From contig NIVC01002654.1 of assembly GCA_002269645.1 (NCBI GenBank), positions 1 through 64,000 of the forward strand: DNA of 64,000 bases, in the 5' to 3' direction. The stretch comes from Macrostomum lignano. Lineage: Eukaryota. The first letter of the stretch is position 1; every line of letters begins with the position of its first letter. The notes under the pieces are model-generated. The model had not been told where the DNA came from and searched no databases. It was given only the letters and a program-made list of their open reading frames with translations. This document shows, piece after piece, positions 1 to 64,000 of this stretch. Both the position numbers and the translations under genes were made by a program.

Positions 1-600
1 TTGAAATTCTCCACGGTTGATCTCCTGGCCTTCCTCGATGGTGCTGGACTTCATGAAATAGAAGATTCGGTCAGCCTCATCGTTGGGAAGCTGGTATCAA
101 ACTGCAGACCTGCCTTGGGGTGAGCGTAGGCCACCAGGAGGTTGCTGTGGCTGCTCTGCAGGAATTCAGTCTCGATGAAGACCGCGTGCTCCTCAGTGAA
201 GGTTTCGTCCATCAAGTAGTCTGTGAGGACAATCTTGGACTTGATGAGATCCAGCACTGTCAGTTTGGCGGCCTCTGCTTCAGCTTCGCCGCTGCTGCTG
301 CCGCTGCTGCGGCTGCCGCGGCCTCTTCGTTGTTCTCAGCGATCGCCACCTCACCGCCTTCTCCATCCGCAGGCTGCTCGGCGCCAGCTGCGTCAGCTGC
401 AGCACTCGGCGTCGCTGGTGCTGCTGGCGGCGCCGCCTCACCGCCGCCAGCGCCGCTACTCGAGCGCGACTTCTCCTTTTCTGTGTCGGCTTTCTCCGTC
501 TCTTCGCGTGACATCAGCGGCCGTTCCATGTCGACCGGCAGGTGTTTATCAGGCGCCTCTGCGCCCTCCTCTGCTATGTTTGTGTCGCCGCTTGAGACAT
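1..600 (-). CDS. DNAH2: 5' coding exon of an axonemal dynein heavy chain (DNAH2-like N-terminus), with apparent single-base frameshifts; runs off the window start
   Basis: Joining frames gives ...LTDYLMDETFTEEHAVFIETEFLQSSHSNLLVAYAHPKAGLQFDTSFPNDEADRIFYFMKSSTIEEGQEINRGEFQ. From memory this resembles the DNAH2 N-terminus (WTQEHDAILEHF...GLKLELGMP...LVYFIR...ITWENFE). Frameshifts near 85-87 and 285-320; start either ATG 600 (needs a third shift) or ATG 529. Confidence 0.7.
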
Positions 601-2316
601 TGCAGGCAAGTCAGTTGAGTTTGTGTGCTAGACTCTGCAAACAAGATTTGAAAGCTTTTTAAATTTTTTAATTTTCCTAAGCAAATATTTTTCGTCTAAG
701 TTATGATTTTTAAAAGACATATACAAAGGCTGAAAATAATAAACACTAAAGACCTGGGTTACTACTGAAAATTCCCTGTAATTGTGTTCATCGATGTAAA
801 CATTATATTTATTGAAAGCATTGTACATGCTTCTTGAATCCACATTCAACGAATACCATTTAAGATAGTAAAATCCGAGCTACAATAATTTTCCCAGAAC
901 TATGTATTGAGGTAATTAGCTAAAGTGTGCCTACCATGAAATTCCGATATTTAGCAATATAAATCTAAATGAATTATAAATAAAACGTAACGATATGATC
1001 AAATTAATTCATGTAATTCTCTATTAGATTCATCCTGACTCTTCCCGTAGAATGATTAGTTATTACTCAATTATCAAAAAAATATTAGAATAGATTATAT
1101 AAAAACTCTGATTAAACTACACAAAAAGAAAATTTTAAACCGAAACGTAACACATTAAACAATGGTAAAAAACATTTGTTTAAAGAATTTTGAAAACTAA
1201 CTAGAAGTTGGTAAATGGCAAAGACACAAAATTCTACAAAAGTTGAAACTAATATTTAGAATTTCGAAAGAATTATTATTACAGTACACCAATAAGAACG
1301 CAACATACAGGTTTGCGTATTTCCAAGGTAAAGAATGTTTTAAGATTCATTCTAATCAAAGCCACTGAGTTGTCAAGGCGATATTTTTATGCTATCTTAA
1401 GAATATAAAACTTTTTTTTCATTTTAAACATGTATTTTGAAAAACAAAAGAGAACCATGTTTCGTGTGTAAAGTACCTAGACAAATAAAGCAAACCTGTT
1501 TTCTTATACTTGTCACTGAATTTGCTATACGCGCAAATTTGAAACGTAGGAAAAGTTGCAGGCAAAATTTTTATAATTAACTTTTAAACGATCGATAGTT
1601 TCAATCTGATAATCTCAAACCACGCACTGATTCACTTAGTGTGACTCAGCCTTCAGTTTCATTTACTGATCTATCTTATAGCTTATAGTACAAATACTTT
1701 CTATAACACATTAGACTAGAGTTTAGAGTGTAGTTGTAATAATTCTAATTTTACGCCCAAATTTGCAGGCTAACAAAGCTGTTTGACAAACTCGATTTAT
1801 CAGCATACGGTTAGGACTGCAAGTTGTTTTATTCCCATCTGGTTTGGCCTTTCACTTAAACAGTTGCACCAGTAAATTGCAGTAATACAGTAGGCCTATT
1901 GTTATTGTTAGGTATAATAACAAGTACTAGGCCCTGTAGCTTAAAATATAAAACTGCTTAAAAACGAAAGTATCTGGAAACAATGAAAATACAAATTGTT
2001 TCTATCATAAACTTCTATGCCTTGTTCTTGCTTCTGATATATTTGCTCTGGAGTATACATGTAAGTTGAAGTTTAAATATTTTGATATTTTAGTGGCTGA
2101 AATAAATTAAAGTTAAAATAATTCTTATTGTTTTGTTGTTTTAAAGCAAATTTAACTAGATTCTTGATGTAAAAGTATATTTAGCTATTGTCAAGTTCTA
2201 TAATTATATTACTAATAATATACCTAATAAATGTTTGCCATTGTACACACATACTATTAAAGTTCTAAGCCTCAATATAAAAAAGAGGAGATATGGGCAA
2301 AGTGAGACTGTGAGAT

Positions 2317-4252
2317 GGTCCCTGACATTTCGGTGACAAGACGTTTCGGTGACAGCCTTTTCGGTGACAATTTAGGACGTTTCGGTGACAAATTTAGACA
2401 ATTCGGTGACATGTTTTAAAAATGAAAGTTAATTTTGTCTGTAAGATAATAAACTCATGAACAAGACTTTTATACTCAGACCTCGTCATATTTTATTGTT
2501 TTGCGTTGATTTCATAACTGACTTTGTTATATCTCTACACTTAAAAAAGGGTCATCTGCATTTCTAGATAAGGTCAGTCGGCCGACGCGACACGTCAAGT
2601 CGCCTATTTTACACATTATAGCGGCATCATTTTTGCGACACTATCTGGATATATACCTGTGTTCAAGGCAATTTGTGTAAAAAATGTACATGTAGCATAT
2701 TTTCATGATCAAGTCGCCTGATCGATCTACTGTTTTGATGCAAACAAAGTTGTGGTTGTTGTATAGTTTGTTACTCTACTATCAGGGCTATGGAAGAAGG
2801 GGCCAGGACATTCCATTGCTTTATCCCAGCTGAACCCCGACCCCACTTTAATTTGTTGACCTGTTATATGGAAATAATGTATATACATGAAGAAATTTAG
2901 TCATGTACAATCTACATGTACAATTGTTGGCATGGTAGACCGGTAGACTGTTAATTGGCTGTATGATTGCTGACCATATTGACCAGGAAAGTCAAAGGAA
3001 AGAGGAGGGAAAGGACGTGAGGCCACTAAGTTAATAAATTGCATAGTTCACTTTTCAGAACTTACTTTAAATGTTTATTGCTATGCTACGTAAATAGGCA
3101 ATTCCAGTATTTAATCTTTCTTCATTGTTTGATCGATATTAGCACCTTTGATAGTTCAAATGTTGCAAAACAGTAAAGCTCGTTAAGTGAACCAATTGGG
3201 CTTAGTGAATTGAATTTCGATATCTACATGTATTTAATTACTAACAATGCTAATTCTAGAATGGCAACAAGCAACAATGATTTGGTTGCACGTTAATTGC
3301 TACCGTGATAAAGCAAAATCATTGCTAGCAGAGAAGCATTGCTTGTACGGTGATATAATGTTTGCTTTTGCCACGACACTAGGGTTAGCAAAGTACATGT
3401 AGAACAACGGCCATTGCGTATGAAATATGAATGGGCCCCCCCCATGAATTTAAAGACTCGGTATCCGAGAGGCGCTACGACTATATACATGTAACTTCTA
3501 CCAAACTCGAGCGATAGTTCTTCGAATTCTAGACGCATGCATAATTCACGGCTCTGCTGGTTCTAACCTTTAATCAGTCAAAATTTTAGTTATTTAATGG
3601 ACGCGATTACTGCCCAAAATGCAACAAAAAGCTCTTCTGCACTTATTTTAGCGCCGCGTCTGCACTTATTTTAGCGCCGCATCTGCACTTATTTTAGCGC
3701 CGCATCTGCACTTATTTTAGCGCCGCATCTGCATTATTTTAGCGCCGCATCTGCACTTATTTTAGCGGCAGTAGCTGCACTTATTTCAGTGCCGCAGGCA
3801 ATTTTGGTGCCGCAGGCGCTATTTTTTGCCGCCGTAAAACATGCACATTATTGATTTCCGTATATAACAGGTCAACAAATCAACAAACTTGACGTGTCGT
3901 GTCGGCCGACCATCAGTGTCACAATCACGTAGCAGAATAGGACACGTTTTTTTTCGGCTTCAGAAGCAGTCAATACATGTTTTGTGTACGAAAATGTATT
4001 CAGCCCGGCCGACTGACCTTTTCTAGAAATGCAGATTACCTTTTTATTCAAGTGTAGAGATATAACAAAGTCTGTTACAAAGTCAACGCAAAACGATAAT
4101 ATATGACGAGTTCTGAGTATTAAAGTCTTGTTCATGAGTTTATTATCTTACAGACAAAATTAACTCATTTTAAAACATGTCACCAAATTGTCTAAATTTG
4201 TCACCGAAAAGGCTATCACCAAAACGTCTTGTCACCGAAATGTCCAGGGACC
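2317..4252. mobile_element. Non-autonomous long-TIR DNA transposon (Merlin-like or MULE-like), 1936 bp, 8-bp TSD
   Basis: Ends GGTCCCTG(G)ACATTTCGGTGACAAG are inverted. Imperfect TIRs of about 270 bp (2317-2600 vs 4005-4252, plus 3887-3912) carry repeated TTCGGTGACA motifs. TSD TGTGAGAT at 2309-2316 and 4253-4260. Confidence 0.85.
3637..3797. repeat. 23-bp tandem repeat CTGCACTTATTTTAGCGCCGCAT, about 6 copies; related units at 20020-20100 and 31025-31090
   Basis: Direct reading. The reverse complement resembles GCGCTAAAATGAGTGCCTGCG found at 20 kb and 31 kb. Confidence 0.8.
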
Positions 4253-6708
4253 TGTGAGATCAGGTTTTTCTCAACATAGTCTCCCCCAACCAAGATGCAC
4301 TTATGGCATCTTGATTGCAGCGCCTCAATATTACTCTTGGAAGAATTGCACCAAGCAGCTCTCAAACCAAGCAATTGCAGCATCCTTCAGCATATCATTA
4401 GTGTTAAATCGCTGTCCACAGAGTGCCCACTTAAGATATAGAAATAGGTGGAAGTCGCTTGAGGCCAGGTCTGGTGAATAGGCTGTGTGTAGCAGCTCTC
4501 AGAACCCTGTGACACTGACAGCAGCCTTGGCAATCCTGCTGGTGTGGGCTGGTGCATTGTCGTGCAGCAGCACAACACCTCGGCTCAGCATCCCTTGCCT
4601 ATTTTCCTTGATTGCCTCGCATAGATGGGGCGATTAGGTCAGCGTAATAGGCGCCTGTGACTGTGACTATCTGCTTGTGCGGTAGAAAGTCCAGCAGCAG
4701 CGGGCCCTTGGCATCCCAGAAGACGGTCAGCATAATCTTGCCCGCACTGCATGCAGTCTGTGCCTTCAGTGGTGCAGGTGAACCAACTGGCAGCCACTGC
4801 TTAGACTTGGGATCGTGGTGATAGATCCATATCTCATCCCTGGTCACGCAGCAAGACAGAAAATTGGCAGGGTCCAGATCATAGGAGTCTAGGACAAGCT
4901 TTGAGTACTGCACCCATGCAGTCTTTTGGTCCTTGTCAAGATTTGTGGGATCCATCTGGCAGAAACCTTGGACAGATGAAGATACTAGTATAGGATCTCA
5001 ATGACTTGCAGGTCAGAGTCTAGTATATGTTGCAAGTTGCCTGACTTTCACCTGCCAGTCACTGTCAACCAGAGCCTGGATGCGCTAGATGTTGTTGGCT
5101 GTGACAGCAGTCTAGGGCGTCCATATTAGGGGTCATCTTTGAGCGAGTCACAGCCTCGCTTGAACTTGGCTGCCTAGCGCTTGATAGTGAAATATGAGGG
5201 GGCAATGTCAGCGTACACACTAGCCATGGGGCTTTGAATTTCAGCAGGCTTTGAGCCTTCCAGAGTCAGAAATTTGACCACTGCCCTGTGCTCAAGCTTC
5301 AATTCTTAAGAAAATGCCATGGGGTGCTAGAAATAAAATGGTGCAGTGGGACTTAGGGAATGCAGAAAATTCTAAAAAGTTGACAATAGACTATTAACAT
5401 GTGGCACTTTTAGAGCCTAAAGTTTCAACATTTTGCCACTATAAGATCTTGGTCAGGCTCGGAACTTTTTTAGTGCCCCTGTACTATTGTAGAATTAGCA
5501 AAGCATATAATAAATATGTGTAACAAAGATATAATCTATAGATAATGATAGTCTTTAAATAAAATTTTAGTTTTAGTCTTAAGGACTTTAATAAGGGTCC
5601 TTTGACTTTCTGAGTCTTTTAAGATAATTAAATTTTAGTAAAATGAAAAATAGGTTCTTTTAAAATGAAAAAATATTATAACAATAATATTAATTTAATT
5701 ATATAGAATTTCCAATTAAAATGTTTAATTTTCATTTCCAATTATTAAATATTAAATTTTATATAGAAAGTTTAAGATATAAAAATGCTTCAAATCAAAC
5801 CATTTTAAAAAGTAAGACACTATATCTTTTTTACTTTGGAAAATGAAACTTATCTAATAAAATGACTTATAAAATTTCATTAGGCTTTAGGGTCTAAAGT
5901 CCAGTAAAGTCCCTAGGGCCTAGTTTTAGTGAATTCAACTTAAACTTTAAGTTTTGCTTAGATAAATGAAATATTTATTTTAGATTAGTAGTAATACTTA
6001 TTGTGTATTATCTTATAATTTAATTTTTAATGTAATGTTTTTGAATGAAATTGTGCCAATATTTTTGTATATACTAACTAAATTGACTTACATTGTTATA
6101 AAAATATTATAAACTCAATTTTTAAGACCTTTATTAAAATAGAGAATAGTAAATGCCTTAAATAATTAAATAAGTTGTTATAAAGCATCAACAAGTGAAC
6201 AATAAACATCAAAGTTGAAAAGTGATGTTTGCTTTTAAAGGCTTGCAAGTTTTTAATAAATATTCTAACTAGACAATGTAGGGTCGACTTGGAAAAATCT
6301 AGCCTCCAAGATATATATGGCTAAGGTTTCTATTTCTTTTAAGCTCTCTTTTCTTTTCTTTCTCTTATCTTCTCTTCTCTCTTGTCCTCTTATCCTCACC
6401 TGGCTTTTGTTCTAGATGTCACCCATTTTTTATCCAGTTTTGGGGGTTCTTTCTAGGAAAAATCCAGAGAAAAGAAATGCATAAGTTGCACTCTTGGGTG
6501 AAAACTAGAATTTTAGCTAGATGAGTTGTTGGACCATTGTTTGACCCACATAATATAGAGCCTTATGTTTTGAAAAGATTGCTTTTATAATTCCTGCTTG
6601 TATATAGAACAATATTTTGAGACATCAGGCTATGTAGCTAGTTTATATTTAGCAAATCAACCTTTTGTCAATAATTAACAATTATTCTTCATTTTTCAAC
6701 CTTTTTAG

Positions 6709-6864
6709 ACACCGATCTGCCCAGTCTGACTAAGATCAGCTCAGATTGCAACCCAAACTATGCGGCCAACAACAGCTTCTTGGCCAAATTTAATCTCGGG
6801 AAACTCAAGAATCCAAGTGAAATCAGAGCCATGAAGGCCATCTTTTATGAGCTGCCATCTGGAG
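6709..6864 (+). CDS. Laminin-type EGF single-pass membrane protein, internal exon (phase 1/1)
   Basis: TTTTAG acceptor and GTGAGT donor; open frame (D)TDLPSLTKISSDCNPNYAANNSFLAKFNLGK...YELPSG; phase fits the 7359 exon. A possible upstream exon at 1285-1327 is low confidence. Confidence 0.6.
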
Positions 6865-6959
6865 GTGAGTGACGTCCAAATACTAAAAATGGTTTGTCTA
6901 TACGATATTTCCATATTCCATGTGTGATAGATTTCAGAAAAAATTGTAATGCACTATTA

Positions 6960-7230
6960 TAAGCCTAGTCAAAAAATTAGGAAAAGTCGGGGGTTCGATT
7001 CTCGACCCACTCAGAACAATTTGTTTCCTTGAGCAAGACACTTAACTCTACATTGCTTCAGTTCACCCAGCTGTAAAATGTGTGGCCAGCATTAGCTGGG
7101 GTAATTAAGGGTGTGTGGCGACCCCCCAGTCCTTGGACTGAACAGCCTTCAGATGCGCCGCGCAATAGCTGCAGCTGAGCTGTCGGTTGCACATCTGCCT
7201 ATTAGGGCAGATTTAATCAATTATTATTAA
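6960..7230 (+). mobile_element. tRNA-derived SINE family A (CORE-like central domain), degenerate head
   Basis: B box GGTTCGATTC; CCTTGAGCAAGACACTTAAC...CTGTAAAATG; high similarity to the copy at 41791-42093. Confidence 0.8.
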
Positions 7231-7358
7231 TACTTTGAATAAAGTATAAACTACGGAAAATATGAAGCTTAAATTAAATGGCAACCAAGGTGCCAATTTG
7301 CTATCTGGGCCCCCAGAAATGATCAGTAAAAGTCGTTTACCCGTGTTGCCCTCTTCAG

Positions 7359-7903
7359 AACGCCGCAGAGTTGAAATCAACAGTTGGGCTTCTCTGGAGC
7401 CGCAGTTTCAAGCGCCAGGGTTTCAACCCAACAGGCGTCACATCGGCTTCTTGACGGTCCGCCTGGCTGACGAGAACTCAACTAGCGGCCTCACCGAGTG
7501 GCTCTGGTCTCAGAAATTTGAATTCACCAGCTGCGGTGTTGAGAATCGGTCAGCTGTCTGTCTGTGCGATCCGGTCAATTCTTACAATGGTACGGAGTGC
7601 AGGCCCGGCTCACCGGACTGCCGCTGCACTCCGCAGGCCACCAGCTCAGACTGCAGCCTGTGCACCGACGGCACCTACAGAGATTATTCCCGCTACAGTC
7701 TTGGCTGTATCTCTTGTCAGTGCAGTCCGCATAACTTTGCCGGCCCGTGCGCCTGGAGGCACGTCGGCGACCCCGACTGGAGCCCTGGCGGCAGCGGCGG
7801 CGGTGGACTTAGCCAGCGAGTGTGCATCGGCTGTCGGCACGGGTTTGTGGGTGACAACTGCCTGGCGCCCAGAGATAATAGCGGCATGGGCCTGGCGGCT
7901 AAG
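7359..7903 (+). CDS. Laminin-type EGF single-pass membrane protein, Cys-rich exon
   Basis: CRCTPQATSSDCSLCTDGTYR...GCISCQCSPHNFAGPC...CIGCRHGFVGDNC matches laminin-EGF cysteine spacing; TTCAG acceptor and GTTGGT donor. Confidence 0.8.
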
Positions 7904-8029
7904 GTTGGTTATTATGTCTGCATAGTTTTTACTGTTTTTCTATGGTGATTTCATTTTATTTAAAATATTGCTCATCTTTTAAAGTATCTTATCTCATTTG
8001 TCAAAGATTTGCGTCTCAACATTATAATG

Positions 8030-8545
8030 TCACTCTCATTATCATGTAGTCACTCTTATTATCACTTAGTCACCCTTATTATCATATTGTCACTCTCATT
8101 ATCATATAAAGTCACTCTTATTATCATATTGTCACTCTCATTATCATATAGTCACTCTCATTATCATATAAAGTCTCTCTTATTACCATATAAAGTCACT
8201 CTTATTACCATATAGTCACTCCTATTATCATATTGTCACTCTTATCATATAGTCACTCTCATTATCATATAGTCACTCTCATTATCATATAGTCACTCTC
8301 ATTATCATATAGTCACTCTCATTATCATATAAAGTCTCTCTTATTACCATATAAAGTCACTCTTATTACCATATAGTCACTCCTATTATCATATTGTCAC
8401 TCTTATCATATAGTCACTCTTATCATATAGTCACTCTCATTATCATATAAAGTCACTCTTATTACCATATAAAGTCACTCTTATTACCATATAGTCACTC
8501 TGATGATCATATAATCACTCTTATTATCATATAGTCACTCTCATT
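8030..8545. repeat. 20-22-bp AT-rich minisatellite (GTCACTCTTATTATCATATA) in an intron
   Basis: Direct reading. Confidence 0.9.
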
Positions 8546-8589
8546 ACTGCATACTCGCTCTCCATCGCACTGCTCAAACACCCGCTCAG

Positions 8590-8868
8590 ATATTCCTGGT
8601 CCTGGCCTGCCTGCTCTGCTCACTCGCTCTGCTAGCCGCCTTTGTCATTCTGCGGCGCCAATGCCGGCGCCGAGCTCAGCGCGCCGCGCGCCACTCCCTG
8701 GCCGTTCAGCGCCTATTCAGCCGGTTCAAAGACGACACCAGCTTGGAGGCGGAGGCCGCGGAGTCCAGCGCCATCTTGGCTGAGGATGACGACTTGCAGA
8801 GGGCCACTCAGCAGCTGAGGCTGGGCGCTGACCCCGTGTACCAGCCTACCACCGTCTCCATCACGTGA
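8590..8868 (+). CDS. Laminin-type EGF membrane protein, last exon (TM helix and cytoplasmic tail)
   Basis: IFLVLACLLCSLALLAAFVIL followed by RRQCRRR stop-transfer; tail ends DPVYQPTTVSIT*; phase 0 fits the previous exon. Confidence 0.75.
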   Translation: MFLVLACLLCSLALLAAFVILRRQCRRRAQRAARHSLAVQRLFSRFKDDTSLEAEAAESSAILAEDDDLQRATQQLRLGADPVYQPTTVSIT

Positions 8869-8884
8869 TCTGCTGAGTAGGCTA

Positions 8885-9405
8885 GTGTCAGATCCAGTTG
8901 CTGACAGTGTCATAGAGAGGGTGTCAGATCCTGTTACTGACAGTGTCATAGAGAGGGTGTCAGATCCAGTTACTGACAGTGTCATAGAGAGGGTGTCAGA
9001 TCCAGTTACTGACAGTGTCATAGAGAGGGTGTCAGATCCAGTTGCTGACAGTGTCATAGAGAGGGTGTCAGATCCAGTTGCTGACAGTGTCATAGAGAGG
9101 GTGTCAGATCCAGTTGCTGACAGTGTCATAGAGAGGGTGTCAGATCCAGTTACTGACAGTGTCTTAGAGAGGGTGTCAGATCCAGTTGCTGACAGTGTCA
9201 TAAAGAGGGTGTCAGATCCAGTTGCTGACAGTGTCATAGAGAGGATGTCAGATCCAGTTGCTGACAGTGTCATAGAGAGGGTGTCAGATCCAGTTACTGA
9301 CAGTGTCTTAGAGAGGGTGTCAGATCCAGTTGCTGACAGTGTCATAAAGAGGGTGTCAGATCCTGTTGCTGACAGTGTCATAGAGAGGGTGTCAGATCCA
9401 GTTAC
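8885..9405. repeat. 36-bp minisatellite GTGTCAGATCCAGTTGCTGACAGTGTCATAGAGAGG, about 14 copies
   Basis: 12-aa periodicity in ORF 8885-9469; internal inverted repeat TGTCAG-N9-CTGACA. Confidence 0.95.
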
Positions 9406-11559
9406 TACTTACAGTGCCACTAATTCAAGCTACATGTCGAAGCACCTCGTTTATCACATCCGGTATTAGTTTTTTGTGCTAAAATTTTCAAAGTTCTGCA
9501 CCATTTATCAGCATAGACTGCAGACAATAGAGCTATAGTTGCACTGTTAAACACCGTTTTTATTTATCAGCTATTAATTTTATGGTTCGCGCATTTTAAT
9601 ATCCCAAATTTAACCAACACGCTCCCAATTTTTTATTAGTTGTTAGTTGAATACGCAACTCGCATGTCCAGTGCGCATTGGTCATGATATAGCTTCATCA
9701 TCTCCACGCGGTGAATTAAGGTGTTCAATGTACCCTTTAGTTACTGATAGCTTAGACTAACACGCAAATGTTGTGAATTTTATTGTTATAAAATATTTTG
9801 GCTGTGTTTTTACACTAATAATTTCATTTAGAATCACTAAGTCATAACTCATAATTGGAATCTGTCACAGTGTCTTGTATATTCTGTTGGTATATGTTTG
9901 ATGAATTTTTCTTATCTATTCATTATTGTCTGGTGATCGGATTTTTATTTATGCGCTTTTTTGCTTTATCCAGGTTTGTTCGATTCTGAGTTAATAGCCA
10001 ATCAGATCGGGTCAGGAGAGGCGGGACTGCAATGTACATTGAAGACGAACTCGTCCCCCGCAGCCAATCAAATCGGGGCTGTATGTACATTGAAAAAAAA
10101 ACTCGTCCCCCGCAGTCAATCGGATCGGAGCAGGAGACACTTTGATAAAGTGTGCAAAGTTTGCAAAACAGAGTATAAATTTTTATACCAATTTTAAACA
10201 TCCGCGTCATATGGTTTGAATTCAATTTTTCCGGTTTCAACTTTTTTTCTGTCTTGGTTTGGCTGTGCTTTTCTCGTTTAAGCTGCAACATTGCTATTGT
10301 CTTAATTTACCGTGTGAAATCTTTTCCATTTCTAGCGATTATTTCTGAGCAGCTGTTAGCAGTGTAACTATATAAAGTACATGTTTATATTGGTTACTTA
10401 TATCTACTACTTGTGAAAGACGCACAGCTTATGTTAAACCAGCGGCTGCTTAGCAGAGATGAATATTGTGAGCAAAGTTGGTAATAATGTTATTTTTACT
10501 CGCTAAATATATCAGATGCAACTTGCACAACTATCTCTATCACATAAAAAACGTTAAAGATTTTGTTTCAATAATTTCATCAATAAAGATTTGCGCCTAG
10601 CGAATAGGACTAGAAGTGGTTTGCAGTGAAACGCAGTGTGTATTTTAAAAATAAAACAGACACAACAAATTAAACAAGCGTAATAAAACTTACTACTACT
10701 GAAGATAGAAGTTATTAGTAGTAAGTAATGCAACCAGTAGCCAAAAAAGACGTGCGTGCGTAAGAGAGAATGTTTTTATCTACTGATACGATTCAGCAGA
10801 TTCGTGCACTTATATATTTTTAACTTATTTTAACAAACACGATTGACAGATAAGACTATTGGACTGGAATCCAGTCAGACCTTTATCCAGTCAGTCTCGT
10901 ACTGAAGAGTAGTACAGGCAATACGCATTGTAAAAGTACGCGTGTACTTTACTATTGCAAAAGTACATGCGCACTTTACTTGATCAAAAGTTGTGTACGT
11001 TTGTACACACGCAAGCCAAATGTACATGCATTATAGGGAAAAGTACCTCTAGTACTTAACCGAGAAAAGGAGCAATAATAAAATGAAGATTCGCTAAGTG
11101 TAATGAGTCATAGTATGGATACAAATCAAACTCAATAAGAGCACTAAGAAGCCGTAAAAATTCGAATACTTCGCACAAAGAGTAAAGCGTGGTGAGTTCT
11201 GTCCTGACTCCAGTCTGATCCATCACAAACTTAAGTTATATATTCTATTAAAGAGCAATAATAAAGGATTAGTTTAACAACAATTCGACAGCTGATGAGG
11301 ACTGAGGGATGCCGTTAACAGAAGATATCCGCATTATAAGTATAGTTTTGTAAGATCTGCATACGCTATTGAACAGAATCATTAAATTAAAATGTTTTCT
11401 GGGTGTTGAATAAAATGAAGGAATTGAAGAAATAAAAACAGTGTGCGGAAACAGAGGAAAAGACAGGTGGATGGATAAAAAGACTAAACACGGTGGTATT
11501 AACGGAACAACACATGAATGGGAAGGACGCAGGGAGATGAAGGGAAGAGACTGAAATAA

Positions 11560-12110
11560 GGGAAGAAGAGAAGAGACACAGTGAGATGAGAACAGACACA
11601 GGGAGATGAAGGGAAGGGACGCAGAACGATGAGAAAAGACACAGTGAGATGAAGGGAAGAGACGCAGGGAGATGAAGGGAACAGACCCAGTGAGATGAAG
11701 GGAAGAGACTGAGGTGAGGAGAACAGACACAGTGAGATGAAGGGAAGAGACAGTGAGATGAGGAGAACAGACCCAGTGAGATGAAGGGAAGAGACACGGT
11801 GAGATGAAGGGAAGAGACACAGTGAGATGAAGGGAAGAGACAGTGAGATGAGGAGAACAGACCCAGTGAGATGAAGGGAAGAGACACGGTGAGATGAAGG
11901 GAAGAGACACAGTGAGATGAAGGAGACAGGTCCAGTGAGATGAAGGGAAGAGACACGGTGAGATGAAGGGAAGAGACACAGTGAGATGAAGGAGACAGGT
12001 CCAGTGAGATGAAGGGAAGAGACACGGTGAGATGAAGGGAAGAGACACAGTGAGATGAAGGGAAGAGACAGTGAGATGAGGAGAACAGACACAGTGAGAT
12101 GAAGGGCACA
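11560..12110. repeat. Purine-rich 21-bp-based minisatellite (GTGAGATGAAGGGAAGAGACA) just 3' of the CRELD stop
   Basis: Direct reading. Confidence 0.9.
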
Positions 12111-12112
12111 GG

Positions 12113-12450
12113 TTATCTCCTGCCGGCGTGCAGGTAGACCCTATCCAGCACAGAGCTCTGCTTGCACAGATACCAACCAGCCAAGCAGGCGGCCACTGTC
12201 ACAGGCGCTGGCCGACCCTTCACCGCCACAGCGAACACAGCCAGGCCAACGATAGCGCCGAAAAACTTAGCAAACTCGATGCTGTAGGCCACTGTCCAGA
12301 TCAGCTTAGGCGGCTTGCCTTTCTTATTGCCCGACTGGCCTTTTTTAGTCTGCTTTGAGTTGGCCGACTTCTTGCTTGACGCTGCCGGTTTTGGCACGCA
12401 TTGACTGCCCGAGCGCTGGTAGCCTGGCTGGCAGTCGCACCGGTAGCTGC
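12113..12450 (-). CDS. CRELD1: CRELD1-like, exon 4 (end of EGF and two hydrophobic segments)
   Basis: GSYRCDCQPGYQRSGSQCVPK, a Lys-rich linker, then FFGAIVGLAVFAVAV and PVTVAACLAGWYL, stop TAA; phase consistent. Confidence 0.85.
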
Positions 12451-12496
12451 CTGTGGAACAGGGATGAGACTAGAAATGAGTCTAGGAATGAAGTCT

Positions 12497-13620
12497 GAGG
12501 TAAGATCGGACAGATAGAATACAGGGTCGGACAGATAGAATCCAAGGTCGGACAGATAGAATTTAGGGTCAGACAGATAGAATACAGGGTCGGACAGATA
12601 GAATCCAAGGTTGGACAGATAGAATACAGGGTCGGACAGATAGAATACAGGGTCGGACAGATAGAATCCAAGGTCGGACAGATAGAATCCAAGGTCGGAC
12701 AGATAGAATTTAGGGTCGGACAGATAGAATCCAAGGTCGGACAGATAGAATCCAAGGTCGGACAGATAGAATCCAAGGTCGGACAGATAGAATCCAAGGT
12801 TGGACAGATAGAATCCAAGGTCAGACAGATAGAATCCAAGGTTGGACAGATAGAATCCAAGGTCGGACAGATAGAATACAAGGTCAGACAGATAGAATCC
12901 AAGGTCGGACAGATAGAATCCAAGGTCGGACAGATAGAATACAAGGTCAGACAGATAGAATCCAAGGTCGGACAGATAGAATTTAGGGTCGGACAGATAG
13001 AATCCAAGGTCGGACAGATAGAATTTAGGGTCGGACAGAAAAAATCCAAAGTCAGACAGATGGAATCCAAGGTCGGACAGATAGAATTTAGGGTCGGACA
13101 GATAGAATCCAAGGTTGGACAGATAGAATCCAAGGTCGGACAGATAGAATCCAAGGTTGGACAGATAGAATCCAAGGTCGGACAGATAGAATCCAAGGTT
13201 GGACAGATAGAATACAGGGTCGGACAGATAGAATACAAGGTCGGACAGATAGAATCCAAGGTCGGACAGATAGAATTTAGGGTCGGACAGATAGAATCCA
13301 AGGTCGGACAGATAGAATTTAGGGTCGGACAGATAGAATCCAAGGTCGGACAGATAGAATTTAGGGTCGGACAGAAAAAATCCAAAGTCAGACAGATGGA
13401 ATCCAAGGTCGGACAGATAGAATCCAAGGTTGGACAGATAGAATCCAAGGTCGGACAGATAGAATCCAAGGTCGGACAGATAGAATCCAAGGTCGGACAG
13501 ATAGAATCCAAGGTTGGACAGATAGAATCCAAGGTCGGACAGATAGAATCCAAGGTCGGACAGATAGAATCCAAGGTCGGACAGATAGAATCCAAGGTCG
13601 GACAGATAACATCCAGAGTC
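12497..13620. repeat. 21-bp minisatellite GGTCGGACAGATAGAATCCAA, about 53 copies, fills CRELD intron 3
   Basis: 7-aa periodic ORFs in several frames. Confidence 0.95.
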
Positions 13621-13631
13621 GGACGGCTCAC

Positions 13632-14102
13632 CTGGCAGGTTAACGCATCTCTCATACGGCCCCGTACAGTGTGGACTGTCCGGGCTGCATTCGTTCACGT
13701 CTTGACAACCGGATCCGGTGGTCGCGGGTTCGAATCCTGGCGAACAGGCGGTGCAGCCGGCCTGGCCGGGTCCGGAGCAGGCGGAGCAGGCCCGGTCGCA
13801 GTCGCCGCACCGGTAGCTGCCGGGCAGGTTCTCGCAGAAGCTCCTCGGCCCACTGCACGGACTGCGGGTCTGGCATTCGTCGATATCAACACACGCGGCT
13901 CCGTCAGCTTGCTGGACTGTCTCGTAGCCGTCGGCGCACTGATCGCACTGGGTGGCCAGCGGACCGGTGCAGGCGCTTCGACAAGCCGGGCTGCAGGCTT
14001 TGCATTCGCCGTTGCTCTCGCCGTTGGCGCGGTAGTATTTGGCTGAGCAGTCCGAGCACTGAGCACCTGAGTAGCCCGGGTGACAGTCACATGCGCCAGT
14101 GC
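13632..14102 (-). CDS. CRELD1: CRELD1-like, exon 3 (EGF, furin-like and cbEGF repeats)
   Basis: CDCHPGYSGAQCSDC...CVDIDECQTRSPC...CENLPGSYRC...CQDVNECSPDSPHC; 471 nt, phase 1/1, no stops. Confidence 0.9.
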
Positions 14103-14389
14103 CTGATATTTGGAATTATAAGGGAGATTGCTTCACTGGTAAACACCTGTCACGGTTAGCACTTAGCAGTTTAGCTGCAACTGGAGGGCAAAGGCCCAAT
14201 CAGTTTACAGTACAGACAGAAATAATCTGTAAACGGACACAGACATGAACTCAGGGCAGACACAGACAAACTCAAAGTGGACACAGACAGACTCAGAGAA
14301 AACAGGCACACTCAGAACGGACAGACAAACTCGAAGTAGTCATAGACACACTCAGAGAGGACACAGACACTCAGAAAAGGAGAGGACAC

Positions 14390-15555
14390 AGAAAATCTAC
14401 AACGGACACAGACAATCTACAACGGACAAAGACAATCTACAATGGACGCAGACAATCTATAACGGACACAGACAGTCTATAACGGACACAGATATTCTAA
14501 CAACGGACACAGACAATCTACAATGGACACAGACAATCTACAATGGACACAGACAGTCTATAACGGACACAGACAATCTACAACGGACACAGATATTCTA
14601 ACAATGGACACAGACAATCTACAACGGACTCAGACAATCTACAACGAACACAGACAATCCACAACGGACACAGACAATCTACAACGAACACAGACAATCT
14701 ATAACGGACACAGACAATCTACAATGGACACAGACAATCTACAACGAACACAGACAATCTATAACGAACACAGACAATCTATAACGGACACAGACAATCT
14801 ACAATGGACACAGACAATCTACAACGGACACAGACAATCTACAATGGACACAGACAATCTACAACGGACACAGACAATCTACAACGGACACGGACAATCT
14901 ACAATGGACACAGACAATCTACAACGGACACAGACAATCTACAACGGACACAGACAATCTACAATGGACACAGACAATCTACAATGGACACAGACAATCT
15001 ACAACGGACACAGACAATCTACAACGGACACGGACAATCTACAATGGACACAGACAATCTACAACGGACACAGACAATCTACAATGGACACAGACAATCT
15101 ACAATGGACACAGACAATCTACAACGAACACAGACAATCTATAACGAACACAGACAATCTATAACGGACACAGACAATCTACAATGGACACAGACAATCT
15201 ACAATGGACACAGACAATCTACAACGGACACGGACGCAGACAATCTACAACGGACACGGACACAGACAATCTACAACGGACACGGACACAGACAATGTAC
15301 AACGGATACGGACACAACGGACGGTCGGACACAGACAAACTACAACGGACACAGACAATCTACAACGGACACAGACAATCTACAACGGACACAGACAAAC
15401 TACAACGGACACAGACAATCTACAACGGACACAGACAATCTAAAATGGACACAGACAATCTACAACGGACACAGACAATCTACAACGGACACAGATAGTC
15501 TAACAACGGACACAGACGATCTACAATGGACACAGACAATCTACAACGGACACAG
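14390..15555. repeat. 20-bp minisatellite CAACGGACACAGACAATCTA in CRELD intron 2
   Basis: Direct reading. Confidence 0.95.
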
Positions 15556-15566
15556 TCCCAGCTCAC

Positions 15567-15717
15567 CGGTCCGAGTCCCGTTCCCATTGCAGTCGCCGCG
15601 GCCGCCGGAGCAGTCGGGGCAGGGCGCGCACTCCGGTCCCCAGCGGCCGTAGACGCAGCAGGCGGCGGTGCCGTTGACGCAGACAGAATCGCGCAGGCTG
15701 GCAGAGGTCGGGTTGGC
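15567..15717 (-). CDS. CRELD1: CRELD1-like, exon 2
   Basis: DSVCVNGTAACCVYGRWGPECAPCPDCSGGRGDCNGNGTRT; CAG/GTGAG sites; phase 0/1. Confidence 0.9.
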
Positions 15718-15944
15718 CTGCGGGAGAGATGCCCGAGTGTTTTGGATTTTTTGGTAATTCAATAAAAGAAGAGGCTGATGAGAAATCAGCTTTAGGTAAC
15801 GGACAAAAAGTCTGTCAAGTTTATATCCTCAAAGATTTTGATTGTAAAATTTCTGTATTTTTTATCACATCCAATGCTTAATAACATTTTCAAATATAAG
15901 ACATTCCTTAAATCCCGAGACACTCCTGACATTCCAAGAAATTT

Positions 15945-17090
15945 CCCACACCCAGACATTTCCCACACCCCAGACATTTCCCACACCCCAGACATTTCCC
16001 ACACCCAGACATTTCCAACACCCCAGACATTTCCCACACCCCAGACATTTCCCACACCCCAGACATTTCCCACACCCCAGACATTTCCCACACCCCAGAC
16101 ATTTCCCACGCCCGACATTTCCCACACTACAGACATTTCCCACACCCCAGACATTTCCCAACCGCAGAGACATCAGGGCGGTTACCATGGCCCTCTCGGG
16201 TCATGGCTGCTTTGCCAGGCATCGTTACCTCCAGGAAAAAATCCGCAGTGAGGAATGCCCTTTCTGCCTCTCCGGTGTCGAGAATGCGGAGCACTTCATC
16301 TGTGAATGCCCCGCCTTTACTCAGGACAGGCTCACCTACCTCGGCCCAAACCCGGACCTCTCCGACGTTTTCAGGCCCGAGAATCTCTGCCAGCTCGTCC
16401 GCTACCTAAGGGCTACCGGGCGAGCGACAATCCACCTCCTGGACTCTCCGGAGGGGGACCGCGCTGCGGACGCCGGCGCCACCGGAACTCCCTGCGCGAC
16501 ACCGCAGCACTAGCTGCCCGTGGTCGCCAGGGGTTAGCGAAATGGGCGGCAACGCCTCCTCGCTGTTTCCGGACGCACGGAGCCCCCTGCAGCTAAGTCA
16601 AGTAAGACATTTCCCACACCCAGACATTTCCAACACCCCAGACATTTCCCACACCCCAGACATTTCCCACGCCCGACATTTCCCACACTACAGACATTTC
16701 CCACACCCAGACATTTCCCACACCCAGACATTTCCAACACCCCAGACATTTCCAACACCCCAGACATTTCCAACACCCCAGACATTTCCAACACCCCAGA
16801 CATTTCCAACACCCCAGAAATTTCCCACACCCCAGACATTTCCCACGCCCGACATTTCCAACACCCCAGACATTTCCCACACCCCAGACATTTCCAACAC
16901 CCCAGACATTTCCAACACCCCAGACATTTCCAACACCCCAGACATTTCCCACACCCCAGACATTTCCAACACCCCAGACATTTCCCACACCCCAGACATT
17001 TCCAACACCCCAGACATTTCCCACACTACAGACATTTCCCACACTACAGACATTTCCCACACCCCAGACATTTTCCACATCCCGGACATC
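15945..17090. repeat. 17-18-bp minisatellite CCCACACCCCAGACATTT in CRELD intron 1, split by a LINE fragment
   Basis: Arrays at 15945-16160 and 16606-17090. Confidence 0.95.
16161..16605 (+). mobile_element. 5'-truncated non-LTR retrotransposon 3' end (I/R1-group-like C-terminal Cys/His domain plus 3' UTR)
   Basis: LSGHGCFARHRYLQEKIRSEECPFCLSGVENAEHFICECPAF matches the GH...CxxC...ExxxHxxxxCP motif at the end of LINE ORF2; short TCAAG/TAAG tail; flanked by AGACATTTCCCA on both sides (within the satellite). Confidence 0.8.
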
Positions 17091-17303
17091 TTCAACCTGA
17101 GATAGCTCCCACATCCCAAGCATTTCCCACATCCCGGACACTTCTTACCTCATACAATTCAATGTCCCAGACATTTCTCACGTCCTAGAAAACTGCGGCA
17201 ACACTAGAAATTGCCGAACAAACCCCCGGGAAAACCTTTAAGTTTTTAAAATTGTTGAACGCTTCAAAACTTTGGCACAAATCCGAAATGAACTTTCACC
17301 AAC

Positions 17304-17669
17304 CTTGAAAGCGCCAAACCAGAACTTCTCAATGTCCTCTTCAATCTTCTCTAGCATAGCGTGACACTCGCTAGAGGTCACACCGTCCATCTCATTGTCT
17401 TTGTCCTTGCAAAGCCGGTCTGTGATGTCCACCAGCCGGGTCTCGCTGAGCGCATAGGTGCCCAGCCGGGTCTCCTCCCAGTTGGTGTTGCCGCCACCAA
17501 AGTTGTCCCGAGCGGTTCGCTCCAGGCCTCGCTGGAATGCGGCAGCAATGGCGCTGCACGCTCGGCATTGGGAGCTGAGCTGTTGAGAATCTGGGCTGCC
17601 TGATCGGGCCACATGGGATATGAGTGACAGCAACAGGCCTAAAGATGCCAGTTGGTGAATGAGTGGCAT
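17304..17669 (-). CDS. CRELD1: CRELD1-like, exon 1 (signal peptide and N-terminal DUF3456/WE region)
   Basis: MPLIHQLASLGLLL... CRAC ... ERTARDNFGGGNTNWEETRLGTYALSETRLVDITDRLC is the CRELD hallmark; 366 nt, phase-0 donor. Confidence 0.9.
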
Positions 17670-20600
17670 AGTTGAATTTTGGCTGCCTGTGTCTGAATCC
17701 TTCAAGCATGAAATGTTGTGGTAAATTGGTCTAAATAAGCAATTCAGTTTAAACTATCAAACTGCAATTTACAGCCAGTATTTTAAAAACAATAAGTAAA
17801 TAAAATAATTTTTTGTAAGGCTGGCTTAGTAAGGCATAGTAAGGCTAACCACTGCTTATTAGATAGGGTCTTCTGTGTAACTTTTTAAAAATTATATACC
17901 AATTAACCAATATGCTATATTGGGTCTTTTTCTGTGGGTACAGTTATAGTCAAATTTTTCTTTCTTCTATATTGGCAACCATAGGAACAATTGCCTCTAT
18001 CTACAATGCACATTCAAGTTTCATTAGATGTGTAAATCTAAATTTTTCTTTTATGACTTCTAATTTCCTCTGATTTGGCATTTAATTCTAGTTTAGAAAA
18101 AGATTAAAGCAGATTAAATAAATTTTTAATTAAATCATTAACATTATAGCCAAACAATTCTTAGATATTTAGTATAGGCAAAAGTAGACTCATAAGCTTA
18201 GTAAGGCCTCATATGTAAGCCTCAGAAGCAAGGTACCCTAGTACTTACAGAAATCCTAGGCTTTGGAGAGATGTTTGATACCTTAGTAACAAGCTTTTAA
18301 CTGGTTATAGAACTGCCCAATAATACAACTAATATCTTAATTGCATATAACAACCCTGCCTAAAGTAAGAATCTCCATGAGATTGTTAAATCTAGGAATT
18401 TTTTGAATATGCTAAGCTAAAACATTGCTATTTCAAGCATAAAATTCATTCATTAATTAGTTTGTTAACTAAGAAAGAGGGTCACTCTTTTGTCATAAAA
18501 AATGTGGAATATAGGAGCCTAAACTTTTCTATAGAAAATAGGTACAGTTGTAAAGTCAAAATTTTTCATTGAAAACAAAATTTTCAGCAAGGTATATTTG
18601 TAGAAATCTAAGGGTACATAAAAAGAGAATAATATTTTAATGTTTCCAATTAAAATTTACATTGGCATTGTCGTTCTATATCTAGATATGCTTAATTTTT
18701 TCTTTTGTATGATTTCTAAAGAAAAAAATGATTTCAAACTTCCAAAAACTATATATAACAACATAACTACTTGCAAAACTACATATACAGAGCAAATATT
18801 TTAGGAATAAATCTGTCACTTATTAAGTTCTCAACTATATCAAAAAAGTAATGTTTTACTAGGGGCAGTAGGGCCTAGGCCAATTTAAAATAGAATCTAA
18901 ATCTAAGAAAAGAAAAAAACAGACTTTTGAAGGTTTTCAATACTAAATTGCAAGACAAATCGAATAATAAAAGTCTTGAAATCCAAGATTTTGCCACTCT
19001 TGATGAAATTTGGGCTCAAATATTACAGGTATAAGGCAAGAGTAACCGTATTAATATTTAGTGTAAAATGCCCTGTCATATAATCAGTTTAATAAATGCA
19101 TAACTAAAAGCATTTTTATACACTTTATGCTAGTTCCTAACATATAATCCTAGCTTTAGAGCTAGAATCTAAAATTTAGAGCATATAAAAAGTTCCTCAC
19201 GAATGAAATTTAGGTACCAAAATACTTCTGTTCTGCTTGCACTTGTACGTTTTAATGAAAAATCCACTAACTCAATCTTCTACTAAACTAAAGTTAAGTT
19301 CTAGATTTCTAACTTAACTTGTTACCCGTTATAGATTAAAACCGAATATGTATCTATCATTAAAATAATACCTTTCTGGACAAATCCTAATGCCTCGCGT
19401 CACAGTATAAATTAATTAAATATACAGTTTTTAGAAATCGAATAACCTTTTCTTAGAAAGAAATTATAAAGTAAATTATCGCCATTTCGTGGCATCGATA
19501 ACGTTTGAAAAACGCATGATTAAAAGAAATAAGAACATGAAAGTTAGCACTCACATAAGATTAGCGACATGAATTTCGACTTGGGTCAGACATATTCAGG
19601 CTCATAAGTGTAATGAATGTGCGATCGAGAGAAAACCTGTGTTTGTCAAAAGTATCAGAAAGCATATATAGTATGCATTAGTCAAGCGAGATGCGATCGG
19701 GGGGCTAAGAAATCGATAGCAATAGCAACGTAGATGATTGGGAGACGGGGTGGCTGGGGTGCAGGTGAGCATACAATAAAATACAATTACACATACATAC
19801 GGACTACTATATAAACGACAATTAAGTAGTCCGTACACGTACAGTCGTACATCACTGACAATACGGAAATACAAACGATTGGTACACGTGTATTTATTAA
19901 TTGATAAATTTTGACGAAAATGTGTCAATAAAAGTCAAAATATTGTCCATTAATTGATAAAGTCAATTGCTATTGCTAAAGTCTTGCAAAGAGCTGAAGG
20001 TGTGGCACTAAAATGACTTCGCTAAAATGAGTGCCTGCGGCGCTAAAATGAGTGCCTGCAGCGCTAAAATGACTACCTGCGGCGCTAAAATGAGCGCTGA
20101 CAACACCTATTCTGAAAATAGTACATGTAGGAATTCAGTCATGTACAAATTCTTGGCTTTGTCCCCCGGGCGGTACATGTACGTTATTTCATGCAGTTTG
20201 TCGAGAGAATGTCGCACTGTTGCCTGCATGGCGCTGCAAGCACCTTACCGGCAAGCTGGACATGCAAGTACGTTAATTTCGTCGACTGCCCACAGGCTTC
20301 CGCGCCCTTGTGACTCTGCTATCATATATTCTTCATGAGTCGTTTTTATATCAGCTAGTATTGCTGTTGTTTGTGTGAATCTCAGGTCTTTGTTCAGAGC
20401 AAACATTTGAAATAGTTTTAAAGAAAACGAGGGCCAACCTCAAAGCAGAGATTCTACGTCTCCTGACGATGAGAGAGAGTCAGGACCACTATACGCCCTG
20501 TGTAAGCGCGCTCGGAGTTCGGTGGAACGGAACAGTTGTTCAAGGACGACTACCATCGGTATAAATTGATTTTAATAAAATCTTGGACTAAAGGATCGCC

Positions 20601-21847
20601 ATTAATAAATCTCGGTTATGATAAATAGGTCAGGCTTGAATTAAATTACAGCCTATGCGAATAGATATACGAGCGTACAAGGGCAGATAAAATATTCGAA
20701 ATTTGAGAAGGTTAGGATATGACAGTCTGCCGAGCTAATAAACGAAAGTAACGTCTCAAGATTCAAAGAACCTGAACTATATAGCGCTTCTCCCGAACAT
20801 ATGCCAAATATTCTCGAACTAATTTGCACCTTCTCGGTTACATATTCACTGTAGAGGCCAAAATTATCGAGCGCAACTTTAAAAAACTATTAAGTTGCAT
20901 TAGCCAAAAAGAAAAAAAAGTATTTGCCAATGACCTGGAAATGGGGTGCTGCTGCAGGTGCAAATTAAGAAAGCGTACCGAAGCATGTCAGGCGGTTCTG
21001 GCGAATTCTGAGCTTTATTTTGAATAATTATCGAATTACGTGACAGTGCACGACCAATTTATAGCTTTCTGAATTTGAAAATTAGCGCAAAAAGCAAGAC
21101 AATTAAACAAATTAAACGTCAGGGCAAGAGGCTTTAAGCGAAACAATTTTAAAGCAGAAAGTCAAAGCAAATGGTTCTATGCAAATAAGAGCTTTTACGA
21201 GAGCTTCATAAAAAACACAGGGAATACTGGGGGGTTTGAAAGATCAATTCTATATTTTCTCACCCTACGAATGATCGTGCAAAAAGATAAACACAAAATC
21301 AAATGTTGGAAGTAAAAAAATAAAACGCTTTCACTGAATTAAAACGGTGCAACACGCTCTAAAATGGTGTACAACAAAAGCTGGCATTTCATGAGGTTTC
21401 GGGCTGGTAAAATAAAACCCCTTTTTTGTAAGAAATGAAAAAAATTCAGGGACTATTAAATCGTACTAAAGAGACAACTATTTTTCTGCTGTCAGCTTTA
21501 GCTCTACAGTGTTTTGTACAATGATAGGAAAAGAGAACTAATGCGCTTTGAATTGCAACTTTGGGGATCGGTACATAAGGAAGATTCTTGGACCGGGAAT
21601 GACTGTCATCGCTGCATGGTCGATGTGAATCGCTAAAATATTATATGTGTTCGATACACAAGCGTAAAGTGCAGTATAATTAACCTATAGTTTTGCGCTG
21701 AAAGAACGTCCTTATACAATTGTGGAATGTCCGATTACTCACTTGAGTGCATTTCAATATTTCACCACACAAACACTTTGAGATCATTCTTTCAGCGCAG
21801 TAAAAAGCATTGCCAAACCGCTACTTCAAAGTGATACGTTATAAATC

Positions 21848-24360
21848 TCACACAGTCTCTTCATAATAATCATTCATAGCCTCTTCGGGAATCGCGTCCT
21901 CCATTGTCGAATTTTGATGCGACAGCGTCAGCTTGCGATGGGGCGATGCGAGCGCGTGCAAATCCAAGTTGCTGCTGGCCACCACCTGGCTGCCGTCGAC
22001 GAGCACCAAACTGGCGTTGAGATTGTGCGCACTCTTGATCATGTCCTCCACCTTCTGCTGGTTGTCTTCCTCCTTCTGCCGGAAGCGTGGTAGCAGCAGG
22101 ATGCTAAAGATGACGGATCCGACGATGAATAGGCAGCCGCCGAATGAGAAGGGCAAGCTGTACTTTGTCCGCTCGTTGTACAGAGAGGCCGTGATGGGCG
22201 ACCCGATGCAGACGCTAATTCCTCGGGCCAGAGTGACGAGGCCAAATGCGTTGGTGAGATTGTCTAAGCCAACCAGTTTGCAGAGAACCTCGGAGGTCAG
22301 GGTGACGACAGGGGCGAGGCAAATGCCGAGGATTGTGTACACTGTCAGAAGCGACCAGAAGCCGGTACAGAAGTTCAGCAAGATGCAAAACACGCCGCTC
22401 AGAAGCAGCGATAAATTGTTGAGCAGCAGGGCGGAAACCCGCGGGTTGCTGGCCAGGCCCCCGATGGCGATCCTGCAGACGGTGTTGGCGGCGCCGAATG
22501 CGGAGTTTAGATAGCGAGCCTGCTCCTCCGACACGTCAATTTCCCGAGCAAACGAACTCACAAAGAACAGCGGAACGTAGAAGGCCAGCATAACGATGAG
22601 GTTTGCTATCCAGATTATCACAAAGCCAAGGTCCTTCATTAGGCCTAGATCCACCATCATAAGAAAGGCGTCAACGATCGGTTTGGGCAGGCAACGCAGA
22701 CACTTTGGCGGCGTTAGAAGATTGACTGGCGGTGACAGGTCGCCAGTTGGGGACTGCATTGGTGGCGCCTCTCCGGGGATGCGAGTCATGGACAGGAACA
22801 GCTGACTGGGCGCCAGCGACTGTTGCGATCTCCGAACTCGAGCGCTGGTCAGATTCATCACCGAGCCGCTGTAGAAGATGTCTCGACGGTAGAACGGCCT
22901 GCGCAGATCCGCCAGGTTTGCCGCGGTTACGCCGGCTCGAATCTGCGCAATGTCGAATTGTCTCGCCCTGGCTACCTTGGCCGCCTTGGACTTGCGCACC
23001 GCACGTCGACGAGCAAATAACCCTGGTAGTGACTTCAGTAGAGCGTCCGGATCGCTCAGATTGCCCATCGAGCTTACGTCGAAGCCACTGATTGTGCTGG
23101 AGAACATGCGCCGGTCGGAGTCGAGGCGCTTCTTCGGGAATGGGCGAGACAACTGGCGCTGAGCCAGAGGCGACTCCGGCAGTGCGGGCATGGCCTCCGG
23201 GATAGTCGCTAGCTGACCGCCGACGCCACCTGCGTTTCCTGGCTCCTCGCTGTCGAGTCGCGTCCTGCGCACATACTGCTCAGCCAGTTGGTCCATCGTG
23301 CCCTGGTCAGGAGGCTGAACCGCCTCAGCCGATGTCGCTGGGGCAGCCGTCCCGGTCGTCTGACTGATAGCTGGTGCAGGCGGATCCGGGACCCGGCGGC
23401 TGATGCAGGAACTGAGGCTGCCATGCCAACAGAAACAATCGGCGGCTCGTTCGGTCGAAGTAAGGCGCCCAGGACGGCGCCATTTAGCGCGATGCCGGAC
23501 AAGATCATCAGCGTGTTCTGCCAGCCCATGGACTCCAGCAGCGCATTGGTGACGGGCCCCATTACGATGGTGCCAATGCCCGTGCCGCAGACGGCGAGGC
23601 CCATGGCCAGGGATCGGTATCGCTCGAAGTAGAAGCTGACGCAGACCACGCACGGCAGGTAGAGAAGGCCGTTGCCAAAGCCGCTGATGATGCCGTAGGT
23701 GACTGTCAGCATCCACAGCTTCGTTGCGAAGCTGCTCAGGAAGAATCCTGCGCTGGCGACCACGGCACCGGCCATGCAGACCGGCCGACAGCCGAACTTG
23801 TTGACCAGCGCGCCGACTATAGGCCCGGTGAGCATGCCCACTCCGCATAGAAGTGAACCGATCAGCATCACGGATGCTTTGTCCGCTTGGAAATAGTCGC
23901 AGAAGTCCACCAGCATCAGACCGAACGAATTGGCGATGCCATCGACAATGAAGCTGACCATCATGCTGGCGAAAGTGACAACCCAGGCGTAGCCGCGGTC
24001 CAGCGGCAGTGGCAGCACATCCTCGGCAACAACGGGCACCATTTCAATCTCGTCGTCGTTGTCGCTTCCAACCTCCTTGCTGCTGGCATCTTCCTCCAAG
24101 CCCCCGGAGTTGCTGTTCACCGACTGACGGGTTGGCGATTGTGGCGGCGACCGCGACATCCGGAAGGAATAGCGCTTTGCTCTCGCCGTCGGTGATGTCG
24201 GTGATTTCGGCGAAGTAGGTGATGTTGGCGTTTGCGGCGATGTAGGAGAAGTCGGAGAAGAAGCCATCACGAGCTTCGTTGACTCAGTGTGACCTTCGCC
24301 TCCGTCATCGTTTGACGATTGCGCGGTGGCGATTTTTTCCCCGTTGCTGTTGTCAGACAT
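21848..24360 (-). CDS. Monocarboxylate transporter (SLC16 family, MFS), apparently single coding exon with one -1 frameshift near 23393
   Basis: PLDRGYAWVVTFASMMV, GPIVGALVNKFGCRPVCMAG, YFERYRSLAMGLAVCGTG, RRPFYRRDIFYSGS and the C-terminal TM bundle are SLC16 motifs. The two halves lie in different frames (ORFs 23209-24420 and 21848-23848). Confidence 0.9.
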
Positions 24361-25784
24361 GCTGCTGAGCACCTTGTGCTTCTCGTCGATAAGAATTGGG
24401 CCGAAGTCGGATGAAAGCAAACAGTACGCAGATGGAGATTAAGATTTTTCAGTCCTTAACTGACCGAACCTATTTTGAGTTGAGATTTCTCATGTGCTTA
24501 TAAAGCAGAGCAGGCCATGTGCCTTAGGTAACTGGGCAGCAGCAGGGTCGTCCTGAGGTCACGGGTACTTAGTAAACCCTCTAATTTTATTCGGCTTCTT
24601 GTGCACGTCTAATACCTTGTTTTGAGCTTCAACCTTTTACTTTGAACAGTTTGTACTCGGCTGTCGGGCCTCAGCTTGTGTCCTAAGGTTTTTTTTCAAT
24701 CAAAAAGCCACAAATATATACATGGATTTTATGCATGCACCGCGCTCCCTGTGCACAGCGATGAATTTGGACGCAAGCAGAGGTGGCGTACTTTCTTGTC
24801 TGCACACACCGACTGCTGTTTACAGGCTTTGCGGGGAGTTGCTGGATGGGTTAGACCTAGCTCCGACAGTCGGCTCTGGATTGGACCGGGTGCCGGTCTC
24901 GTCATGTGCTTTAGAGCCGATCCTCCTCCTCATCCTCCAGCTGTGTATTCTCTCACCCTAGCGACTTTCCTTCACCTACTGGCCAGCAGTAGCCCCAGCC
25001 AGCTCTCTGTGTGTGGCCTCTTGGCCGAGCCGTACTCGGTGAGGCGCCTGTACGCAAATCGCAAGACAGCTTCAGAGTCTATAGTCGCATGCAGTTGCAG
25101 GCACACATCTTGTAGAGAGGAGTCTGAGGACGCCACCCACACTGCACTGCGAGATAGACAGGATAGAGGGATAGACAGATAGATGCAGTTCTGTCTGTGC
25201 GTTCGTTGACCAAAATAAGCCACCCGCGCCGTACTTGAGCCGCCGTGAATCCAGTTCGGCTTAGTCAGAAAGTAGCCTATAGCCCGATACTAATCAGACA
25301 GTGGTGGAGCGAGCGCGTCATAGAAATGTCATAATAAATTTAATTATTAACTCCTTTCTTTGGGAGTTAAATCGCTAGCATAACGTTTTATACTGTTGCA
25401 ATTTAGCTTCCTGGCAACTTTTTTAGGCATGCGTACATGTTGTTTATTGTACAGCTCATGTAAAGTAGCGGAGTGTACAGCAACATTCTTCCAACCCCCC
25501 CCCCCACTCTACCACATCTGCCCACATTCATTGGGGGCAGATTTCCCTACTAAAGAGATATATAGAGGAGGAAAGGCAAGAAGAGAATTATAGATTTTAT
25601 TGTTAAATTTAAGAGGCAAAATATATTGTATAAAAGGCTTTCGTATTACACAGTAATTGCGTGAAATTCAAAAGGATTCAAGTAAAGTTATAGTACTATC
25701 TAGTAGCTACATGCACATGCATTAGGCATTGACAGACTGCATCAGATGTCTGCGCGCTCTCGATCCAATGCGATCTCTCCACTA

Positions 25785-26062
25785 CATCTCAGCAGCTCGC
25801 AGCTCCCCATGACATCTCAGCAGCTCCCCATGACATCTCAGCAGCTCCCCATGACATCTCAGCAGCTCCCGATGACATCTCAGCAGCTTCCCATGACATC
25901 TCAGCAGCTCCCCATGACATCTCAGCAGCTCCCCATGACATCTCAGCAGCTTCCCATGACATCTCAGCAGCTCCCCATGACATCTCAGCAGCTTCCCATG
26001 ACATCTCAGCAGCTCCCCATGACATCTCAGCAGCTTCCCATGACATCTCAGCAGCTTCCCAT
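25785..26062. repeat. 21-bp minisatellite CATCTCAGCAGCTCCCCATGA, about 13 copies
   Basis: 7-aa periodic ORF (MTSQQLP)n. Confidence 0.95.
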
Positions 26063-26799
26063 GGAGGGCCAAGTAAATTGGGCAGGGGCGCCGGGGCAGT
26101 TAAAATAGGGCGGGGGTGGCGGACTTCGCGACCAAGAGATCCGGTATTGATAAGGCGTTGAGGGCGGAATCTCAGCAGATCAAGTTTGTTATTTAAAGCA
26201 CTGACAATTCAAGACGTATTAAACTTATTTGCTCACGTGTGGAACAATGGCTCTAAATATAGCTATGAGCCAAGACCGCTGTCTCACTTTAAACACCTGA
26301 CGGCAGGAGAAACTAATTAATTCACAGTATAACAACGAAAGACCACAGAAGTACATAAGTATTTAACTATACTTGTACATGCTTCATACGCATATGTACA
26401 TGTATAAAGTGCGAATTATTTTGCGACAAGTCAAAGAATATCGATTTCTTTGTTTTTGAGGTCCAAAGCTGAGATATGCGCAACTCGAAATTTTATACGG
26501 TATACAAGCTGTTGAAACCCGCAGATTTTGAACCCGCTGCATTAGACTGCTCGTATTTTTGCAAAAATTCCTAGATTTGAAGTCATACTCAAACAAAAAC
26601 TTGTTAATAGTTAGGATAACTATTAGCAACCTCATGCCCTCTTCTATTGGCATGAGGTTTGAAAAATTGAGTCAAGTCGTGTTAAATTTAGATTTGAGGC
26701 AAGCATTGATCACGTCGGCTGGGTTGCCGCGCAGAATGAGTCTGTCTGACTCTAAAGCATGTGCTGGCGAACTCTGGCCTCTGCCTCTCTCTCCGTCCC

Positions 26800-28100
26800 T
26801 TGGGTTCTATGAAACTTCTCTCCTCTCTCCTCTCGCGTTTCTTTTCTCATCTCATCTATCATCTCGTTTTCTCTCTTCTCTCTCCTCTCTTTTCTCTCCT
26901 CTCTTCTCTTTTATCTACTCTCTTCTGTCTCCCCTCCCTCTTCTCTTCCCTTTTCTCATCTTCTCTCTCATCTCCTCTTCTTTTTTCTCTCCCCACTCTT
27001 CTCTCCTCTGTTCCTACTCCTCTCTCCTCTCTCGTATCCCCCCTCTCATCTCTACAATCAATTTTTCTCTCTCTTCTCTCTTTTCTCCTCTATTTTCTAT
27101 CCTCTCTCTAGTATCGATCATCTCTGCTCTCTCTCCTCTTCTCTCCTCTCTTCTCTTCTCTTCTCTTCCTCTCCCCTATGTCTCTTGTCTCTACTCTCTC
27201 CTCTCTTTCCCCTCTCCCCTCTCTCTCCTCTGCTCTCGCTTCTCTCTCCTCTCCTCTCCTCTCTCTCCTCACTCCCGTCTTCTCTCCTTCTATCTTATAT
27301 CCTTTCTCTCATCCTCTCTCTCGCCTCTTCTCTGTTTTCTAATCGTTGTCCTTTCCACTCTCATCTGGCCCGCAGCCATTAGTTGGATTATTTACCTGGC
27401 CCTTCCAAAGCCAGTTTGTGGGACGTAGTACTCTCATGGTGTTTCATTCCGTCGGCCGTTTGCTGACTGCTTTGCTCTCATATCTCCTCTTTTTTCTGCT
27501 TCGTCCTCTCTTCCCTCCCCTCTCGTCTCTCCCCTCTTCTCTCTCCTCTCTGCTCTATGCTCTCTCATTTCTACTCTCTTCCCTTCTCTTCTCTGTTGGT
27601 CCTCTTCTCTACCTTCCTCTCTCTCCCTTCTCCCCTCTCCTCTCGCTTCTCCCCTCCCCTCCTCTTTCCTTCTCCAGTCTCCCCTCTTCTCTCTCTCCCC
27701 TCTCTTCTTCTCTCGCTTCTTTTTCCCCTCTTATCTCTCTCTTCTCGATCTCTAATCTTCCCTCCTCTTTCCTTCTCCTCGCTTCTCTCTTACCTCACTC
27801 CCCCTCTCCTCTTCTCTCTACTCTCTCTCCCCCCTTTTCCCCTCTTCTGTCTCCCTCCTCTCTCCCCTCCTCTTTCCTTCTCCTCGCTCCTCTCTTCTCT
27901 CCTTTACTCTGCAATCTCTTCTCTCATCCTATCTCTCGCCTCTTCTCTCTTCTCTAATCTTCTATTCCTTCTCCTTTCCACTCTCATCTGGCCATGAGGT
28001 AAAGTCTGCCGCTTTGAAGGTCAGCTTGTGGGACACAGTTCTCTCATGGACTGCAGTCATGCTTGTTTCTTTCCGTCGGCCGTTTGCTGACTTCATCGAT
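26800..28100. repeat. Two polypyrimidine (CT-rich) tracts, each followed by a related unique segment
   Basis: CCTATCTCTCGCCTCTTCTC...TCTCATCTGGCC...TTCCGTCGGCCGTTTGCTGACT recurs at about 27310-27470 and 27930-28095. Confidence 0.7.
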
Positions 28101-28704
28101 CACGTCATCTTTTTGGCCAATGTGCAGCCCTGGGAGGGGTTTGTGTATCCCCACCAAAGAACTACGCATTAATTTGGAGGCATTTAAATTTAAAAGTGCC
28201 TTTAATAAGTAAAACTTAAAATGTTAAAATTTCCATGGTGTGATTAATTTTATAGGATTAATTGTATTGCATAGCATCGCTTTCTCATAAATCTTTCGCT
28301 TTTCAGAAGATTTACAAACCATACCATGCCGCATTGCCTTGATTTGCCAGCTACTGCTAAACTGCTGCAGGGTTGCCTATACAGAGGGCAGTGGTTAGAA
28401 TTCCTCACTAAACTGTCATGGCTAAGTTAGCCTCTCCACGAAGGTGCAGAGAAGGCTATAAATATAGGTATTCCAAACCTATTCGGAAAACTATTCCAAA
28501 TTATTTGCTATGTACACTGGAGCTCTATCGCCTGACCCTTGGTCTGGGAAATGAGTTGGCTGAGCGGCACAAACACCAGAAAAACTGCTATACTGCCCGG
28601 CACTGCTACTCACTGTCTGTGCTCTTTCGATGAGTAAATTCAAGGCATTTCTAAACTCGATTTTTGAACTGTCTATCCAACGGGACACAGAAAGCAAAGA
28701 AAAA

Positions 28705-28962
28705 ACACATAACAAACACAGAACCACGTGCGTGACGATTGACGGTCGAAGCAATTGAGCCTCCCACCATTGGTTAGGAGATGCGTTTGTGTGCGTACAG
28801 GAAAATTCTGCATTATAGTCGGCATTTTTGTTTCCATCGATAGCTCGACTGCAAACTGCCGACATATACACTGAGCGCTGGCTGCAGTTGGGGATGGAAA
28901 GCTGCCGTACTGTCCAGTCTGAAATAAGTGATATTCCGGGATAGTTAAAAATCGTCATGACC
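28705..28962 (-). CDS. F-type lectin (fucolectin/FTP) domain exon, probably the same gene as the PAN exon; 3' boundary uncertain
   Basis: SRAIDGNKNADYNAEFSCTHTNASPNQWWEAQL...VTHVVL matches the FTP consensus; TTTTCAG acceptor at 28963. Phase does not match exon 1 directly. Confidence 0.65.
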
Positions 28963-29937
28963 TGAAAATCTACTAGCTACTACTTCCAGCAGCATATAAT
29001 CTACCAGAAATGGGCAAAAATATTCATGAGCATTTTTCTGCCCCGAAATGCCTCATCGTGTTGCCATCATGACACACTCCATATCTGACCCTGGCTGAGG
29101 TTGGGCGATGCTATGGGGGAACGGTACCGCATTGTAGGGTAGCTGTGCACGACGAGGTTAATAAAGCTAAACCTGGTCATCCATCGGCCTTGCTATTAAT
29201 TTATCTTAATTAATTCTTATTTCTGTTTCGCATTGAAATGAAGTTGATAGAACTCATTCTATTGAAGCAGATGCAAAAATAGCCCAGTAAAGCTTGTACA
29301 TAATTAATAAAGATAACTTTGAGCTCTCTCAGAGACGGATGGATTAATAAATGCATATTCCAGCCAATTAATTGCAGCCAGGGGAGCCAATGAGAACAGA
29401 AGCGCTAAATGTTTTTTGCGAGGGGGCGCCATCATGTTGGCCATGCAGTCTATTGGCAGCCACGGTCCCCCTATACCCCTAGCTGGCTATGATGCAGACA
29501 AGATAGAGATAGATCAGTTTTTCTATGTCAGATTGTCGTTGGAGCGTTACCAAAGGGAGACAGAGGGACATACGCACATGCATGTACATATACCATCCTA
29601 TTCGTGCTGCATCTGAAGCTAAAACGCTCGTAAAATTGATTTCCTTTACCGAGGAAAAATAGCTACACTGTAACACAGAGACAGATCTTAAAGCTCAGAC
29701 CCCCTTGCTGAAAAGACACTAATAGCTATACAAGTACTTTTATGCACAATAGGAGTTATGAAAATTGAGCCCCTTGCTTGCCCATTTTAATTTCCTTTTA
29801 AGGACCATCCTAAAGTTTCCTTTTTAGGGACAACCTTTGATGATTATTATACGATGCAATGTACCATATGCGACCGATCCAAGTACCTCTGGCAACCATA
29901 CAGGTTTTAAGAGGCACAAGCTTAGATTGATACTTAC

Positions 29938-30247
29938 CGACATCAATCACAAAGATTTCAAATTGCTGCTCCGACGCGGCGGCTGTCCAGGAGCTCTTCC
30001 AGTAGAAGGCGGTCGCGTTGAACAGTCCACAGGTTTCCGTCTTGTCCTGCACCGAGTAGAATCCGAAGCACTCGGCTATTTCTGAGCACAGCTGAGAACA
30101 GTGACGCTGGTTGAAGCTTTGCGCTACTTCAAACGCGACTGGGTGAGTTCCATTGATTGCGGCACTGAGCTGCAGCTCGAGTCTGGCCGCGCTGCTCACC
30201 AGAGCAGAAGACAGCAGTGTCGATAGGAAGTTAAGAAACCAGTTCAT
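29938..30247 (-). CDS. Secreted protein exon 1: signal peptide and PAN/apple domain
   Basis: MNWFLNFLSTLLSSALVSSAA signal; CSQLCSEIAECFGFY...CGLF is PAN spacing; GTAAGT donor, phase 1. Confidence 0.7.
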
Positions 30248-33200
30248 TACTAGGTTACAAATAGAAGTTTGAGGCTGAGCCTTATATTGACTTGCGGATG
30301 ACAGCGAATTATTCTGTTTTCCAGTTTATTGCATGCAGACATGTATATTAGACAACAGTTTTGGAATATTCGCAAGTCTCTTTTCGTTACCATGGAAACG
30401 GAGGACTTCCTTCCCACTGCTATTTTATTGGTCCACGCGCGGTGACCAACCAAGTGTATTTTTCTCTGACTTGCTGAGCCTTTCTTCCCGTTCCGTACTG
30501 CACATGCGTCACGGAGTTGTACTGACATTGTACATGTGTTGTGAAACTGGCGCTTATGGCTACATGTACGGTAGGTTTCAGATACAATTAAACTCAGCAG
30601 ATTCGCACGCTTCAGCTCGTCTGTCTTGATGCCTGGAGCAATCAATGCTTTCTTGAACCTTCGAAATAAGGCTCCCACTATTCTGGGTGTGCCATGCATG
30701 GTTGAAGGCTTCGATAGTTTTAGACATCCTCGTCGCCAATGTTGAGTCTGAGGGATCTGATGTTTTATTTGATGGCAAGATGCCCAAAACAATAATTATG
30801 ACTACGCTTGAAGTGTTTGGTGCCATGCAGACTTCAGGCTCGGCAATGACAAAGTAAAGCTTACTTGTACCCGCGAGAAGCATGCAGACACCAATAAGGT
30901 ATAGGTATACGCAGGCGCGTAGCCACCCGGGGGGACAGGGGCACATGTCCCCCCCCATTAAAAGTTGTAGGGGCCCCTATCCCAGCTTGTGACCCGTTGT
31001 GGTAATCAATCATTATTCGTCAGGGCGCCAAAATATAGCGCCTGCGGCGCCAAAATGAGTGCCTGCGGCGCCAAAATAAGTGCCTGCATTTTGAGTGCAA
31101 AGTTTACGTTGAGTAAAAAAACCTTTCTGTGAGCTGCACTGATTGCCATTTGGAGTAGACAATTATTGATCTAAGTGCTTCGTAAATTTTTACCGTTTCG
31201 ACAAAAGTTAAACCTTTTTTTAGAAAAGTGTTAGATTTTGTTTGATTTGTCCAGTTCTCTTTCAGAAAGGATTTTAACATGTTGTTAATTCGTTACTATT
31301 ATTGCCCCAATAATCTTCATTGTTCCCGCGATATCTTTTCCATACTTTCTATCTCACAGCATTTTCTTCACTTTTAAAACGTCGGATGAATGAAACGTGT
31401 AACTGTGATATTTCCCATCCTTTCAATTATGCTGCACTGTGCTTTGGCAATTGCCGTTTCGAGTAGATATAGCGAACTATAAGTAATGTACAGATGTACA
31501 TTGTACATGCAAGTAATAAAATGATGAGAAAATAAACTTCAAACATGTGCAGGTGGGTCTGCAGTTTAATCGTCTGTGGTGTTAGTCTGTTAACTAAGCT
31601 GGAAACAAGCGACAACAAAGTATGCGACCTTCAGAAGTAAAGTCAGGGTGTCAGATAGTAGCGTGTCGTCGCCCTTTCCCCATTAGCAAATTTTTAGAAT
31701 TATAGAGCAACACATCATGCTAAAATCTTTAAAACGCATGTACTAGAAAAATATGGTGGTCACCCTCAGGGCCTCAGAGGAATAGGAGGGTACGGTTCAC
31801 CCCCGGCCCAAGGGGGTGGGAGGGTGGTCAACAGGAGGCTATAGCCCCCCTCCTGCTCCTGCCTCCATTGCCACTGGGAGCTGGCCTGTTTTAGAAAAAA
31901 ATGTGGTACCGTTGGTTCAAACGTAAAAAGTTAGTTTTTTAAAGATTTAAAGAAAGCTACAATTTTTGTAGCTTTTATAATTATTACATTCCATCCCGTA
32001 AGCAACGAAATAACTCTTTCTAAGAAAAAGATAAAACTTTCAAAACATTCACAGAGGTTTTCGTATTCTAATTTCGTAATGTGATGATCAAGGCAAGTGG
32101 ACTTACTACTACTTTTCACTTCACTTCGGCAGTTATTAATATAATCCGGTAGTATTCAATCAAATAAACACACAACTTCCTAATTAATAAGCCTACCTAT
32201 TTGGATAGTTTGTAATTGTATAATTAAATTAGCTTTGCCTTTGGCTTGGCAGCACAACCTTACATTGGTGTTTGTTGGTGCTAGTGCTATAATGATATAG
32301 GCCCCCTGGCCTAGGCCTAGTCATTTTTTCTACAATCTACATGTATGTAATAATGTATAAGCATTCTAATAGATATACTTTATATAATATAGACTTAAAA
32401 TGATTGTCTAGTAGACCTAACTAGGGCCTATGGCACCTGGTAAAATTTAGAATCCGTAGCGGAATTGGAGTGGAATAGCTCAGTAAAGTGCTGAATCTGC
32501 AGTGGAATGGTAAAATGCAGAATGAGCAACAGAATCCAGTAACTTTAACTAAAATGCAAATGCAAAGTAGTTGAAGTGCATTATGATATATTAGGCCTAT
32601 ATAATCTTATAACAATAAAGCTTTCAAAATTTTACCGAACTTACAAACTACTAGAGAGAGAATTATGATAATAATTTTCAACACTCATCAGCCATATTAT
32701 TCATGAGAGAACCTATATTACTACTTTGTGTAAAGTCCAATACTCAATAGATGCTGCTATATCTAGTTCAGTTTGCCTCAATATAGAATCATATTAAAAT
32801 TTCTTTATATAGGTCCCCTATTTTTTTATACAGTTACATTGCTATAGGCAAAGATATATATTTAATATTTCATTTTTTGATTCTTATATTTTGCATTTTA
32901 CTTCAAGTTAGTAGGCCTAGATTTTGCATTATCATTCCACTGCAAATTCTGCATTTAACTTGTAACAGGCCTTTTGGCTCCCTATGAGAATCCCACTAAA
33001 TGCCACCAAAAGCTGTCCCAGGGCTCTTATTTATTCCTTTGTTTAGCCTTAGGCCTACTTGCTGCCACCAAGCTGTTGGGGTTATTCCTTCATGTTAATA
33101 TTGCTGGTTATTACTTGCCTTTTACTTGTAGCGCATGTACTTCTATTGGTAGCGTCTGTACTTCTATTGGTAGCGTATGTACTTTTATTGTACTTTCTGG

Positions 33201-36119
33201 CCTAAGTGGTCTATTGGCACTGTCTATTCTATTCCTATATTCCCTTTTTAAAATATTATTCTCCTAGTCCTGGTGTTCCCGGGATCAGAGGGTCACAGCT
33301 CTATGCGTTTTCCCTGCCCTGAGGCGATCTTTCCTTTGCTCTGAGGCGGTTCTCCTGCCCTGAGGCGAATTTATTATTACTGCCCTGAGGCGATCTTTCG
33401 CTGTTAGCGATCTTCTCCCAATTCGGGGGTAATACTTATAAAAATGAACAATCCAAATAAGAATGCTTAAAGATTTCTTATTGAATGAACTTATTGCTTC
33501 AATATTATTCGAGCAAGCGAATGAAGCGCGCAAGTTGCTCTTCTGGCCCCATCTGGGCTCCTATTTATATCATTTCGTATATATATATTTAAAAAAAACT
33601 TTGATTTTCTACAATATTATTTGCGCACACAACGTTAAAACAAAAATATTACTATTTGGCGGAAATTTGAATGTGGTAATTTCTAAGAAAGCAATTGTTC
33701 GTGTAAGCTAAAAATTAAGTCATATTTCATACTGTAAAGCAGATATATTACACTGCCTCAAACTGTATTATTCATTCCATATGCACTATATTATATACTA
33801 TTCCATATACTATTCCATTTTATTATACAAATCTATTATAGATTCTGCGTTTTACTAGGTACTCCTAACCATACTGTAGGCCCTAATAAGGAGGCTATTT
33901 TTTGAAACCATAATTGACCTTTTTCAATCATTTTTAATTTTAGCAAATTTAAGAAAAACTGTTCAACTATTTATTATTCAGTTGAAAAAAAAATTCTAAT
34001 TTTTTAGTTTAGGGCCTATGCAAGAAAAATTGATATTAGCTTATTATAGGTTGGACAAGATTGAAATCATCAGGTGAGATTAGGATCTGGAATAATTTTT
34101 TTTCTTGGGATTGGGATTGGGATCCAAGAATCAGGATCAGGTCTTTAAAATATACTATAGTTTGTATATTTCTAGGCCTATGTTCATATAGAAATATAGA
34201 GAATTAAGAAAATATATACAATATAACATAAATGAAAAATATTAGGGCCTAGCTATTAAAGTTGTTACTGATAACTGATAACAATGTAATGAGTACAATT
34301 AAAACAAAATGCATTGAGGCCATCATCAATTCCACAAATTTTAAATCAAACAACTATTCCCAATTCCTTTTTTTAGGGTTGGGATCCTGATCCCATAGGA
34401 ATCCAATTTTCTTTAGAATCCTTAGAGGGATTGGGATCCTGTTTGACCTCTATAGGCCTAGCTTATATTGACATGAAAATTGTTTAGGCCTAGCAAAAAT
34501 CTTATTAGACTCTAGACTCTGGATAAGTATACATATATGCCAGAATTTTCTAGTGTACAAAGAGATCTGGTATACACTATTAGCATACAAATTGGCATAT
34601 AGGGAGGCCTTGTATACCCCTTAATTTATAGCTTGGCATAAAAAGATTGCTGAGATAGCAAGTAAGAACCAAATTTCCGAGTCCCAAACAATATACAAGT
34701 ACAAAGTTAGCATAAAAATGATTAAGTTCAAATTTGGCATAGTCTGCATGTATATAATTAAATTAAGCTTAGTTAAATTTTTATCAAAAAGAATAGCTCC
34801 TGGCCCTTCCAAAAATTAATAAAAAATTAAATTAAAAAATCATATTTAACTTTTCTAATTCAAAAGTAAAACAAAAATAATTAGTATGGGCCTAGTAAAA
34901 AATTTACTAAGCATTTAGTAATTTACAAAATGCTAAATGCTAAATTTACTAAGCATTGTATTTTTGTATGCTATAAAAGTTCATTGGCATACATGAGGTA
35001 AGGAAGCAATTTTTGTTCCAACATACACTGGTATACAATCCTGATCCTAGATTAGACTAAAGACTTCAGTGAGGATCCTATGACTTGCCAATATAAAGCC
35101 CCAACAAAATATATAATAGGCAAAAGGCCTGTCAACTTAAGCTTATAAAGTAGAGCCCAAGTAAGGACTATTATATAAACTTAAGCTTATAATCATAAGT
35201 GGAGTCTTTAATTATCCCTTTGCTTGTTTTCTCCTATCCTAATTCCTAGGTCTATCTTTCTCACTTTTTTGCCAAATCTAGCTTCTTAGTGTGAGTATGA
35301 ATAAAATGAAATATCATTTGTGTATATAGATTACTTGAGCTCCACTTTATAAGCCTATTGCAAAAGGTATTAGTATGTATAACACTAAACAATCCTTTAA
35401 AGTTAACTTTACTAAAGTTAATTAAAGAATTAGACAATAAATTAGGTTTTCTAATAATATATGGAAATATTTTGTTTTTCTAATTATTTCATTTTTTCAA
35501 ATGATGATGGTTTCATTTTTGCAGCAATTATTTGTTGTGTCTACTGCTTGTTGCATTGGTTATATGCTTGTTAATCATGCAATTTTGAGTGGTGTACAAT
35601 TTACTAGAACATTTAATTGGTATAATGTGCTGGTGTACACTTTATTAGATGGCCAAATACTTTTTGGCAATAATCTAACATAATCCGCAGTATAGTATAT
35701 AAGCTAAGTTGATAGGCCTGTTTTAGACTTTTAAAAATTAGTTTTTTATAAATTAATAACTTTGGAATACAATTAATAATTGAATTATATAGAAGCAAAA
35801 TAAATAAACAGAAAGAAGAGAAAAGGCCTATTTTGTCCTAGAGAATTTCTTTATATATATTTAATTACTAATTAATTATAATACCAAGGATTATTGAACT
35901 TGATAAGCCAAGGATTATTGCACTTGGTAAGCCAAGGATTATTGCACTAGCTGAGACATTGATTTTTGCACTTGATAAGTAAAGGATTATTGCACTAGAT
36001 GAGAAGACAATTATTACATTGGCTAAGACATGGATTATTGCATTACCCAAGAAAGCAATTTTTGCATTAGTGGAAGAAATATATCTATGTATAATATGGG
36101 ATTCTTTTTATCTAGGTAT

Positions 36120-36365
36120 GCTTGGTATCTGCAGGATGCTTGCTATCTGGGGGATACTTGCTATCTGGAGGATGCTTGCTATCTGGGGGATGCTTGCTAT
36201 CTGGGGGATACTTGCTATCTGGGGGATGCTTGCTATCTGGGGAATGCTTGCTATCTGGGAGATGCTTGCTATCTAGGTAGATTCTTGCTATTAGGGGATG
36301 TTTGCTATCTGCAGTTCCTTACTCTTGAAAGGGGATTCTTGCTATCTGGGGGGATGCTTGCTATC
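36120..36365. repeat. 18-bp minisatellite GGGGATGCTTGCTATCTG
   Basis: 6-aa periodic ORFs. Confidence 0.9.
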
Positions 36366-36392
36366 TTGGGATGTTTTCTATTTAGGGGGAAT

Positions 36393-37257
36393 TAGAGCTC
36401 GAACAGGATCCCAATCTCGAATTCTCGGGATCCCGAAGATTTTTTGGGAATTCGGGATCGGGATCCCGAAGGCTTAGAGAACTCGGGATTCGGGAGCACA
36501 ATAGATTAATAATGAAGATGGTGCTTTCAACAATCAAGAGCAGTAATCAATACTAAGCTAATTTTTGTAACAGCAACTATAAATATGTTGAAAGTCTGAC
36601 CTTGAATTCACCAAATAAAGCAGCAGATTTTTACTTAGTAACAGATTTGTAAAGAGTTGTACTTGTAAATAACAAACTAACGAGTAATGATAGTTTGTTA
36701 GGAATAAACAAATTTAATGCTTGTTCCTACGATTCGTACGACAGAAACTAAAGTGTCTGTAGAAGTGTCTGAATAAGTGTCGGCGAATGTTTAATACATT
36801 TTTCATGAAGCGATTCCAGAAACAGAATTTTACAAGAAAAAGCAGTATAACTAACGCAATTCAATATTACATTAATGCAGAACAGTAGCCTTTCGTGCGA
36901 TTTTTAGCCACCTTGTAACTCTTACTTTCAGAAAAAGTCTACAATGGCTCTTGATTCCTTTTTATTTAGGTGCTCGAAAGTTAGCTATACTTTGCAAAAA
37001 GGGTCTGGATCAAGAATTGACAATTAGTATTGACTATTAGGGCATTAGGCTAGAGCTATTAGATCAACCATCAAGGCTGAATAGCATAGATAGTCAGATA
37101 AAACTATCCTTGAATCCTTGATTCATTAGTTAGTAAGTAATATATTCCCAGATCCCGGATTCCCAAATCCCGAATACTAATCCCAAATCCCGATCCCGAA
37201 ATTATTTTCAATCCCATCCCGCCCGATCCCAAAAATTCTGCTCCCGTTCGAGCTCTA
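36393..37257. mobile_element. hAT-type MITE, 865 bp
   Basis: TIR TAGAGCTCGAAC(A/G)GGA; subterminal GGGATC/GATCCC repeats; 8-bp TSD GGGGGAAT at 36385-36392 and 37258-37265. Confidence 0.9.
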
Positions 37258-37829
37258 GGGGGAATGTCTGTTATCTTTGTGAGACTTTATTTTGTTGTCT
37301 TTGTTAAATTTAGAAGAAAAGAAGAAATTTATAGCAAACATCTTTCTCTGTGACAAAATGACTTAAAAAGGTGATTTTTAAAACTGAAGAAGGAATCAGT
37401 AGAAAATGTGCTTTCTTCATTGTTTTTTATAAATAATTTTACTCCTTACTTACTGGGCACCCCAAAGGGGGCACTAAATTGCTAGTTGTAGGCACTAGGG
37501 CTAAGTTAGATTAGGACAGGCAAAGATCATTGGTTTGACTCTGCATTTTGGTAGGATAAAATGTCTTTATTTAATGAATTTGCTCAAGTGCATGTAAAAC
37601 ATATTATTTTGCATTTCAAATGGACAAAGATTGTGAAAAATGAGAATAGCAAAATAGTTTGCTGATTATTATTAACATACTACTGGTATTGAAAGAATAC
37701 CTGATGGCTAATTGTAATAATACTAGGCTAATATCAGGCTAATTGGGATAACATATTTTCTGGTAAAGTGGCTCGCTTGATGAAGAGTAGATAAATGAAG
37801 GTAAATATCAACATGAAGTTAGTTATTTA

Positions 37830-39345
37830 TTTATTTGAGTTGCCGATGTATTTCGTCCATTTGCATTAAGACATTGTCAGGGTCTTTTTATTTAAGAAAC
37901 AATTTGAACGAATATTCAGTATATATAGATAGTTGAGAGTAACAAGAGTAGTTGAATTGAGTTTTTAGTTGATGGCTTAAAACTTATACATAGTAATCAA
38001 TTTTTTTGATACAGTATTGGTTGGGTAAAGTGCATATATCAGTTTCAAGCCAGTCCAGTCATTGACAAATCAGCTAAAAAATTCTGAGTTGACGGCTAGC
38101 CCCACTTATCGCAAGTTGGTTATTTAATGTGGGCTGTTTGGTCTTAATGTACAGGGCTTCTAATAGGCAGAGCATGTGATCTCTATTACAAAAATCAATT
38201 GCCTTTATCATTTCGTGTGGTTCAGCCTCACAACAGGAATTGTAGGTTAGCAGGTATTCGTTAATAGCAGAGTTTTTTAGCCAGTGCTGTCTGACCCTCG
38301 TGTATAAGTGTCGTTTAGTTTTTCCTTTAAAGTGTTCTTCTGGTTTGCAGTCATTGCAGTTAGTGCATTCAAGGAGGTGAGTTTGTATAGCAGATGGTTT
38401 GAGCCAGTGTTCCCTGATCCTCGTGTGTAGGTGTCTTTTGGTTTTCCCCACGTAGGAGACGCTCTGGTCCACAGAGCAGTTAAATTGGTAGACAACACCT
38501 GCACGCAGAGTACAAGGAACACGCGACTTTAATCTGCTAACAAAGTTCCCAATCTTGTTCGTGTGGAAGACGACCCGGATGTTACGATTGAAAGAGGCAA
38601 AGAATAACCTACGCATTCTGTTTTTAAAGGCTAGAGATGGAGGTCTGAGGAAGGGGAGACGCAGAATGGGTTCAAATTCTTCAGTGGTAACAGATTGCTC
38701 AGGTTTTTGTTTGGTGATTTTGTCCGAGATGAACTTGTTGATGATTTTTTGGACCAGACAAACGGGGTAGTCATTTTGATGGAACAGTCTGGTGAGGAAC
38801 TGCACCTCCCGGTCAAAGTTGATCCAGGTGTTACAGGTAGTGAAAGCTCTATGGAGCAAACACCTCACGAGCCCAGTTTTCCATTGTCTGGGGCAAGTGG
38901 CTTGGAAGTTGAGAATGAGATTGGTAAAGCTTTTCTTACGGAAGACTTTTGTGGAGAGGGTTTCCTTACTGTAGTCAATGTCAATCTCCAGGAAGGGGAG
39001 TCTTTGGTCAACAGCATGTTCAACCGTGAATTTTATGTTCTTATGAGTGGAGTTGAGAGCGTGGAGGAACTGATCAATTTTTTGCTCCTGATCAAAGATG
39101 GCAAACGTATCGTCGACGTAGCGCCTGTAGAATTTGGGGGCACAGTTGAAAGACACCAGATTTCGGTTTCCCAATGGGCCAAGCAGACGTTCGTCAGAGT
39201 GGGGGCCAAGGGGCTTCCCATGGCACAGCCATCAACTTGCCTATAGTATTTATTGTCAAACATAAAGATTCCAGAGGTAGCAAAGCCCAGGAGAGAAAAA
39301 AAGAGCAGTCATCTGAAAGAAAGTTCTCCAAATATTTTCGTTAAA
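37830..39345 (-). mobile_element. 5'-truncated Penelope-like retroelement (RT plus GIY-YIG endonuclease), one frameshift near 39165
   Basis: YRQVDGCAMGSPLAP, YRRYVDDTF, FTVEHAVDQRLPFLEI, HQNDYP, VVYQFNC...YVGKTKRHLHTRIREH, LLEALYIKTKQPTLNNQ; (TAAA)n run at the 3' end. Confidence 0.95.
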
Positions 39346-39389
39346 GCTTGTGCCAACTACTGCAAAACTGAAAATGCGCAAGCTATACA

Positions 39390-40700
39390 ATTGTAAACTG
39401 TCTAATGGGTGTTGTTGCAAACTGTCTAATGGGTGTTGTTGCAAACTGTCTAATGGGTGTTGTTGCAAATTGTCTAATGGGTGTTGTTGCAAACTGTCTA
39501 ATGGGTGTTGTTGCAAACTGTCTAATGGGTGTTGTTGCAAACTGTCTAATGGGTGTTGTTGCAAACTGTCTAATGGGTGTTGTTGCAAACTGTCTAATGG
39601 GTGTTGTTGCAAATTGTCTAATGGGTGTTGTTGCAAACTGTCTAATGGGTGTTGTTGCAAACTGTCTAATGGGTGTTGTTGCAAACTGTCTAATGGGTGT
39701 TGTTGCAAATTGTCTAATGGGTGTTGTTGCAAACTGTCTAATGGGTGTTGTTGCAAACTGTCTAATGGGTGTTCTTGTTAATAAACTGTATAATAGGTGT
39801 TGTAAAGTGTCTAATAGGTGTTGTTGTAAACTGTCTAACGGGTGTTTTTGTTAATAAACTGTCTAATAGGTGTTGTAAACTGTCTAATGGGTGTTGTTGC
39901 AAACTGTCTAATGGGTGTTGTTGTAAAATGTCTAATGGGTGTTGTTGTAAAATGTCTAATGGGTGTTGTTGCAAATTGTCTAATGGGTGTTGTTGCAAAT
40001 TAGTCTAATGGGTGTTGTTGCAAACTGTCTAATGGGTGTTGTTGCAAACTGTCTAATGGGTGTTGTTGTAAAATGTCTAATGGGTGTTGTTGCAAATTGT
40101 CTAATGGGTGTTGTTGCAAATTGTCTAATGGGTGTTGTTGCAAATTAGTCTAATGGGTGTTGTTGCAAACTGTCTAATGGGTGTTGTTGCAAACTGTCTA
40201 ATGGGTGTTGTTGTAAAATGTCTAATGGGTGTTGTTGCAAATTGTCTAATGGGTGTTGTTGCAAATTAGTCTAATGGGTGTTGTTGCAAACTATCTAATG
40301 GGTGTTGTTGTAAACTGTCTAATGGGTGTTGTTGTAGACTGTCTAATGGGTGTTGTTGTAAACTGTCTAATGGGTGTTCTTGTTAATAAACTGTATAATA
40401 GGTGTTGTAAACTGTCTAATAGGTGTTGTTGTAAACTGTCTAACGGGTGTTGTTGTTAATAAACTGTCTAATGGGTGTTGTTGCAAACTGTTTAATGGGT
40501 GTTGTTGTAAACTGTCAAACGGGTGTTGTTGTAAATAAACTGTATAATAGGTGTTGTAAACTGTCTAATGGGTGTTGTTGTAAACTGTCTAACGGGTGTT
40601 GTTGTAATAAGCTGTCTATTGGGTGTTGTTTTGTAACTGTTTATAGGGTGGCTGTGAACTGTCTAATGGGTGTTGCTGCAAATTTTCTAACAGGGGTTGT
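39390..40700. repeat. 24-bp minisatellite AACTGTCTAATGGGTGTTGTTGCA, about 50 copies
   Basis: 8-aa periodic ORFs. Confidence 0.95.
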
Positions 40701-41790
40701 TGTAAATTGTTTTGTCCCGCGAAGCGGGTCTACCTGCTAGTTATATCTAAAACCTAAGCCGTTTGCGATGTGCAATTTTAAATCTCTAGAATCAAAAGAC
40801 TAAGAGAAATGCGAAAATAAGTTTTTGACGCACAGTTAATTAAACTTTATTAGTAGATATTTATAGCGTAGATTGATAAAAAGATTCGAATAAAAAATAG
40901 CAGGCTTTTTATACCAAAATCATCCAGCCATCTTCAGGTAATCGGAATTATAATCTCTTAATTATAGTCACACTGCACACCTGCCGCTCACGCTTATCCT
41001 GAGTTTCTGCTTCGTGCATAATTAGACTGAATTATTCCTTAGGATCACATATTTACGAGCCAACTCACAGAAGCGCAAATATCTTTATCAGCAGACTTGC
41101 ATCTTAGTAGGCAGTTAAGAGCTCGATCTGCTAGAATCGGAGCCGAACAAAATTAGCTAATAAATTTAATGCTAATTCTATGCAAGCCTTCATTTATTTG
41201 GGCCTATCCCCCTTTGCAGGCTTCTACAGCCTCTTCTTTGCTTCAAGTCAGTCAGTCAGTCAGTTATCCTGCGCTAGAGGGGAGCTCGCTTAATTTTCAT
41301 CGTTCTCCGCTGCCCCTTTCTAATTCCTCTCTCTCTCTCGCCATCCCTCTTCTATGCATCCTCGTCGCTCCTCTTCAGTCCGTCTCTTTACTTTCACTCT
41401 CACACTCTGCGATGGTGCTCTTGCCTAGCGATTCATTCCCTACTGGCGTGACAACTCCTGTCCCTAGCCAGGCCTTCGTGGTCCGTTGGTCTCGCTTTCT
41501 TTCCTATCCCCTTCTCTTATTGAGGGGAATTAATTTGCTCCATCCCTTCCGCCCAAGGCCTCCAGTCTCTCTCTGTCTCTCTCTCCTCTCTAATGCTAAT
41601 CATAATAAGCTCGCCGCAATTTCTCTATCGGGATATTCGCTCAGGGTTGGGCAAGTTAAGATCGATAGTTTTTATATTATTTAATAATGTAATATACTGT
41701 AAAACGTGTCAGAGAAATATTCATCTGGCGTCAACTTGGCTGACATCTTTGTTCAATTCAAAGTTTTGTGGTGTAATGATACGAGAGTAC

Positions 41791-42093
41791 AATAATAACT
41801 GATTACACCTGCCATAATGGGCAGATGTGCACCCGACAGCTCAGCCGCAGCTATTGCGCGGCGCATCTGAAGGCTGCGTACGGCTGTTCAGTGCAAGGAT
41901 TGGGGGGGGGGGTCGCCACACACACACCCTCAGTTACCCCAGCTAATGCTGGCACCCATTTTACAACTGAGTGAACTGAAGCAATGCAGAGTTAAGTGTC
42001 TTGCTCAAGGACACAAATTGTTCCGGGCCCTTGGGTCGAGAATCGAACCGCCGACCTTTCAGTCCCGAGTCCGACGCTCTGACCACTAGGCTA
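41791..42093 (-). mobile_element. tRNA-derived SINE family A, near full length
   Basis: A box TAGCCTAGTGG, B box GGTTCGATTC, CORE-like block, terminal hairpin and (ATT)n tail. Confidence 0.88.
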
Positions 42094-43132
42094 AAACTAA
42101 TGCTATTTTTGTTTGTCTTTGAAGCCTGAAGATTATCCCGTTAGTTTCCAGTTCAAAGTTTTTTTTAGCCTTTTCTCATTATTTGCTGCTTTTTAGTGTC
42201 TACCTGACAGCAGGTGAGAGTCTACAGTGGTTTGCTAGCCAATAGTGAAGCTTCACTCTCAATTGCATCCCATTTGATCGCGCGAAGTTCACGTAAAAGA
42301 AAAGTCTATAAATATGTAAAAAAAGACGAAAATCGCATCTGTTGCTTCGAGAAATGATAAAAATAGCCGATAGGAGCTAGGTGGAGAAAATATCAATTTG
42401 AACCGTCTTACCTTAAGCGTTGTTTTATTGCTGTCTACTGCAACTCTATAATACCGGTATTGCATTCTGCTGACAATTGAAGACAATTAATTCTGCCAAG
42501 GTTAGTCACAGTCTGGTTTTTTTACTGAATTACGATTATCGCTTCAATTAGAAACGAATGAAGATTCTATCCTGCACCTCTTCTATGGCTCTGTCATCAT
42601 TGGTCCCATGCTGTGATCTGCCTGTATGCCCTGTCCTTGAAGCCCTGTAATTAGCACTATCCTGTTCCGGAGCTCTCGATCAGATGCGTATAAGAACAAG
42701 AGAGAAAGAGAGCCAGATGAAGGAAGCAAGTAGAAGCTCGCGGATTGAAATGGTTGCACGGATAGGAGAAGCGAGTCTCGGCCTGATACAGGACTCGGGC
42801 ATAATTAGAATATCTGTCTTATCTTCCTTGTTTCTTGTGAGAGGCGAATGCGCAGCCTCCCGCATGGGCCCTCATTGTGCCCGGCAGCGACAGGAAGCTA
42901 ATTTAGTTTTGTCTTGCACTGCGTCTTCCCTCCTCATTCAAGTCAGTCTCTTTCTGTGTCCTTGAGAACAGGCTCTTCTGGTCTGCTGCCTGCCTGCCTG
43001 CATTGATTTATAGTTCAGCAGTCTCAATAATTTCAGACTCGCATTGAGATGTCTCTAGTTTCTTCTGTTTTGTCTTGGATTTTCCTACAATGCTACTGAA
43101 ATGTTTTTACAATGCCCAGCACTGCGGAAGTT

Positions 43133-43426
43133 GGGGCCGTAGCCCAATGGTCCAGCGTGGTGCTCTGGTGTGCCAGCGGCCCAGGCTCGATTCCAAGTGC
43201 AGTCACATTAATTTGTGGCTCAATTTGATTCTCGGCTTGGCTCTGCTCGTGCTATTAACGCCATTGAGGGCCAACCCCCCAAGGCACAGTGAAGTGTACA
43301 TGCCTAACGATAATATAAAGTTAGGGCCGCTGTACACTCCTGTGTGAGTGAGTGCCTGTGCGTATGACTGCGTAAGTAATCCGGGCGCTTGTGTGCCTGC
43401 TCAGGAGAGTCAGCGGAATATGCAGT
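43133..43426 (+). mobile_element. tRNA-derived SINE family B, diverged and 3'-truncated copy
   Basis: GGGGCCGTAGCCCAATGG...GGCTCGATTCC head; body matches the 54530 and 59607 copies. Confidence 0.85.
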
Positions 43427-44180
43427 GTTTACTTTCACGCGACTTGCGATTGCGGAAATGTGTGCGAGCAAGACTTCATTTAAGCCGGAAATATTACATC
43501 GCTTATAAATGCTTAGACACTTTCAAAAGCTCCAAATAAGCCATAGTCATTATTGATGCTTATACCTGTTGACTTCAGATATCGGCTTAACAACCAGTTA
43601 ATTTCTTCATTTCTATTTTCTTAGACAGAAAGCCCCGCCCCCTGCTGTGCAATTACTATTGGTTCCAGCAGTTGCCTTATACCCTGTCAGAGTAGCTAGC
43701 AGCTGCTCCCAACCCAGTTTATACAATGCAAAATTCTTACCTTAATCTCGGAATCGCCTTGCCAATTAGCGCCCCGAGGGAGAGGTGCGATGGGGATTTC
43801 GATTTGCTCTGCCTTTTTTCTCCCCAAATTTGTCAGCCCTGCGGTGAGCACAGCGAAAATTGCCTTGGAGAGAAATTTCCTTCATCTTTTCTATGGAAGC
43901 AAGTTTTTTTGCTTCTGTTCTAGAAAGGCATCGATTATTTATTTAATTGCTGGATTATAATTAGAGAAAAAATGGCGCAGGTTGTCTCAGCTCTATCGAA
44001 TCTTGGGCCGTGAGGTTGCTTTGCTGTTGTAATTGCCCTCTTTCCAAGTGCTGTCCAAATACTGCGATAAGGTGGTCGTTAAGCAACTAAAATTTTACTT
44101 GCCTTCAGCTGCCCTCGCTTCGAGTAGGCGGCACTTGGTATGCTTTTTGGGAAAATAAACTTTCCACAGCGGCCGATGAA

Positions 44181-44420
44181 GCCGATATGTATCGTTAGAA
44201 ATGTTTTAAAGCCGATATGTATCGATAGAAATATTTGAAAGCCGATATGTATCGATAGAAATGTTTTTAAGCCGATATGTATCGATAGAAATATTTGAAA
44301 GCCGATATGTATCGATAGAAATGTTTTAAAGCCGATATGTATCGATAGAAATGTTTGAAAGCCGATATGTATCGATAGAAATGTTTAAAGCCGATATGTT
44401 TTGATAGAAATGTTTTAAAG
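44181..44420. repeat. 30-bp minisatellite GCCGATATGTATCGATAGAAATGTTTTAAA, about 8 copies, just upstream of the POU6 coding start
   Basis: Direct reading. Confidence 0.9.
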
Positions 44421-44597
44421 AGCTACATTGCCGATTGCGCGAAATTGCCGATATGTATCGAACCAACTTCATAAAGATCTATTTAAATATTCCTTATCCT
44501 TCAGCAGCCGGATGCCTGGCTAGGTCCTTCTCCCTTAACCGAGTGAAGGCACATCTGTCTTCGGCTCTCCGTGCACTGAAGCAGAGTGAGAGACGCC

Positions 44598-45401
44598 ATG
44601 TTGAAGCAAAGACTGCAACAAGAGCAACAGGGCGAGTCGCGTCAGTCAGCTGACGAGGAAGAGTTCAACTCTAATGAACCGCCCAGTGGCAGCTTCGCTT
44701 CGCACCAAGCGAGCTCGTCGTTCCAGCCGACTCCATTCGTGCTTGGCACCCATCAGTTCCTGCTGACGCCGCCGCCGCCTGGCGTCCAGCTGATGACGAT
44801 CCCAGCCTCGCTGGCCAGCTTGCCAGGCAGCGACCAGATCCCCGTGATCGCCACCTCCACTGGGCAGCTCATTCTCGCCAACATCGTCAGCGTGCCTCGC
44901 GGTGGCGGCAGCGGAGGCGCCGGTGAGGCGGCCGCAGCAGCCGCCGCAGCAGCAGCCGCAGCAGCGGCAGCCACGGGGAACTTCATGAGCCCAGCCGTAG
45001 CGGCGTTGGCTGCTCAGCAGCTGCTGTCGACCTCAACGGCTGCCTCGTCGACTTCAACAGCCGATGCTGGTGCATCGTCTAGCGACGAGATTCGACAGCA
45101 GCCGCTGTCAAACCCGACGCCACCCGCTGGCGAGGCCTCGGCCAATGACGAAGACTCCATTGAAGGTGGCGACGAGGATGAAGAGGGCGACGTGTCGATG
45201 GAGCGTCAGGATGACTCAGGAACTGCCGCTGTTGTCGCCGCTGCCGCCGTCTCGACCGACCCAGACGATGAGGCCAACAAGCACACAGTCAGTCAAATCA
45301 CCGATTCCAACGTGGTGGACGGCGTTGATCTGGAAGAAATTCGCGAGTTTGCTAAGCAGTTCAAGCTGCGCAGATTGAGCTTGGGACTGACACAGTCTCA
45401 G
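44598..45401 (+). CDS. POU6F2: POU class VI transcription factor, coding exon 1 (poly-Ala, acidic region, start of POU-specific domain)
   Basis: DGVDLEEIREFAKQFKLRRLSLGLTQSQ; GTGAGG donor, phase 0. The symbol denotes class (POU6/pdm3-like), not strict orthology. Confidence 0.88.
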
Positions 45402-45509
45402 GTGAGGATTGATGAAGCTGCAGTAGATTACTCAAGTGTTTCAGGGATCCTGCAGGATTGCTCAAATCGTTTAGTGCTGTTTAAGATTCACTTTGGGTAG
45501 TTCAGGAAT

Positions 45510-45945
45510 CATGGAACATCATTCAGGTAATTCAAGTATTGTTTAAAATCATTCAGGTTGTTCAGGGATCATTTAGAATCATTCAGGTTGTTCAGGTATT
45601 GTTTAAAATCATTCAGGTTGTTCAGGGATCATTTAGAATCATTCAGGTTGTTCAGGTATTGTTTAGAATAATTCAGGTTGTTCAGGAATCATTTAGAATC
45701 ATTCAGGTTGTTCAGGTATTGTTTAGAATCATTCAGGTAGTTCAGGGATCATTTAGAATCATTCAGGTAAGTTCAGGTATTGTTTAGAATCATTCAGGTA
45801 GTTCAGGGATCATTTAGAATCATTCAGGTAAGTTCAGGTATTGTTTAGAATCATTCAGGTAGTTCAGGGATCATTCAGATAATTATGGAATCATTTGGAT
45901 TATTCAGGTAGTTCAGGGATCATTTAGAATCATTCAGGTAAGTTC
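45510..45945. repeat. 30-bp minisatellite with alternating A/B units (60-bp dimer) in POU6 intron 1
   Basis: AATCATTCAGGTTGTTCAGGGATCATTTAG alternates with AATCATTCAGGTTGTTCAGGTATTGTTTAG. Confidence 0.9.
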
Positions 45946-46074
45946 AGATGTGACACGTATCATTTTGGAAGTCAAATTTGAAAAAATAAATTAGCGATAA
46001 TTCGGAGCCAACTGATATTAGGGTCAAGTTTCTTCACCAAACCATCTGGACTGAATCCCAATGTCAACCCTCAG

Positions 46075-46454
46075 GTTGGCGCAGCTCTCTCCGCAACCAA
46101 AGGCCCCGCCTACAGTCAGAGCGCCATCTGCAGATTCGAGAAGCTGGACATCACTCCCAAATCTGCTGCCAAGATCAAACCGGTCTTGGAGGTGTGGATG
46201 GCTGAAGCCGAGGAGAAATTTCGGCGATGCGGGGGCGGCGGATTGTGCGGATTACCTGATGATCCTCACCAGCTGCACCAGCAGCAGCAGCACCAAATCT
46301 GTCTCGGCTCCCTGGACGGCCTCAGCGCCGCCGAGGCTGCTAAAAAGCTGCGCAAACGAAGGACTTCGTTCACACCGACTGCATTGGAGATACTCAACGA
46401 ATATTTTGAGCAAAATACTCATCCAACTGGGGCGCAGATGACAGAGCTGGCTAG
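46075..46454 (+). CDS. POU6F2: POU class VI, exon 2 (POU-specific domain, linker, homeodomain start)
   Basis: VGAALSATKGPAYSQSAICRFEKLDITPKSAAKIKPVLEVWMAEAE...RKRRTSFTPTALEILNEYFEQNTHPTG. Confidence 0.95.
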
Positions 46455-46489
46455 GTGAGTCTGTCTGCATCCTCAGGCACCCTCATTGC

Positions 46490-46680
46490 ATCCTCAGTTG
46501 CTGGGCCAGCCTTCAGATCCCCAGTTGCTGGGCCAGCCTCCCAGATCCTCAGTTGCTGGGCCAGCCTCCCAGAGTGTCAGTTGCTGGGCCAGCCTCCCAG
46601 AGTGTAAGTTGCTGGGAAACCAGCCTCCATATTCCCAGTTGCTGGGCCAGCCTCCATATCCCCAGTTGCAGGGCCAGCCC
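46490..46680. repeat. 26-30-bp degenerate repeat (CAGTTGCTGGGCCAGCCTCC) in POU6 intron 2
   Basis: Direct reading. Confidence 0.85.
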
Positions 46681-46721
46681 CCTAATTAATAATGTAGCAA
46701 AACTTCCAAACTAAACCGCAG

Positions 46722-46992
46722 GTCCCTACGCTACGAGCGCGAGGTGATTCGAGTCTGGTTCTGCAACAAGCGCCAGGCTCTCAAGAACACTATTAAGCGT
46801 CTTCAGAGGCCGCAAGAATCTTCAGCTAGCAGGCAGCACCATCATCATCACCAGTCTCAGCTGCATCCGATGTCGCAGCAGCAGCTCCGAGCTCCCGATA
46901 TGTCAGATTCATCAGCTTCCTGTGCCACCACGTCCAAGGCTGCCGCCGCTGCAGCCGCATCCGTTGCTGTCGCTATCGATGAAAACCGACTG
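46722..46992 (+). CDS. POU6F2: POU class VI, exon 3 (homeodomain helix 3)
   Basis: SLRYEREVIRVWFCNKRQALKNTIK; phase 2 acceptor fits. The donor at 46993 is inferred from phase. Confidence 0.88.
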
Positions 46993-47021
46993 GTCAGACT
47001 GCGCTTGTTAGCTAGAAATTT

Positions 47022-47262
47022 TCACCCACACTGCACCCACATTCACCCACACTGCATCCACATTCACCCACACTGCATCCACATTCGCCCACACTGCATC
47101 CACATCCACCCACACTGCATCCACATTCACCCACACTGCATCCACATTCGCCCACACTGCATCCACATCCACCCACACTGCATCCACATTCACCCACACT
47201 GCATCCACATTCACCCACACTGTACCTAAATTCACCCACGCTGTATCCACATTTACCCACAG
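47022..47262. repeat. 21-bp minisatellite CCACACTGCATCCACATTCAC in POU6 intron 3
   Basis: 7-aa periodic (HPHCIHI)n translation. Confidence 0.9.
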
Positions 47263-47412
47263 GTGTCGCCATTCACATTCTACGCTAACGCGGCCGCCGC
47301 GGGCATCTCGGAGAGCTTCACCAACGTGGCCAGTCGCCATCAGCTTAATGTGGACAACGGCGGCAGGCTCTCGGGGGACACCTCGCCCACGGCGTCGCAT
47401 TCTCTGCAGTGA
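47263..47412 (+). CDS. POU6F2: POU class VI, probable last exon
   Basis: CCCACAG acceptor; VSPFTFYANAAAAGISESF...SHSLQ*; GC-rich, phase 0. Confidence 0.6.
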   Translation: MSPFTFYANAAAAGISESFTNVASRHQLNVDNGGRLSGDTSPTASHSLQ

Positions 47413-48229
47413 TGATTCACAATTTATAGTCAGTTTGCGCCCGCGCGTGTCACTTCTGTTTTGTTTTGTTAATATCATTAAAAAATGTAAAAAATCGTCT
47501 GGTAACTTCGTTTCATTTGGCTAATATGAATCCATTCGATAATGAGTTCATTACTTACCTTAACCTCTTCTCTCCCCCGCTTCCATCTCTTTCTCTCCCC
47601 CTCTCTCCCCTCCCTCTCCTCCTCTCGTCCTCACTCCTCCGCCTCTCCTCTCTCCTTTCCCTCCTCTCTCTCCCCCTCTCCATCCTCTTTTTGTTTCCTC
47701 TCCATGTGTTCTATCATCTCTCCCTTTAATTTCCCTCTCTTACCTCTGCCCATTTCTCCTTCGCCTCTCCTTGCTCTCAGATTTGTTTATCAACATAGTT
47801 TGGCTTGTCTCCATGTTCTCCTATGCTTGGTGTGTTCGAAAAAAAAACAAAAAAGTTTTTGAAAAAATCCAAACCATTTTCTTATAGGCCCTATTCGGTA
47901 TAGTCAAGGCCCATGACAACTGAAGGTGAAATTGACCCCACTTTTCAATTTGTACATAACTCGTGTCTAATTTTTTTCATTGCTCTTTTCTGTCCAACAA
48001 ATTGGTCTTGTCAAATGTTAGGTAAATTAATTTAAACAATCGTGTAACAGTGTCTCATTACTCGGTAATCATTTTTGCTGTGAATATTTTGCTTGTTGAC
48101 CCGTTCTGTTTTTGCTCACTTCTTGATTGTTTTGATTTTGCTTTTTTATTCATTTCAATTTCAAACAGACGGCTTGACTGACCCACAGCTCCTTCCCCTC
48201 AGTATGTACAGTATGTACTCAGTATGTAC

Positions 48230-49390
48230 TTGACCAACCCCACAACTCCTACCCCTCAGAATGTACATCGGACTTGACCAACCCCACAACTCCTACCCCT
48301 CAGAATGTACATCGGACTTGACCAAACCCACAACTCCTATCCCTCAGAATGTACATCGGACTTGACCAACCCCACAACTTCTACCCCTCAGAATGTACAT
48401 CGGACTTGACCAACCCCACAACTCCTACCCCTCAGAATGTACATCGGACTTGACCAAACCCACAACTCCTATCCCTCAGAATGTACATCGGACTTGACCA
48501 ACCCCACAACTCCTACCCCTCAGAATGTACAACCGACTTGACCAACCCCACAACTCCTATCCCTCAGAATGTACATCGGACTTGACGAACCCCACAACTC
48601 CTACCCCCCAGAATGTACAACCGACTTGACCAACCCCACGACTCCTACCCCTCAGAATGTACATCGGACTTGACCAACCCCACAACTCCTATCCCTCAGA
48701 ATGTACATCGGACTTGACCAACCCCACAACTCTTACCCCTCAGAATGTACATCGGACTTGACCAACCCCACAACTCCTATCCCTCAGAATGTGACATCGG
48801 ACTTGACGAACCCCACAACTCCTACCCCTCAGAATGTACATCGGACTTGACCAACCCCACAAATCCTACCCCTCAGAATGTACAACGGACTTTACCAACC
48901 CCACAACTCCTACCCTTCAGAATGTAAATCGGACTTTATCAACCCCACAACTCCTACTCCTCAGAATGTACAACGGACTTTACCAACCCCACAACTCCTA
49001 CCCTTCAGAATGTACATCGGACTTTATCAACCCCACAACTTCTACCCCTCAAAATGTAAATCGGACTTGATCAACCCCACAACTCCTACCCTTCAGAATG
49101 TACATCGGACTTTATCAACCCCACAACTTCTACCCCTCAAAATGTAAATCGGACTTGATCAACCCCACAACTCCTATCCCTCAGAATGTGACATCGGACT
49201 TGACGAACCCCACAACTCCTACCCCTCAGAATGTACAACCGACTTGAGCAACCCCACAACTCCTACCCCTCAGAATGTACATCGGACTTGACCAACCCCA
49301 CGACTCCTACCCCTCAGAATGTACATCGGACTTGACCAACCCCACGACTCCTATCCCTCAGAATGTACATCAAACTTAACCAACCCCCAA
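48230..49390. repeat. 44-bp minisatellite GACTTGACCAACCCCACAACTCCTACCCCTCAGAATGTACATCG, about 26 copies
   Basis: Direct reading. Confidence 0.95.
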
Positions 49391-49989
49391 AATTTCTACT
49401 CAATGTACATAAATGTTGACTAATGTATTCAAATGTATTATTTTTACCTAAAAGCAAATTGAATGTTTTGGCTTTTGTATTTTTACGAAACGCCCCATAT
49501 TAACAAGGTGTTTCCCCATTTGCTTAATTCACTCCTTACAATGCAAATTTATGGTTACATATTCTAAAAATTAATACCATTGTCCAAAAAGCCTCTTATG
49601 TTTATTTACTTCGACCTGTTATTGTCCGAAGCGCTATTGCTGTCCCTACTCTCTACTCTCTTCTGCTCTGACGCTGCATCTATGTCAATCATCGTAGTCT
49701 GACTGCAAAATTGTACCTGCATTTATGTATACCTTTTCTCTGCTGTATTTTAGAGCTTTTATCTGCGTAAGTACAGTTTGTGCGTATTCGCTGACTTTTA
49801 TCTACCGAGAAGCTGCAAATAAAATTTTATTTGGATTGACTGTCTGCAATGCACGTTTGATATTGTGTCCGTTGGCTGTCGCTTATTGTGAGTCACGTGT
49901 GCAAAAATAATCGCCTTCTTATGTAGTTGGTCATTTATTTTATAGGGCTAATTTAAATACACACAGCAACAAAACTATCCATTCTGTGC

Positions 49990-50650
49990 GCACAGCCACC
50001 CCTCTATCCCCAGAGTACGCACAATCACCCCTCTATCCCCAGAGTACACGCAGCCACCCCTGTATCCCCAGAGTACACGCAGCCACCCCTCTATCCCCAG
50101 AGTACACGCAGCCATCCCTCTATCCCCGAAGTACACGCAGCCACCCCTCTATCCCTAGAGTACACGCAGCCACCCCTCTATCTCCAGTGTACTCACAGCC
50201 ACCCCTCTATCCCCAGAGTACATACAGCCACCCCTCTATCCCCAGAGTACACACAGCCACCCCTCTATCTCCAGTGTACTCACAGCCACCCCTCTATCCC
50301 CAGAGTACACACAGCCACGCAGCCACCCCTCTATCCCCAGAGTACACGCAGCCATCCCTCTATCCCCAGAGTACACGCAGCCACCCCTCTATCCCTAGAG
50401 TACACGCAGCCACCCCTCTATCTCCAGTGTACTCACAGCCACCCCTCTATCCCCAGAGTACACACAGCCACCCCTCTATCTCCAGTGTACTCACAGCCAC
50501 CCCTCTATCCCCAGAGTACACGCAGCCACCCCTGTATCCCCAGAGTACACACAGCCACGTAGCCACCCCTCTATCCCCAGAGTTCACGCAGCTACCCCTC
50601 TATCCCCAGTGTACACACAGCCACCCCTCTATCCCCAGTGTACGCACAGC
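49990..50650. repeat. 29-bp minisatellite CAGCCACCCCTCTATCCCCAGAGTACACG
   Basis: Direct reading. Confidence 0.92.
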
Positions 50651-50978
50651 CCTGACGAACCAACACAGCCACCTCTTTATCGCCTTTAACAACAGCTTTG
50701 CAGCAACTTAACTTTTGGTTTTACTAATTCCAATCCGGAACCCTGTTTCAGCTGTCGATTGCTTTGTTTTCATATTGCACAGTTAATGACTGATAGTTAA
50801 TAAAAACAGCGTTACTAAATCTCCCAGGGCTACCCTGGACTCTGTCAACTATCACGACGAGACACGCTCGCTGACTAAAAGCAGCAACTGTAACAATAAT
50901 AAGAAGAATAAAAAGCGGCGAAAGCGCAGGCCACGCTACTATCAACGGACTGGTCGGGACAGCGACTCCGGTGCCAGC

Positions 50979-51131
50979 ATGCAGTCCAGCGTTCACGAGC
51001 AGCTCAGAGAGTATCGGGCTAAGAAGGAGGCGGAGCGGAAGAGGCAGCTGCTGAGTGGCCTGCTGCCGTTTGCTGGTAGCGGTTCCTCAGCCTCCGCTGA
51101 CCAGCAGGGAGTCGCCTGCGCGGCTGATGAG
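50979..51131 (+). CDS. SAYSD1: SAYSvFN domain-containing protein, exon 1
   Basis: MQSSVHEQLREYRAKKE resembles the SAYSD1 N-terminus (EQRLAEFRAARK); GT donor, phase 0. Confidence 0.8.
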
Positions 51132-51234
51132 GTTCGCGATTGCATCTAACAGCTGTTTCAGCATCTCCTATTTGAATTGATGCCATTTGTTTTTTGTATT
51201 TAATTGGACTCGAAATACGTCGTATTTAATGTAT

Positions 51235-51725
51235 CCCGTCGATCCCATCTCTGATCCCATACCCCACCAATCCCATACCCATTGATCCCATACCCATTGA
51301 TCCCATACCCCATTGATCCCATACCCATTGATCCCATACCCATTGATCCCATACCCCATTGATCCCATACCCATTGATCCCATACCCCATTGATCCCATA
51401 CCCATTGATCCCATACCCCATTGATTCCATACCCCATCGATCCCATACCCCATCGATCCCATACCTCATCGATCCCATACCCCATCGATCCCATACCCCA
51501 TCGATCTCATACCCCATTGATCCCATACCCCATTGATCCCATACCCCATTGATCCCATACCCCATTGATCCCATACCCCATCGATCCCATACCCACCAAT
51601 CCCATGCCCCATCGATCCCATGCCCATCGATCCCATGCCCATCGATCCCATACCCCACCAATCCCATGCCCCATCGATCCCATACCCCATCGATCCCATA
51701 CCCTATCGATCCCATGCCCAATTCC
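51235..51725. repeat. 16-17-bp minisatellite GATCCCATACCCCATT in the SAYSD1 intron
   Basis: Direct reading. Confidence 0.92.
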
Positions 51726-51833
51726 ATTAGTCTTATACCCCATGGATCCCAAACAATATCGCTTCCTTTCACCATGAATCCATTTTTATAGCATTTAAAA
51801 ATCCCCATTAAATCGCAACCCCCAAAACCGCAG

Positions 51834-52163
51834 GCTCGCGCGCCCAGCCGCTGGTCACGGCTCTGCACCCGGCTCTACCTGTTGCTACCCGAGCGAGTTC
51901 GCGCCCACCGCCTCGTTGCCATGGGCTGGCCAGTCCGGCTCGGCGTCTTCCTGCTGCTGTGGCTGTACTTTGTCTACATCGAATGGGGCGCCGTGTTCTT
52001 CATTTGCGGCCTCTTGTACCTACTGGTGAGTAGTATGCGCGGAGACAGTCAGAGGCGCTCCGGGCCGAGTGCCTATTCGGTGTTCAACCGGAACTGCGAA
52101 CGGCTGGATGGCACCTTCACTGCGGAAGAGTTTGACAGGTCACTGAGGTCCGGCTTTTCTTAG
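51834..52163 (+). CDS. SAYSD1: SAYSvFN domain-containing protein, exon 2
   Basis: Hydrophobic LLLWLYFVYIEWGAVFFI, then SAYSVFNRNCERLDGTFTAEEFDRSLR*. Confidence 0.95.
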   Translation, partial: ARAPSRWSRLCTRLYLLLPERVRAHRLVAMGWPVRLGVFLLLWLYFVYIEWGAVFFICGLLYLLVSSMRGDSQRRSGPSAYSVFNRNCERLDGTFTAEEFDRSLRSGFS

Positions 52164-52309
52164 GGGGTGCTTTGGGCTATGGTTTATGTTGAAATTGTTT
52201 CTTTGTTGTTTTCAAGGTTTTCAGTTGGTGGTGTTATTAATGGTGGTAGGACAGTTTTGCTGGTACCTGAGAATTTTTCCCGATCAAATATTTGGCATTC
52301 ATTAGATGT

Positions 52310-52790
52310 CAGAATTTACCTGTCAGGTGTCAGATTATACCTGTCAGGTGTCAGTCTGTATCTGTCAGGTGTCAGTCTGTATCTGTCAGGTGTCAGTCTG
52401 TATCTGTCAGGTGTCAGTCTGTATCTGTCAGGTGTCAGTCTGTATCTGTCAGGTGTCAGTCTGTATCTGTCAGGTGTCAGTCTGTATCTGTCAGGTGTCA
52501 GTCTGTATCTGTCAGGTGTCAGTCTGTATCTGTCAGGTGTCAGTCTGTATCTGTCAGGTGTCAGTCTGTATCTGTCAGGTGTCAGTCTGTATCTGTCAGG
52601 TGTCAGTCTGTATCTGTCAGGTGTCAGTCTGTATCTGTCAGGTGTCAGTCTGTATCTGTCAGGTGTCAGTCTGTATCTGTCAGGTGTCAGTCTGTATCTG
52701 TCAGGTGTCAGTCTGTATCTGTCAGGTGTCAGTCTGTATCTGTCAGGTGTCAGTCTGTATCTGTCAGGTGTCAGTCTGTATCTAACGATG
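52310..52790. repeat. Nearly perfect 21-bp minisatellite TGTCAGGTGTCAGTCTGTATC, about 22 copies
   Basis: (GVSLYLS)n translation with essentially invariant units. Confidence 0.97.
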
Positions 52791-53029
52791 TCGGGTGTCA
52801 GACTGTTATTAGAGTCAGTGTTTACAATCTTATAACTGATTTGCCACGACAAATGCAGTCAATATAAAACAGTCTGATGTTCATTTCTGTGATAAGTTTA
52901 AATTTTTTGTTCCAAAGTGTTCTTTAATGTATATTATATGTAAGTTCATTAATTTTACGTGCCAATCAGCAGCTAAGTTATATATTTTCATCAAATTTTC
53001 TTCCTTGGCAATACATTTGCTAACCATAC

Positions 53030-53830
53030 TACTTACGGCGCGCATGTTTTGTTGCCTTTCATTATTGTCGGATTTGTGACATTTTGTACATTATATTAAT
53101 CAGATAAGATAATATGTAACATAGATGAATACTTCAGTACTGATACCCCTGCGTCCCGTCAGTAAATTAAAGAACAAACGAAACACCTTATCAACAAAAA
53201 TTTGCTCCGAGATTTTCAATGGCTTTTTAATTTTTTCTCAAAATTTTTGGTAAATTTTTCGCTATATTTTCGATATTTTCGATATTTCGATATTTTTTGA
53301 TATTTTAACAAAAGCCACATTTTTGGTAGATCTATTACTTTGAGGATTAATTATTGTTAGTCAGATAAGTGAATGATAAATAATTCAGAGGAATTATTCC
53401 TAGTCTCAGATCAACTTGAAGAAAAGAAATCTTTTAAAAGTTCTGATACATGAAAAGTTAAATAGAGTTAGAAAAGTAGGACAATCAGATACTAAGCTAC
53501 TAATATATAAGTAGTATAATTTACTGACGGCGCACATGTTTTGTTTGCCTTTCATCATTGTCGAGTTGTGAAATTTTATACACAAAACTTTATGTTCAGA
53601 TAAGATATTACGAGCAATGTGCTTGAGTAAAATCAACAACAAACAAAATACTATTTCATCAATATCATTTTTGCTCCGAGATTTTCAATGGATTTTCAGT
53701 TTTCACTTTTCAAAAGTTCTGAGTAACAAAAGCCACACTATAAAGAGAGTAGATTTATTACTTTGAGGATCGATTTTTGTTACTCAGATAAGCTAATGAT
53801 AAATAATTCAAAGTAAATATTCGACAGAAG
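53030..53830. repeat. Diverged tandem duplication of an AT-rich unit of about 470-490 bp
   Basis: Shared blocks ACGGCGC(G/A)CATGTTTTG, TTTGCTCCGAGATTTTCAATGG, AACAAAAGCCACA and TTACTTTGAGGAT recur in order. Confidence 0.75.
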
Positions 53831-54427
53831 TAGGATTTCGGGTTAGTACCCATATAAATTTGAAAAGAAAACACCTTTAAAAAATTCGCTGATAAAACTT
53901 AAGAACAGTTCAATTAGAGTTAAAAAGTAGGGTGGGTAATAAGCTACTAAGTAGTATCAAATATTAGCGTTCCTTTTTTAAGGACTTTGTTAGCTCGTTT
54001 GTCAGTCGTAAATAGACGTGAAAACTGTAAAAACACATATTTGGCTAGACTAAACAACAAAATGTCATAGCATTACCCACGCCAAGGACTACGAGTACTA
54101 AAAAACTCCGGACGCTGAATTTAAACTTGGTAGGAACTTTTCTTTCAAGGCCCGCCAGAAAGCATTCTCCATAGTAAAAGTATCTACTAGATGGCGATTT
54201 TATATGTGAATTGCAACGTTTGAAGTTGTGTTGCTTGTAGGAAAGTGTATATAAAGTCCTTGATCCAGGATTAAAGGGGTGGGTAACGGATTTATCACTT
54301 CGCTCAGGGAAACAGATTGCCGCAAGCTGTCTATGGTAGTTTGGCAAAGTTTTTTACTTGTTCTTGCATTCGCGAGGAAGATAAATATAGATCATATGTA
54401 GATCTTCCTGACTGCAGCCTTGATTGA

Positions 54428-55465
54428 TCACGGCAGGCTGAACTTCACCCAGTCGGCGCTTGTCTCGATCTCCTCCTCCACCTGAGCGTCGGTGAACAGC
54501 AGCAGGCGGCAGGTTCTCAGCTTGCTGTTTTTTTTTTTTAGAGGCAGGGGGTCTGTGTGCACCCTGGCGCACTTTAGGCGACATTGGCACACAACCGGCG
54601 AGAGGCATTACTGCCCATTCCGCCGACTCCCCTGAGCAGGCATACAAGCGCGCGGATACGTTACGCAGGCACACACTCACACAGGAGTGTACAGCGGCCC
54701 TAACTTTATATTATCGTTAGGCATGTACACTTCACTGCGCCTTGGGGGGTTGGCTCTCAAGGCCGTTAATTGCGTTAATTGCACGAGCAGAGCCAAGCCG
54801 AGATTCCAATTCAGCCCCAAATTAATGTGACTGCACTTGGAATCGAGCCTGGGTCGCTGGCACACCAGAGCAGCTGCGCTACCGCTGGGCTACGGCCCCC
54901 CTACTTGCTGTTGTACAGCACGTGTCTGCAGCGGCTGCCCGGCTCGCGCATGGCGGCAGCCACGCAGTGCATCAGGCTCCGCACCTGCTGCAGGTCGGTG
55001 AAGCAGTACTGGGAGCTGGGGTTGTAGCTCGTGCGCTTGAACGGAGTTCGCTTCCAGGCAGCTTCAGTGGCGCGGGTCAAAGGCGTCTCGGCAGCACCAG
55101 TAAATTCGCAGGCGTAGCCCAACAGATCAGAGTAGACTCTGTCCGACATCTCTCCATAAGAGGATGTTCCAATGCAGTCTTGACCTATCTGTGTTTCTCT
55201 CATCGGCCAGGTCAGTGACGCCGAGCCACATTTTGCAATTGCAGCTGAAGCTCGGCATGCTGCCCAGCAACTGCAGCGAGCTGTACGAGTTGATCAGCTC
55301 GCCTCCGAGTAGCTGGCATTGTTGATTAGCCGAGCACCAGCTGTGGCTTTGAGCTGTGCTCACGAACACGCACTTGCCGGCCTCGAGGTTGAACGGAGCG
55401 GGGCACAACTGAGCTGCAACTGTGAGCAGCAGCTTTGCCAGGGTAGCTAGGGTGACTAGCAGCAT
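54428..55465 (-). pseudogene. Secreted C-type-lectin plus PAN-like domain gene, disrupted by a frameshift/deletion and a SINE insertion
   Basis: Signal peptide, CPAPFNLEAGKCVF...WCSANQQCQLLGGEL...WLGVTDLADE, frame break near 55180, then YACEF...CRHVLYNSK [SINE] LRTCRLLLFTD...FSLP*. Confidence 0.75.
54530..54903 (-). mobile_element. tRNA-derived SINE family B, full length, poly(A) tail, 9-bp TSD
   Basis: A box TAGCCCAGCGG and B box GGCTCGATTCC; TSD AACAGCAAG (54521-54529 and 54904-54912). Confidence 0.92.
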
Positions 55466-56305
55466 CTTCACAATTCGATGCTCCATACAGTTGTTGTGCT
55501 TCGACTAAGGCACTTACAGAGACTTCAGTGTTTGAAGCGAAATATGCAGCAATTTCCAATGACTAATAGTCTGAAGGCCGCAATTCTGAAATGCAGTGCG
55601 GTGCTTGCTCTGCAAAACTTTAAGTCTCTTAAGAATTTGGGTTCACTACATGAAAGTTTCACTCCACCACCCCACATCTCTTGTATCGATTGGTGATGGT
55701 GAGGGTTAAAATGAAGTGGCATATTCAACCCCGTGCGATGCTGCTTTAAGGCTGCAACAGAGTAAAACACAAGAAATGGGGGCGGGTAAAACTTGTCTTC
55801 ACGGTCACCTACAAAAAATTCAGATAGCTCGTATTTCCTCACTCGTCTTTCGCAGAGCAGAAGGCTATTGTCCTGAGTATTCAGCAGGGCTGTTACATAC
55901 TCAAGTGGTGAAAAAAGAATTCGTAGGCGTCCTGTATTAGAGTTTGTTAATCGGATATAGTAGTTACTCCGTCATCAAGTAAATATTACACGTAGATCGA
56001 ATGCATGCAGCAACATGCATTTCTGGTAGGATTTCTATGTGCGTGTTAATACTCTGATCAGGAAAGTTCTATCGACTGAAAAGGCACGCTTGTTATTGTT
56101 GCGAAATTCATCGGGTAATGTATTGATTTTTCACTGGAACTTCTCAACTTCTAGTACAGACGTGGAACTCGTGGGTCGGTATTCCTTTCTCAAAGACCAT
56201 TGGTAGATATTAAGGCTTACATGAACATATTGTTAGTTCATAAAAGCTCGATCAGTCAACCTGCATCAGAAATCTTTTCCAACATACTCGTACATGTACC
56301 AATTA

Positions 56306-56354
56306 CTGTTTCCGGACGCACGGAGCCCCCTGCAGCTAAATCAAGTAAGTCAAG
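56306..56354 (+). mobile_element. Extremely 5'-truncated copy of the same LINE as 16161-16605
   Basis: CTGTTTCCGGACGCACGGAGCCCCCTGCAGCTAA(A/G)TCAAGTAAG matches 16563-16606 with one mismatch. Confidence 0.8.
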
Positions 56355-58511
56355 GTATGTTAGATTATTTGGTGGTTTAGTTGCATCATTAGGTTTTTAC
56401 AGCATTTTACATTGTTTATCGATTGGGACCCTGGAGCCTAAACTTCGAGGAGCAGTTAAGGCAGGGATCTTAAAACACTGGCCCACTGCCCGCGAAGCTT
56501 TTCTATCCAGTCCATGAAACTTCACAATAGCAATCCGATTTGCTTAAGGTTTGTCTTTTTTGTGTCTAAAAGCTGAGAGCTCTTCTCTTTTCCCGCTTCT
56601 CCTCTCTCCTAACCTCTCCTCTCCTCTCCCTTCTCCCATTTATCCTCTCAACTACCCTCTCTTTGTTTCTACCCACGTCTTCCTTCTCTTCTCTCCCCTC
56701 CTCTCTCTGGCCCGTAGTCATGCTCCAGATTTTGTATATATTAGGCCTTTATAGGTTAAAAAGTTTGCCTGCCCCTGAATTAGGGTTTGCCAATTTGTCT
56801 GTGGTCGCAACGAAATGTCTATCACTCCAACCCCAGACGAATCGATCATCGCTGATCAGGTGAGGATTTCAGAAGTTGGCCATAGACGCCTGCGTAGGAC
56901 TTAGAAATCCACGGGCCTAAGAAATGGGCTACGCTGCAAAGGAAGCCAAGCCGGGGATCGTCAACTATAAGTGAAGAAGTGAGGCCAGGATTAAAAGTAT
57001 AAAGCTGGGCTCAAGACGAAAGATGAAGTGAATAAATGAAACAATAGACACGAAAGCAACCAAGTGTGACAAAACTACAGCGCAGCCACCATCCATTCCA
57101 GACAGAAGACAAAGGCGAGACGGTGACTTAGGGCGATGAGGTTGACAGGCGAGGCCAGTCAGAAGAGTGATGAGCGCAGCACGTGGGCGGCCCGGGAGGA
57201 GCAGCGGGAGCGCCCAAGACCGACGGGCCAACCCCAAGGAGCGAAGCAACCAAGGGGATGGACCTGCGGGCGGGCCCACGCACAAGACAGGGCTCCCCTT
57301 AGCGCTCTAGCCTCTAGCTCAACCAAGGCAAAATTGCAAGCACCAACTCATCCACCCTCGCCCACGTAGCAACATACCAGTTTAATGGTAGCCACCCGGC
57401 CCATCGGTGGCGACGAAAATGTTAATCTAAGTGCTTATAATAATAGTCGTTTTGTTTTAATCTTTAACAACTGTAATATTTATAACCTGAAGTTTGTCTT
57501 AATGCTAATCTTGCCGTTGCTCAAAAAAGGCTATTAAATAGAGGCAAAATTAAAAAGCGACAGGCCTAATCTAAAGTTTTTCAAGTAAATATTAAGAATC
57601 ATGTTCAAGAATTCGTGTTGACATTTCGAAGAGTGAAATAGAAGGAAAACATATCGTATGTACTACTGGTAAGTAGAATACTGAGGAGGCGATCGAAATG
57701 AAACGAAGTAGATCTCGGAGTTACATGATCCCTGAGGTTAAATACCCTAGATTACTGTAAGATATTTAAAAGAAGAAATACATATTAAGAGATTCCAGGC
57801 CTGTAAAAGAATTGATCCTGCACTCGGAACATAGTAAGAACGCGACCAGTAAGAAGTAAGAAATTACTCAGACAGACAAAGACTAATGCTCGAAGGAATA
57901 TCTAAAAGAGACAAAATATTTACTAGAGTATTTTTGCTTAACTATTTGTTTAAAGATTGAAGGTCCAACTGAAGAGACTCACTAGACTAGGAGAAATCCG
58001 ACTTGACTGCAAGGCTTCCAGCGTACCGCTGAGCAAAATTAAAAACAAAGAAGTATAGTCACGCCGGAGACAAAAGAGGTCACAAGTTGTCTTTGTCTTA
58101 AAGTTGACTTCATAAGCTACGAACTTGATGCTGTCTACACGTAGAAAATATATATAAGAAGGCTAAATCACAGTGGTTCCTTTTGGTAGACAATTCCTTA
58201 TCTGTCTTAAATGTATAAATGAGTTCGATAAAATATATTTTGAAAGTAAAATCGGTATAGACTTCAGCTGATGGCAATAAAATTGTAGAAAGCAATACTA
58301 GCAAAAATAGATCTGAGCGGCAAATTTGGTATAAAACACGGCTTCTTAAATTTCAGTTTTGTGAGCTTAAAAATATTTATAAAGGAACAAAATGACCATC
58401 TTTGAGGCAACGTTAGGCACCAGAAGTTAGTAAGATACTATGTCTAACTAAAGTATTAGTTATCTTGGATGTTTTTTGAAGCTTAGTACTAAAAAATTAT
58501 GATTAATATCT

Positions 58512-58618
58512 CTAGGCATCTGCGCCCTTCATCAGCAGCAGCCAGTGGGCCAAGAACTCAATCGGATCAGCTGGTCGCGCGTCGGCAACTCTGGCCAAGC
58601 CTCTGGACAGGACGGCGC
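58512..58618 (-). CDS. NWD-like protein, last exon encoding a Dpy-30/DYDC-type motif
   Basis: TTTTAG acceptor, phase 1; (R)AVLSRGLARVADARPADPIEFLAHWLLLMKGADA*. Confidence 0.75.
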
Positions 58619-58917
58619 CTAAAAGTTTCATTAAAGTAAAATATAATCAAAAAGATTTCTAATGCTTTTTAATAAATCATATATTTATATAAACTGTTTA
58701 TTTGTTTTAAAACATTCTGCAAACAAAACCGATGCTACACCTAGAAATTTGACTGCTAAGTTTTCTGAAGGTGAATGTTTTTTTGAGTCTGGATCAACAA
58801 ATTTTCAATAAATTTGCATATCGGACTGCAATCGTCACTTTGTATTTAATAAATAATACTGAACCTACGCACAATGATGCATGCCCCCAATACACTATTA
58901 TAGTGGGTATTACTCAC

Positions 58918-59149
58918 GAACATAGCTAAGGTAGTCGCGTTGTAGGTAATCGTTAATCGGTTTCGGATTTCTGTTATTTAACAACGCCTGGTGACTATCG
59001 GTGTGTTTTGTCTGCAGAATTTCGTACACCTGCACCGGATGGTCTCGAAGCAAGACGACAAGTCTGTTGGGGCTCGGAGACATGAGCAGCACTGGCTCCT
59101 CCTCGAATAGATAGTTGAATAGCAGAGAGCCGTCCAGGAGGGAGAAGGC
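58918..59149 (-). CDS. NWD-like protein, penultimate exon (phase 0/1)
   Basis: AFSLLDGSLLFNYLFEEEPVLLMSPSPNRLVVLLRDHPVQVYEIL...DYLQRDYLSYV; CACAG acceptor and GTGAGT donor. Confidence 0.72.
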
Positions 59150-59229
59150 CTGTGGATGTTTGAGTTGGTTGATTAAACATACAGAACACTGACTTTAAGA
59201 CTAGATATGAATCCTAAAGTAGAGGTAGG

Positions 59230-60355
59230 ACACACTGCAACCCGATAACTGGACTCACTGCAACTCGATGACTGGACACACTGCAACCCGATGACTGTGG
59301 ACACACTGCAACCCAATAACTGAACTCACTGCAACCCAATAACTGAATTCACTGCAACCCGATGACTGTGGACACACTGCAACCCAATAACTGAACTCAC
59401 TGCAACCCAATAACTGAATTCACTGCAACCCGATGACTGTGGACACATTGCAACCCAATAACTGAACTCCTGCAACCCGATGACTGGACACATTGCAACC
59501 CGATGACTGGACACATTGCAACCCGATGACTGGACACACTGCAACCCGATGACTGTGGACACACTGCAACCCAATGACTGTGGACACACTGCAACCCGAT
59601 GACTGTTATTATTACAGGCAGGGGGGTTGTGTGCACCCTGGCGCAATTTAAGCGACATTGTCACACAACCGGCGAGAGGCATTACTGCCCATTCCGCCGA
59701 CTCCCCTGAGCAGGCATACAAGCGCGCGGATACGTTACGCAGGCACACACTCACACAGGAGTGTACAGCGGCCCTAACTTTATCAATTGTTAGGCATGTA
59801 CACTTCACTGCGCCTTGGGGGGGTTGGCTCTCAAGGCCGTTAATTGCACAAGCGAGCCAAGCCAAGATTCCAATCCAGCCCCAAATTAATGTGGCTGCAC
59901 TTGGAATCGAGCCTGGGTTGCGGCACACCAGAGCAGCTGCGCTACCGCTGGGCTACGGCCCCCCCCCGATGACTGTGGACACACTGCAACCCGATGACTG
60001 GACACATTGCAACCTAATAACTGGACACTGGACACACTGCAAACCGATGACTAAACACACTGCAACCCCATGACTAAACACACTGCAACCCCATGACTAA
60101 ACACACTGCAACCCCATGACTAAACACACTGCAGCCCGATCACTAAACACACTGCAACCCCATGACTAAACACACTGCAACCCGATGACTGTGGACACAC
60201 TGCAACCCCATGACTAAACACACTGCAACCCTGACTAAACACACTGCAACCCGATCACTAAACACACTGCAACCCCATGACTAAACACACTGCAACCCGA
60301 TGACTGGACACACTGCAACCCGATGACTGGACACACTGCAACCCGATGCCTGGAC
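59230..60355. repeat. 21-23-bp minisatellite GGACACACTGCAACCCGATGACT in the NWD-like intron, split by SINE B
   Basis: Direct reading. Confidence 0.92.
59607..59965 (-). mobile_element. tRNA-derived SINE family B, full length, (TAA)n tail, inserted in a satellite
   Basis: Same head and body as 54530-54903; flanked by CGATGACTGT on both sides. Confidence 0.9.
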
Positions 60356-60421
60356 ACATTGTAACCAAAGACAGGTAGCATTCTAACAAAAAACTGAACA
60401 GTCTTGATCCGCCAAACTCAC

Positions 60422-61042
60422 CTGCAGAATTCTCTGACCATCCTGCATCAGGTCCTCCTCTGTCCCATCCTCCTGATCTCGATTGCTCCACCTTTGCCCC
60501 AAGGCGAGCCTTCGTCCAATAAGTACGGAACCGTCCATCGCCAACAGCATGTCCTTCAGCACCACGGCGTTGGTTGGGTCAAGATCGCGAACTGTTTCTC
60601 CAGTCTGGACGCTGACAATCTTCATCCGGTAGGTAACGCAGCGCTCACCATCAGGCAGGAGACACAGAATCCCAGAGTCGAAGGTCTTGCTTACGGATAC
60701 AACTCCCAGGTTAACATCGTAGGTCACGAGCTGACCAGGCCAGCACATGACCTCGCGGTGAAGAGCTCTGGCGTGGCTTTCAATACCTACGCATCGGTAC
60801 TGAACGATCACGTGACCCGGATGTCCTGGTCGAGCAAACAACATCTCCGGTTGACAATGATCGTCGTGTTTCAGTTTCAGAGAAAATTGCAGCACCAGTT
60901 GAAGCCCGTTCTGGGCTAGACAGAGCATAGCGGCTGACACCTTGGATGAGTCGCCGCCTGCCGCTTGAGTCAGCAACTCGGACAGCTTCGGTACGATCTC
61001 AGCGGCCAGTGGGGCGCCACTTTCCTGGTCAACTGAGCTTTC
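60422..61042 (-). CDS. NWD-like protein, next exon (621 nt, phase 0/0)
   Basis: TTGCAG acceptor and GTGAGT donor; open 207 codons with beta-strand-rich character. Confidence 0.8.
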
Positions 61043-61229
61043 CTGCAAAGGAAAGTAGAGGGACTGAGTTATGTTTAGATAGGAAGTTCAAGATCAAACT
61101 GAATCTGGCTTAGTAAGACTCTGGTTTGGACTCAAGACTACGAGTAAAAATCCCGTGTTTGTGAATTACTCATTCGTGAAAATTGACTCAATGATATTAC
61201 AATTAGGCTGTATCTGCAACCAAACTCAC

Positions 61230-63950
61230 CAGGTACTCAGCAATCTTCAATCGCAGCAGCTCTCTAGCCTGGCTGATTGCAAATTTGTTTAGCTCCAGTT
61301 CGCCTTGCGACCCGCCGTCCTTGGCAACTGCCAGGTCGAGGCGCGCATCCGCCTGCGCCAGATCGCTGGCAGCTGCGCGCATCGCTTCAACTGCAGCTCG
61401 GCGAGTTGCATAACTTAAAAATGCCTCACCGATCGGAAGTTTCGACGGCAGTTGCGGCGCTTTCAGGCGTTCAATACGGCGAGTAAGTAGATCAGCGCAC
61501 AGAATCTGGACAGTTTTCTTCAACAGTAGAAACATTTGACCTTTGTCGCTGGATAGAACTCCGAAATAGTCGGAAGCTTCATCAAACATAGGCGGTCTGT
61601 GCTCATCTTTGGCCAACAGGTACCCCACTGGTAGCGAAGTGAACTGGGGGTGATTTGTGATTATTACCGTCAACTCTGTGCGGCTTGGATCGATCGAGTT
61701 TGAGTCAACATCAAACAGAGTTCCATTGGTCAGTGTCGTGGACTCCGAGTCTACCAGACGCATGCCCAGATACCTTGGATCGTGCACTAAAACCAGATTA
61801 ACGCATTTCAATTCGTCCCAATTCTCATTGTAGTCCTTGAGAAAGGGATCTAGATGCTTAACGAAATCATCTGCGGTGTTATCTTCGGGTTTGGATTCTT
61901 CAGCTTTCTCAGAACCTTTTAGGTAATTATCTTCGTCCTCCTCCGCGAAGACTCCCATAGCATCAGAAGCGTTGCTGCTGTCTTTGCCTCTGATATCGAT
62001 TACAATGCGACTCCTTCCAGTTCCAAAGTCTACTTCCACCGCTTGTCCTTGATTGACTTGCTGGTCGTAGAATGATGAAATCATTTTACCAGATTGACCA
62101 GGGCGATATGCAAATAGACCCTGTTTTATCATTTTAGTGCTGATCTTCGCCTTATCAAAGTCGCCTATGGAGGCCTGCAGAGCGGACAGTTTCAGTATCT
62201 TCAGGTGCACCCACGAGTCATTGGTAACTGATTCATCCGGGAGCAAGTTGATCGCCAAGAAGTCTGTGCCGCTAGGCTGGCCCAGGCTGTAGAATTCGGA
62301 ATTTCCAGTTAAAGTGCGCAGAAAACTGCCATCTCTGGCGGACCATAGGTTTAACATGCAGCCAGATCTGCCTTTTGAGAGCAACAAGTCACCATTAGAA
62401 CTGATGAATAGAGAGTCCATCAGAGGCGCTATTTCCTTACTGTCGTCCTGGTCTAAATTGTGCGTCTCCTCTAGCACTGAATGGTAGGACAGCTGTGCGG
62501 ATGAACCGTCGCAGAGGTTGCAGACAAAGCCCATACCGCTCTGCACCGGTGAGCGAAACATCAGAGCAGCTGTTCCACCATCTGCGGACAGTACTATGCT
62601 AAACTCGTGGTTTGCATCGGTCGCTGGACGGATTAACTTCCAGAAAGCACTTTTGTGTACTTCTTTACTATTGATGGTGAAGCAGTGCACACTAAATGCT
62701 ACGCTGTGTGAAGCATTCTCTGGCCCCTCTGTGCGTGTGATGATGAGAAGCTTTCCGTGCAAGACGAACGGGCAAAACGACTGGAACTGTGAATTCAGAG
62801 CTCGTTCTGTCAGCTCAGGACAGCCCAGCTCGACTTCAGTACAGTACTTATCAAGAATAAGAAGACGTGGAACGTGGGCTGGAGGTCCAGTGGCATCATG
62901 ATCTGAAAACAACTCGGAATGTCCTACAAAGAACAAGAACTGATCGCCGTTCAATATCGGGCCCTCCCAGCGCGATTCGCTAGCCAGTAACCGAACCAAA
63001 TGTAGCGGTTCAGGTCGCAACAAATAGAAAGGTGTTCTCGAAGCTGACTCTGACGTTTTCTTTCTAAGAACGAGGTGTTTGTCTGATGCAGCGTAAACTA
63101 GGTTGTCACCAGACTCGGCTGCCGCCAGAGCAATCTCACCGGGCAAAGAGTCCATGACGACTCGCCAAGCTCCAGTGTGCAAATTCGTTTTGAATATTTT
63201 GTAAGTTTTGTTGTCGTTGGGATCCTCTTTAGCAATGGAAAGATAGCAGCCACTCGGCTGGAGAGTCCGCATATGACGCAGATGAATATGCAAAAGCACT
63301 GGACTTTGGCATTCAATTTTCTTCAGTTCGTTGCCCTCATGATCGAACCACCAAACAGTTCCGTCTAAACGGTCGTCGAGTGACACGGCGTATATTTGGC
63401 CTGACTCGCAGAGCATACCGAGGGCCAGCTGCACCTGCACAGTGCACTGGGTGAAGCTGCTGCCGCTATCGAAGCAGCTGTTCAGCGGTAGGATTCGAGC
63501 TGTACTGGCGTTGTCGTCCCGACAGCCGTTCAGAAGGCGCTGAATATTGCGCGACTCTTCCGCAAAGTGACGCAGGCGGCCGCACAAGTCGACAGCGAGG
63601 GCCAGGGAGCTGTGGCCAAGGCTGAGAGACGCCACGCGGATTGCGTTGAACACTCGTTCCGCGTCAACTGCTGCATTCCAGTCACCTTTTTCGGACTCGT
63701 TGAGGTCTAGAAACAAGCGCAAGTCCCTCATCAGCTGGTAGCGAGACGAACTGGTCAGCCTAGCCTCCAGGTGAACCACATTGAAGGTCACTTCGCGATG
63801 GAATTCTTCAATACGACCGCTGCGTACCAGATGATAGGGCAGTTCGCTCAGCTTCCTCAGGTTTAGCCGTCTGCTTCCATCGGCCTGCATCTGCAGAGTG
63901 TGTGGCTGCGCTGCCACTTGTCTGTCCGCTTCAGTCGGTGGCGCAATGCC
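61230..63950 (-). CDS. NWD1/NWD2-like (NACHT and WD-repeat type) protein, 2721-nt exon: post-NACHT helical region and divergent beta-propeller
   Basis: DRQVAAQP...NLRKLSELPYHL...LAVDLCGRL...ILPLNSCF is typical of the NWD post-NACHT region; WD-like LNLWSARDGSFLRTLTG; TTTTCAG acceptor and GTGAGT donor, phase 0/0. The NACHT itself is not in the window. Confidence 0.8.
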
Positions 63951-64000
63951 CTGAAAATTTCAGCAATTTTTTTGGCTTAAAGTGCTTTCTACGACTAAAG

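Follow-up and report, generated by a model that had tools for sequence, protein, structure and literature searches.

STAND NTPases such as Apaf-1, the NLRs and NWD1 are usually divided into three parts: effector, NTPase and sensor. Their cellular placement is poorly understood, and the functions of NWD1 and NWD2 are only partly known. Mouse Nwd1 combines DUF4062, NACHT and WD40 (PMC7186558). The flatworm protein described here, from Macrostomum lignano, has in common with the NWD family DUF4062, a NACHT with Walker A GSGKTS, an NWD1-type winged helix, a helical domain and predicted beta-propellers. It differs in these propellers, which are too diverged for Pfam WD40, in an acidic disordered stretch, in a helical insert (in Macrostomum) and in a C-terminal Dpy-30 motif, the latter lacking in the sampled long non-flatworm NWD-like proteins. 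With Apaf-1-type STAND switches it shares the general plan in which an effector and an NTPase are followed by a propeller as sensor (PMC7186558), but the NTPase is NACHT/NWD instead of NB-ARC, the effector is a DUF4062 and a putative docking module is added beyond the sensor.

Dpy-30 dimers bind amphipathic helices of ASH2L and AKAP95 (PMC8339350), and spoke proteins containing Dpy-30 domains are bound by helices of RSP3 (PMC3494852). The motif of the M. lignano protein has the features found in DPY30, DYDC1/2, NME5/NDK5 and Chlamydomonas RSP2: a helix-loop-helix of ~40 residues with the signature ...RP.DPIEFLA..L, attached through a flexible linker to one end of the protein. By analogy, dimerisation and binding of an amphipathic helix would be expected of it as well. 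In contrast to these proteins, the motif is carried here by a STAND NTPase of ~2000 residues, a partner absent from the Dpy-30 literature that we found.

Gene model and NWD-family identity

The stretch of DNA analysed (the window) comprises positions 1 to 64,000 of M. lignano contig NIVC01002654.1. Segment 58512-63950 of its minus strand corresponds to the last four coding exons of BOX15_Mlig012608g3, a gene encoding a protein of at least 2051 aa (GenBank PAA56199.1, 2051 aa). Ten coding exons are annotated in this gene, and those in the window include the seventh, eighth, ninth and last (Table 1). The first-pass annotation had proposed four phase-consistent exons with canonical splice sites, and both coordinates and junctions proved exact. 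An AG acceptor precedes every exon (2721, 621, 232 and 107 nt), and a GT donor follows all but the last. Once the exons are joined, a single frame stays open for 1226 codons, its sole stop lying at the end; the remaining two frames contain 63 and 66 stops. Over all its 1226 residues, this model matches the C-terminal part of PAA56199.1 at 100% identity, and window positions 48512-64000 are 100% identical to the contig of PAA56199.1. The annotation to which PAA56199.1 belongs was derived from RNA-seq and transcriptome assemblies (PMC5730564). The predicted C-terminus is ...EFLAHWLLLMKGADA*; the C-terminal peptide quoted earlier is indeed present, but it stops seven residues short of this true end. 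Since the TAG stop lies at 58514-58512, the start coordinate 58512 was right.

Table 1. Features of the 3' part of BOX15_Mlig012608g3 in the window, in the direction of transcription.
Feature	Position	Strand	Description
Intron, 3' end	63951..64000	-	joins the large exon to the NACHT/WHD exons; upstream exon ends ~46 bp past the window edge
Coding exon 7, large	61230..63950	-	AG acceptor, GT donor, open frame; PAA56199.1 residues 826-1732
Intron, 187 bp	61043..61229	-	GT..AG ends
Coding exon 8, 621 nt	60422..61042	-	remainder of helical insert and first blades of the C-terminal WD40-like region
Intron, 1272 bp	59150..60421	-	two 23-bp satellite arrays either side of a ~374-bp interspersed repeat
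Coding exon 9, 232 nt	58918..59149	-	last propeller beta strands, flexible linker, first Dpy-30 helix
Intron, 299 bp, phase 1	58619..58917	-	GT..AG ends; splits the Dpy-30 motif after ...SYVR
Last coding exon, 107 nt	58512..58618	-	second half of Dpy-30 motif (58618-58536), 7-residue tail, TAG stop

No NACHT was detected by Pfam in the window-encoded protein or its sub-segments; the NACHT exons are located beyond position 64000 of the same contig. The distance given in Table 1 for the upstream exon comes from the extracted locus, in which window position 64000 is position 13353 and the preceding coding segment ends at 13307. In full-length PAA56199.1, Pfam detected DUF4062 (PF13271) at residues 92-190 (34.7 bits, cut-off 24.7), NACHT (PF05729) at 448-626 (36 bits, cut-off 26.7), including the Walker A motif GCSGSGKTS, and the HTH_NWD1 winged helix (PF25469) at 670-781 (54.5 bits, E=1.4e-14, cut-off 27). 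The designation as an NWD-like STAND protein was therefore correct, as these three domains, among them a NACHT upstream of the window exons, are encoded by the upstream exons.

Comparison with other phyla agreed with the domain content. In a search with the NACHT-WHD part, the best cross-phylum matches bore the names NWD1 or NWD2-like, the lowest E being 1e-105. An hhalign comparison with NWD2-like proteins gave a probability of 100% over a stretch that begins where NACHT ends and reaches the first propeller blade, and the first ~200 residues of the large exon align with NWD1/NWD2-like proteins from many phyla. In an unbootstrapped NJ tree, the flatworm sequences form one clade adjoining spiralian NWD2-like sequences; a monogenean member of the family carries the NCBI name NWD1. 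By sequence, the product of BOX15_Mlig012608g3 is thus an NTPase of the NWD branch of STAND proteins, within a flatworm clade.

Predicted propeller region and helical insert

The product of the large exon comprises the post-WHD helical domain, followed by a putative, degenerate beta-propeller region, a disordered linker of acidic character and the first part of the helical insert. Pfam gave no WD40 or propeller domain above threshold in the window protein or its sub-segments, and at the sequence level the propeller region was matched by flatworm proteins only. Using phmmer, a few WD40 proteins matched residues ~485-546 of a 1197-residue query (~507-568 of the model). The region was modelled with AF2, and the two models reached only moderate confidence (mean pLDDT 61 and 69). 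The large part was predicted to form helices at residues 1-120 and beta strands at 127-630 of a 1200-residue query, and its top Foldseek matches were tandem WD40/beta-propeller proteins (E ~6e-9, probability 1.0). The model of the C-terminal part matched the WD40 domains of DCAF1, TLE1, WDR5 and RACK1 (E ~2e-5, probability 1.0). With hhalign, the alignment stopped at the first blade, and the C-terminal propeller could not be linked to Beta-prop_NWD2_C. These models suggest that the propellers of PAA56199.1 are strongly diverged WD40-like domains, interrupted by the acidic disordered stretch and the helical insert.

A helical segment at the end of the large exon had previously been put forward as a possible further interaction surface. 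AF2 does predict a long helix here (...FLSYATRRAAVEAMRAAASDLAQ..., encoded at window positions ~61330-61420), with Ala-/Met-rich hydrophobic periodicity, but at a pLDDT of ~45-55. It is kept in the M. lignano paralogues P0002, P0003 and P0014 and is absent or unalignable in paralogue P0016 and in trematode orthologues. Its conservation is limited to a Macrostomum-specific subclade; thus, the family as a whole is not characterised by it. The periodicity of the helix and its retention in this subclade would fit a Dpy-30 tail that binds an amphipathic helix within its own family, resulting in autoinhibition if binding occurs in cis or in head-to-tail STAND chains if it occurs in trans. We consider such binding quite improbable: the helix is predicted with low confidence and, being missing from proteins in which the tail persists, it cannot be the ancestral partner.

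The Dpy-30 tail and its candidate partners

The assignment of the C-terminus to the Dpy-30 motif was borne out by Pfam. In the whole 1226-residue model, PF05186 matched residues 1184-1219 with 38.7 bits (E=8.2e-10), and in full PAA56199.1 residues 2009-2044; the 55-residue tail by itself scored 45.2 bits (E=7.3e-12), for a gathering cut-off of 22 bits. AF2 predicted two helices, at 244-269 and 274-288 of a 290-residue query, with pLDDT values of 79-89, i.e. a helix-loop-helix. The preceding linker had pLDDT values below 50, and its length differs from one paralogue to another, which would suit a docking module on a tether. As had been proposed, the large open reading frame and the Dpy-30 exons are parts of one gene: the joined sequence is identical to PAA56199.1, and the body of the protein is physically linked to the motif by the single exon 59149-58918, which spans both parts (Dpy-30 part, 58942-58918).

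A phmmer search of the PDB returned DYDC2, DPY30, DYDC1, NME5 and RSP2 as the best solved-structure relatives of the tail. The match to human DPY30 reached 24 bits, with 38 residues aligned. As DPY30 is a COMPASS subunit binding ASH2L (PMC8339350), this alignment could be taken to mean that the tail recruits the protein to nuclear COMPASS/ASH2L-type complexes, or that it is a plain homodimerisation device without a partner. Both are improbable, because the rest of the protein bears no hint of a chromatin function and a fold that forms such a groove usually binds a helix.

Flatworms are heavily ciliated, and the best structural match of the tail is DYDC2 from the axoneme structures 8j07 and 8wzb (E=1.8e-5, 28 bits, 26 residues covered). 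The tail might therefore anchor the ATPase to an RSP3-type AKAP helix of the radial spoke in motile cilia, like RSP2, NDK5/NME5 and DYDC1/2, a proposal in line with the binding of Dpy-30-domain spoke proteins by RSP3 helices (PMC3494852). However, the DYDC2 match is barely above that of DPY30 and covers those 26 residues only, the helix bound by a Dpy-30 dimer is not readable from sequence alone, and the gene is named in no paper that we found. A ciliary location of the protein is plausible by analogy, while docking on this particular type of helix appears unlikely.

Altogether, the locus is probably best explained as encoding a flatworm NWD STAND switch with a Dpy-30 tail for pairing and docking. 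From N- to C-terminus, the layout is DUF4062, NACHT, the NWD1-type winged helix, the helical domain, the diverged, predicted propellers, the flexible linker and Dpy-30. We infer pairing and docking from established Dpy-30/RIIa domains and STAND proteins. Two Dpy-30 tails would pair into a four-helix bundle, which would hold two STAND molecules together at their sensor ends, and an anchoring partner would supply the amphipathic helix on which the groove of the bundle docks. Nucleotide-dependent oligomerisation of NACHT and the DUF4062 effector end could in this way operate at one defined place in the cell. The tethered Dpy-30 at the sensor end would serve as a handle, since the helix that it binds would tell where the switch works.

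A further-reaching version of this pairing-and-docking model, which we hold to be doubtful, is that flatworms have made an NWD STAND switch into an anchored one, with the Dpy-30 tail holding on to an AKAP-like helix in the radial spokes of the axoneme or in some other scaffold, so that oligomerisation driven by nucleotide would be tied to one set location in cilia or sensory cells. If so, the protein would be the first example of a STAND NTPase whose place is set by a docking-and-dimerisation domain and, as parasitic flatworms conserve it, a lineage-restricted signalling node.

Distribution in flatworms, gene copies and introns

The same collinear architecture was found in at least four further paralogue groups of M. 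lignano. The Dpy-30 match was significant in paralogues P0002, P0003 (Mlig013297), P0014 and P0016, and the paralogues sharing the collinear fusion are 38-44% identical. Trematode orthologues (Calicophoron, Schistosoma) possess a divergent Dpy-30-like end that keeps the invariant Y..V..RP.DP..L, with matches of 15-16 bits that are under the Pfam threshold of 22. Presence of the motif was scanned with a family Dpy-30 HMM against 101 proteins, and none of the limited sample of long non-flatworm NWD-like representatives had a Dpy-30 end. The NACHT-WHD search returned proteins of up to 1091 aa only, whose C-termini are uninformative on Dpy-30 in other phyla. The NACHT/NWD plus Dpy-30 arrangement therefore appears, within this limited sample of other phyla, to be found only in flatworms.

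The first-pass annotation had regarded the architecture as new. No paper describing it was found: searches for NACHT or NWD1 together with Dpy-30, and for Mlig012608, returned none, and the phrase "NACHT and WD repeat" was absent from the top-ranked papers when combined with flatworms. The architecture is nevertheless that of a conserved flatworm family, already deposited in GenBank and UniProt under automatic labels. Relative to the partner domains in the literature found, the Dpy-30/RIIa docking fold gains a new one here. The family is expanded in M. lignano, which is amenable to transgenesis, and kept in schistosomes and rumen flukes; it is therefore experimentally tractable and apparently lineage-restricted.

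Two sister copies of the window gene (g3) were compared with it. In copy g1 (NIVC01001381.1), the frame of the WHD region contains a TGA, and the large exon is interrupted by a 9-kb insertion that lacks GT/AG ends. Values of dN/dS in the recent copies are 0.5-0.8 (0.52 for g1 vs g3, g1 being a decaying copy; 0.8 for g2 vs g3, with 18 differences only). Such features might be expected if the gene were a decaying pseudogene copy or the exon join an annotation artefact, but this is scarcely credible. Indeed, the reading frame of g3 is uninterrupted for 2051 codons and that of g2 for 2096, the fusion is collinear in the diverged paralogues and in trematodes, with intron positions shared with a paralogue, and one exon runs from the end of the propeller into the first Dpy-30 helix. 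Clear purifying selection was not seen among g1, g2 and g3; thus, we argue constraint from deep conservation alone.

Both introns flanking exon 59149-58918 are at equal positions in Mlig013297, a 38%-identical paralogue: the 1272-bp intron lies between Q and A (..Q, A..), and the 299-bp intron is matched between ...QHIR and ALLG.... The 187-bp intron is absent from this paralogue, of which residues 756-1920 form one coding block. In the 1272-bp intron, the satellite arrays were located by TRF at 59228-59605 and 59979-60366. No tRNA was found by ARAGORN in the ~374-bp intronic repeat, further copies of which are present at 54532-54901 and 43133-43426.

Gene model and NWD-type identity

The four minus-strand exons at 58512-63950, once joined, gave 1226 open codons with one stop, at the end, while the alternative frames contained 63 and 66 stops. 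This single open frame and the AG/GT borders confirm the exon junctions of the first-pass annotation, but the peptide end it gave, ...HWLL*, was wrong: the gene model ends ...EFLAHWLLLMKGADA*. Database searching retrieved Macrostomum lignano proteins only, and a cluster look-up led to PAA56199.1 (BOX15_Mlig012608g3; 2051 aa, 5'-partial), whose C-terminal 1226 residues are identical to the gene model. Its contig, NIVC01002654.1, and window positions 48512-64000 were 100% identical over 15,489 bp, which places the window at positions 1-64,000 of this contig. The annotated CDS comprises ten coding segments; the last four lie inside the window, and the nearest upstream coding exon ends ~46 bp past position 64000. 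Because the deposited annotation was made by mapping RNA-seq data and a de novo transcriptome onto Mlig_3_7 (PMC5730564), the exon joins are indirectly supported by transcripts.

Coordinates of coding exons, protein domains, predicted structural regions and neighbouring features
Feature	Position	Strand	Evidence or remarks
Exon, first of four in window	63950-61230	minus	AG before, GT after
Exon, second	61042-60422	minus	AG before, GT after
Exon, third	59149-58918	minus	AG before, GT after
Exon, last	58618-58512	minus	AG before; TAG stop at 58514-58512
DUF4062	PAA56199.1 residues 92-190		Pfam, above cut-off
NACHT	PAA56199.1 residues 448-626		Pfam, above cut-off
NWD1-type winged helix HTH_NWD1	PAA56199.1 residues 670-781		Pfam, E=1.4e-14, above cut-off
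Dpy-30	PAA56199.1 residues 2009-2044		Pfam, above cut-off
Helical domain	1-120 of 1200-residue model		AlphaFold2
Long all-beta region	127-630 of 1200-residue model		AlphaFold2
Acidic disordered stretch	between 127-630 and 816-934 of 1200-residue model		AlphaFold2
Four long helices	816-934 of 1200-residue model		AlphaFold2, low confidence
Second all-beta region	943-1132 of 1200-residue model		AlphaFold2
Linker, then two terminal helices	after 943-1132 of 1200-residue model		AlphaFold2, linker low confidence
POU-specific domain fragment	ORF 44586-45500	+	E=7e-7
Homeodomain	ORF 46186-46458	+	E=1e-7
His/Pro-rich repeat, after homeodomain	~46950-47229	+	
SAYSvFN-domain exon (PF10260)	51882-52163	+	E=2e-22

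Pfam matched neither NACHT nor WD40 in the window-encoded protein; the NACHT looked for upstream of the window exons is present in full PAA56199.1. For the NACHT-WHD-helical region, the search gave short proteins only, and the best cross-phylum relatives (from a monogenean, a hemichordate, molluscs, a sea cucumber and corals) are named NWD1 or NWD2-like by NCBI, with E down to 1e-105. Profile-profile comparison with spiralian NWD2-like proteins reached 100% probability from the NACHT end to the first propeller blade. Mouse Nwd1 is described as combining DUF4062, NACHT and WD40 (PMC7186558), and PAA56199.1 likewise has DUF4062 and NACHT. Given the full-protein domains, the NWD1/NWD2-like relatives and the profile match, PAA56199.1 is, judged by its sequence, an NWD-like STAND protein, as had been proposed.

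The Dpy-30 tail and the extent of the fusion

The C-terminal Dpy-30 motif noted earlier was borne out by Pfam (PF05186; gene-model residues 1184-1219, 38.7 bits, E=8.2e-10, gathering score 22); the 55-residue tail alone scored 45.2 bits. Its closest solved relatives are DYDC2 (axoneme structures), only narrowly ahead of DPY30, then DYDC1, NME5 and RSP2. The last intron interrupts the motif, leaving parts at 58942-58918 and 58618-58536.

That these exons belong to the large-ORF gene is indicated by the third exon, which by itself runs from the last beta strands through the linker into the first Dpy-30 helix, and by paralogues and orthologues. At least four other M. lignano paralogue groups, P0002, P0003 (Mlig013297), P0014 (Mlig032501) and P0016, are collinear from DUF4062 through a significant Dpy-30 end. 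In Mlig013297 (38% identical), the two introns that flank and split the motif have unchanged positions in the protein (...Q|A... and ...R|A...). Full-length trematode orthologues (Calicophoron daubneyi CAL8080693.1, Schistosoma spindale CAI2730300.1) have divergent Dpy-30 ends, below the Pfam threshold (15-16 bits, E ~0.01), with Dpy-30 the only family matched; the invariant Y, V, RP, DP and L are retained in the family alignment. A family-specific Dpy-30 HMM, run against 101 proteins, matched within the flatworm family only, and in none of the long NWD-like representatives of other animals among them. In a rough NJ tree, a single clade holds all flatworm sequences, with P0016 beside the parasites and the window gene inside a Macrostomum-specific expansion. 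dN/dS among very recent genomic copies was uninformative. These sequence comparisons indicate that the NACHT/NWD and Dpy-30 fusion is real, conserved and, as far as sampled in a limited set, flatworm-restricted.

The family sequences are already public under the automatic labels "hypothetical protein" and "NACHT domain-containing protein", and Dpy-30 is among their precomputed Pfam hits. Among the papers searched, none paired NACHT or NWD1 with Dpy-30 and none carried the gene's identifier; NACHT is not named in a superfamily-wide survey of docking domains.

Beta-rich body and proposed mechanism

Searched exhaustively with phmmer, 1.84 billion representatives yielded only 73 proteins at E<=0.001. 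Past the first ~220 query residues, matches came from flatworms only, barring a few WD40 proteins matching one repeat-like stretch (query residues ~485-546). Pfam called no WD40 between winged helix and tail. The AlphaFold2 model of 1200 window-encoded residues (mean pLDDT 61, moderate confidence) resembles tandem-propeller WD40 proteins in Foldseek (E ~6e-9), and that of the last 290 residues (pLDDT 69, moderate confidence; Dpy-30 helices 79-89) resembles the WD40 domains of DCAF1, TLE1, WDR5 and RACK1 (E ~2e-5). As Foldseek finds WD40 propellers but Pfam no WD40, the "WD" part of the NWD-like label appears, from these predicted models, to hold at the fold level only. The helical segment suggested as a further interaction surface is indeed predicted as helix, at low confidence, but is conserved only within a Macrostomum subclade; since P0016 and the trematodes do not conserve it, it cannot be the tail's ancestral partner.

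The four-helix bundle formed by a Dpy-30 dimer binds amphipathic helices, such as those of ASH2L in COMPASS, AKAP95 and radial-spoke RSP3 (PMC8339350; PMC3494852). In STAND proteins the NTPase domain drives oligomerisation, with the effector N-terminal and the sensor C-terminal (PMC7186558). The linker before the tail is flexible and length-variable (family alignment; low AlphaFold2 confidence). By analogy, we infer for the NACHT/NWD and Dpy-30 combination that the tail, on its flexible linker, would join two molecules through their sensor ends, and that the paired tails could dock both onto a helix-bearing anchor.

Sister copies and neighbouring sequences

Sister copy g1 (BOX15_Mlig012608g1, NIVC01001381.1) has an in-frame TGA at 9589-9591, where other copies encode Arg (PPFI[R]VPPL, winged helix), and a 9.0-kb insertion in the large exon (11411-20410) without GT/AG ends, which the deposited annotation takes for an intron. 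As a result, the protein annotated for g1, PAA68612.1 (1206 aa), begins at an internal Met and has no NACHT; g1 is probably a decaying copy. The window gene (g3) and its sister g2, both intact, differ at 18 nucleotides over the whole CDS, all 18 in the last 1226 codons (3' 60%) and 0 in the first 825; gene conversion or recent recombination may have homogenised the 5' half.

Intron 2 (59150-60421) consists almost entirely of two 23-bp satellite arrays (59228-59605 and 59979-60366), with an interspersed element of ~374 bp in between, at 59606-59979. This element recurs at 54532-54901 (92%) and, on the opposite strand, at 43133-43426 (84%). ARAGORN called no tRNA in this element, though its 5' part is tRNA-like.

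A POU-class homeobox gene occupies 44586-47229 (+). At 49986-51870, a minisatellite of ~100 bp with strong GC skew gives rise to long repetitive ORFs, proline-rich and glycine/tryptophan-rich on opposite strands (e.g. ...TPLSPEYTQPSLYPQSTRSHPSIPRVHAA... repeats). The SAYSvFN exon is directly followed by a long perfect tandem repeat (52300-52850; ...VSLYLSG... repeats in ORF translations), and the homologous locus on NIVC01001381.1 contains two SAYSvFN genes.
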